DNA from: a virus | Taxonomy: Duplodnaviria > Heunggongvirae > Uroviricota > Caudoviricetes | Virus record (IMG/VR): IMGVR_UViG_2609459834_000013 | Location: 1-19,800 of that record | Direction: 5' to 3' (one strand) | Length of the DNA: 19,800 nucleotides | Shown: positions 1 through 19,800 of the stretch, one piece after another | How positions within the stretch are numbered: position 1 is the stretch's first letter | How the letters are laid out: every line of letters begins with the position of its first letter | Notes under the pieces: model-generated | Databases searched by the model: none | Told to the model about the DNA's origin: nothing | The model's input: the letters and a program-made list of their open reading frames with translations, nothing else | Translations under genes and position numbers: made by a program

Positions 1-123
<123 letters not shown>

Positions 124-223
124 AAACCGGAAATAACGCCAGAAATGGTGGAAAAAATAGCCTAAATAGGCTGATTCGATGTGTTTGCGGGAAAAAAATC
201 GGCCCAGATCCGCGAAATTTTAA

Positions 224-946
224 TCAGCGAGTCAACTTGGGAAGAAATGACCTGCTTATTCGCACCTTCCCAAGATACACATGCCGATAAAGCTCGTGAT
301 TAGCCTTCTTCATAATCTCCATATCCCTGCGGAGAGTTTCCGGGAACCATGGATTAGCTGTGTAGTTGATCTGCTTGACGATGCAGTAGCGATTACCGTT
401 TTCGTCATAGTCGGGGTATATGCGATTCGTAACAAAGCGCTGATGTGTATCGCTGAGTCTGTTCTTCGGGTTGTATGCAACCCATATTTCCGACTCAACC
501 ACTCGACCATACTCAGCGCTGTAGAACTCTTTACGTACCGTTGGGATAAGCGTTTCCCATGAGTCCTTTGATACGTTTTCTGCTTCCTCTACAAGGGCGG
601 CATCGAAGTTTGCGTAACCTTTGATATTTTCCACGTTAAGGCGCAGGAAGTCGAAACTGATACGTCCGCCGCTATTGGCAAATATCTCTGTCTTATTGAT
701 AGTCACCAGTGAGTGGAGGTTTCGGCGGTTAATCTCTTCAACAATTTCCGCATAGCATGATTCCTTGATGGACTTCATGTACTCACGAAAACAGATAAGC
801 TTCCATCCGTGATAGATGACGTTATTGAGGAGGATTGTTATGAACGTTCGCGTCTTGGCGGAACCTCGCCCGCCATAAGCTACCTTGAATCTGGCTGGCT
901 GCAGGTATTCCTCAAACGCTTCAGGAATGCTGCATTGCTCTGTCAT
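224..946 (-). pseudogene. phage terminase large subunit, apparently 3'-truncated (ATPase domain only, 240 aa)
   Basis: ORF track 224..946; N-terminal Walker A-like motif GGRGSAKT typical of terminase large subunit ATPases; start overlaps terS stop (ATGA). Stop at 224 and no continuing minus-strand frame; terminase large subunits are normally over 400 aa with a C-terminal nuclease domain. Confidence 0.6.
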
Positions 947-1386
947 TGCGTCTCGCTTTTTACAATGTTATACACTGGAGCTTTTGGAGTCATGGAGCCG
1001 TCATCAGATGTATGGTTGACGTCCTGCTTCTCTCGCCATTTATCTTTCTGTCTGTTCTTGAGCCAGAAGATGGCGGCAGTTGTATCAGGCGGGTAATACT
1101 TCTTAAGCGGAGTTTCGACAATTCTGTTTTCAATAACACGAATATCGATGTCTGGAGCCACGAAGCCCATAGCGCGTTGATAAAGACGATCACTAACTTC
1201 TGCATCAGCGACGGCCTTACCCTTTTTTATGGACTCTAAAAACTCCGGATATTCCAATTTCCAATTGTTGATTGTTGCCTCGCTAACTTCAAAGAAGTCA
1301 GCGAGTTCGGCGTCTGTATAGCCCAGCAAGCACAGTTTGCGTGCCTGTTCGGCATACGCCTCTTGATACTTTGTTGGGCGCGCCAT
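943..1386 (-). CDS. phage terminase small subunit (HTH-type)
   Basis: ORF track 147 aa; N-terminal HTH-like region (…YTDAELADFFEVSEATINNWK…) and position immediately upstream of the large subunit with overlapping stop/start. Confidence 0.7.
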   Translation of the reverse strand: MARPTKYQEAYAEQARKLCLLGYTDAELADFFEVSEATINNWKLEYPEFLESIKKGKAVADAEVSDRLYQRAMGFVAPDIDIRVIENRIVETPLKKYYPPDTTAAIFWLKNRQKDKWREKQDVNHTSDDGSMTPKAPVYNIVKSETQ

Positions 1387-1388
1387 GT

Positions 1389-1631
1389 TTATGCTCCGGT
1401 GGTGAACAGGTCTAACGCTTCCTTCGATTTACGCACCGCTTCGATAGTGCGGGTCGTGATATCCGAATTAGCGCCGCCTGACTGGAAGTGAATTTTGAAT
1501 AGCTCAAGCTTCAGCTCGTCAGTGCCAATGAACTGAAATGCTTCTTCTGCGGCTGCGTTCTGGTTCATGACCAGTTTGTAAATCTCTAACTGGAATTTCT
1601 GTTCTTCAGTCATGGGAATAATCTCTGCCAT
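1389..1631 (-). CDS. hypothetical protein (80 aa)
   Basis: ORF track; ATG start preceded by ACGGAG Shine-Dalgarno; ends 2 bp before terS start. Confidence 0.5.
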   Translation of the reverse strand: MAEIIPMTEEQKFQLEIYKLVMNQNAAAEEAFQFIGTDELKLELFKIHFQSGGANSDITTRTIEAVRKSKEALDLFTTGA

Positions 1632-1927
1632 TGTTGGCTCCGTTTATCCGTTAAAAGGGATATCAGTTAAGTTATCCCGTGTAGGGTATAAGCCATTGTC
1701 GAGACCACTCATTGAATGGTCTCTGCAATAACCGATGTCTTTCCATCAGTCCGCCACCACAAAGAATCTTTTTTTGCCATAAGGCAGGAGGTTCATCTTT
1801 CAGTGGCTGCCAGTGTTATTTCCCCACTTACTGGCTTGGGTTGTTTCGTGGTACTGCCGTTAACTGGTGGCCCAGAATAAATTCCGGTTTCATTATCAAG
1901 CCCACCCGTAAATGGGCTTTGTAATGG

Positions 1928-2185
1928 CTACTTCGCTTTTGCTTCCGCTCGCTTACGCCGGCGCTCTTCTTTCCTCTCGGCTTTTGCCATGTCCATGAAT
2001 GCCTGCATGATCGAGTTCCGCATCATGTAGCTAACAAAGTGATGATTGACACAGCCGTTGAGGCGCAGCTGCTCGCCAAACTCATCCACCGAGGCCAATG
2101 CTTCCATCATGCCATTCTCGCCTTTCATGAACTCTGAGAAGTCACGTCCCGCTCTGGAGGCGCATTCAATGACACGATCACTCAT
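1928..2185 (-). CDS. hypothetical protein (85 aa) with highly basic C-terminal tail (ERKEERRRKRAEAKAK)
   Basis: ORF track; start overlaps stop of the KilA-N gene (ATGA coupling). Confidence 0.5.
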   Translation of the reverse strand: MSDRVIECASRAGRDFSEFMKGENGMMEALASVDEFGEQLRLNGCVNHHFVSYMMRNSIMQAFMDMAKAERKEERRRKRAEAKAK

Positions 2186-2679
2186 CCCGGAAGCCCGGGG
2201 ATCGTAATCTGCAGCTGGTTAGCCAGGGAGTTAATCTCAGCGACCAACACTGGCTTCGTATAGCGCCATGCTGCCAGCCCTTGTCCGCAGAAGCTCGCCA
2301 TGTCTTTCTTCTGGTCAAACTCATGACATTTCATGTTGAGCTGCGCACTTAAGCTGTTGCGATGCTGAAGTTCTCCGGTGAAGTAGTCATCGAGGACTTT
2401 ATAGGCCGCGTACTTGAACCCGGGGTTTAACCAAGCCGCATAATCGTAAGCAACAAACTTCCCGCCATATGTTCCACCGTGTACACCGCGCTCAGTAAAA
2501 ACCACAGATTCGTGGTTTTTCTCCAGCTCGGCTAAGAACTCTTTGGTCTGCTTGTTTCGCAGGTAGTGGTAAGGCGATTCAGATTCACTTTTACCACTGG
2601 CTTTCCACATATCAGTGAGGCAGATCATGCCATCTTCACCGATACGAATTGGTTGATTGAAGAGGGTTAATGATTTCAT
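2182..2679 (-). CDS. KilA-N domain protein (165 aa)
   Basis: ORF track; N-terminal region (…IRIGEDGMICLTDMWKASGK…YLRNKQTKEFL…) matches the KilA-N/APSES-type DNA-binding domain as I recall it from phage Ant/Bro proteins. Confidence 0.6.
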   Translation of the reverse strand: MKSLTLFNQPIRIGEDGMICLTDMWKASGKSESESPYHYLRNKQTKEFLAELEKNHESVVFTERGVHGGTYGGKFVAYDYAAWLNPGFKYAAYKVLDDYFTGELQHRNSLSAQLNMKCHEFDQKKDMASFCGQGLAAWRYTKPVLVAEINSLANQLQITIPGLPG

Positions 2680-2794
2680 AGCGTGTACCTACTCTTTGAA
2701 ATGAACCTTTGCCGCACAGGAAACCAGCCCACCGAGGCTCGCCAGCACTAACTGGTATCCTCAAAGGCCCATTCCAAAGGGGCAGGTTCGGTGT

Positions 2795-2820
2795 AAAAAA
2801 CATGCGTTGCGGTACGCATT
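2795..2820 (-). terminator. intrinsic terminator candidate (second of two after Rz)
   Basis: Minus-strand RNA AUGCGU-ACCGCA-ACGCAU followed by GUUUUUU; 6-bp stem. Coordinates approximate. Confidence 0.45.
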
Positions 2821-2821
2821 T

Positions 2822-2848
2822 ATTGCAAAAAGCCCCGCATCGCGAGGC
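2822..2848 (-). terminator. intrinsic terminator candidate directly downstream of Rz
   Basis: Minus-strand RNA AGCCUCGC-GAU-GCGGGGCU (7-8 bp stem with one G-U pair) followed by UUUUUGCAAU. Coordinates approximate. Confidence 0.5.
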
Positions 2849-2880
2849 TCATTAAATGGACTTTGTGATTTGCAAAAAAA

Positions 2881-3318
2881 TTATTTCAGGCATTGCGTCC
2901 TGATGTACTCCTGCAGGTAGTTAACCTGCGCGGTTATCCTGTCGATTCCACTTCGGAGACGGTAATAATTGAGTTCAGCATCTGCTGTAAGTCTTGGGCT
3001 TTCTCCATCGCCCATGCTGCTGGCTCCGGTCTTTGACTTTGCACAGGAGGCGGCGACTTGCAGCCGCTTACGCCCAGCAGAAACATCATCACGGAGACTT
3101 TCGATAGTCGCGTTAGCATCAGCAAGCTCCTTTGTATATCTGGCATCGAGTTCTGCTACGTCACGTTGACGCTTCTGCATGTCAGCGATGATGGATGTGG
3201 CTTTGTCGCGCTGCTCTTTGTAGGCGATGGCGTTATCACGGTAATGATTAACAGCCCATGACAGGCAGACGATGATGCAGATAACCAGAGCGGAGATAAT
3301 CGCGGTTACTCTGCTCAT
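2881..3318 (-). CDS. Rz: Rz i-spanin (145 aa)
   Basis: ORF track; N-terminal signal-anchor [31 protein letters not shown] matches lambda Rz as I recall it, then diverges; start overlaps R stop. Confidence 0.85.
2934..3119 (-). CDS. Rz1: Rz1 o-spanin lipoprotein embedded in the +1 frame of Rz
   Basis: Track ORF 2934..3146 contains [20 protein letters not shown] with lipobox and a proline-rich mature region ([16 protein letters not shown]). Start chosen at the internal Met (3119); a start at 3089 is also possible. Confidence 0.7.
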
Positions 3319-3791
3319 ACCTCAATATCTCTGACCGTTCCGCCAGCCTCTTTGAATTTTGCAATCAGGTTGTCAGCCTTATGCTCGAACTGGCCATAGC
3401 CAGCGCCCGGCAGTGAAGCCCAGATATTGCTGCAACGGTCGATTGCCTGACGAATATCACCGCGGTCAATCATCGGTAAAGCGCCACGCTCTTTAATCTG
3501 TTGCAATGCCACAGCGTCCTGGCTTTTCGGAGAGAAGTCTTTCAGGCCAAGCTGCTTACGATAGGCATCCCACCAACGGGAAAGAAGCTGATAGCGCCCG
3601 GCGGCTGTTGATTTGAGTTTGGGGTTTAGCGTGACAAGTTTGCGAGGGTGATCGGAGTAATCAGTGAATAGCTCTCCACCTACAATGACGTCATAACCAT
3701 GATTTCTGGTTTTCTGCCGTCCGTTATCAGTTCCCTCTGACCACGCCAGCATATCGAGGAACGCCTTACGTTGATTATTGATTTCCACCAT
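3315..3791 (-). CDS. R: endolysin R (lytic transglycosylase), 158 aa
   Basis: ORF track; sequence [39 protein letters not shown]… recognised as near-identical to lambda R. Confidence 0.95.
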
Positions 3792-4098
3792 CTTCTACTC
3801 CGGCTTTTTTAGCAGCGAAGCGTTTGATAAGCGAACCAATCGAGTCAGTACCGATGTAGCCGATGAACACGCTCGTTATATAAGCGAGATTGCTACTTAG
3901 TCCGGCGAAGTCGAGAAGGTCACGAATGAACCAGGCGATAATGGCGCACATCGTTGCGTCGATTACTGTTTTTGTAAACGCACCGCCATTATATCTGCCG
4001 CGAAGGTACGCCATTGCAAACGCAAGGATTGCCCCGATGCCTTGTTCCTTTGCCGCGAGAATGGCGGCTAACAGGTCATGTTTTTCTGGCATCTTCAT
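3775..4098 (-). CDS. S: holin S (S107/S105 dual-start), 107 aa
   Basis: ORF track; [43 protein letters not shown]… recognised as lambda S including the MKM dual-start motif. Confidence 0.95.
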
Positions 4099-4218
4099 GT
4101 CTTACCCCCAATAAGGGGATTTGCTCTATTTAATTAGGAATAAGGTCGATTACTGATAGAACAAATCCAGGCTACTGTGTTTAGTAATCAGATTTGTTCG
4201 TGACCGATATGCACGGGC

Positions 4219-4253
4219 AAAACGGCAGGAGGTTGTTAGCGCAACCTCTTGCC
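4219..4253 (-). terminator. strong hairpin / possible terminator between tR' and S
   Basis: 12-bp inverted repeat GGCAGGAGGTTG / CAACCTCTTGCC (one mismatch) with 6-nt loop; minus-strand RNA followed by GUUUUG. Coordinates approximate. Confidence 0.35.
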
Positions 4254-4390
4254 ACCCGCTTTCACGAAGCCAGCCATTGCGCTGGTTTTCTTTTATGCAA
4301 AGCACACCGCACCGTAGCCACAGCGGATAAGGTGATTATTTTTGTCTGTCTGGTATTTGGTTTGATGTGCTTTCAGAAAGGTCGTGATTA

Positions 4391-4424
4391 AAACGCAAAA
4401 AGCCCCGAGCTATTAACTCAGGGC
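4391..4424 (-). terminator. tR' intrinsic terminator of the short pR' leader transcript
   Basis: Minus-strand RNA GCCCUGAG-UUAAUAG-CUCGGGGC followed by UUUUUGCGUUUU, about 40-60 nt downstream of the pR' candidate. Confidence 0.7.
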
Positions 4425-4460
4425 TTTATTTAACGAGTGCATTTATCCATCGTTGAGTCA

Positions 4461-4489
4461 AATTTACCCAATCTTATTCAAAAAGTCAA
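4461..4489 (-). promoter_or_regulatory. late promoter pR' candidate (-35 TTGACT, 17-bp spacer, -10 TAAATT) with overlapping Q-utilisation region
   Basis: Hexamers read on the minus strand immediately downstream of Q stop; arrangement matches the lambda pR' location. Confidence 0.6.
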
Positions 4490-4531
4490 TATCATGCCGT
4501 TAATATGTTGCCATCCGTGGCAATCATGCTG

Positions 4532-5155
4532 CTAACGTGTGACCGCATTCAAAATGTTGTCTGCGATTGACTCTTCTTTGTGGCATTGCACCACCAGAGC
4601 GTCATACAGCGGCTTAACGGTGCGTGACCAGGTGGGTTGGGTAAGGTTTGGGATTAGCATCGTCACAGCGCGATATGCGGCGCTTGCTGGCATCCTTGAA
4701 TAGCCGACGCCTTTGCATCTTCCGCACTCTTTCTCGACAACTCTCCCCCACTGCTCTGTTTTTGCTATATCAACCGCACGGCCTGTACCGTGGCAATCTC
4801 TGCATCTTGCGCCCGGCGTCGCGGCACTACGGCAATAATCCGCATAAGCGAATGTTGCGAGCACTTGCAGTACCTTTGCCTTAGTATTTCCTTCGAGCTT
4901 TGCCACACCACGGTATTTCCCCGATACCTTGTGTGCAAATTGCATCAGATAGTTGATAGCCTTTTGTTTGTCGTTCTGGCTGAGTTCGTGCTTACCACAG
5001 AATGCAGCCATTCCGAATCCGGCTTGTGATTGCGCCATCCCCATAGCAGCCATCACATCAGTACCGGAAAGAGAGTCAGAAGCCGTAGCCCGTGGTGAGT
5101 CGCTCATCATCGGGCTTTTTGGCGAATGAAATTTAGCTACGCTTTCGAGTCTCAT
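4532..5155 (-). CDS. Q: late antiterminator Q (207 aa)
   Basis: ORF track; [34 protein letters not shown]… and the Cys-rich zinc-binding region recognised as lambda Q; start overlaps ninI stop. Confidence 0.95.
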
Positions 5156-5817
5156 GCGCCTTCTCCCTGTACCTGAATCAATGTGAGGTTTCCGCAGAAC
5201 ACTGCGCCGGTATCGATATACATCTGGTTGGCAAACTTGAGTGGTTTCACTGCTGGCGTATGACCAAAGATGAACGTGTCCGCACCTTTGATTTCTTTCA
5301 CGATCCCGTCTTGTGAGTTGCTGATTCGTTCGCGGTTCCAGATTACCTGCTGATGATCAACTGGTTTTCCAAACTCGTATTCGTCACAAGGATAATCGGC
5401 GTGGCAGATGACATATTTTTTATCTTTGCTCACCAGTTCGATGATTAACGGAAGTTCATCTGCTTTATGGGCAAGAGCTTTAGCCAGAATTTCTTTGTCG
5501 TAATCGAGATTAAAGAACCATCCACCGCCATTAAGCAGCCAGTGATTAACGTTTCCACGCTCTGATAAGCCATCAATCATCATTTGCTCATGGTTTCCAC
5601 GTACAGCTCTGAACCAGGGGAATGTGATTAATTCCAGGCATTCGACGTTCTCTGCACCACGATCAACCAAATCGCCCACCGAGATAAGCAGGTCTTTTTT
5701 GTTGTCGAATCCAATCGTATCCAGTTTGTTCATCAGGTTCGTGTAGCATCCGTGCAGATCGCCAACTACCCAAATATTTCGGTATTTGCTGCCATCAATT
5801 TTTTCGTAATAGCGCAT
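5152..5817 (-). CDS. ninI: Ser/Thr protein phosphatase (lambda ORF221 / NinI type), 221 aa
   Basis: Track ORF 5152..5892; metallophosphatase motifs GDLHGC, GDLVDRG, GNHE; start placed at internal Met [13 protein letters not shown] (5817), as in lambda. Confidence 0.85.
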
Positions 5818-6001
5818 CTCTTTCACTCCATCCGCGATGAACCATGAGAACGTCGTTGACGATGGCGTGCATTTTCCCGTCTTTATCATCAACGTATTTT
5901 CTGACCGTACCGCGACTACATTTCAGTCTGCGTGCTACTTCTGTCTGGTTTCCGTATGCTTCAACGAGCATGTCTGGAATGGTTTTTACTGAGAACGTCA
6001 T
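5795..6001 (-). CDS. ninH: NinH (68 aa)
   Basis: ORF track; size, sequence and position match lambda NinH as I recall it. Confidence 0.85.
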
Positions 6002-6609
6002 GCGGCCTCACTTCTGCTATTTCGCAGGTCTTTGAGTTTCTGTTGGTACTCTGCCTTGATCGCCTTGCACTCTTCGATAGTCCAGCGATGGCGGTTATGG
6101 TTTGATTCGATTTCGTCTACTGCTTCCTGCCCGATGCGGCTAATCAGTTCGACGCGATACGGAACGAGATTTCCGCTTTTGTGCTGGTTGCACACCACGC
6201 ATTGCTTGTGAATATTGCGTTCATCAAATCGGAGTTGAGGTGCCGCAGCAGTTGTCCGGTAATGTCCGGCATCCCACTGAGCAGACGTGAGCGTTCCGCA
6301 CGAGATACATGGTAAGTCGCGGTCTCTTTCTCTGATGAAGGCGTTTACGGCTTGTTGGGCTTGTTTAATCCAGTAACTGCGGGGCTTTAAGGCGAGTTTT
6401 CGAATCTTAAGTTTATCTTTCTGTTTCTGCTCCTCTCGTCGTCGTTTCTTCTCTGCTGCTTTTTCCGCTTTTTCGCGTTCTTTGCTTCGTCGTTCGAGTG
6501 CTATCTTGGTTCCACGCTCTGGAGAGCACCACCACTGATTAGCGAATGCAGGGTGAAACCATTCCCGGCATTCATCGTTTTTACATCGTCTTCGCGCTGG
6601 TTTAGCCAT
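5998..6609 (-). CDS. ninG: NinG (Rap) recombination protein, 203 aa
   Basis: ORF track; Cys-rich N-terminus and lysine-rich linker recognised as lambda NinG. Confidence 0.9.
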
Positions 6610-6878
6610 TATGGTTCACTCCAGTAATTCTCAATTGCAGCAGCCATTCTCTGCATCCACTCAGCCAGCTTTAACGCGGCTTCTCTTTCAGAACCACATT
6701 TAGGGAAATCCTTCATTTCCATGCTGGCCTTATATGTTCTGAATGCCAGGTCTCCGGTAATAACCAACTCCTGATCAAGCACCGAGCGTTTATTCCGGTG
6801 TTGAACGTAATAGACAAATTCAGTCCGCATTTCTTCTCTGTCTTTTTTGAAGGAAATAAGCTCAGAGAAATCACTCAT
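6609..6878 (-). CDS. hypothetical nin-region protein (89 aa)
   Basis: ORF track; ATG start overlapping ninF stop; no family recognised. Confidence 0.5.
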
Positions 6879-7047
6879 CGTCTTCTTCCTCGTACATTGA
6901 GCTATTCGGATCGCTCATCAGTTCTGCGCAGCAGTGCTCACACATGTGAACTTCCAGCACATGCAGCTTCTGACCGCAGTTAGCGCACGTTAAAGCCCGC
7001 TCGACGCTTTCTTTCTGGTATTGAATGGATTGGGATGGGCTAAGCAT
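6871..7047 (-). CDS. ninF: NinF (58 aa; below the ORF-track size cutoff)
   Basis: Hand translation of the minus strand gives [58 protein letters not shown], matching lambda NinF in its Cys motif and acidic tail. Confidence 0.7.
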   Translation of the reverse strand: MLSPSQSIQYQKESVERALTCANCGQKLHVLEVHMCEHCCAELMSDPNSSMYEEEDDE

Positions 7048-7408
7048 TATTGGCGTCCTGCATCATGAGAAAGACAATCATGGCGGCGCGGAGAACATTT
7101 TCATGCTCATGCTCCCAAATAGGGTTGGCAGAAGCACCGTGCAAACCGCTTTCGTTCCAGTCCCAGAGAATGTTAACTCCGTTATCAGCAATAATCGGCC
7201 ATGCGTCTGCTGGGTTTGCGCATGGGTTAAAGGATCCGCGCTCAACTTCTACTTCAACTGCGTCTCCGTTTACAATGTCTCCCTCAAATGAGATAAACAC
7301 CATCGCGCCATTCTCACCTTCTTTGTAATCCGGTGATCCGTTATGAATGGCTTCGAATACCGCCACGTTAATTTCAAAATCACTTAACTGTGAATAATCC
7401 ATTGTCAT
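7040..7408 (-). CDS. hypothetical nin-region protein (122 aa), possibly NinX-like
   Basis: ORF track; sits between ninE and ninF, where P22-type phages carry ninX; start overlaps ninE stop. Family assignment is from memory and weak. Confidence 0.5.
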
Positions 7409-7581
7409 TTCCTCGCACGTTCTCTAAGCCACCGGATATCCCACAGGTGAGCCGTGTAGTTGAAGGTTTTTACGTCAGATTCTTTTGGGATTGGCTTGCG
7501 TTTATTTCTGGAGCGTTTCGTTGGAAGGTATTTGCAGTTTTCGCAGATGATGTCGGTGAAACTTCGTCGCTGTCGCCTCAT
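7405..7581 (-). CDS. ninE: NinE (58 aa)
   Basis: Track ORF 7405..7671; internal Met [58 protein letters not shown] matches lambda NinE. Confidence 0.85.
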
Positions 7582-8105
7582 GCCGCCCTCCTGACGCCCT
7601 GCCCGATCGCCATCAATGCCGCTTTGGATACGGTAGTAAACATCCGTCGAGGACTGATGAACGGTCGCCAAATCAGCAGCATGGAGCCTTTGCTGTTTCC
7701 CTTCTTCTCCAGCCCTGTCGATGGTTCGATAAAATTAATCCGTCCATCAGTGATAATGCGAACTTCGTCGACACTCTCCAGAGCCTTGCTGAACCATCCG
7801 ACTGACATATCCTCTGGCACAAGCATAACTACCGTCTGTCGCTGTTGTATGCACTGCTCAGCGGCTTTTTCCACCCACGGCCTGATATTGCTGTACGGTG
7901 GGTTATTCCAGATTGCACCGTGGCTTATCCACTCAGAATTTAGCGCGTCGTCGACCTCAGTTAACCAGTGAGCGCACAGAGCATTTTTGTCGCTCGCTGC
8001 CGAATCCAGCCAGAATCCAAACTCAATATCCAGTGCATCAAAAAGCCAAAGCGGCGTTTGCCAGCAGTCCTTGTCGTGTGCTGGCGTATTTGATTTGATA
8101 GTCAT
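7578..8105 (-). CDS. phage DNA N6-adenine methyltransferase (orphan Dam type), about 175 aa
   Basis: Track ORF 7578..8165; NPPY catalytic motif (…[13 protein letters not shown]…); start placed at the Met overlapping ninB stop (ATGA). No adjacent restriction endonuclease. Confidence 0.7.
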
Positions 8106-8542
8106 GCAGCCCGATCTCCCCATCGCGCTTTCCATTCGAGAGCCAGTCGCGCTTCGTCTGACCACTTAACGCCACGCTCTGTACCGAATGCCTGTATAAG
8201 CTCTAATAGCTCCGCAAATTCGTTTACACGCATCCTGCTGGTTGACTGGCCTATTACCACAAAGCCATTCCCGGCAAGGTTAGGAACAACATCCTGCTGC
8301 TTTAATGCTGCGGTAAACACACACTTCCAGCTTTCTGCATCCAGCCAGCGACCATGCCATTCAACCTGACGAGAGACGTCACCAAGGCAAGCCCAAAGCT
8401 TTCGATTCTGGTCTAAGCTGCGGTTGCGTTCCTGAATGGTTACTACGATTGGTTTGGTTGGGTCTGGAAGGATTTGCTGGATAGCTTGAATGGCGTTCTG
8501 CTGATGGATGGGGCTTCTTAGTTCAAACGTTAGTTTCCTCAT
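8102..8542 (-). CDS. ninB: NinB (Orf) recombination mediator, 146 aa
   Basis: ORF track; near-identical to lambda NinB as I recall it (…PIVVTIQERNRSLDQNRKLWACLGDVSRQVEWHGRWLD…). Confidence 0.9.
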   Translation of the reverse strand: MRKLTFELRSPIHQQNAIQAIQQILPDPTKPIVVTIQERNRSLDQNRKLWACLGDVSRQVEWHGRWLDAESWKCVFTAALKQQDVVPNLAGNGFVVIGQSTSRMRVNEFAELLELIQAFGTERGVKWSDEARLALEWKARWGDRAA

Positions 8543-8759
8543 GGGATGAACTCCAGTTTGTGATGTTAAATTCCCATTTAATTACCTTTGCATACCCAAT
8601 TTTGAACCCATCAATACCTATCCACCGCTTGCCACTCCAATAAGCTGTGCCACTTTGCTTGAAATGATGTGGATGCCTAGATTGAGTGGTCACAGTTACA
8701 GGTAAATATGGCTTCGGGTATTCCCCATTCCCTGGATAACCAGATTTAATTTTGCTCAT
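8523..8759 (-). CDS. hypothetical protein (78 aa), AT-rich gene
   Basis: ORF track; ATG with purine-rich Shine-Dalgarno (GAGAGAGG); overlaps upstream gene stop and ninB start; visibly AT-rich compared with neighbours. Confidence 0.5.
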   Translation of the reverse strand: MSKIKSGYPGNGEYPKPYLPVTVTTQSRHPHHFKQSGTAYWSGKRWIGIDGFKIGYAKVIKWEFNITNWSSSHEETNV

Positions 8760-9094
8760 TGATACCCTCTCTCACTTAATCGCCTCCACGCTTCGTTAAA
8801 CTCTTCTCGAGTTGCGCCGGATTTTCTTTCTTCAAACATCATGCATTCGCTGATGTCTCCCCATGACTTTGGTCGCTTTTCAGCGAACAGATCATCCCAT
8901 TCGAATACCCAGCGGCCTGATTTTCGGCAGTGGTAAATGGTCAGCCATGTTGTGCTGTTCGCTGGATACCCATAGAGAACTTCGACTTTTTGATCACGGT
9001 CTTTATGCTTTTTCAGCAGGATAAAGCCAGCAACCAGCGAAGCTCCGGCAAGAATGATGATTGGAATTTGCCAGTCAGCCACACTCCCCCCCAA
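8756..9094 (-). CDS. hypothetical small membrane protein (about 108-112 aa; non-ATG start)
   Basis: ORF track; N-terminal hydrophobic helix IPIIILAGASLVAGFILL followed by KKHKDRDQ; start codon is TTG (9094) or GTG (9082) and neither has a convincing Shine-Dalgarno. Confidence 0.35.
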   Translation of the reverse strand: MGGSVADWQIPIIILAGASLVAGFILLKKHKDRDQKVEVLYGYPANSTTWLTIYHCRKSGRWVFEWDDLFAEKRPKSWGDISECMMFEERKSGATREEFNEAWRRLSERGYQ

Positions 9095-9123
9095 ATAAAA
9101 AGGCCTGCGATTACCAGCAGGCC
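9093..9123 (-). terminator. intrinsic terminator candidate downstream of the helicase gene
   Basis: Minus-strand RNA GGCCUGC-UGGUAAUC-GCAGGCC followed by UUUUUAUUU, 27 bp after the helicase stop. Confidence 0.5.
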
Positions 9124-9149
9124 TGTTATTAGCTCAGTGATGTAGATGG

Positions 9150-10526
9150 TCATACGTCAGCCCCTTGTGCATATCTTCTGCCACGCGCAGCAGGTGCATT
9201 TGATGTTGTGCAAATCTGTCTGGCTTCATCCTGGTCACATGCCACAAAGTGTCCGTTGCAGAATCGCTGGTAAACCGTACCAAGTGAGCCAAAACGGTTT
9301 TTCGTCACGATGATTTCAGCAAATGGCGCGGCGCTACTGTTCTCGTCATATACCGCTTCCCGATAGAGCATGATGATTGAGTCTGCGTCCTGCTCAATGC
9401 TTCCTGAATCACGCAAATCTGCGTTTGTCGGGCGTTTGTTTGGTCGCTTCTCAACATCGCGCGAAAGCTGACTCAGGGAGATAACTGGCGTTTTCAGGTC
9501 TTTCGCCATCGCCTTCAGGCTTCCGGAGATGTGAGCAATTGCGAGGTCGTTGCGATCTGCTTTCGGCTTCTCAATCAGGCCAAGATAATCCGCCATGATG
9601 AGTGACAGGTTTGGATTTTCCTGTTTGTGCCGTTCTGCGATTGAGCGAATTTCTTCGACAGATAACCGCGAGGCATCGACTACCCATACATCCAAATCTG
9701 CAAGCTGACTCATGCCGTTAGCAACGCGCGCCCAGCCTTCGTCATCCATCGATGCAGGATTTCGCAGCACGCTAACCGACATCCTCCCGGCGTTGGCAAT
9801 GCTTCGCTCTGCAATCTGCAATGCGCTCATTTCCATCGAGAAAATCAATACTCCGCGCCGGACGTCAGAACCAGGAATAACGCGACTTGCAACGCCTTCG
9901 GCAATCTTCAGCGCCAGTTCGGTTTTCCCCATACCAGGACGAGCGGCGATTATCACCAGGTCTTCCGCGTTCATCCCTCCGGTGATAGCGTCAAGTTCTT
10001 CGATTCCGGTCTTCAGGGTATCGGACTCTTCTCCGTTCCTCAGACGCCTGTCAAGCGTGTCAGTGTAGTCGGTGATGATTTCCCCTAACCGTACAGGTTT
10101 AACCTCGTCACGGGGCTTTCTGATGGCTGAAAGACGCTTTACAAGCTCATCCATCGCCTGACTCGATGTATCGATAGTTCCGTTCTGAATTGGTTCGCGC
10201 ATTTCATCCATGATTTCCAGCACCAGACGGCGGTGATAGTTATCCGCGACCATTCCGGCATATCCCTTCAGGTTTGCGGCACTCGGGCAGTTCTTACTGG
10301 TCATCAGGATTGACGTGAAATGCTCCTCTCCGCACGCCTCGGCAACCATCAGCGCGTCGATTAGGTTTCTGTTTCTCGCCTGCTTGCGGATAACCTCGAA
10401 GGCTTTCCGGTAGAGCGGAATTGAAAACGCTTCCGGCTCAAGCGTTGCCAGAACGTCACTGGCGGTTGGAGTTAATCCACCAATCAGCAGGCCACCGATA
10501 ACGCTCGCTTCGATATCCTGTCTCAT
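9150..10526 (-). CDS. replicative DNA helicase, DnaB family (P22 gene 12 type), 458 aa
   Basis: ORF track; Walker [14 protein letters not shown], Walker B-like LIMADYLGL and other DnaB-type motifs; overlaps the initiator gene stop. Confidence 0.85.
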
Positions 10527-11353
10527 GCAATCCCCCTGTCTGCAAACTTCCCTTCCCGAACTCCCGTTAACGAGTCTTCTCTCAGCAGGTAATCAAAATC
10601 AGCCGTCCAGCCCGTGTCGTTGTCTCCGAAGTAAAACGGCTTGGCCTGATGCACAAACGCCCTGACATACGCTCTGAAACCGTCCACGTTTGGCGTTTTC
10701 AGTTGCGGAATGATTTTCTTCAGGCGACGTTTGCGTTTCTCGTTGACCGCAACAGCGTGTGGCAGTCTGTCACCGACTTCGGTGTTGTAGGCGTTCAGGA
10801 AGGATTCATAGTCGATTCGTTCTGCCTTGCGACGTTCAGGTTTAACCTGCCCATCGCCGCCCCCGTTAGGGGGTAAGGGGGTATTTGTATTTATTGTCTT
10901 TTGTATATTGTCTTTTGTGTTTGACTGATTCGGTAAATTGCTTTTTACCGATTTGGTGAAGGTTTGTTTTACCGAATTGGTAAATGTTTTACCGAATCCG
11001 TTAACTTTCGTTTTCCACTCGGAAATGTTTGTATTCATACCAACTTGACGCCCCACCTGAATGAGAACTCCCATTCTGATAAGCTCGTTTTTGGCGGTAG
11101 AGCATTTGGTTGGTGCCATGCCAGTGAGTTCAGCGAACTGTTCGTTTCCGATCCAATCTATTTTTTTGTTGTAACCGTATGTCTTGCGCCACACAGCCAT
11201 AACAATCAGTAACTGATGTAGAGTAAGTCCAGAAAGCATGGCGGCTTCTAACAGTGTGTTTGCAGTCCGAGTGTAGCCATCTTCGAGTTCTGCCACGCGA
11301 TGCTCCACGACCTCCAGTTGAGGCCTGTAATCAGCTAACTTAACGACGCCCAT
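10523..11353 (-). CDS. replication initiator with lambda O-type N-terminal DNA-binding domain (276 aa)
   Basis: ORF track; N-terminal region resembles the O-protein N-terminal domain; the low-complexity middle ([30 protein letters not shown]…) is encoded by the iteron/AT-rich DNA, as in lambda ori. Confidence 0.8.
10925..11005. repeat. origin of replication iterons (about four copies of TTTTACCGAAT-n-GGTAAA-like 18-20 bp repeats) with adjacent AT-rich tract (about 10875-10920)
   Basis: Repeats read directly in the sequence, spaced about 22 bp apart inside the initiator gene, followed in the gene's direction by an AT-rich stretch. Coordinates approximate. Confidence 0.65.
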
Positions 11354-11501
11354 GTTTCACTCCTGCTTTGGCTAGTCTGTAAACACCAACAAGGCGCTCT
11401 GCGAACGCCCTGTTATTTGCTGCGGCTACCACTAATCCCTCAGGTGAATCAGGGTGTCGAATCTCTTCTTTTTCCTGGTATTTCTTACGACGTTTTGTCA
11501 T
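11340..11501 (-). CDS. small hypothetical ORF (53 aa; below the ORF-track cutoff) between cII and the initiator gene
   Basis: Hand translation [53 protein letters not shown]; ATG preceded by AGGAGT Shine-Dalgarno; 3' end overlaps the initiator start. Confidence 0.35.
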   Translation of the reverse strand: MTKRRKKYQEKEEIRHPDSPEGLVVAAANNRAFAERLVGVYRLAKAGVKHGRR

Positions 11502-11535
11502 AATGACTCCTGTGGATTGATCCAGTCTTTCTACA

Positions 11536-11817
11536 TCAGGCCTCGAAGAATTCGCCGTTCTTCGGGGCTTTTTCTTTTGTCAGGTAATTGGCAAGCCGCT
11601 TAGTCAGCTCAGCCATTTCATCGTCTTCGATTCCGTATTCCAGAACAGCCAGCATCATGCTTACCTGCGAGAAGAAACCATTCTTCCATCGGCTTACCTG
11701 ATATTCAGGAACCCCCATCGCTCGAGCGAATGTCTTCTGCCCCATCAGTGCCAGTTTGTTCAGCAAGGCTGACTCGATGCGAGCCGCTTTCTTGCTTTTA
11801 GTTGCAATAGTACCCAT
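11536..11817 (-). CDS. cII: CII transcriptional activator homolog (93 aa)
   Basis: ORF track; …RIESALLNKLALMGQKTFARAMGV…QVSRWK…MLAVLEYGIEDDEMAEL… aligns with lambda CII as I recall it; AAGGA Shine-Dalgarno upstream. Confidence 0.8.
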   Translation of the reverse strand: MGTIATKSKKAARIESALLNKLALMGQKTFARAMGVPEYQVSRWKNGFFSQVSMMLAVLEYGIEDDEMAELTKRLANYLTKEKAPKNGEFFEA

Positions 11818-11893
11818 AGATAATTTCCTTAATGATTAGATAGAGTTGGCTTCGCAAAGAAACGCAAAACCATAGAGATTTGTTTCTGGTAAT

Positions 11894-11925
11894 GCCCTTT
11901 TTCAGGGCGGTGATGTGTAAGAGCG
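11894..11925 (-). promoter_or_regulatory. nutR (boxA CGCTCTTACACA, boxB GCCCTGAAAAAGGGC)
   Basis: Read on the minus strand directly after the cro stop; matches the lambda nutR boxA/boxB sequences from memory. Confidence 0.75.
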
Positions 11926-11933
11926 GGAATGTC

Positions 11934-13286
<1,353 letters not shown>

Positions 13287-13336
13287 TCCTCACCTCAATT
13301 TCGACAACCAAAAAACAAACTATTTTCCGTTTAAAA

Positions 13337-13409
13337 ACAATGGAGTTTGTTTTTCACGCCCATTTTTACAATATTTCTTGTTTACAACATACAATCTTTC
13401 TTGTAATTT
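13337..13409 (+). promoter_or_regulatory. OL operator region (three ACAA-n6-TTGT sites) overlapping pL candidate (-35 TTTACA, 17 bp, -10 TAATTT)
   Basis: Sites ACAATGGAGTTTGT, ACAATATTTCTTGT and ACAATCTTTCTTGT at about 13337-13350, 13368-13381 and 13391-13404; promoter hexamers at about 13381-13386 and 13404-13409 face N. Confidence 0.7.
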
Positions 13410-13449
13410 TAAGCCATCAGCAGGACGCACTAACCACCATTGAAGGTGA

Positions 13450-13480
13450 GGCTCTTAAAAATTTAGCCCTGAAGAAGGGC
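13450..13480 (+). promoter_or_regulatory. nutL (boxA-like GCTCTTAAAAA, boxB GCCCTGAAGAAGGGC)
   Basis: Read directly upstream of N; matches lambda nutL boxB from memory. Confidence 0.75.
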
Positions 13481-13590
13481 AGCATTCAAAGCAGAAAGCT
13501 TTGAGTAGCGCGAAATGCAGCTGCAAGACAGCAACCGTGGAGATAAGCATCACGGCGCGTTACTCAAAGCTAACTGACAGGAGAATCCAG

Positions 13591-14488
<898 letters not shown>

Positions 14489-14611
14489 TTAAAAGACAGG
14501 CATACTAATAAACACTGCACTGTGTATTCATTCCAACGAGTGAATACACGGAGCAATGTCGCTCGTAACTAAACAGGAGCCGACTTGTTCTGATTATTGG
14601 AAATCTTCTTT

Positions 14612-14639
14612 GCCCTCCAATGTGAGGGCAGTTTTTTTT
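14612..14639 (+). terminator. intrinsic terminator (tL1-like) on the pL strand
   Basis: GCCCTC-CAATGT-GAGGGC hairpin followed by AG and a run of eight T, 13 bp before the next start codon. Confidence 0.7.
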
Positions 14640-14652
14640 GACGGAGTAAACG

Positions 14653-14901
14653 ATGATAAAAACTGATTACCCTGCAGATCTTAAACAAAAAGTAATAACA
14701 GCAATTAAATGCTCTTTTATCTCATGTCGTACAGATGAAGAACGATATGTCGTTGAGTGTGCAATTGTCGAGTTTCTCACAGCGATGGAGTTTACCGCTG
14801 CAGAATCAATAGATGTATTAAAGCAATCAGACGGAAATGATATTGAAACGGATGATGTTATTGACCGACTAATAAAATCATTCGAAGAAGAAATAGAGTA
14901 G
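14653..14901 (+). CDS. hypothetical small acidic protein (82 aa; about 20 Asp/Glu versus 9 Lys/Arg)
   Basis: ORF track; GGAG Shine-Dalgarno 8 nt upstream; AT-rich; sits where lambda carries ral. Confidence 0.55.
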   Translation: MIKTDYPADLKQKVITAIKCSFISCRTDEERYVVECAIVEFLTAMEFTAAESIDVLKQSDGNDIETDDVIDRLIKSFEEEIE

Positions 14902-14984
14902 CCGCCTGAGCGCGGCTTTACCGCATACCAATAATGCTTCACGAGAGGCATTTTCGTTATGCAATCAAATATAAGGAGTTACCC

Positions 14985-15119
14985 ATGATGCACTTTCAGC
15001 TCGCGGGTAGCGGCGTCATGTCCGCTTTCTACCCGCACGAATCAGAATTATCACGCCGAGTTAAACAATTAATCAGAGCAGCAAAGAAACAACTGGAGGC
15101 GTTATGCGCAATGAAATAG
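14985..15119 (+). CDS. cIII: CIII-like protein (FtsH inhibitor family), 44 aa
   Basis: Track ORF 14934..15119; start placed at the ATG after an AAGGAG Shine-Dalgarno; core …PHESELSRRVKQLIRAAKKQLEAL resembles lambda CIII core …PSESLLERITRKLRDGWKRLIDIL. Confidence 0.55.
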   Translation: MMHFQLAGSGVMSAFYPHESELSRRVKQLIRAAKKQLEALCAMK

Positions 15120-15256
15120 CCATTAATCACCAGATGCTTCGTGCTGCACAGAACAAAGCAGTAATAGCCCGATTTATTGGTGATTCAAAAATGTGGCTTG
15201 AAGCAAATAAAGCGATGAAATCAGCTATCAATCTTCCGTGGTATCGCAGGAAATGA
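15104..15256 (+). CDS. kil: Kil-like small protein (50 aa; below the ORF-track cutoff)
   Basis: Hand translation MRNEIAINHQMLRAAQNKAVIARFIGDSKMWLEANKAMKSAINLPWYRRK*; GGAGG upstream; the FIGD-containing segment resembles lambda Kil as I recall it. Confidence 0.45.
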   Translation: MRNEIAINHQMLRAAQNKAVIARFIGDSKMWLEANKAMKSAINLPWYRRK

Positions 15257-15411
15257 GTTTTACAGATAACTGGTCAGACGAAGAATTCATTCGTCAGATG
15301 AAAGAATTAATCGATAACGAAGGAGATATTCATGTCACTTGCAACCACAGTGAAGGAGAGCAAGTTACAGAGACGCATGTACACGCAGAAAGCTCTCTGG
15401 TATCGCCATAA
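15253..15411 (+). CDS. small hypothetical ORF (52 aa)
   Basis: Hand translation MSFTDNWSDEEFIRQMKELIDNEGDIHVTCNHSEGEQVTETHVHAESSLVSP*; start overlaps the kil-like stop (ATGA). Confidence 0.3.
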   Translation: MSFTDNWSDEEFIRQMKELIDNEGDIHVTCNHSEGEQVTETHVHAESSLVSP

Positions 15412-15512
15412 TGGCGACCGCGAAGGAATGCGGGTATGCCTTAATTTGTCCCGAGTAGAAGTATTAAATCAGCGTTATTTCCTTGGGCCATGTCCATTCT
15501 GAGAACAATCAT

Positions 15513-16118
15513 ATGAGCAAAGAATTTTACGCAAGGCTGGCAGCTATTCAGGAGAATCTGAACGCGCCAAAGAATCAATACAACTCATTCGGCAAATATA
15601 AATACAGAAGCTGCGAAGACATTCTTGAGGGTGTTAAGCCGTTACTGAATGGCCTGTTTTTATCAATCAGCGATGAAGTTGTGTTGATTGGTGATCGGTA
15701 TTACGTGAAAGCCACGGCAACTATTACTGATGGCGAAAACAGTCATACAGCAACCGCTCTTGCACGAGAGGAAGAAAGCAAGAAAGGAATGGATTCTGCA
15801 CAAGTTACGGGAGCTACAAGCTCTTATGCACGCAAGTATTGCCTCAATGGTTTGTTCGGCATTGATGATGCGAAAGATGCAGATACAGACGAGCATAAAC
15901 ATCAGCAGAACGCAGCAGCAAAGCAATCAAAACCATCACCTACACCTGAACAGGTTCTAAAAGCATTCACTGACGCAGCATTGCAGAAAAACACCGTGGA
16001 AGAGCTTAAACAGGCGTTCGCCAAAGCGTGGAAGATGCTCGAAGGCACACCGGAGCAGCAAAAAGCGCAGGACGTTTACAACATCAGACGAGACGAATTA
16101 GAAGGGGCGGCTGCTTAA
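15513..16118 (+). CDS. erf: Erf-family single-strand annealing protein (about 201 aa)
   Basis: Track ORF 15483..16118 (TTG-extended); from Met MSKEFYARLAAIQENLNAPKNQYNSFGKYKYRSCEDILEGVKPLL… resembles P22 Erf. Confidence 0.8.
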   Translation: MSKEFYARLAAIQENLNAPKNQYNSFGKYKYRSCEDILEGVKPLLNGLFLSISDEVVLIGDRYYVKATATITDGENSHTATALAREEESKKGMDSAQVTGATSSYARKYCLNGLFGIDDAKDADTDEHKHQQNAAAKQSKPSPTPEQVLKAFTDAALQKNTVEELKQAFAKAWKMLEGTPEQQKAQDVYNIRRDELEGAAA

Positions 16119-16501
16119 TGGCACATTCGATTACTGTAAGACTAAACAAGCCCGCAAGAGAGTTTCAGGCCGGGGAAAATATCGGATTCAACATCCGTGC
16201 TGGAGTTCAGTATTACGATCGCCAGACAAAAAAGAAAGAATGGACAAACTACAGCGCCGTTGTATTTGCCAAGCCGGGAGCGCAAGCGGATTACTACCGT
16301 AGTGTTCTTGTTGAAGGTGGCATTGTTGAAATTACCGGAGAAAACATCAGGGTTGATATTTATCAGGGGCAAAATGGTCAATCAATCACTCTTGAATTAC
16401 TGAATGCAAAGATTGGATTTGCAGCTTCAGGAAATGGCCCGCAGCAGCAAAGTAGTAACCAGCAGAACACTCCTGTATACGACGATTCCATCCCATTCTG
16501 A
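16118..16501 (+). CDS. ssb: single-stranded DNA-binding protein (short phage SSB with acidic DDSIPF tail), 127 aa
   Basis: Track ORF 16028..16501; start at the Met overlapping the erf stop (TAATG); C-terminal …PVYDDSIPF resembles the SSB protein-interaction tip. Confidence 0.7.
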   Translation: MAHSITVRLNKPAREFQAGENIGFNIRAGVQYYDRQTKKKEWTNYSAVVFAKPGAQADYYRSVLVEGGIVEITGENIRVDIYQGQNGQSITLELLNAKIGFAASGNGPQQQSSNQQNTPVYDDSIPF

Positions 16502-16524
16502 TTTAGAAAAATAAGGATTTAATT

Positions 16525-16821
16525 ATGCCAGCGCCTTTGTATGGCGCGGATGACCCGCGCCGCTGTTCCGGCAATTCCGTATCGGAGGTGCTGGATAAAT
16601 TCAGAAAAAACTACGATCGAATAATGTCTCTACCGCAGGAAACGAAAGAGGAAAAGGAATTTCGCCACTGTATATGGCTTGCAGAGAAAGAAGAACGCGA
16701 GCGAATTTACCAGACATCAATCCGACCATTCCGCAAAGCCACTTATACCCACTTCCCTGAATATATCGACCCGCGCCTGCGTAATTACCGCTCACGCTAT
16801 GGCGCTATCAGTAATGACTGA
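16525..16821 (+). CDS. hypothetical protein (98 aa)
   Basis: ORF track; AAGGA Shine-Dalgarno upstream. Confidence 0.5.
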
Positions 16822-16831
16822 GGAATTTACC

Positions 16832-16996
16832 ATGAGAGGACTTGCATACAATCCCGGCATTCTTCCGGCAGAAATGATTATTCGCCAACGCGTAAAGCCA
16901 ATGCCATCGAGAGAGGAATTACTTAAGAGAAATTCTTTTCCATCAGTGAATCAAAACAAATATCTGAATGCGATGTTGCGGAGTGGGAAGAAATGA
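16832..16996 (+). CDS. small hypothetical protein (54 aa)
   Basis: Internal Met of track ORF 16679..16996 preceded by TGAGGAA Shine-Dalgarno; stop overlaps the next gene start. Confidence 0.35.
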
Positions 16997-17517
16997 AACA
17001 AATGTCACTAATTGAGATGGATGGTTTTCTGAAAGGTAAATGCATCCCACGAGATTTAAAGGTTAACGAAACAAACGCTGAATATCTGGTGCGCAAGTTC
17101 GGTGAGCTTGAATCAAAACTGGAAACGGCGTTGCGGGAGTGTCGTTCTGCTGGAATCACGATTGATAACCTTGAGGCTAAATGCGCGAAGATGGCTGCTG
17201 AAAATACCTCGCTTAAGCAATCTGAGAAGGAATTTAATGACTTTTGTCGTGAGGAGTTTAGCGAATGGGAAGATGATGTTACTGAAACCCCGACCACCGA
17301 CGCCTTCCTGGCTGAAGTGCGGGCCAGCGCGGTAGAAGAGGCTTGCCTGAAAATTAGCAACGCCATCGTTAATTGCTATCAGGACGAACAAATCGGTCTT
17401 GATGCGGCAGCAACTATCTGCGGGGACTTCGCCGCCCAACTTCGCCAGGATGCCAACACCGCAGAACTGGTAGCCGCTGGAATCATCACTAAGGTGGGGG
17501 GGGTAGGGTATGGCTGA
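16993..17517 (+). CDS. hypothetical protein with predicted coiled-coil region (174 aa), ea-region type
   Basis: ORF track; translationally coupled to both neighbours. Confidence 0.5.
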
Positions 17518-17782
17518 GTTTACGAAAGAGCAGTTGATTGAGAAGCTTGAGCGCCGTCTTGCGGTAACAACCCATTACCCTGATGTTGAAGAAGCGCAAC
17601 TCGATGCGCAAATCTTCAAAATCGCACTGGCAGTGCTGACGGCTGATGCATCCATGTACGCCAGTGAAGAGACGTTAATCTGTGCGGAACAAGGTGAGTT
17701 TCTCTTGCGCACCCTAAACAGACCAGCTGGTGACGCCACTATCCCACTCTACCGCCTACCACTGCTGGAGGGATTGAAATGA
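17510..17782 (+). CDS. hypothetical acidic protein (90 aa)
   Basis: ORF track; overlaps both neighbours. Confidence 0.5.
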   Translation: MAEFTKEQLIEKLERRLAVTTHYPDVEEAQLDAQIFKIALAVLTADASMYASEETLICAEQGEFLLRTLNRPAGDATIPLYRLPLLEGLK

Positions 17783-18750
17783 TGGAATTGACCAAAGAGC
17801 GCATTGAACAATTCATTAAAAGCCCGATTGATAACGGGCTTACTCGCAGCGAACAGATGTCGATGGCCCGCCAGCTGCTTGCAGTGATGGAGCAGGAGCC
17901 AGTTGGTGAAGTGGTTTTGGGTGATTACGACGACTGCGGTGATTATCCTGATGCAAAAGTCGTATGTATTGCCGCGCAAGGTCAGGCCGACTGGAATAAT
18001 TTCAGAAACGAAACGAAGCTCTACGCAGCAACACAGTTACCGCAGCCAGCGGTGGTGGTGAGTGAAGCGCAGTCCAAAAAATTATTCGATGAGTGGTCTT
18101 GTGGCGATGGCGCGTTAGGTGAGTTAAGGGCAAGCGGCGTTCCAGATGAATTTATCTCTATGCTGAAGGAGTTTTCCCTTGCTACATGGGAGGCCTGCCG
18201 CGAAGCGATGCTTAAGCACTCCGCACCATTCATAGTGACGAGCGATCATCGCATGATGGAGATGCCCGCGATCCATGATATCGACGCTGTCTCCGCCATG
18301 CTTCAGGGTGCCGATGCATCCATCACACATGAGGGTAAGAACCATCACAAGGATAAGCTCGCTATGGTTGACCATTCCGGTGACTCCAACAATATGGTTG
18401 AACCTGTAACGACGACTTACAAGTTACCATTCGAGCAGTGGCTTTCTAAGCAGACAGGAACCATTGACGTCGAATGTGGATGCGTGATGACGGAGGTATT
18501 TTACCACTGGCTGCGCGTTGCGTATGAGGCTGGCAACTCTCCGGTAACTCCTGATGGTTGGATAAGCTGTAGTGAGCGAATGCCAAGCGAAGAAGATGTT
18601 TTGGTTTATTGCTCAGACACAAAAGAGCAGATGGTAGGGTTTCACAAAGGGAAAGGGTTATTTCAATTCTTTTACATGAATGGTGTTGAGGGGGTATGTG
18701 AGCCGTCACACTGGATGCCGCTACCAGAACCGCCGCAGGAGATGAAGTAA
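17779..18750 (+). CDS. hypothetical protein with C-terminal DUF551-like domain (323 aa)
   Basis: ORF track; C-terminus …GWISCSERMPSEEDVLVY…HWMPLPEPP resembles the DUF551 domain common in enterobacterial prophages (from memory). Confidence 0.55.
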   Translation: MMELTKERIEQFIKSPIDNGLTRSEQMSMARQLLAVMEQEPVGEVVLGDYDDCGDYPDAKVVCIAAQGQADWNNFRNETKLYAATQLPQPAVVVSEAQSKKLFDEWSCGDGALGELRASGVPDEFISMLKEFSLATWEACREAMLKHSAPFIVTSDHRMMEMPAIHDIDAVSAMLQGADASITHEGKNHHKDKLAMVDHSGDSNNMVEPVTTTYKLPFEQWLSKQTGTIDVECGCVMTEVFYHWLRVAYEAGNSPVTPDGWISCSERMPSEEDVLVYCSDTKEQMVGFHKGKGLFQFFYMNGVEGVCEPSHWMPLPEPPQEMK

Positions 18751-19028
18751 TGGACTCCTTCGCGAAATATACGATTATTGACTGGATTGCCTTCCTTCAG
18801 GTTTTGCTCATCTGGTTTTATATGGCTTACAGGAGTGGACAGTGGATTGTCAGTGTAGCCTGTAGCAAGGGATGGCGTTGGTGGAACCGAAAGAATAAAA
18901 AAGCGCTGGCCTTGGATTCGTTTTACGAAGCATTCAATCTTAACAGTCTTCAGCCTGGTTCTGTCATTGTAGTCACCACTCAAAGCGGCATGACCATTCA
19001 GATTCATAAACCAAAAGAGGAAAAATGA
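18750..19028 (+). CDS. hypothetical small membrane protein (92 aa)
   Basis: ORF track; hydrophobic N-terminal segment IIDWIAFLQVLLIWFYMAY; coupled to the upstream gene. Confidence 0.45.
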   Translation: MDSFAKYTIIDWIAFLQVLLIWFYMAYRSGQWIVSVACSKGWRWWNRKNKKALALDSFYEAFNLNSLQPGSVIVVTTQSGMTIQIHKPKEEK

Positions 19029-19114
19029 TGTGGCCTATATGTGTTAATTGCGGACGGATGTGCCTATCTGGATGGTGCAGAAAGTGCGACAAATGCACGA
19101 AGAAAAGACAATAA
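19025..19114 (+). CDS. small Cys-rich peptide (29 aa; possible zinc ribbon)
   Basis: Hand translation MMWPICVNCGRMCLSGWCRKCDKCTKKRQ*; start overlaps the upstream stop (ATGA). Confidence 0.3.
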   Translation: MMWPICVNCGRMCLSGWCRKCDKCTKKRQ

Positions 19115-19148
19115 CAATCCTCGAACTCGCGGGGATTTCTTTTATCTG

Positions 19149-19173
19149 AACTCGCTACGGCGAGTTTTGTTTT
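19149..19173 (+). terminator. intrinsic terminator candidate
   Basis: AACTCGC-TACG-GCGAGTT hairpin followed by TTGTTTT. Confidence 0.55.
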
Positions 19174-19186
19174 ATGGAGACAAGAA

Positions 19187-19531
19187 ATGTCAGATTTGGC
19201 TATGAAGGTTTTGAAATGGCAATCGACTGGCGATGTTGGCATCAGTAGCGCAACTCTTACCTCAATCGCATGTGGACTGAAAAAGAATATCTATGGTCAT
19301 CACTTCGGCGCTCCCCATGACGCAGCAGACTTCCGGCGATGCGTTGCACTTGTTGAGCAGATTCCAGAAATCAGAGATTCATTCGACAAGGTTGCAAAGC
19401 GCGTTCCGGCATTCAAAGGAATCCTCAACGAATGGGATTCACTCGTTGCTCTGTTGAAGTCTGAAATGAAGATACACGGAAACAAAGCACCAGAGACTTA
19501 CAGAAGAATTAGCGAGCTACGCAAGGACTAA
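19187..19531 (+). CDS. hypothetical protein (114 aa)
   Basis: ORF track; GGAG Shine-Dalgarno upstream; lies between two terminator-like hairpins. Confidence 0.5.
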   Translation: MSDLAMKVLKWQSTGDVGISSATLTSIACGLKKNIYGHHFGAPHDAADFRRCVALVEQIPEIRDSFDKVAKRVPAFKGILNEWDSLVALLKSEMKIHGNKAPETYRRISELRKD

Positions 19532-19608
19532 CGCCTCACACTCGATGAGGCCTGTACATATCTGATAGATCCGCTATATGGCGGTTTCTTTTTGCCTGGA
19601 GAATTAAG

Positions 19609-19800
19609 ATGACCGATACCAGCCTGATTCCTGAGAAAGAAGTGATGAACAAGCTCGGTGTTTCATCACGTCAGACAATCTGGAACTATACCAAACGGCA
19701 CGGATTTCCGAAGCCAGTCAGAACCCACCCCAAATCATACCTTCGTGAAGCTGTTGAGGGGTGGATTCTTAACGGTGGCGTTAATCAGAAATGCTCCTGA
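19609..19800 (+). CDS. xis: excisionase-like DNA-binding protein (AlpA/Xis-type HTH), 63 aa
   Basis: ORF track; …KEVMNKLGVSSRQTIWNYTKRHGFPKPV… resembles AlpA/excisionase-family proteins; sits at the end of the pL operon where xis precedes int (int would be beyond the window). Confidence 0.55.
   Translation: MTDTSLIPEKEVMNKLGVSSRQTIWNYTKRHGFPKPVRTHPKSYLREAVEGWILNGGVNQKCS

Follow-up and report, generated by a model that had tools for sequence, protein, structure and literature searches.

Gene content of the locus

The window analyzed here is a 19,800-nucleotide stretch of phage DNA. The three open reading frames (ORFs) that an earlier note had described are all found at the coordinates assigned to them, on the minus strand (Table 1). 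The region shows 96.9% nucleotide identity to hkbK-hkbL-hkbM of phage HK620, with the annotated features in the same order. The pair hkbK/hkbL is a known, uncharacterized cassette of lambda-like phages, and the leader preceding it is widely conserved and is not in Rfam. A literature search on hkbK, hkbL, hkbM, and DUF2560 returned unrelated papers only. The large terminase gene of this prophage is cut by an IS5-like element, and the cassette may be idle here.

Table 1. Features of the cassette and its surroundings in the window
Feature	Coordinates	Strand	Remarks
Terminator T1	2827..2849	minus	AGCCTCGC-GAT-GCGGGGCT then T's; read from sequence
Hairpin P0 / T2	2795..2819	minus	ATGCGT-ACCGCA-ACGCAT then GTTTTTT; terminator scan
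Pseudoknot/alternative helix, 5′ strand CACCGA	2788..2793	minus	partner is apical loop UCGGUG, 2735..2730
Long irregular leader hairpin P1-P5	2687..2787	minus	fold, covariation, and covariance model
KilA-N ORF, 165 aa	2679..2182	minus	HK620 HkbK orthologue
Small hairpin CCCGG-GCUU-CCGGG	2186..2199	minus	abuts hkbL start codon; read from sequence
hkbL ORF, 85 aa	2185..1928	minus	ATGA overlap with KilA-N stop at 2185..2182
Hairpin AAGCCCAUU-UACG-GGUGGGCUU	1898..1919	minus	just past hkbL stop; no T-run
Structured non-coding element	1640..1870	minus	ends GGGAUA..UAUCCC+UUUU at 1678..1653
DUF2560 ORF, 80 aa	1631..1389	minus	HK620 HkbM, P22 Orf80
Small terminase subunit gene (context)	943..1386	minus	PHROG 309, E = 7e-65

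The assignment of the first gene product to the KilA-N proteins holds. Pfam places a KilA-N domain (PF04383) at residues 9–101 (57.6 bits, cut-off 23.8), followed by an ORF11CD3 domain (PF10549) at residues 109–161 (50.5 bits, cut-off 25), and the protein matches PHROG 129. Judged by this domain combination, it is a member of the Bro network, whose listed domains are shuffled among phage regulators (PMC10111431). In the AlphaFold2 model (pLDDT 82), an N-terminal α/β domain is joined to a long helical hairpin (residues 86–156). Foldseek with this model gave weak best matches that include the APSES-like N-domain of Bqt4 at a nonsignificant E value of 0.24, and the fold searches for the KilA-N and HkbL proteins yielded nothing specific. 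Sequence searches against solved structures were empty, and the NCBIfam search gave no match. In PADLOC, the sole match of the KilA-N protein is PDC-S22 (E = 1.2e-8), with the best stretch spanning the 31 residues 60–90.

Pfam detects neither a Phage_pRha domain (PF09669) nor any of the P22_AR_N, P22_AR_C, and ANT domains in the KilA-N protein, and BLASTP against Rha from the same slot reveals no detectable sequence similarity (E = 0.68). The KilA-N gene shares its slot and leader with rha and, judged by its domains, does not belong to the Rha family; by analogy, its product may work like Rha. Natural chimeras (P0133) join a pRha N terminus to an ORF11CD3-type C terminus. Diverged phages of Pantoea, Cronobacter, Salmonella, and Erwinia likewise carry genes that combine KilA-N and ORF11CD3 at this position after the lysis genes; those of Pantoea, Cronobacter, and Erwinia are without HkbL. 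Two kinds of candidates were discarded as HkbL relatives: the small ORFs 3′ of the Pantoea and Cronobacter KilA-N genes are unrelated, and a small Salmonella ORF is a recombined fragment of 16 residues.

The earlier note had taken the KilA-N gene to be translationally coupled to the 85-aa gene, which the ATGA overlap bears out. Among 94 loci, hkbL overlaps the upstream gene by 4 nt in 85 and follows it after a 2-nt gap in 7, so that 92 are tightly coupled. In the loci examined, hkbL always lies directly 3′ of a Bro-network gene and was never found without one; these upstream partners represent three different domain architectures that share no common domain. The small hairpin at the junction would fit a second cistron that is translated through coupling alone.

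HkbL carries the basic C-terminal tail ascribed to it (C terminus KAERKEERRRKRAEAKAK). The AlphaFold2 model (pLDDT 89) is a three-helix protein with a basic C-terminal helix, and in the alignment of the family C8, C45, and H49 are invariant and H48 is near-invariant. The family is very narrow, with 137 clusters that are confined to Enterobacterales and only 21 representatives among 1.84 billion proteins. Against PADLOC, HkbL gave only an insignificant match to QatB.

The Rz-to-terminase interval is variable, as had been supposed, and other P22-like prophages carry a lone Rha-family gene in that slot. The KilA-N/hkbL pair itself is combined with three packaging modules that are unrelated to one another. 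What moves as a unit is the KilA-N+ORF11CD3 gene together with its ATGA-coupled hkbL. A block of three genes, as proposed before, could not be confirmed: a structured non-coding stretch of 296 nt intervenes between the pair and the 80-aa gene, and of 91 related loci only 22, which are loci with P22-type packaging genes, have this gene behind the pair. The 80-aa protein is a DUF2560 protein (PF10834, 147.7 bits, E = 1.1e-43), and 2 nt separate the stop codon of its gene from the start of the small terminase gene. The same gene is also found 3′ of Rha in locus L005 and in P22. It is a separate unit that belongs with the P22-type packaging/terminase genes and not with the KilA-N pair.

The gap that separates the pair from the DUF2560 gene (1632..1927) folds with z = −5.8 in the sense and −4.4 in the antisense direction, so that the fold does not single out one strand. 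The element within this gap is 90–98% identical in 200 phage records and occurs behind either Rha or KilA-N/HkbL. Directly 3′ of the pair lies the hairpin without T-run, which is kept in HK620, PhiR49_1, Stx2-1717, and Dewey; the hairpin at the end of the element, which is followed by four T's, is weak.

Terminators and the structured leader RNA

Both of the tandem hairpin terminators that had been noted downstream of Rz are present. T1, which the terminator scan missed by one T, is kept in nearly all leader variants, and the annotations of phi80 and ES18 list its homologous counterpart as a putative terminator. T1 is the conserved 5′ boundary of the cassette. P0 is kept as GCGC-loop-GCGC in all leader variants, with the T-run found in the variant of the window only.

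The KilA-N pair sits behind these two terminators in the Q-dependent late operon. A consensus scan found no σ70-like promoter on the minus (coding) strand in 1300–3000, and no −10/−35 hexamers are conserved across the leader variants. In the Stx phages BP-4795 and 75/02, the equivalent cassette is located between R and Rz, so that late transcription must pass through it. Read from the sequence, this anatomy predicts that the pair is expressed solely as Q-dependent read-through.

The ∼110 nt upstream of the KilA-N start codon are computed to form a long hairpin in which the Shine-Dalgarno sequence is sequestered. At its base, ACCUGC (2787..2782) pairs with GUAGGU (2692..2687), which is the Shine-Dalgarno region. 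The minimum free energy of the leader in the window is −48.7 kcal/mol (z = −3.0). Three of four diverged leader variants likewise form stable folds with a sequestered Shine-Dalgarno sequence (z between −2.2 and −3.0), and the fourth folds ambiguously (z = −0.4).

Comparison of leader variants gives this hairpin strong support from covariation. In alignment A5, 92% of the cells are paired, compared with at most 55% in slid controls, and both sides have changed in 19 of 27 pairs, compared with 7.7 in shuffles. Alignment A7, which holds 30 distinct sequences, gives a covariation score of 0.466 versus 0.22 when shuffled and at most 0.16 when slid. The covariance model scores the leader of the window with 94.7 bits on the sense strand only; overall, its scores are 49–110 bits in the sense and at most 24 bits in the antisense direction. 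A protein-coding role of the leader was rejected: the window has a closed frame upstream of the ATG (some relatives have an open one), and the substitutions are of the compensatory kind.

A second, covarying helix connects the 5′ flank of the hairpin with its apical loop and would form a pseudoknot. It is contiguous over at least 6 bp in 28 of 28 distinct leaders and is realized by at least 9 different helix sequences (CGTCGA/TCGACG in the RothD variant), with mismatched cross-combinations averaging 4.85. With approximated pseudoknot energies, the hairpin state is favored over the pseudoknot state by about 5–10 kcal/mol. In the model, the pseudoknot helix and the base of the hairpin probably compete as an on/off switch; the two would exclude each other on geometric grounds.

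Homologous leaders lie upstream of P22 rha, phi80 rha, ES18 gp79, Stx-phage ant, and other Bro-network genes, and also precede HNH homing endonuclease genes. The P22 rha leader is 95% identical to that of the window. BLAST with three leader versions retrieved 75, 146, and 305 enterobacterial phage records, respectively, in sets that partly may overlap, as overlap was not removed. From this comparison, the starts annotated for P22 and phi80 rha appear to lie within the leader. Rfam 15 gave no matches across the whole window at gathering thresholds, the C4 and IsrK families included; at E ≤ 10, the matches are marginal and lie mostly over the terminators (STnc470 with 18 bits against a gathering score of 80, rimP, isrJ, and DUF805b). 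A literature search on the leader found no paper.

A proposed late, translationally gated regulator and its alternatives

We consider it fairly likely that the cassette is a late-operon Bro-network unit, the KilA-N counterpart of the rha genes of P22 and phi80, and that it encodes a translationally gated DNA-binding regulator. Along the minus strand, the unit would comprise T1, a ∼150-nt structured leader, the KilA-N+ORF11CD3 gene, hkbL, and the structured 3′ non-coding region. It would have no promoter of its own and be transcribed only as Q-modified polymerase from pR′ passes T1 and T2 toward the packaging genes. As the computed fold and covariation suggest, the leader hairpin would bury the Shine-Dalgarno sequence and keep translation off by default. 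Pairing of the 5′ flank with the apical loop would engage the strand adjoining the anti-Shine-Dalgarno segment, and the resulting pseudoknot conformer, probably less stable and translatable, could form during transcription or upon stabilization by a factor. Translation of KilA-N would then bring about that of HkbL, to judge from the ATGA overlap and the junction hairpin. The KilA-N domain, APSES-like by family assignment, is expected to bind DNA, and the ORF11CD3 hairpin may serve in oligomerization or partner contact. By analogy with Rha and Ant-type proteins, the pair may regulate or inhibit replication or repression during late lytic growth.

More tentatively, the leader may represent an undescribed class of phage cis-regulatory RNA with two states that gates potentially harmful Bro-network genes (rha, ant, kilA, and others) in late operons. 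As part of this two-state reading, HkbL is possibly a dedicated, zinc-binding co-factor of Bro-network proteins; alternatively, it may be an independent effector that is merely under the regulation of the cassette.

The leader might instead not be a switch at all, but an RNase III processing or stability element, or a conserved linker for the recombinational exchange of Bro-gene cassettes. The long helix comprises 22 contiguous base pairs in the variant of the window, the hairpin is the more stable conformer, and unrelated downstream genes, HNH homing endonucleases among them, share the leader, as would fit a recombination joint. However, the helix is interrupted in other variants, and compensatory changes have kept many diverged versions paired, in the Shine-Dalgarno/anti-Shine-Dalgarno and pseudoknot helices as well. 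A pure DNA linker would not need such changes, and we regard this alternative as doubtful.

It is unlikely that the protein is an antirepressor that binds and inactivates CI-type repressors late, either its own or those of co-resident prophages, and thereby makes the lytic decision final or cross-induces neighboring prophages. The CI gene of the window lies at 12253-12885. The Bro network does include P22 Ant and Stx-phage Ant, and the same leader stands before genes annotated as ant in Stx phages. In addition, the Ant of Phi24B raises pR′ activity after induction (PMC3064807), but this is a different gene in a different slot, the nin region, and the study was set aside as direct evidence. The KilA-N protein lacks the antirepressor domains named above, the family assignment makes KilA-N a DNA-binding fold, and late expression would follow the inactivation of the repressor.

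We likewise give little credence to a toxin/neutralizer pair, in which KilA-N would be toxic like P1 KilA and the coupled HkbL would temper or target it. P1 KilA is lethal, and Rha is toxic in IHF-deficient hosts; the annotation notes of phi80 and ES18, together with a secondary citation, describe Rha as harmful in such hosts or as an inhibitor of phage growth or DNA synthesis there. The strict coupling in nearly all loci and the absence of HkbL without an upstream Bro-network gene would agree with such a pair. Against it, the partners of HkbL have no domain in common, many KilA-N+ORF11CD3 genes are without HkbL, and Rha is partnerless in the same slot.

Least probable of all is an inserted moron, the possible defense gene of the earlier note, in which the lysogen would express the KilA-N protein from the gene's own promoter and be protected by it, for instance through BstA-like abortive infection: although a KilA-N domain is present, the slot varies between phages, and PADLOC gives a weak, domain-level match to the candidate system PDC-S22, this reading is not supported in view of the lack of a promoter-like site on the coding strand in the consensus scan, the two terminators upstream, the sequestered Shine-Dalgarno sequence, an architecture unlike that of BstA, a late-operon position that is kept across genera, and the use of the same leader by rha and ant genes.

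The preferred reading, a late-operon regulatory unit, groups the KilA-N gene with rha and ant in a single regulatory family and replaces a vague "hypothetical moron" with a concrete proposal. Members of the proposed family would share a terminator, a leader with covarying pairs in which the ribosome-binding site is hidden, and a helix that competes with this fold. The reading also corrects the boundaries of the module, with the DUF2560 gene outside the cassette. Among the genes of temperate phages that still lack an explanation, those of the Bro network (rha, ant, kilA, roi) rank with the most common, in Shiga-toxin phages too, and such a family may account for the restriction of these toxic functions to the late lytic phase and for the dependence of rha on host IHF. 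If the two-state leader is real, it may answer to a host or phage factor, which could underlie the harm of rha in IHF-deficient hosts only.

Comparison with known systems

The closest counterpart is HK620 (NC_002730), in which hkbK, hkbL, and hkbM likewise follow one another in this order between Rz and the small terminase gene. HK620 differs in an extra small gene, hkbN, a gap that is 57 nt longer, and a leader of a different sequence version. The HK620 annotation lists these genes as unknown or hypothetical, and the match therefore provides a name and no function.

The rha genes of P22 (orf201), phi80, and ES18 (gp79) occupy the same post-Rz slot of the late operon behind a terminator and structured leader. 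Rha is also a Bro-network protein, and in P22-like phages the same non-coding element and then the DUF2560 gene come after rha as well. In contrast to the KilA-N protein, Rha has a Phage_pRha domain in place of KilA-N, and its gene has no coupled hkbL.

P1 KilA, after which the KilA-N domain family was founded, shares the N-terminal KilA-N domain, as is also noted in the HK620 annotation. Whereas P1 kilA is part of the C1-controlled kilA-repL operon of the lytic replicon and encodes a different C-terminal region, the gene described here lies in the late operon and encodes an ORF11CD3 tail. BstA of the Salmonella prophage BTP1, which acts by abortive infection, has an N-terminal KilA-N domain as well. 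However, BstA is a protein of ∼300 amino acids that is expressed in lysogens from a gene adjoining the repressor and containing an internal anti-BstA DNA element, whereas the 165-aa protein with its ORF11CD3 tail is encoded in a late operon behind terminators.

Regarding the leader, RNA pairing around the ribosome-binding site keeps the gene silent in the ant/c4 system of P1 and the anrP/IsrK system of Gifsy-1. In P22, sar RNA silences the ant gene of immI at the translational level (PMC2629481). These three RNAs are trans-acting or antisense RNAs with promoters of their own, whereas the leader would act through an intramolecular fold with a pseudoknot-type alternative. What they all share, as predicted here for the KilA-N cassette, is the translational silencing of a Bro-network or antirepressor gene that could be harmful, through RNA pairing around its ribosome-binding site.

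Gene order and the extent of the cassette

All genes considered here lie on the minus strand (see table). The earlier note had described the features accurately. Rz is followed by two hairpins with T-runs. The terminator scan reported the second of these (T2), and the first (T1) falls one T short of the scan's T-count; for phi80 and ES18, the homologous hairpin carries a terminator annotation. Outside this region the window holds an unremarkable lambdoid prophage of the P22/HK620 type (ERF, CI with an S24 peptidase domain, Cro-like, CII, O, DnaB-type helicase, NinG, phosphatase, Q). The window opens within an IS5-like element of the ISKpn26 family, with its inverted repeat ending at 270; this element leaves only 240 codons of the large terminase gene, and the prophage is probably packaging-defective as a result.

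Features of the KilA-N region, in window coordinates
Feature	Position	Strand	Remark
Q	5155..4532	minus	
Holin S	4098..3775	minus	
Endolysin R	3791..3315	minus	
Rz	3318..2881	minus	Rz1 embedded within
Non-coding gap	2880..2680		201 nt, between Rz and 165-aa ORF
Hairpin T1	2849..2827	minus	
Hairpin T2	2819..2795	minus	
Flank strand, alternative helix	2793..2788		CACCGA
Leader, covariance-model match	2677-2790	minus	94.7 bits
Leader hairpin	2787..2687		
Apical loop strand, alternative helix	2735..2730		UCGGUG
165-aa ORF (KilA-N)	2679..2182	minus	
85-aa ORF (hkbL)	2185..1928	minus	ATGA overlap with 165-aa ORF stop
Non-coding gap	1927..1632		296 nt, between 85-aa and 80-aa ORFs
Conserved gap hairpin	1919..1898		
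Variable segment	1895-1700		~195 nt
Conserved gap element	1640-1870	minus	~230 nt
A7 run	1775-1769		orf25 frame shifted
orf25 remnant	1769-1775, 1794-1796		16-aa ORF (sites)
80-aa ORF (DUF2560)	1631..1389	minus	
Small terminase	1386..943	minus	
Large terminase (Terminase_3)	946..	minus	broken at about 270; 224-946
IS5-like element	1-270		

HK620 is 97% identical to the stretch, part of which is common to 248 phage records, and its counterparts are annotated as hkbK (KilA-N domain protein), hkbL (hypothetical) and hkbM (DUF2560). The 165-aa protein matches Pfam KilA-N (residues 9-101, 57.6 bits) and ORF11CD3 (residues 109-161, 50.5 bits). Its AlphaFold2 model (pLDDT 82) combines an alpha/beta domain at the N terminus with a long hairpin of antiparallel helices (residues 86-156); Foldseek returned weak matches only to the model, e.g. 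the APSES-like Bqt4 N-domain (E = 0.24). Natural chimeras fuse an Rha N terminus to a C terminus like that of this protein, which fits the domain shuffling of the Bro network.

The 85-aa protein, HkbL, matches no Pfam family and belongs to a very narrow one (137 clusters at 90% identity, Enterobacterales only); an exhaustive profile search of 1.84 billion proteins yielded just 21 representatives. Its alignment shows invariant C8, C45 and H49, a near-invariant H48 and a basic C-terminal helix, and the predicted model comprises three helices (pLDDT 89). A same-strand gene lies directly 5' of hkbL in 94 of 94 loci, with a 4-nt overlap in 85, a 2-nt gap in 7 and a 45-51-nt gap in 2. Where examined, these neighbours encode Bro-network proteins, in three architectures: KilA-N+ORF11CD3, as in the window; KilA-N+P63C in Klebsiella (where the pair sits within a tail gene cluster), Scandinavium, Raoultella and Trabulsiella; and pRha+ANT in a Rouxiella prophage, within its immI region. 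The association is one-way, since phages of Pantoea, Cronobacter and Erwinia carry KilA-N+ORF11CD3 genes with no HkbL. A less likely alternative is that the two proteins form a toxin/neutraliser pair.

The KilA-N gene and hkbL move as a pair before several packaging contexts: lambda-type Nu1/A terminase genes in PhiR49_1, HNH+terS in Stx2 phages 1717 and 2851, and DUF2560+terS in HK620 and the window. Among 91 fetched loci with hkbL, the downstream gene is DUF2560 in 22, Nu1 and/or a ybcV-like gene in 32 and a 1717-type HNH gene in 9, and no reference gene was recognised in 28. The 80-aa protein belongs to DUF2560 (E = 1e-43), and in other P22-like prophages, as in P22 itself (Orf80), its gene follows a lone Rha gene. 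These varied contexts, together with DUF2560 behind a lone Rha, indicate a two-gene cassette without DUF2560, so that the grouping of all three genes into one block in the earlier note was not borne out. DUF2560 goes with the P22-type packaging genes.

A structured leader upstream of the KilA-N gene

The stretch between T1 and the KilA-N start codon is more than a spacer. It occurs as 33 distinct variants in 81 loci, plus versions in other genera, and diverged versions keep one fold. RNAalifold predicted 27 pairs from 14 sequences, of which 19 changed on both sides, compared with 7.7 in shuffles (0/500 reach 19); 92% of cells are paired, as against 34-55% with slid partners. A covariance model built from the upper helices alone matches the window once and, in the fetched loci, finds one match each 5' of almost all Bro-network genes (sense strand 49-110 bits, antisense at most 24). 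When the basal helices left out of that model are taken in, the covariation score is 0.466 (30 distinct sequences), versus 0.22 in shuffles and at most 0.16 in slid controls. Its frequent G-U pairs show that the structure belongs to the sense strand. The leader has no match in Rfam 15, and a literature search, whose reach did not extend to the primary rha papers, found no publication describing it.

The window hairpin (MFE -48.7 kcal/mol, z = -3.0) pairs ACCUGC at its base with GUAGGU, the Shine-Dalgarno region. Shine-Dalgarno sequences are also buried in the HK620 and phiEt88 leaders, where the pairing sequences differ. In addition, the 5' flank can pair with the apical loop. In 28 of 28 distinct leaders this position holds an uninterrupted helix of 6 bp or more, with at least 9 different sequences (e.g. 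CCCGAG/CUCGGG, CACAGAA/UUCUGUG, CCAAGAG/CUCUUGG and CGTCGA/TCGACG); mismatched cross-combinations average 4.85. Because its 5' strand abuts the anti-Shine-Dalgarno strand, this helix and the basal helix would be mutually exclusive. By approximate energies for four variants, the hairpin is the more stable state by about 5-10 kcal/mol, and a translatable state would therefore need to be transient or factor-stabilised. A rival reading treats the leader as an RNase III site or a recombination linker.

BLAST with three leader versions against 50,697 phage records gave 75, 146 and 305 records, sets that may overlap. The window's version lies directly 5' of P22 rha (95% identity) and ES18 gp79, and the second directly 5' of phi80 and HK639 rha, and in CUS-3, Sf101 and epsilon34. 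The third directly precedes annotated ant genes (BP-4795, Stx1 phages, 75/02 Stx) as well as ST64B sb54 and ST104 orf45. The ant annotations recall the competing proposal of an antirepressor. According to annotation notes, phi80 rha is an inhibitor of DNA synthesis in IHF- hosts, and ES18 gp79 has an effect on growth in such hosts. In BP-4795 (locus L111, 1499-2324) and 75/02 Stx (L112, 1498-2180) the leader+ant cassette sits between R and Rz, where late transcripts have to run through it. In BP-4795 the ant stop is overlapped by a 48-aa ORF.

A Salmonella Kottbus contig (L104) carries four leader+Bro cassettes around its lysis genes within ~3.3 kb (leaders at 1-62, 1634-1748, 2392-2503 and 3144-3256), each before a different Bro-network gene; the post-lysis region is a hotspot where such cassettes accumulate. 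One of these leader copies interrupts an hkbL gene after 16 codons. In Dewey (L004, 2099-2650) and RothD (L116, 1265-1804) the leader is directly followed by an HNH homing endonuclease gene, which suggests that homing endonucleases captured the leader or land on it. The last ~40 nt of the leader are duplicated in Dewey between the HNH and KilA-N genes.

The annotated starts of P22 rha (orf201; L109, 1546) and phi80 rha (L110, 1568) fall within the leader hairpin. The ATG aligned with the KilA-N and ES18 gp79 starts lies 69 nt downstream in P22 (1615) and 36 nt downstream in phi80 (1604); judged by this alignment, both proteins as annotated are probably too long.

The gap between hkbL and the DUF2560 gene

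This gap contains a conserved hairpin and a ~230-nt non-coding element with 90-98% identity in 200 phage records, found 3' of Rha or of KilA-N/HkbL alike, that matches no Rfam family. The whole gap folds at -100 kcal/mol (z = -5.8; antisense strand z = -4.4), so either strand may carry the structure. P22 orf25 is located inside the element. Its frame is shifted in the window by a run of seven A (six in P22, HK620 and the P22-like locus L005), leaving a 16-aa ORF, so orf25 is probably not a real gene.

A ~195-nt segment, bounded by short direct repeats CTTGATAATG and CTCGACAATG, is shared by the window, HK620 and Dewey and missing from PhiR49_1 and Stx2-1717, consistent with deletion or insertion through short-repeat recombination.

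Reading of the cassette and relation to known phages

The evidence best supports an rha-like cassette of the late operon, whose anatomy, covariation and shared leader were established computationally. T1 and T2 would insulate it from transcription without antitermination, the leader would gate its translation, and its products would be a KilA-N DNA-binding regulator and a small co-translated partner. We infer its Q-dependence, on/off switching and biochemical activity. Less probably, it is a lysogen-expressed moron or defence gene; a promoter scan found no sigma-70-like site on the coding strand.

The genes themselves were already listed with the HK620 genome, and their slot is the one known for rha. 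Judged by computation and a literature search without the primary rha papers, three observations seem to be new: a covarying leader common to the cassettes of rha, ant and kilA, the constant position of HkbL behind Bro-network genes, and the conserved structured 3' element. These set the pair above an ordinary hypothetical gene pair in interest.

Follow-up and report, generated by a model that had tools for sequence, protein, structure and literature searches.

The closest described relative of the gene considered here encodes M.EcoVT2Dam, the Dam protein of the Stx2 phage VT2-Sakai (BAA94133), an orphan enzyme whose gene lies between ninB and ninE and overlaps both by its start and stop codons. 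The VT2-Sakai Dam record notes similarity to L0094 of 933W, Orf13 of HP1 and the methyltransferase of T1. In the passage of PMC6602927 that cites Radlinska and Bujnicki 2001 (PMID 11720311), M.EcoVT2Dam "is known to target 5'-GATC-3'", and the same work is named among phage Dam-like enzymes in PMC7556043. A second and much more distant relative is M.Phi93DAM (KM091443, Phi93_04), from the 936-type Lactococcus phage phi93. SMRT sequencing of phage DNA showed that this enzyme methylates GATC, the only motif assigned to it, and the same was demonstrated with DpnI/DpnII assays on phage and plasmid DNA; its methylation confers protection against DpnII (PMC4190342).

We analysed a gene of this kind in a stretch of 19,800 nucleotides from a Caudoviricetes virus (IMG/VR record IMGVR_UViG_2609459834_000013), which is referred to below as the window. 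The gene, dam, is an ORF of 175 codons plus the stop codon, and its surroundings are the following.

7578..8105, minus strand: dam, orphan phage N6-adenine DNA methyltransferase of PF05869 / TIGR01712, allele of M.EcoVT2Dam
8102..8542, minus strand: ninB (Orf recombination mediator), the upstream gene (PF05772, 2.5e-54)
7405..7581, minus strand: ninE, the downstream gene (PF05322, 1.7e-42)
8102..8105, minus strand: ATGA overlap of the dam start (ATG, 8105-8103) with the ninB stop (TGA, 8104-8102)
7578..7581, minus strand: ATGA overlap of the dam stop (TGA, 7580-7578) with the ninE start (ATG, 7581-7579)
8116..8121, minus strand: putative Shine-Dalgarno-like GGGGAG, read from the sequence within the last part of ninB, at a distance of 10 nt before the dam ATG

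The product has the same length as M.EcoVT2Dam and is identical to it in 173 of the 175 amino acids; the two differences (V51 in the window for A, and I60 for V) are conservative and fall in variable columns. The same gene, with 98.5-99.8% nucleotide identity, is present in 933W, Phi24B, Min27, HK97 (HK97p49), HK544, mEp213 and Sf101. The phage itself differs from VT2-Sakai in being a non-Stx mosaic, whose terminase, Erf and Abc2 are like those of P22 and HK phages. With M.Phi93DAM the window protein shares the NPPY motif, the orphan condition and the PF05869 family (which M.Phi93DAM matches at 117 bits), with 33% identity. Nevertheless, M.Phi93DAM has 140 aa and is devoid of the C-terminal strand and helix (approximately residues 142-175 of the window protein), and its gene is flanked by those of the two terminase subunits, small and large, in a virulent phage that infects a Gram-positive host. 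Since GATC specificity is found at both 33% and 99% identity, methylation of the adenine in GATC is a safe prediction for the window enzyme. Thus, the prediction of the target by homology, which had been proposed as a check in an initial annotation of this DNA, gave GATC, with M.Phi93DAM as one support and, as it is described in the passage cited above, the 99%-identical M.EcoVT2Dam as the other.

The length, the coordinates and the NPPY motif that the initial annotation had assigned to this methyltransferase were all correct. The NPPY codons are found on the plus strand as gtacggtgggtt, whose reverse complement is AAC CCA CCG TAC. An alternative in-frame GTG at 8165 would give a product of 195 aa. 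However, the biggest homologue clusters are formed by proteins of 175 aa that begin with MTIKS, like the product started at the ATG; for this reason the ATG at 8105 was taken as the start of dam and the GTG was rejected. The gene had also been described as coupled to ninB within the nin region, which is borne out by the ATGA overlap with the ninB stop and by the Pfam identification of NinB and NinE at its flanks. Two GATC sites lie close to start codons, one at 8113-8116, which separates the Shine-Dalgarno-like run from the dam ATG, and another at 7605-7608, just upstream of ninE. We considered them as possible self-regulatory sites and discarded the idea, given that their presence is within chance at about 1 site per 570 bp.

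The family membership was established with profile searches. The dam product matched Pfam PF05869 with E = 1.6e-64 and 217 bits (cut-off 28.1) over positions 1-167 of 169, and the NCBIfam equivalog TIGR01712 with 262 bits (cut-off 97) over positions 1-165 of 165, scores that place the assignment far beyond chance; being full-length and above the cut-offs, they uphold the N6-adenine methyltransferase identity proposed before. PF05869 was the only Pfam match at E <= 0.01. The protein also belongs to phrog_111 (DNA methyltransferase), and its best models in PADLOC were those of oMTase (orphan methyltransferase).

Conservation was evaluated with two alignments, one of 30 sequences (58-98% identity) and another of 53 sequences (32-80% identity). 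Residues T17, D34, N68, P70 and R122 were invariant across the family alignments, and P18, F31, A37, W59, P69, Y71, F125, N137, G140 and S141 were found in at least 90% of the sequences; all of them are present in the dam product, as are the family segments WxTP, FxLDxAA and GRxxF...NxKGS. Three of the conserved segments were placed on the gene as follows.

8052..8063, minus strand: W15-Q-T17-P18, motif X-like, start of an N-terminal helix which would pack on the cofactor site
7995..8015, minus strand: F31-W-L-D34-S-A-A37, motif I-like, putative AdoMet-binding loop after strand beta1 (conservation and modelled strand)
7893..7904, minus strand: N68-P69-P70-Y71, motif IV codons, read from the sequence

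By analogy with the gamma-class methyltransferases, the segment F31-A37 would correspond to motif I; a strand formed by residues 31-34 is present in the AF2 model. Loss of catalytic residues on alignment had been named as what could speak against an active enzyme: none was lost, and every conserved family position was kept.

The AF2 model calculated with the 53-sequence alignment had a pLDDT of 94.8 and a pTM of 0.90. An earlier model from the 30 close homologues had a pLDDT of 74.6 and gave the same ranking of structural neighbours. In the model the protein is a single domain with the class I methyltransferase fold and without a separate target-recognition domain. The scores of the structural matches were 11.7 for PCIF1, 10.3 for M.TaqI, 10.0 for MmeI, 9.8 for M.BseCI, 9.4 for E. 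coli Dam and 8.4 for T4 Dam, with 105-146 residues aligned and 8-17% identity. No relative was detected in the PDB by sequence or by family-profile search; the matches to SdiA and Med31 (E 0.01-0.07) were rejected as due to a chance "wcNPPYS"-like string.

The label "Dam-type", which the enzyme had received, holds for the target, GATC, and does not hold for the family. E. coli Dam, T4 Dam and DpnM are alpha-class GATC methyltransferases of approximately 260-280 aa, with a DPPY motif and with a target-recognition domain that separates the cofactor half from the catalytic half. They constitute a different family, the D12-type, which we take to be Pfam PF02086. The window protein gave no profile match to that family at E <= 0.01, has only 8-11% identity with those enzymes over about 105 aligned residues, and is devoid of the inserted target-recognition domain that typifies them. 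The GATC target is therefore common to the phage enzyme and the host Dam by convergence and not by descent.

The gamma-class enzymes (M.TaqI, M.BseCI, the methyltransferase domain of MmeI and the type I HsdM) share NPPY with the dam product and present the same linear order, in which an N-terminal helix is followed by the cofactor loop and then by NPPY. Nevertheless, recognition in these enzymes depends on an additional C-terminal domain or on a specificity subunit, and the window protein has 175 aa in total, of which 132-146 align to the gamma-class catalytic domain alone.

The best structural match, PCIF1, methylates RNA caps, and a DNA substrate cannot be told from an RNA substrate by the fold alone. 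It could be argued that the enzyme really acts on RNA, such as rRNA, or that it methylates adenine with relaxed or no specificity, the GATC label being an annotation habit. There are precedents for both, given that a "DNA adenine methyltransferase" of an Stx prophage was found to prefer 16S rRNA (PMC10810198) and that M.EcoGII and the enzyme of Serratia OS31 are examples of non-specific phage adenine methyltransferases. M.EcoPA8orf6770P and M.EcoGII are, like the window dam, prophage-borne orphan adenine methyltransferases of E. coli; however, their families and substrates differ from those of the window protein, the first being an MT-A70 enzyme with DPPW and the second a beta-class enzyme. 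M.EcoPA8orf6770P has, in addition to the DPPW motif and the MT-A70 profile, a partner specificity subunit (PMC10810198). The dam product has NPPY in place of DPPW, gave no match to the MT-A70 profile in the Pfam scan and matches PF05869 alone. We thus discarded its identity with the rRNA-methylating prophage enzyme described by Gong et al. 2023, which is an MT-A70 enzyme with DPPW encoded by another gene, and likewise its relationship to M.EcoGII. Besides, the scores of the DNA methyltransferases M.TaqI, MmeI, M.BseCI and E. coli Dam come close to that of PCIF1, and in vivo methylation of GATC in DNA was shown for M.Phi93DAM and is reported, in the passage already quoted, for the 99%-identical VT2 enzyme. 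Considering both sides, an RNA or non-specific substrate is very improbable.

The orphan condition was then considered over the whole window, which covers, in reverse orientation, the region of early and lysis genes of a mosaic phage of lambdoid / P22-like type, with this layout in window order.

224-946: terminase
between the terminase and Q: Rz, endolysin and holin
4532-5155: Q
between Q and NinE: NinI phosphatase, NinH, NinG, an 89-aa ORF, NinF and NinX, in that order
5998-6609: NinG/Rap, a junction-specific enzyme, the only nuclease-type gene in the domain scans
between ninB and the tR2-like terminator: two small ORFs
9101..9124, minus strand: tR2-like intrinsic terminator, just downstream of P and upstream of the nin genes
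9150-10526: P, a DnaB-type helicase, followed by O, cII and cro
beyond cro, on the other strand: cI, N, a Ral-like gene, Erf, SSB and Abc2

Scanning the window for Rfam families and tRNAs gave no matches. Neither domain scans nor PADLOC revealed a restriction endonuclease domain among the ORFs of the 19.8-kb window, and the adjacent matching endonuclease that a type II restriction-modification system has is absent from it. Homologues of 64-68% identity in Yersinia and Providencia prophages lie in early operons and overlap their neighbours likewise, and no endonuclease was found beside them. The absence of a partner endonuclease nearby, as claimed before, is thus confirmed for the NinB and NinE flanks and for the complete 19.8 kb. 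There are, certainly, several ORFs in the window without Pfam assignment (approximately 12924-13286, 13907-14410, 16993-17517, 17510-17782 and 19187-19531), among which the endonuclease of a restriction-modification system, with dam as its modification half, might have been missed. However, these ORFs are common PHROGs of unknown function with no PADLOC match, they are 5-11 kb away in other operons, and the arrangement ninB-dam-ninE, in which NinB and NinE are the direct neighbours of dam, recurs in hundreds of phages without an endonuclease. A decaying and inactive remnant, in turn, is hard to reconcile with conserved residues that are all intact and with a gene that 1566 genomes retain at an identity of at least 95%. 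Either a missed partner or a remnant has, in our opinion, hardly any chance of being the correct explanation.

We also aligned the region with lambda. The ninB gene is 92.6% identical to lambda ninB, and the homology ends exactly at the ninB stop (window 8102) and resumes at window 7574, inside the first ninE codons. In lambda the same slot, from the ninB stop to the ninE start, is occupied by ninC-ninD, and the ninB/ninC junction has the same 4-nt ATGA overlap as ninB/dam; ninC-ninD are unrelated in sequence to dam, NinC being PAPS-reductase-like. HK97 has the same ninB-dam-ninE order as the window. Given that lambda homology breaks at the ninB stop and the ninE start, dam is a cassette exchanged at gene borders. 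At least one database protein joins Dam to a NinC homologue of full length, so dam and ninC are not strict alternatives. No full-length match of the window was found in the phage or E. coli collections, the best one covering 65%; the window is a new mosaic of known modules, and this has no bearing on dam.

The position of dam in the operon is informative about its expression. The tR2-like terminator is formed by the stem AGGCCTGC...GCAGGCCT, followed by TTTTATTT, and window 9153-9084 is 97% identical to lambda 40567-40636, which is presumably tR2. The scan detected no promoter-like sites between this terminator and Q, including the nin region upstream of dam; within 4400-11500 it gave a single promoter-like site, which follows Q at the position expected for the late promoter. 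Because dam lies downstream of the tR2-like terminator and has no predicted internal promoter, it would follow from established lambda biology that dam is a delayed-early gene of the pR operon, which needs N antitermination and is repressed in the lysogen. Transcription from pR would reach it only when N allows the tR2-like terminator to be read through, and its translation would be coupled to that of ninB upstream and ninE downstream through the ATGA overlaps. In agreement with this proposal, the dam of Phi24B, which is 100% identical to that of VT2-Sakai, showed lytic-cycle-linked expression by qPCR, with a significant change upon induction (PMC3342100).

These data bear on the possibility that lysogens produce the enzyme and that it regulates host or prophage genes epigenetically, with a more stable lysogeny or an altered expression of virulence genes as conceivable effects, which is close to the alteration of host expression in lysogens that the initial annotation had suggested. 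The Phi24B dam product was detected in an antibody screen of lysogen cultures, and the authors speculated that it might supplement the host Dam, the enzyme that stable 933W lysogeny requires (PMC3342100). A prophage methyltransferase of another family, M.EcoPA8orf6770P, is able to change the induction frequency (PMC10810198). However, it is the same Phi24B study which puts dam among the lytic-linked genes by qPCR, and in the window the gene is downstream of the tR2-like terminator, in the repressor-controlled pR operon and with no promoter-like site in the nin region. Moreover, its target duplicates that of the host Dam: in methylomes of STEC strains with two dam copies the only motifs were GATC, CTGCAG and CRARCAG, the last one attributed by the authors to a Type IIG enzyme (PMC6602927). 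No new methylated motif would be expected, as a Dam+ host already methylates GATC. Considering its location in the pR operon without a promoter of its own, together with the induction-linked expression in Phi24B, a regulatory role in the lysogen is unlikely, and the earlier suggestion is poorly supported in a repressed operon and a Dam+ host.

In relation to the role of the enzyme, GATC was found to be scarce in the window, with 35 sites against 88-100 expected, which makes it the second most depleted tetramer after CTAG. The observed/expected ratio was 0.35 in the window, 0.62 in HK97, which has dam, and 0.54 in lambda, which is devoid of it. The idea that carriage of dam relaxes GATC avoidance is unsupported by the comparison of HK97 with lambda, which comprises only two genomes of a mosaic family. 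According to Deschavanne and Radman 1991, as that work is cited in PMC5014478 and PMC8541194, GATC avoidance in enterobacteriophages is ascribed to the action of MutH on under-methylated DNA, and a phage Dam was proposed to keep rapidly replicating DNA methylated.

Taking these results together, we consider, with a probability of about 0.88, that the gene encodes an active stand-alone GATC methyltransferase, expressed in the delayed-early lytic phase, which tops up the methylation of phage DNA. Extra GATC methylation of replicating phage DNA is, as we infer it, the best-supported role. The enzyme, a member of a "mini-Dam" family, would catalyse by itself the AdoMet-dependent N6-adenine methylation of 5'-GATC-3', with a compact Rossmann-type fold performing catalysis without a separate target-recognition domain. 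The cofactor would bind around D34, in the motif I-like segment, and the WxTP N-terminal helix, and the flipped adenine would enter the NPPY pocket (residues 68-71). The sequence would be read by conserved loops of the catalytic domain, for which R122 and N137-x-K-G-S141, near beta6-beta7, are conjectural candidates. As phage replication outpaces a limiting host Dam, the dam product would top up GATC methylation, and the packaged genomes would then be fully methylated, with the consequence that they would resist DpnII/MboI-type enzymes in the next host and would offer no substrate to MutH at unmethylated GATC. Protection of phage DNA from host restriction, also suggested before, is plausible in this family, its one demonstration being that of the distant M.Phi93DAM against DpnII (PMC4190342). 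The added benefit of the gene in E. coli is less evident, since these hosts are already Dam+.

The gene and its relatives are widely distributed. At 95% DNA identity or more over the whole gene, dam is present in 244 phage records (among them Stx1/Stx2 phages, HK97, HK544, mEp213, mEp332 and Sf101), where the annotation almost always reads NinB, methyltransferase, NinE. At the same identity it is found in 1566 of 5426 complete E. coli genomes, under the PGAP name "phage N-6-adenine-methyltransferase". Relatives at the protein level were detected in 1898 of 50,697 phage records (about 4%), associated with Escherichia, Klebsiella, Vibrio, Lactococcus, Gordonia and others, and an exhaustive HMMER search retrieved 8521 cluster representatives at E <= 0.001. 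The window dam is intact and represents a small phage gene that is already well known and correctly named in public records. Its value for annotation is accordingly little, as over 1500 complete E. coli genomes and hundreds of phage records carry the correct name from the NCBI pipeline, and for the near-identical VT2-Sakai enzyme there are already a name in REBASE and a reported specificity.

The wider interest lies in the PF05869 family and not in the window copy, which gives no special handle on it. With 140-175 aa and a 4-bp palindrome, GATC, as target, the members of this family are among the smallest sequence-specific DNA methyltransferases. It is conceivable, although we regard it as rather doubtful, that they recognize GATC in a manner unlike that of the solved methyltransferases and have a selective value unlike classical anti-restriction. 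GATC may be read by the loops of the catalytic domain that carry the conserved R122 and N137-x-K-G-S141, or it may be read by a dimer in which each subunit takes one half-site. The selective value, in turn, could reside in sparing rapidly replicating phage DNA the action of MutH or of another sensor of GATC under-methylation, alongside the strong GATC avoidance of the same genome.

Among all 256 tetramers of the window, GATC ranked second in depletion behind CTAG, with 35 sites observed in positions 1-19800 against 88-100 expected (O/E 0.35), while CTAG, the most depleted, was observed 2 times against 19.5 expected. GATC sites were scarcest in the pL operon and among the replication genes. The same ratio was 0.54 in lambda, which lacks dam, and 0.62 in HK97, which carries it; therefore, as far as these two genomes are compared, the avoidance of GATC is independent of the carriage of the methyltransferase. 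GATC avoidance is already known in enterobacteriophages.

The methyltransferase may not be the only restriction-related function of this phage. The following ORF of the pL operon occupies the position of lambda ral:
14653-14901, + strand, ORF of 82 aa, matching phrog_14587 "anti-restriction protein" (2e-48).
There was no match for it in Pfam or PADLOC; considering both the phrog_14587 match and the ral position, it may provide a second function of this kind. Two further ORFs were found at the places where lambda carries sieB and rexA/rexB:
13907-14410, - strand, ORF of 167 aa directly abutting N, on the strand opposite to it, phrog_1244, unknown function;
about 12924-13286 (listed as 12810-13286), + strand, ORF immediately 3′ of cI and on the same strand, phrog_2651, unknown function.
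The first one has the position and orientation of the lambda superinfection exclusion gene sieB, and phrog_1244 was its only match, with nothing found in Pfam or PADLOC. The second one, also without a match in either database, lies at the place of rexA/rexB; it is probably coexpressed with the repressor in lysogens and is a candidate for a role in exclusion or defence.

Between the tR2-like terminator and ninB (8523-9094, - strand), two small ORFs were also observed, both of unknown function:
8756-9094, - strand, first ORF, 112 aa, phrog_5903, with a hydrophobic N-terminal stretch;
8523-8759, - strand, second ORF, 78 aa, phrog_29435, overlapping the ninB start.
The terminator scan also detected an inverted repeat, long but imperfect, that is made up of TTTACC-type units (TTTACCGATTTGGTGAAGG...TTTACCGAATTGGTAAA) and lies at 10944-10984 (+ strand coordinates), within the O gene. 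It is probably part of the replication-origin iterons within O rather than a terminator.

In Providencia prophages (loci L006-L008) the Dam homologue and a Lar-type restriction-alleviation gene (PF14354) share the early-right operon, and another methyltransferase, which belongs to the N6_N4 type (PF01555), comes directly after the Q antiterminator. The regions noted in these loci were:
about 5260-5630;
a stretch starting at about 7890-8210 and continuing to the end of the locus.
Thus, several anti-restriction functions are stacked in one phage.

The PF05869 domain was also found at the C-terminus of four proteins of 515-691 aa (P0139, P0140, P0146, and P0239) that have a C5-cytosine methyltransferase (PF00145) as their N-terminal part, and these are predicted to be bifunctional m5C and m6A phage methyltransferases. 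In P0195, one cluster representative of 452 aa, the Dam domain (residues 1-173) is followed directly by a homologue of lambda NinC in its full length, which is PAPS-reductase-like and 49% identical to NinC from NinC residue 1. That the two are read here as one protein reflects either a genuine fusion or an artefact of gene calling. From this join it follows that dam and ninC can be adjacent and do not strictly exclude each other from the slot after ninB, and it gives a hint that DNA or nucleotides may be substrates of NinC as well.

Follow-up and report, generated by a model that had tools for sequence, protein, structure and literature searches.

The nin genes of lambdoid phages are tightly packed in an antiterminated early-right operon (PMC8022706; PMC10695390). 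ATGA overlaps between neighboring genes are typical of them (PMC8022706), and those of lambda are delayed-early, N-antiterminated and dispensable for plaque formation (PMC10695390). The conserved tR2/ninA element is a site of mosaic exchange, as illustrated by the boundary sequences of Sf6 (bsq6) and by the ninA sequences of P22 and phage 21. Lambda itself carries a small non-essential gene, ren, between its replication genes and ninB; it sits between P and the tR2 element, upstream of the terminator. In the literature we found no functional study of Sf6 gp46 or of the slot between tR2 and ninB.

The window analyzed here is the whole 19,800-nt stretch of a Caudoviricetes virus record (IMGVR_UViG_2609459834_000013, positions 1 to 19,800), and all genes discussed below lie on its minus strand. 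Read 5' to 3' on that strand, the order is helicase, a NinA-like ORF with a terminator inside it, a G-rich spacer, gene 1, gene 2, and ninB. The helicase, which forms the upstream flank and lies outside the insert (9150..10526), is of the replicative DnaB type (Pfam DnaB_C, E = 9e-78; DnaB, E = 4.5e-13). The downstream flank is ninB, the gene for the Orf recombination mediator (8102..8542; Pfam NinB, E = 2.5e-54), with 92.6% nucleotide identity to lambda ninB. Gene 1 (8756..9082; 108 aa from a GTG) and gene 2 (8523..8759; 78 aa from an ATG) overlap by an ATGA, and gene 2 overlaps ninB by 20 nt. The tight packing and the ATGA overlap are shared with the lambdoid nin genes, although neither cargo protein is a member of a named Nin family (NinB, D, E, F, G, H, X, Y, Z) as represented in Pfam.

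The small NinA-like ORF that spans the terminator (9013..9153) matches phrog_5907 over residues 1–23 (E = 4.6e-15), and its counterparts are Sf6 gene 45 (annotated as “similar to phage 21 NinA”) and P22 ninA. It is 46 aa long in the window vs. 27 aa in most relatives. Only this ORF, and neither cargo gene, has the marks by which NinA was sought, namely an ORF of about 26–27 aa across tR2 that starts with MTIYITEL. The terminator itself (9093..9124) is a tR2-type intrinsic terminator: the terminator scan gave a stem of 8 bp with six G-C pairs (9124..9101), followed by TTTTATTT. The assignment is also backed by the predicted fold, by 97% identity to lambda over 70 nt, and by existing annotation, as a tR2-like element is marked within “boundary sequence bsq6” in Sf6 and P22 carries the corresponding label “L2; similar to phage lambda.” An Rfam search of the entire window gave no match. 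The terminator after the helicase and the two overlapping ORFs beyond it (8523–8759, and 8756 to either 9082 or 9094 depending on the start codon) were thus correctly recognized in the initial annotation.

Comparison with P22 and lambda delimits the insert. Homology detected by blastn covers the tR2 element (and in P22 the helicase end too), stops at window position 9084, and restarts at 8543, the base preceding the ninB ATG. Because ninB begins 15–16 nt past the terminator T-tract in P22 and lambda, where the slot is empty, the window carries a 540-nt insertion relative to both phages (8544..9083), whose contents are exactly the two cargo genes. The same slot is filled by genes 46–49 in Sf6 and in some Escherichia coli prophages, and by approximately 855 bp with four other ORFs in Stx phages. 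The interval is thus mosaic, and the breakpoints support the view that it was gained by exchange in a recombination-prone tR2/ninB slot. Horizontal acquisition had been proposed before, and it is well founded in that P22 and lambda pass from tR2 straight to ninB and that other lambdoid phages hold different cargo there.

Base composition, on which that earlier proposal drew, is a weak argument for acquisition. In a GC profile of the window, gene 2 has 40.9% GC vs. a window mean of 47.3%, which places it at the 8th percentile of 237-nt windows, and gene 1 has 47.4%, close to the mean. The description of an AT-rich insert is therefore apt for gene 2, where the deviation is modest, but not for gene 1. 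Relatives of gene 2 also fall 2–9 GC points below their surroundings in 8 of 8 other loci checked, so low GC is a trait of the gene 2 family.

Between the terminator and gene 1 lies the spacer with the ribosome-binding region (9083..9092). Its sequence, GGGGGGGAGT, has 10 nt and is an unusual variant of a spacer that normally has 15 nt, GGGGGAGAGGGAAGT, the latter being identical to the lambda spacer before ninB. This atypical spacer could alter translation of gene 1 in the window copy. Its run of G residues might also be read as a site of programmed −1 frameshifting or of phase variation, at which NinA and gene 1 would be joined into one product having two membrane helices. In the window the NinA frame is G_GGG_GGA, a −1 slip there would enter the gene 1 frame, and fused proteins of 133–137 aa are present in databases. 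However, among the 76 junctions examined, the G7 spacer with its G_GGG_GGA occurs once, in the window itself; the canonical spacer, found in 46, lacks a slippery heptamer and leaves NinA at 27 aa; and the two fused forms arose from differing ±1 indels. On this junction conservation we ruled out fusion by frameshifting or phase variation, which we consider very improbable.

Gene 1 belongs with gene 46 of Shigella phage Sf6. Its protein has 97% amino acid identity to the Sf6 gene 46 protein (AAQ12235) and to a protein of Salmonella phage Oslo, and it matches phrog_5903 over profile positions 1–108 of 108 (E = 1.1e-74). The Sf6 copy likewise has 108 aa, a GTG start, and a position right after the ninA/tR2 boundary sequence; the two differ in what comes next, which is genes 47–49 in Sf6 and the 78-aa gene in the window. 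Of the two candidate starts, a TTG at 9094 (112 aa) and the GTG at 9082, the latter is likely the true one, since it is used in Sf6 and by PGAP and since alignment to the PHROG profile begins at residue 5 of the 112-aa form. The non-ATG start and the single N-terminal hydrophobic helix noted in the initial annotation both hold, the helix (QIPIIILAGASLVAGFILL) having a Kyte-Doolittle mean of 2.28 over 19 residues.

Among 5426 complete E. coli genomes, 108 carry gene 1. All 76 close copies examined are undamaged at 108 aa. Relatives (n = 58) extend down to about 35% identity and retain the invariant motifs YGYP, WLT.Y, and FE.D.LF, which correspond to residues Y37, G38, Y39, P40, W46, L47, T48, Y50, F60, E61, D63, L65, and F66. 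These fall in a conserved alpha/beta domain of about 75 aa (YGYP...TWLTIYH.R...W.FEWDDLF..GRPKSWG). The AlphaFold2 (AF2) model has a pLDDT of 87, with a helix at residues 5–27, four strands, and a C-terminal helix. A structure search of BFVD with this model returned the gene's own family only (phages Goslar and IME207).

The soluble part of the gene 1 protein had been described as a basic cytoplasmic domain. This is accurate for the membrane-adjacent stretch KKHKDRDQK, the only basic part; the conserved domain has a pI of 5.8 and the whole soluble part one of 8.6. A cytoplasmic location of the domain is suggested because in most family members a net positive charge follows the helix and because about 6 of 32 relatives have neither a membrane helix nor a signal peptide. 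Gene 1 would then encode an inner-membrane protein that spans the membrane once, has a very short N-terminal end on the outside, and exposes a domain of four strands and one helix to the cytoplasm. The domain is shared by temperate and virulent phages, the latter including the T5-like phage KookSpook and the jumbo phage Goslar, and it matches no Pfam family, solved fold, or named viral structure.

Gene 2 is preceded by a good Shine-Dalgarno sequence, as noted at the outset (GAGAGAGGG, 5 nt ahead of the ATG). Its 78-aa product matches phrog_29435 over profile positions 1–78 of 78 (E = 7.2e-57), and its relatives, down to 39% identity, include unannotated small ORFs of Enterobacter and Klebsiella phages (e.g., VLCpiS13c gp65). 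They share with it the family motif GYPGNGEYP..Y..V.V...G.AYWSG.RW...F.IGY.KVIKW, and differ in that most have 60–72 aa, stand in other neighborhoods, and lack the 14-residue tail that overlaps ninB in the window. The family core comprises residues 4–64 and the tail residues 65–78; the core ends at residue 64 because the tail owes its sequence to the 20 nt that gene 2 shares with this particular ninB allele. In a profile search for domain fusions, all 33 matches were single-domain proteins of 43–78 aa. The AF2 model (pLDDT 84) consists of five strands and a short helix, and the protein has a pI of 9.65, no cysteine, and invariant aromatic residues. Gene 2 would thus be a small, basic, aromatic-rich beta protein.

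The two ORFs might be chance reading frames in a spacer, one or both of them non-coding. Gene 2 occurs in 25 of 5426 complete E. coli genomes and is annotated by RefSeq/PGAP in none of them, and neither ORF has a Pfam match. Against this, dN/dS for gene 2 relative to an Enterobacter copy (78% nucleotide identity) is 0.15 in frame, compared with 1.19 and 1.61 when either other frame is read; variable sites number 14, 12, and 32 at codon positions 1, 2, and 3, i.e., they are enriched at the third; the 11 copies examined are all undamaged; and the 25 E. coli copies have no indel. The invariant motif kept by its divergent relatives, the intact copies and 58 relatives of gene 1, and confident AF2 models for both proteins argue in the same direction. 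Judged by this conservation both ORFs are real genes, and we give the non-coding alternative next to no credence. The initial annotation had itself named a lack of frame conservation in the first ORF, together with a match of the 78-aa protein to a known nin protein, as grounds for abandoning its proposal; the frame of gene 1 is conserved among relatives and gene 2 matches no known Nin family.

Searches of family and structure collections placed neither protein in a functionally described group. Pfam at E ≤ 0.1 gave no family for gene 1 or gene 2, although NinB, NinX, and Dam were found for neighboring genes in the same search; NCBIfam gave no match for either; PADLOC, which covers anti-phage defense, abortive infection, and toxin-antitoxin systems, gave no family for either at E ≤ 0.1; and sequence-profile searches against the PDB were empty. 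The statement that neither protein is recognized therefore holds for Pfam, NCBIfam, and PADLOC, but not for PHROG or for Sf6: both families are already catalogued as being of unknown function (gene 1 as Sf6 gene 46/phrog_5903, gene 2 as phrog_29435), in a lambdoid mosaic slot that was described long ago. Fold searches with the models returned no match that we judged meaningful and detected no DNA-binding fold for the cargo proteins. One such match for gene 2 was to a CHAP peptidase, a class that we rejected because the protein has no cysteine. A resemblance of gene 2 to DUF551 (PF04448) was also considered, and none of 15 family members matched that Pfam HMM at E ≤ 10.

The two genes are inherited independently and are not an obligate pair. 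Downstream of the 76 gene 1 relatives we found a Sf6-type gene 47, which is unrelated to gene 2, in 36 cases, a full gene 2 in 28, and in 12 a seven-codon stub of gene 2 (MSRIKSR*) joined to a different ninB allele. A full gene 2 is thus missing after gene 1 in 48 of the 76 relatives, and gene 1 also stands without it in Sf6 and in the enteropathogenic E. coli (EPEC) strain E2348/69, in whose prophage the order is P, ren, tR2, gene 1, ninB. Conversely, in an Enterobacter ludwigii prophage gene 2 stands straight before ninB with the same 20-nt overlap, and a gene of the phiTE_015 family replaces gene 1.

This separate inheritance bears on the proposal, made in the initial annotation, that the insert is a small membrane-associated superinfection-exclusion or toxin module analogous to the lambda ren interval. 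The proposal fits the prediction that gene 1 encodes a small single-pass membrane protein, the hypervariability of the slot, which resembles many hotspots of defense and counter-defense genes, and the fact that gene 2 follows gene 1 in all 25 gene-2-bearing E. coli genomes. Yet the genes part company in Sf6, E2348/69, and Enterobacter; they lie downstream of tR2 in an antiterminated operon, with no promoter-like site found; the PADLOC, Pfam, and NCBIfam searches were negative for both; and some gene 1 relatives are found in virulent phages or, in the case of the approximately 6 of 32 mentioned above, are predicted to lack the membrane helix. We regard such a module as improbable.

Nor does the comparison with ren itself stand, although lambda Ren, too, is encoded by a small gene that is not essential and that lies after the replication genes and before ninB. 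The insert was initially taken to occupy the position of lambda ren, but it lies downstream of tR2 and ren upstream; in E2348/69 ren and gene 1 coexist on opposite sides of tR2. Pairwise blastp of Ren with the two proteins gave best alignments of 19–25 residues at E values of 0.05–0.08, which are not significant. Both homology to Ren and a shared slot were accordingly rejected.

The promoter result comes from a scan of both strands from 7900 to 9700, in which no sigma-70-like promoter was found (1.8 were expected by chance); this was a simple consensus scan and may miss weak or activator-dependent sites. Given no detectable promoter of their own and a position downstream of tR2 in the early-right operon, we infer that genes 1 and 2 would be made only in lytic growth, with transcription reading through tR2 only when the phage antiterminator acts. 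Translation of gene 2 is probably coupled to that of gene 1 through the ATGA overlap. Neither gene would then be part of an exclusion or toxin pair expressed in the lysogen. We favor, at a probability of roughly 60%, the reading that genes 1 and 2 are lytic-phase accessory genes of a lambdoid (P22/lambda-type) prophage, independent of each other and dispensable, which sit at the tR2/ninB boundary as mosaic cargo. As to what they might do there, we tentatively suggest, as a possibility with the odds against it, that each acts alone in early infection, gene 1 as a protein tethered to the membrane that binds a host or phage target in the cytoplasm and gene 2 as a small nucleic-acid- or protein-binding helper in DNA metabolism.

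A different division of labor is suggested by gene neighborhoods. Relatives of gene 1 directly follow replication genes of at least four module types: DnaB (in the window and Sf6), a toprim primase, a lambda-P-like protein, and a family-A DNA polymerase (PolA); one further copy, in E2348/69, directly follows ren. In phage phi29, DNA replication is organized at the membrane by p16.7, an early protein of small size whose gene lies beside replication genes and which combines an N-terminal membrane helix with a cytoplasmic domain. Gene 1 is similar in its N-terminal helix, predicted cytoplasmic domain, and position beside replication genes, and may by analogy tether replication or recombination to the membrane. 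The analogy is functional only; the p16.7 domain is all-helical, whereas that of gene 1 is modeled with one helix beside its four strands. Conserved operon order and the tR2 boundary may by themselves account for the position after replication genes, and the pairing of gene 1 with unrelated replication proteins argues against a specific partner.

The other half of that reading makes gene 2 a recombination accessory of the NinB or Erf type, in keeping with its basic pI and invariant aromatic residues and with relatives that lie directly upstream of ninB or, in one group, between a DUF3799 exonuclease and an ERF-SSB gene, with a 4-nt overlap on each side. Relatives of gene 2 do occur in early DNA-metabolism regions, but most have other neighbors, among them helicases, NinX, methyltransferases, and genes without assigned function, and no neighbor is constant. 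At two loci (L019 and L021) the genes downstream of gene 2 relatives, of 142–146 aa, were considered as NinB-like and have no similarity to NinB; there is thus no conserved pairing of gene 2 with ninB. The Erf cofactor of P22, Arf, was considered because one relative of gene 2 immediately precedes erf; Arf has 47 aa and is acidic, and reading the sequences by eye we saw no resemblance to gene 2. Together with the lack of a detected DNA-binding fold for either protein, these points make the combination of a membrane tether and a recombination accessory unlikely. The variation in gene 2 neighbors leaves its link to recombination weak.

Bolder roles can be imagined for the two families and seem to us similarly doubtful. 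The gene 1 domain could be a new and widespread early effector of phages that works on the cytoplasmic side of the membrane, e.g., in counter-defense or host takeover, and gene 2 could be a new small basic beta-barrel cofactor of recombination beside NinB/Orf or Erf. If either protein were a true counter-defense protein or recombination cofactor, a small new family would be added. The significance beyond annotation is otherwise small, with three modest points of use: a gene under purifying selection is missing from RefSeq in all of its carrier E. coli genomes, neither family has a Pfam model, and the tR2–ninB junction offers a defined cargo slot in which accessory genes can be catalogued and tested. 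A minor observation concerns the terminal residues of gene 2 (..HEETNV), which are common to Sf6 gene 49; the two genes are unrelated, and their tails are alike because both overlap the same ninB allele.

Gene 2, the 78-aa gene with an ATG start (window 8523-8759, minus strand), overlaps the start of the downstream ninB (8102-8542, minus strand). In E. coli E2348/69 a 7-codon stub of gene 2, encoding MSRIKSR*, is left after the Sf6 gene 46-like gene 1 (locus L034, 2812-2835), and the same stub occurs in 12 of the 76 viral contigs. The ninB allele attached to the stub is a different one (MKQIYML...); the junction identifies a recombination joint lying 17 nt inside gene 2. Gene 2 and Sf6 gene 49, which carries the annotation "FlbD family," share the terminal residues (H/N)EETNV though they are unrelated (window 8523-8542; genome loci L001, 3657-3676, and L035, 3015-3034). 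Both overlap the beginning of the same ninB allele by 20 nt, and the mosaic boundary therefore lies upstream of the ninB start.

PGAP annotates gene 2 (window 8543-8755) in none of the complete RefSeq E. coli genomes that carry it (n = 25, including those of loci L002, L003, and L009-L014). This holds even though the reading frames are intact and the gene is under purifying selection. Residues 20-53 of the 78-aa protein are also matched (E = 1e-8) by P0069, a predicted 428-aa protein from the protein library. P0069 is built of about seven tandem repeats, resembles a translated tandem DNA repeat and is probably spurious.

Upstream of gene 1, the spacer from the T-tract of the lambda-type terminator tR2 to the GTG start (9083-9092, minus strand) is 10 nt long, GGGGGGGAGT, a form found in the window alone. 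The usual form among the 76 relatives is the 15-nt GGGGGAGAGGGAAGT, which is present in 46 of them and also precedes ninB in lambda. Through the change in the window a canonical GAGG ribosome-binding site is lost and the NinA-frame ORF is lengthened from 27 to 46 aa; the shorter spacer could reflect either a genuine loss of 5 nt or a sequencing error in the homopolymer. Indels of ±1 within the same G-rich spacer join the NinA ORF to gene 1 (L002, 5998-6399; library proteins P0005-P0015), giving fused proteins of 133-137 aa, each with two hydrophobic helices, that are annotated as "hypothetical proteins" in E. coli, E. fergusonii, and Salmonella. Because such fusions are rare (2/76 junctions) and heterogeneous, they are probably incidental.

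A search of the entire 19.8 kb against Rfam returned no families at the gathering score. GC content falls to 38-41%, with strong AT skew, at window 10800-11100, a stretch of the gene for the O-like replication initiator (10523-11353) and the site of the origin in lambdoid phages. As listed from its first GTG, the Dam-type methyltransferase ORF (7578-8165) shares 64 nt with ninB. The gene probably begins farther downstream, where it would overlap the ninB stop by the usual 4 nt, as it does in the relatives L002 and L003.

Follow-up and report, generated by a model that had tools for sequence, protein, structure and literature searches.

The window, by which we mean the whole 19,800-nucleotide stretch of DNA that was analyzed, is a lambdoid phage or prophage of mosaic make-up. 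It aligns with HK446 over 65% of its length at 97% identity, and positions 14400 to 15000 are 99.7% identical to HK446. The early-left (pL) operon contains a small gene for an 82-aa acidic protein, with the following features around it.

12253 to 12885: cI-type repressor, listed in the early-left (pL) operon
13591 to 13914, plus strand: N, 100% identical to HK446 N
13907 to 14410, minus strand: 164/167-aa gene, HK620 HkaP-like, between N and the terminator
14610 to 14639, plus strand: tL1-like intrinsic terminator found in a terminator scan, also the conserved left edge of a cassette slot
14643 to 14646, plus strand: GGAG Shine-Dalgarno sequence, read from the sequence, 6 nt 5′ of the ATG
14653 to 14901, plus strand: coding sequence of the 82-aa acidic protein (HK446 gp36 / Kapi1_017 / phrog_14587 family), from the open reading frame and its translation
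14900 to 14917, plus strand: GC-rich hairpin AGCCGCCTGAGCGCGGCT, an inverted repeat in the scan that overlaps the stop codon of the 82-aa gene; the cIII leader comes next

The order N, terminator, 82-aa gene, cIII, kil, gp33 (Arf-region) relative, erf, SSB-like gene and abc2 matches that of lambda, where the counterparts are N, sieB (on the opposite strand), orf28-ral-ea10, cIII and kil. The 82-aa gene thus occupies the ral position, as proposed in the initial annotation. The same annotation described it as the first gene past the terminator that follows N; this order is right, but the opposite-strand gene at 13907 to 14410, between N and the terminator, had been overlooked. The latter is 99% identical to HK446 gp37, related to HK620 HkaP (phrog_1244), and shares its position and orientation with lambda sieB. 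It has a GC content of 0.40, and its product, which matches no Pfam or PADLOC family, has a coiled-coil-like N-terminal half and a C terminus with a CxxC...CxxC arrangement. It may be a prophage-expressed exclusion gene.

Translation of the open reading frame at 14653 to 14901 on the plus strand yields the following 82 residues: MIKTDYPADLKQKVITAIKCSFISCRTDEERYVVECAIVEFLTAMEFTAAESIDVLKQSDGNDIETDDVIDRLIKSFEEEIE. They include 20 Asp or Glu and 9 Lys or Arg residues, giving a pI of 4.25 and bearing out the net charge of -11 estimated at first sight. The gene is AT-rich, as had also been noted, with a GC content of 34.9% compared with 47.3% for the window and 50% for the HK446 genome, and the GGAG sequence is properly placed before the ATG. 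The upstream terminator is canonical, as expected of a tL1-like element: it has a GCCCTC/GAGGGC stem, a 6-nt CAATGT loop and eight T residues at 14632 to 14639, and the identical sequence is annotated as rho-independent in HK620 and HK106. A scan for structured RNA gave no Rfam match in the window, and we therefore rejected a known structured RNA in place of the protein. The 82-aa ORF is a genuine gene.

The protein matches the small, phage-restricted phrog_14587 family at full length (E = 2e-48, residues 1 to 82 of an 82-position profile). It is identical to HK446 gp36 (YP_007111989 / AFH20664) at 81 of 82 positions (98.8%), the sole change being D9E. A word-indexed search of 5.8 billion proteins returned near-identical copies only, an exhaustive HMMER search over 1.84 billion representatives gave 18 clusters, and a profile search brought together 40 homologue clusters at 90% identity. 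We aligned 39 full-length members of 74 to 89 aa, which are 29 to 98% identical to the window protein and keep its helical hydrophobic/heptad pattern; all 39 match phrog_14587 and no other PHROG. Four residues, A17, C25, G61 and D67, are invariant in this alignment, and conservation reaches at least 90% at E40, A44, E51, L56, I70 and D71. The dN/dS ratio is 0.03 between the Bas77 gene and a metagenomic relative and about 0.10 for two E. coli prophage copies, with saturated synonymous sites. The family is under purifying selection.

Genes of the family are carried by 58 of 5,426 complete E. coli genomes, where they are always chromosomal and always annotated as hypothetical, and by 112 phage records. 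Only 2 of 72,556 plasmids carry one (at ~99% identity), which led us to reject a plasmid leading-region anti-defense gene. A ~43%-identical homologue is also found in some 100 virulent siphophages of the Skatevirus type, whose hosts are Salmonella, E. coli, Shigella and Klebsiella; there, it is the first operon gene behind a good sigma-70 promoter (TTGACG-17-TATAGT). The temperate homologues in pL-type operons are promoter-proximal in Pantoea piersonii and farther downstream in an E. coli prophage, and another Pantoea prophage has its homologue near xis/int. In the lambdoid and Skatevirus contexts alike, the family gene is always an early accessory gene.

Alignment of the window with HK106, mEpX2 and H-19B revealed that the 82-aa gene sits in a slot with common flanks. 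On the left, the terminator is kept in all three phages up to its T-run, and divergence starts beyond it. The right flank consists of the hairpin and the cIII leader and is near-identical in mEpX2, where it follows ea10, and in H-19B, where it follows gene 17. Between these edges, HK106 has no gene, mEpX2 has ea10, H-19B has gene 17 and lambda has orf28-ral-ea10, while the 82-aa gene fills the slot in the window, HK446, Kapi1 and ECP1, with the same flanks around HK446 gp36, Kapi1_017 and ECP1_057 as around the window gene. The stop codon of every slot cassette lies at or within the common right-hand hairpin. A 63%-identical homologue is found in the same pre-cIII slot of another lambdoid contig (L018). 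The locus has the conserved edges and replaceable content of a lambdoid pL-operon accessory cassette (tL1-cIII slot), and the empty slot in HK106 and the unrelated genes found elsewhere between identical flanks show that the 82-aa gene is a dispensable, exchangeable cassette. The 98.8%-identical protein is present in both the HK97-like siphovirus HK446 and the P22-like podovirus Kapi1, and this near-identity and the low GC content are signs of horizontal exchange.

The alternative slot cassettes also encode small, strongly acidic and mutually unrelated proteins, with net charges of -14 for Ea10, -14 for gp17 and -12 for lambda orf28, next to -11 for the 82-aa protein (window 14640 to 14920; L009, L013 and L014). 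Lambda Ea10, P22/H-19B gp17 and lambda orf28 share the flanks of the 82-aa gene and are, like it, single small acidic ORFs that end in the common hairpin; their sequences are unrelated to it. Ral, a basic protein (+3), is the only slot protein with a known function. In Kapi1, the gene 5′ of the cassette, Kapi1_018 (L021, 643 to 1326), has an Nmad5 (nucleotide-modification-associated) motif and replaces the HkaP-like gene, so that the position adjoining the slot is variable as well.

RNA sequencing of a Kapi1 lysogen placed Kapi1_017 below the detection threshold, likewise cIII and kil (PMC12922286), so that the gene behaves as a repressed lytic-cycle gene rather than a lysogenic-conversion gene. 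The 82-aa gene, a dispensable and horizontally exchanged accessory cassette of the pL operon, is silent in the prophage, and we propose that its product would be made only once N lets transcription pass the terminator. In the virulent Skatevirus phages, the homologue would be made directly from the host-type early promoter.

All 39 family members are acidic, with net charges from -7 to -20, and acidic residues are conserved at positions 5, 9, 30, 40, 49 to 51, 54, 65, 67, 68 and 71. The charge density of the window protein (-0.134 per residue) ranks third among 59 HK446 proteins, and gp33, NinF and NinX are essentially equal to it (-0.13 to -0.14); it falls between those of T4 Arn (-0.098) and T7 Ocr (-0.239). 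Acidity is a family trait and a selected property, notable but neither extreme nor unique.

AlphaFold2 with the family alignment predicted a four-helix bundle (pLDDT 88.8, pTM 0.77) with helices at residues 7 to 21, 28 to 44, 49 to 58 and 64 to 81. A Foldseek comparison of this fold with the PDB gave no match at E ≤ 0.001, and fold searches returned generic helical bundles only. In BFVD there were only two matches, both to uncharacterized Salmonella-phage proteins, at least one of which is a clear family member. If the bundle has an up-down topology, with the H1-H2 and H3-H4 loops at the same end, the invariant residues C25, G61 and D67 are probably located together at one pole. Their predicted placement suggests a specific site rather than solely a diffuse DNA-like charge surface. 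An enzyme would need to be larger than this protein. We rejected zinc or Fe-S binding through an obligatory multi-Cys site, because Cys25 is the one invariant cysteine and certain members contain no other, and inspection of the DGNDIETDD loop showed that its spacing is wrong for an EF-hand-like element.

The protein is already catalogued (HK446 gp36, phrog_14587) and, as an accessory gene, has also already been screened. For this purpose, Silas et al. (bioRxiv 10.1101/2023.04.06.535777; Nat Commun, PMC12373910) drew on the hypervariable regions of 1,706 enterobacteriophage genomes for accessory genes, 200 of which they had synthesized. In their Supplementary File 3, UDP0194 is AFH20664.1, encoded by HK446 25659..25411 (10.1101/2023.04.06.535777), i.e., the protein that is identical to that of the window at 81 of 82 residues. 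The HK446 gene had thus been chosen independently as accessory, in a high-scoring variable region (10.1101/2023.04.06.535777). The UDP numbers correspond to the orf numbers of the paper, UDP0001 being ocr, UDP0002 arn and UDP0087 ral (10.1101/2023.04.06.535777), and orf194 is outside both the dropouts (36, 52, 88 and 94) and the mutated clones (25 and 84) (PMC12373910).

The screen was pooled, with single-copy expression and eight model phages, and its outcome is given here as it appears in the authors' notes and named genes. In all 3 replicates of the EcoKI assay, performed with MG1655 and unmodified lambda, the anti-restriction hits noted are ardA, ral and ocr and no others; the only other genes noted are UDP79 and UDP183, with which growth was enhanced with and without infection (PMC12373910). 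The counter-defense genes named across 45 phage-host combinations are orf48, 63, 92, 116, 126, 148 and 143, plus Ocr, Ral and ArdA, and weak, non-reproducible effects are ascribed to orf7, 68, 107, 151 and 153 (PMC12373910). Cell-death triggers named for follow-up are orf7, 24, 98, 116, 145 and 184 (PMC12373910). Within these notes and named genes, which cover 196 tested genes and the 45 combinations, orf194 is nowhere designated as a counter-defense gene or a cell-death trigger (PMC12373910).

The function that we tentatively favor, at somewhat less than an even chance, is that the early 82-aa protein binds and neutralizes one host or rival-element protein. The product would be a compact four-helix bundle with a conserved negative surface, acting by stoichiometric binding. 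Its target would probably offer a basic, nucleic-acid-binding surface and would be something other than EcoKI-type type I restriction; a defense or host factor outside the tested set is possible. Such a mode of action is supported by the small, non-enzymatic fold and the conserved acidity, and also by analogy with operon neighbors that act in this manner, since cIII inhibits FtsH, Kil inhibits FtsZ and Abc2/Gam inhibit RecBCD. Against it count the lack of a phenotype for the gene in the notes of the accessory-gene screen, its absence from the genes recovered in an anti-OLD screen described below, the generic nature of the fold matches, the probable clustering of the conserved Cys, Gly and Asp residues at one pole and the existence of three other HK446 proteins of similar charge density.

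A small acidic four-helix DNase inhibitor to which the 82-aa protein may be compared is the colicin E7 immunity protein Im7, which is similar in size, acidity and helical-bundle class. A weak single-sequence match (phmmer E = 0.24) aligned residues 45 to 78 with Im7 helices I and II; this lead was lost with the family profile and was absent from fold searches. Unlike Im7, the 82-aa protein stops at the equivalent of helix II, before helix III, which in Im7 carries the conserved Tyr-Tyr DNase-binding motif.

Alternatively, the protein might serve the phage itself, as a partner or modulator of recombination, replication or lysis-lysogeny, or as a chaperone-like partner of a small phage protein. 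The operon does carry erf, abc2 and cIII, and a role of this type fits with the absence of orf194 from the effects named in the host-defense screen. The genes that come after the homologue in the Skatevirus operon are an acidic 63-aa gene, which is always next, a ParB-like gene, a gene for a DNA methyltransferase, and RusA. Two Skatevirus-like metagenomic contigs encode proteins, P0027 (122 aa) and P0019 (85 aa), in which the C-terminal portion of the acidic 63-aa protein is joined in frame to the homologue (compare L002:5001-5455 and L010:4001-4455). These fusions could be a Rosetta-stone hint of joint action or a tolerated deletion, and together with the constant neighbor they weakly favor a phage-internal role. 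However, we found no neighbor conserved across the three genomic contexts, which indicates that the moving unit is a single gene, and a conserved two-gene module was rejected since the neighbors vary by context. In addition, HK106 and similar close relatives do without the gene, and its presence in both temperate and strictly virulent phages shows that it is not lysogeny-specific. We consider a phage-internal role unlikely.

A part in conflicts between mobile elements appears quite unlikely to us. In this case, the protein would target a rival prophage, a satellite or a superinfecting phage, or would act as a decoy or trigger-blocker for abortive infection. Genes of such a kind are indeed present in the slot and around it. 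P22 gp17, another occupant of the slot, has been associated with evasion of exclusion by the Fels prophage. The orf184 gene, from an accessory region that also holds ral, triggers gop-beta-cII. A 2026 preprint reported that Gp33 triggers the P2 OLD abortive-infection tRNase and that Oad2 (gp27) inhibits OLD (10.64898/2026.07.10.737580). The window encodes relatives of both, that of HK446 Gp33 at 15253 to 15411 (84% identity) and that of HK446 gp27/Oad2 at 16993 to 17517 (54% identity), and the operon is thus an active site of defense and counter-defense. However, the screen of a random HK446 genomic library for OLD inhibitors yielded gp27 (Oad2) and not gp36 (10.64898/2026.07.10.737580), and the genes named by Silas et al. 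as triggers of cell death in ECOR strains do not include the 82-aa gene. Moreover, a gene that is not expressed from the prophage is not a classical exclusion gene.

The overlapping small ORFs 15253 to 15411 and 15332 to 15502 match phrog_2123 and phrog_1723, both of which are named "recombinase." For ORFs of 52 to 56 aa, one of which belongs to the Gp33 OLD-trigger family, this name is implausible and may reflect loose PHROG labels.

The initial annotation suggested that the acidic protein might be a DNA mimic or an inhibitor of restriction. In its most specific form, this would make it an anti-restriction protein directed against type I R-M systems, working as a functional counterpart of Ral or as a DNA mimic of the Ocr/ArdA type. 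The ral slot, the acidity and the phrog_14587 label speak for such a function, as does the Bas77 homologue, which shares its operon with a DNA methyltransferase gene. The label itself calls for scrutiny. The phrog_14587 description is "anti-restriction protein," and the RefSeq copies carry the same name. Among the 112 phage records, the GenBank originals read "hypothetical protein," except that of ECP1 (KY979108), which reads "antirestriction protein ral," and a few recent direct submissions, e.g., Bas77, bear the PHROG-derived name. In ECP1 (L011, KY979108, 2501 to 3350; ECP1_057), the label "cIII protein" sits on a gp33-like gene and the true cIII and kil are called hypothetical. We infer that the phrog_14587 description descends from this positional mislabel and then spread to RefSeq and pharokka-style annotations. 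The label thus has one primary source in the phage collection, which is itself mislabeled at cIII, and our search found no experimental basis for the family's name.

Similarity searches did not relate the protein to Ral, in agreement with the first impression that the two sequences are unrelated. There was no match to the Pfam Ral family (PF11058) at E ≤ 1, the hhalign probability was 0.07% and the BLASTP E value was 16, and homology to Ral was rejected on these grounds. The 82-aa protein is like lambda Ral in that both are encoded in the tL1-cIII slot of the same operon and are small, non-essential and N-dependent. Unlike it, Ral is basic (+3, pI 8.8) and Cys-rich, so that acidity is not the Ral-like feature, and Ral scored in the EcoKI assay, unlike UDP0194.

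The protein resembles T7 Ocr (gp0.3), ArdA and T4 Arn in being small, acidic, helical and expressed early, and the Skatevirus homologue comes first after an early promoter, the position of gene 0.3 in T7. In contrast, PDB sequence and structure searches detected no sequence or fold match to Ocr, ArdA or Arn, nor did Pfam, PDB-sequence or PDB-fold searches detect one to ArdB/KlcA. No family was matched in Pfam, NCBIfam or PADLOC; the PADLOC defense models gave no match at E ≤ 1 for the 82-aa protein and two distant homologues, and the family profile found nothing below E = 0.098 among all PDB sequences. DUF366 and other weak Pfam matches were inconsistent across the 39 members and were treated as noise. 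The predicted four-helix bundle matched no known DNA-mimic or anti-restriction structure in the fold searches. In charge density, the protein reaches roughly half the value of Ocr and exceeds that of Arn.

The available experiments point in the same direction. Going by the authors' notes, UDP0194 gave no EcoKI hit, whereas ardA, ral and ocr all did. Furthermore, the Skatevirus phages Bas77 to Bas81 are markedly sensitive to R-M systems (PMC11990801), and Bas77 carries a homologue of the 82-aa protein. Restriction inhibition, including DNA mimicry, is thus unsupported for the defenses tested so far as the published notes report them, and a type I anti-restriction protein is very unlikely. Anti-type IV restriction tied to a phage methyltransferase is also unsupported, because a methyltransferase gene is present in the Bas77 operon but absent from HK446. 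Finally, a chance ORF or a decaying gene without function, as the low GC content, the small size and the lack of a "similar to" note for gp36 in the original HK446 annotation might suggest, can practically be dismissed in view of the dN/dS values of 0.03 to ~0.10, the 39 full-length homologues with invariant residues, the confident AlphaFold2 fold, the well-placed ribosome-binding site and the occurrence in 58 of 5,426 E. coli genomes and 112 phage records.

The favored function, neutralization of one host or rival-element protein by binding, can be extended, more doubtfully, to a new class of early inhibitors. The target of the 82-aa protein would then be a defense or host factor outside the tested panels that is common to Escherichia, Salmonella, Klebsiella and Pantoea, and it would be engaged through the Cys25/Gly61/Asp67 pole, not by DNA mimicry. 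More broadly, the slot between tL1 and cIII would be reserved for exchangeable acidic inhibitors, namely the 82-aa protein, Ea10, gp17 and orf28, each with a different target.

The 82-aa protein is best filed with the small acidic early phage accessory proteins, and it has no sequence or fold kin among characterized families. The "anti-restriction" name seems to go back to one positional mislabel and is contradicted for EcoKI by the available experiments, as far as the authors' notes report them, and surveys that tally anti-restriction genes in phages and prophages count the phrog_14587 family wrongly. Newly found phage counter-defenses come mainly from small early accessory proteins, and this family is conserved, selected and present in both temperate lambdoid and virulent Skatevirus phages of enterobacteria. 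If its target were found, this would also shed light on the acidic neighbor cassettes Ea10, gp17 and orf28.

Follow-up and report, generated by a model that had tools for sequence, protein, structure and literature searches.

In lambda and the Stx phages, the genes that separate the recombination genes from xis, the exo-xis region, are expressed early, are non-essential, and modulate lysogenization and induction, and Ea22-type proteins are mosaic, with one variant containing DUF551 (PMC10834534). A further point of reference is the P22 protein Abc2, in the structure of which Pro68 enters the active site of PpiB (PMC9836394). For YfdS, a DUF551 protein of the cryptic prophage CPS-53, sensitivity to H2O2 and, together with YfdQR, suppression of replication initiation have been reported (PMC4776307). 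ORF114 of phage 434, HK022p30, and Stx2-1717 gp03, which are encoded beside xis, are on record without a described function or structure.

The locus treated here is an array of eight genes in a stretch of 19,800 nucleotides of the IMG/VR virus record IMGVR_UViG_2609459834_000013 (positions 1 to 19,800; referred to as the window), on which a preliminary description, made from the sequence alone, had already commented. With the exo-xis region of lambda and the Stx phages it shares the place between recombination genes and xis, the early N-dependent operon, and the non-essential, mosaic character. In gene content it departs from lambda: the recombination module is of the Erf/Abc2 type, whereas that of lambda is Exo/Bet/Gam, and none of the eight proteins has a family match to the lambda cassette of orf60a (DUF1317), orf63 (DUF1382), orf61, and ea8.5. 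Since this cassette is absent, the phenotypes described for exo-xis genes of lambda and the Stx phages are not transferable gene by gene. The array is best regarded as the P22/HK97-style counterpart of the lambda exo-xis region, ordinary and heavily shuffled, in a lambda-like E. coli prophage.

Layout of the Array

Open reading frame listing and direct reading identify eight plus-strand genes, coding for proteins of 98, 54, 174, 90, 323, 92, 28/29, and 114 amino acids, that are flanked by an SSB-like gene and an AlpA/Xis-like gene. Tight spacing is seen at six junctions, namely, five overlaps of 1–8 nt and one gap of 10 nt; the script-derived distances are, in order, +10, −4, −8, −4, −1, and −4 nt, followed by +72 nt to the gene of the 114-amino acid protein. 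Coordinates and overlaps thus agree with the tightly coupled series between ssb and xis that had been proposed beforehand, and the flanking genes were also recognized correctly. The upstream flank (16118..16501, + strand) encodes an SSB-like protein that matches phrog_44, single-strand DNA binding protein, at 1.5e-26 and has no Pfam match. The downstream flank (19609..19800, + strand), at the end of the array, is an AlpA/excisionase-like helix-turn-helix gene with a match to phrog_66 at 1.9e-8 and to Pfam AlpA at 0.0032, the latter under the cut-off; homologues in Sf101 and E. coli LR-24 have the integrase gene as the next one. The stop/start codon overlaps would provide for translational coupling within the array.

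Minus-strand ORFs of 76–147 amino acids in the region lack family support except for one short, weak PHROG match and are treated as spurious on that account. NCBIfam gave no matches, and no RNA family of Rfam was found in the whole window. The view that the genes are of unknown function does not hold for the first of them, which encodes Abc2, the only one of the eight proteins that falls into a well-characterized family; four others belong to named families the function of which is unknown (DUF2737, DUF551, DUF4752, and PHROG families).

Early-Left Operon and Terminators

Upstream on the plus strand, the window encodes cI (S24 peptidase plus helix-turn-helix), a lambda-type N antiterminator (13501..13914; PF11438 N36, 2.5e-26), cIII, Kil, and ERF. 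An exact nutL boxB, GCCCTGAAGAAGGGC, is located at 13466..13480 on the plus strand, and a nutR-type boxB, GCCCTGAAAAAGGGC, at 11894-11908 on the minus strand; the number of boxB matches expected in shuffled sequences is 0. Both are taken to be the boxB sequences of lambda itself, in accordance with what is established for the lambda nut sites. The PL promoter was missed by a consensus scan. From lambda-type cI, N, cIII, and Kil in combination with the exact nutL and nutR boxB sequences it follows that the array is the N-antiterminated, distal part of a PL operon. It is therefore very probable that the region represents the distal early-left operon of a temperate lambdoid phage resembling HK97, HK022, and P22, and that it is accessory and module-shuffled; its earlier designation as a delayed-early, non-essential "ea" region extending from the recombination genes to xis is in line with this.

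Upon infection or induction, transcription would start at PL, the lambda-type N protein would act on it at nutL, and the transcript would extend into the array after traversing cIII, kil, erf, and the SSB-like gene. It would then pass a pair of tandem intrinsic terminators (19116..19176, + strand; hairpins 19116-19137 and 19148-19167, with T-runs) to reach the gene of the 114-amino acid protein, xis, and int, the last of which would lie outside the window. Folded jointly, the tandem terminators have a dG of −22.9 kcal/mol (z = −3.96), and 0 of 200 shuffles are as stable. Their sequence is nearly identical to the ea8.5/lambdap35 intergenic sequence of lambda, and they presumably correspond to lambda tL3. 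In one IMG/VR locus (L046), both hairpins are kept and the stem sequences differ. On the other side of the gene of the 114-amino acid protein, a hairpin with a terminator-like site is found (19533..19594, + strand; hairpin 19571-19584, then a T-run), the fold of which is not significant alone (z = −1.05). The predicted arrangement of a terminator followed by a separate gene with hairpins on both sides is thus borne out, with the upstream tandem significant and the downstream hairpin weaker.

A P22-Type Abc2

The first gene of the array (16525..16821, + strand) encodes the anti-RecBCD protein 2, Abc2, a RecBCD hijacker. The 98-amino acid product matches PF11043 over its full length (4.3e-62; 206.8 bits against a cut-off of 25; residues 1-98 on profile positions 1-97 of 97) as well as phrog_656 (7.8e-57), and it matches P22 Abc2 of PDB entries 8b1t and 8b1u at 1.4e-56 over residues 1-98. 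Pro68 is kept (...SIRP68F...). Two genes 5′ of abc2, on the same strand, the window encodes the Erf single-strand annealing recombinase (15483..16118; PF04404 ERF, 2.4e-44), the functional partner of Abc2. The full-length match, Pro68, and the place just 3′ of the Erf recombinase gene, as in P22-type modules, identify the gene as P22-type abc2, forming one module with the upstream erf-ssb recombination genes. The array differs from P22 in the SSB-like gene between erf and abc2, a position that in P22 is taken by abc1.

Judged by homology to P22 Abc2, the protein would bind RecC and thereby make the host RecBCD, which otherwise destroys linear phage DNA, assist recombination mediated by Erf; this mode of action is taken from PMC9836394. 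Abc2 would, thus, functionally close the erf-ssb-abc2 recombination module. The general statement that regions of this kind harbor host-takeover and antidefense functions is exemplified by Abc2 itself.

Mosaic Accessory Proteins

The genes after abc2 would make up a non-essential accessory set built by module shuffling. The second gene (16832..16996, + strand) encodes a small basic protein of 54 amino acids with a pI of 11, which belongs to DUF2737 (PF10930, 4e-31; 107.1 bits against a cut-off of 25; phrog_1117) and which, according to tblastn, is present in 698 phage records including those of virulent Salmonella siphoviruses. It is followed by the gene of an acidic protein of 174 amino acids (16993..17517, + strand; phrog_614, 3e-55), for which a coiled coil is merely hinted at and Pfam returns weak noise, such as ZapB at 0.025. 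A relationship of this protein to lambda Ea22 was considered and rejected: it fails the Ead/Ea22 model PF13935, which is unlisted even at E ≤ 10, and BLASTP to lambda Ea22 gives a best E of 0.029 over 31 amino acids. Among PDB chains, nothing was found at E ≤ 0.01, the best match (0.021) being an unrelated mitoribosomal protein.

The next two genes exemplify the exchange of modules. The 90-amino acid protein (17510..17782, + strand) carries an alternative "Ea" N-terminal module, its residues 4-47 sharing 75% identity (E 4e-19) with the N-terminus of a DUF551 protein (P0030). The 323-amino acid protein (17779..18750, + strand) is a mosaic of several modules ending in DUF551, for which PF04448 gives 2e-19 at residues 260-320 (70.6 bits against a cut-off of 22), in agreement with the DUF551-like C-terminal domain noted earlier. 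Both proteins have weak matches to phrog_660/5117 in common. A direct kinship between them was discarded, as BLASTP finds no similarity; the link is indirect, by way of a third protein, in which a 90-amino acid-type N-terminal module is combined with a DUF551 body. Alignment of the 323-amino acid protein reveals a beads-on-a-string mosaic in which modules are swapped between conserved junction motifs. The AF2 model is ordered at residues 1-40, 95-148, and 260-320 and has a mean pLDDT of 56, because of which a fold search with the whole model is not meaningful; the DUF551 part has a weak resemblance to Tudor/SH3-like barrels (Foldseek E ≥ 0.045). DUF551 is known as a portable C-terminal module from Ea22 variant V2 and from MazZ-type fusions (PMC10834534). 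Likeness to YfdS and other DUF551 proteins is confined to the C-terminal 60 residues, whereas the N-terminal 250 residues consist of unrelated modules.

The sixth gene (18750..19028, + strand) encodes a DUF4752 protein (PF15944, 2.4e-36; 124.1 bits against a cut-off of 27), of which the cluster has 627 members on at least 1000 contigs. This is the small membrane protein of the preliminary description, and a single hydrophobic stretch at residues 8-26 (mean Kyte-Doolittle value 1.78) supports a probable single-pass membrane protein. Nothing relevant was found in the literature on DUF2737, DUF4752, or ORF114.

HK446, HK544, Sf101, and HK97 have the gene order in common with the window and match 44–65% of it, the identity being about 97%. 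DNA and protein matches link the array to the P22, HK97, and HK022 genomes with their "ea" genes (EaA, EaD, EaE; HK97 gp37, gp38), and the abc2-DUF2737 pair (HK97 gp38) and a gp37-like gene of the 174-amino acid type recur. Coverage of 16400-19800 stays below 80% in every phage record and complete E. coli genome, and that of 16990-18750 does not exceed 31% in any of them. In contrast to P22, HK97, and HK022, the combination of the genes for the 174-, 90-, and 323-amino acid proteins is confined in the records to one E. coli contig of 37,303 bp, on which alone each of the exact proteins is on record. The accessory proteins would most likely act as small host-factor binders tuning takeover and the lysis-lysogeny decision, as has been shown for the lambda and Stx exo-xis genes, which for six of the eight genes is a guess at the level of the class.

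A Cysteine-Rich Microprotein

The cysteine-rich peptide of 29 amino acids that had been pointed out is encoded by a real gene; its start, however, is most likely the second ATG (19028..19114, + strand), so that the product would have 28 amino acids rather than the 29 counted from 19025. Evidence comes from tblastn and from conservation at the locus. Copies with 64–76% identity are present in unrelated phages, and the micro-ORF occurs at 77 loci in IMG/VR and at 38 in metagenomes; the conserved pattern is MWPIC-xx-CGRMC-xxx-WC-xx-CDK, also written as MWPICxxCGRMC...WCxKCDK. The residues kept are the five cysteines, W2, P3, GRM, W16, and DK. The two CxxC knuckles, C5-x2-C8 and C17-x2-C20, and additionally C12 occur in nearly all variants, the exceptions being three singletons (one frameshifted, two with substituted cysteines). 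At codons outside the search pattern, pN/pS is 0.31 (pN 0.27, pS 0.89), the synonymous sites being almost saturated. The start overlaps the stop of the upstream gene, whichever gene this is, in almost every distinct context.

No match was found in Pfam or PHROG. HK106 gp30 (YP_007151700.1), a hypothetical protein of 29 amino acids, is the same micro-ORF and among the few annotated records. To our knowledge, it has not been noted previously that the micro-ORF is conserved, though unannotated, in Deseoctovirus, Skatevirus, and Stephanstirmvirinae phages. Taken together, these loci represent a real, mostly unannotated gene family that is under purifying selection and is found in five or more phage contexts, its product being a putative zinc-knuckle microprotein.

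The ORF114 Family

The last gene (19187..19531, + strand) encodes a 114-amino acid protein of a large, unnamed all-alpha family. ORF114 of phage 434, HK022p30, and Stx2-1717 gp03 are its orthologues in the same place beside xis, and the sequenced E. coli prophages that contain the gene, Stx prophages among them, number in the hundreds. Loci were gathered with a degenerate DNA pattern. The family comprises 1,803 clusters without a Pfam model and extends over Proteobacteria, Acidobacteriota, Bacteroidota, Actinobacteria, Chloroflexi, Patescibacteria, and one Methanoperedens MAG. Its invariant residues are Ser-Ser/Asp/Asp/Arg/Cys, which in ORF114 are S20, S21, D45, D48, R51, and C52, and the predicted structure is highly confident (pLDDT 96) and has no fold match in the PDB. 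What is new here for ORF114 is the family size, the conserved residues, and the confident model without a PDB fold match.

A conserved partner gene did not emerge, as clustering of 361 neighboring ORFs yielded no cluster present in more than four loci, and a Pfam scan of 137 immediate neighbors yielded merely scattered phage early and DNA-metabolism families. Longer family members have no Pfam matches in their extra, fused parts; fusions to Ea22-type coiled coils (P0342) are rare. In many Stx phages, the match is confined to about 19110-19620 of the window. The gene and its flanking terminators would, thus, constitute a separately mobile module of about 510 bp inserted just 5′ of xis, which includes the downstream hairpin at 19533-19594.

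Alternative Readings

The 28-amino acid ORF might be a leader-type ORF, the translation of which, up to a stop 1-2 nt before the hairpin, would control termination without a functional protein being made. Its stop codon (19112-19114) indeed abuts the first hairpin (19116), and in phages C1 and KFS-SE2 the stop is likewise followed by a terminator. It is the peptide sequence, beyond the reading frame alone, that is conserved, as the low pN/pS ratio indicates, and in Citrobacter phage Tr1 and in a group of IMG/VR records of 47-50 kb the micro-ORF is followed by an overlapping next gene without a terminator, so that a leader is very unlikely. The pairing of DUF4752 with the cysteine-rich peptide could also be seen as part of a prophage antiphage defense or toxin-antitoxin system, given that defense genes are frequent in variable regions of prophages and that the two form a translationally coupled pair of small proteins. 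In at least four other contexts, however, among them virulent phages, the micro-ORF is not accompanied by DUF4752, and the two are therefore not an obligate pair; furthermore, the genes of the array are located within a lytic early operon without lysogenic control, and none of the eight proteins has a significant PADLOC match (best E 0.03-0.04, short and partial). A defense role of the array or of part of it is, hence, most improbable.

For the gene of the 114-amino acid protein, an origin as a moron has to be weighed, that is, an autonomous, terminator-insulated gene expressed in the lysogen from its own promoter for the benefit of the host in exclusion or defense. Terminator-like hairpins on both sides, mobility as a unit of about 510 bp between phages that otherwise differ, and the place next to xis/int at the prophage end, a common site of morons, would fit. 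Against a classic, self-promoted moron, a consensus scan, by which weak or other types of promoters can be missed, finds no sigma-70-like promoter between the terminators and the start codon (19115-19187), and only 20 nt separate the T-run of the second terminator from the latter. The protein itself has no PADLOC match; relatives elsewhere are situated amid phage early and DNA-metabolism genes, not at prophage ends, and have no fixed partner; and the coiled-coil fusions of the P0342 type place ORF114 among early effector modules. A moron is accordingly regarded as unlikely. A joint reading of both unnamed families as new types of effectors is likewise rather doubtful. The invariant residues of ORF114 resemble a catalytic or ligand-binding pocket more than an interaction surface, so that this family might represent a small enzyme of a new type, or else a sponge, directed against a universal host or defense component; the peptide of 24-29 amino acids might be a zinc-binding microprotein that is swapped among temperate and virulent enterobacterial phages and targets a conserved host factor. 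The reading preferred for the array as a whole is that of the N-antiterminated, accessory part of the early-left operon.

Implications

Summarizing, the region as a whole is a mosaic accessory segment of the textbook type, which changes nothing in the general picture, and the recognition of Abc2 takes away part of the mystery of the array. Its value lies in two pointers. One leads to the very widespread ORF114 family, nameless and without a Pfam model or solved relative, for which a very confident fold and candidate active-site residues are at hand; the other leads to a conserved microprotein that most of the phage records examined leave without annotation. The readings offered for both are cheap to test, and either ORF114 or the microprotein could prove to be a host-takeover or counterdefense factor, like other genes of the region.

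Position of the Array in a Lambdoid PL Operon

The window is part of a lambdoid phage or prophage; phages HK446, HK544, Sf101, and HK97 align to 44–65% of it with about 97% identity and in the same order. Located 5' of the array on the plus strand are genes for a cI-type repressor (HTH plus S24 peptidase), a lambda-type N protein (PF11438, 2.5e-26), cIII, Kil, an ERF recombinase, and an SSB-like protein (phrog_44). A nutL-type site at 13466–13480 (plus strand) and a nutR-type site at 11894–11908 (minus strand) contain exactly the boxB sequences known from lambda, with no match expected by chance. On the 3' side, the array is followed by an AlpA/excisionase-like gene; in relatives, the integrase comes next. 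From the upstream gene set, the boxB sites, and this downstream gene, the array is most likely the promoter-distal stretch of the PL operon, transcribed under N antitermination.

According to the ORF listing and sequence reading, the ORFs of the preliminary description are all present on the plus strand at 16525–19531. The distances between consecutive genes, up to a 72-nt spacer in front of the 114-aa gene, are +10, −4, −8, −4, −1, and −4 nt, which makes translational coupling along the whole string plausible. Antisense ORFs in this region have no family support, and an Rfam scan of the whole window yielded no RNA family.

Gene 1 Encodes Abc2

Gene 1 (98 aa; 16525–16821) is identified by sequence comparison as abc2 and is, thus, no unknown. 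Its product matches Pfam PF11043 over the full length (4.3e-62), phrog_656, and P22 Abc2 (PDB 8b1t/8b1u; 1.4e-56), and retains Pro68. In P22 Abc2, this residue was modelled in the PpiB active site, and the role proposed for the protein is to make RecBCD load Erf, the recombinase of the phage, in place of RecA (PMC9836394). With erf and the ssb-like gene directly upstream, abc2 ends the recombination module rather than starting a new operon, and the array at 16525–19531 is no coherent "operon of unknowns". The concomitant proposal of an accessory region with host-takeover or anti-defence functions holds for the accessory region; an anti-host function is indeed encoded, but it is the already well-known one of Abc2.

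Other Genes Upstream in the Window

Directly 3' of cI and 5' of OL/PL, a 158-aa protein (phrog_2651, 6.9e-59) is encoded on the plus strand at 12810–13286. In lambda, this position is occupied by rexA/rexB, which makes the gene a candidate for exclusion or defence expressed in the lysogen. Between N and the anti-restriction gene, a 167-aa gene (13907–14410, minus strand; phrog_1244, 4.6e-53, no Pfam match) points against the PL operon; its product carries a C-terminal CxxC...CxxC motif, and its homologue in HK446 is annotated as similar to HK620p16. Together with an adjoining bidirectional terminator-like hairpin (14411–14433), the arrangement is moron-like. The 82-aa protein encoded at 14653–14901 (plus strand) aligns from end to end with phrog_14587, "anti-restriction protein" (2e-48), and gives this operon another gene with a named anti-defence assignment. 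Just 5' of erf, a 57-aa protein (15238–15411, plus strand) matches phrog_2123, whose label "recombinase" is odd given this size.

Genes 2 to 6 and Mosaicism

Gene 2 (54 aa, pI 11; 16832–16996) encodes a DUF2737 protein; 698 phage records contain it, some of them from virulent Salmonella siphoviruses. Gene 3 (16993–17517) encodes an acidic 174-aa member of phrog_614 (3e-55), with nothing but weak coiled-coil noise in Pfam. An assignment as Ead/Ea22 was rejected; the product does not fit that model, and lambda Ea22 is matched by BLASTP with an E-value no better than 0.029 over 31 residues. Gene 6 (92 aa; 18750–19028) encodes a DUF4752 protein with a single predicted membrane helix.

The proteins encoded by gene 4 (90 aa; 17510–17782) and gene 5 (323 aa; 17779–18750) are modular as judged from alignments. 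Residues 4–47 of the 90-aa protein share 75% identity with the N-module found in a different DUF551 protein. DUF551 forms the C-terminus of the 323-aa protein (2e-19) and is described as belonging to the portable domains that occur at the C-terminus of Ea22-type proteins (PMC10834534). Alignment with 36 relatives revealed modules strung together with short conserved junction motifs between them (LASLEAEPV, LYAAPQLPQPAV, WNACRAAMLQGA, EPVTTxYKLPFEQWL, and HWMPLPxxPQQE), single modules being exchanged among relatives. These junction peptides between otherwise unrelated modules resemble favoured crossover points at which modules could be shuffled. The AF2 model of the 323-aa protein is poor overall (pLDDT 56); it shows order in a helical hairpin at the N-terminus, in a helical domain near the middle, and in a small DUF551 beta domain with a weak predicted likeness to Tudor/SH3 barrels. 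PF26207 is listed in precomputed annotations of three relatives (P0006, P0007, and P0022); a Pfam search with P0006 gave no match, and the Pfam copy used may lack some of the newest models.

Coverage of 16400–19800 stays below 80% in all phage records and complete E. coli genomes compared, and coverage of 16990–18750 does not exceed 31% in any of the 5,426 complete genomes of E. coli. In their exact form, the 174-, 90-, and 323-aa proteins are on record from a single E. coli contig of 37,303 bp. The lambda cassette orf60a, orf63, orf61, and ea8.5 is not found in the array. Such mosaicism is known behaviour of the interval from the recombination genes to xis in lambdoid phages. In published work, this interval is described as mosaic and dispensable, as expressed early, and as having an influence on lysogenisation and induction (PMC10834534; PMC4776307).

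The Cys-Rich Micro-ORF

The micro-ORF (19025/19028–19114; 29/28 aa) is, on comparative evidence, a real gene. By tblastn, 64–76% identical copies, mostly without annotation, were found in the unrelated phages Escherichia phage C1 (Deseoctovirus), Salmonella virus KFS-SE2 (Skatevirus), and Citrobacter phage Tr1 (Stephanstirmvirinae); in these three the gene is not annotated, and its coordinates in the retrieved loci L005, L006, and L007 are 1501–1578, 1501–1578, and 1504–1578. Few records, such as HK106 gp30, do annotate it, and neither Pfam nor PHROG contains a matching family. An IMG/VR scan with a degenerate DNA pattern gave 77 loci, one of them an obvious chance match. With a second pattern, in which the N-terminus was left unspecified, 38 metagenome loci were obtained, and all 38 peptides begin with MWPIC; the start is, therefore, most likely ATG 19028, giving 28 aa. 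The consensus, MWPIC-xx-CGRMC-xxx-WC-xx-CDK (24–29 aa), includes five conserved Cys residues, that is, two CxxC knuckles and one extra. In codons outside the search pattern, synonymous sites approach saturation (pS 0.89), unlike replacement sites (pN 0.27; ratio 0.31).

In a group of viral contigs of about 47–50 kb (IMG/VR L019, L024, L027, L032, L038, L042, L064, and L071), the micro-gene is directly preceded by a gene for a ~74-aa protein ending in ...PGCQTCAECQG...NKQRGM, itself of CxxC...CxxC type and possibly TraR/DksA-like.

The Tandem Terminator and the ORF114 Family

The 72-nt spacer contains two hairpins with T-runs (19116–19137 and 19148–19167), which fold together with −22.9 kcal/mol (z = −3.96; none of 200 shuffles as stable). 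This tandem terminator has almost the same sequence as the lambda ea8.5-lambdap35 intergenic region, presumably tL3; in one divergent IMG/VR locus, both hairpins are preserved, with stems of another sequence. A weaker hairpin and terminator-like site (19533–19594; z = −1.05) follows the 114-aa gene (19187–19531), which RefSeq notes equate with phage 434 ORF114 and HK022p30. In many Stx phages, the match to the window is restricted to about 19110–19620, so that terminators, gene, and downstream hairpins move together.

A word-indexed search with the 114-aa protein returned enterobacterial relatives only, all "hypothetical". Exhaustive phmmer against 1.84 billion cluster representatives gave 1,803 matches at E ≤ 1e-3 and 155 at E ≤ 1e-10; Pfam, NCBIfam, and PDB sequences gave none, also with a profile. 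Among 164 relatives less than 70% identical to the query, W11, G18, S20, S21, P43, D45, D48, R51, C52, P60, and W83 are 97–100% conserved, and L55 is in 94%; the conserved polar residues suggest a pocket. AF2 (56-sequence alignment) predicts seven helices (pLDDT 96.2, pTM 0.89), and matches of this model in BFVD are uncharacterised homologues, one from a Clavibacter phage. When one genome per GTDB species was scanned with a degenerate pattern, 79 loci were obtained. Bona fide members are present in 77 of them, which belong to Acidobacteriota, Bacteroidota, Proteobacteria, Actinobacteria, Chloroflexi, Patescibacteria, and a Methanoperedens MAG. The adjacent genes differ among loci and are phage-like (DNA methylases, DUF1064, DUF551, DUF5131, dUTPase, YopX, and recombinases), with no fixed partner gene among them. 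Size, spread, and variable neighbours of the family point to a widespread, unnamed, stand-alone early-gene domain.

In rare fusions, the ORF114 domain follows an Ea22-type coiled coil or an "Ea" N-module. In three single-instance hybrids from E. coli contigs (P0342, P0147, and P0135), the whole domain or just its C-terminal part is attached either to such a coiled coil or to an "MxxITKERIE...LASLE" N-module; they illustrate continuing recombination between these genes, and some may be non-functional. The metagenomic protein P0221 (333 aa) has two ORF114-type domains in tandem, the first being degenerate (Ser-Ser lost, DPxDFxRC motif altered).

Proposed Mechanism and Alternative Readings

A termination leader is an unlikely role for the micro-ORF, even though in phages C1 and KFS-SE2 it is the last gene ahead of a terminator, facing a head morphogenesis gene. 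At least five unrelated genes are found upstream of it, a one-base overlap of its start with the preceding stop recurs in nearly every distinct context, and the gene is followed by a terminator or an overlapping gene, depending on context; this variety favours a protein. It is likewise unlikely that ORF114 is a moron expressed in the lysogen; a consensus scan found no sigma-70-like promoter ahead of the gene. For the array as a whole, a defence or toxin-antitoxin system is improbable, and a defence-system search with the array proteins matched no known system. The most likely mechanism would be early, N-dependent expression of a translationally coupled run of small, shuffled host-interaction genes, with a terminator pair passed only by N-modified polymerase and the ORF114 module beyond. 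The interest of the array is modest overall; the parts worth follow-up are the two unnamed families, the micro-ORF and ORF114.
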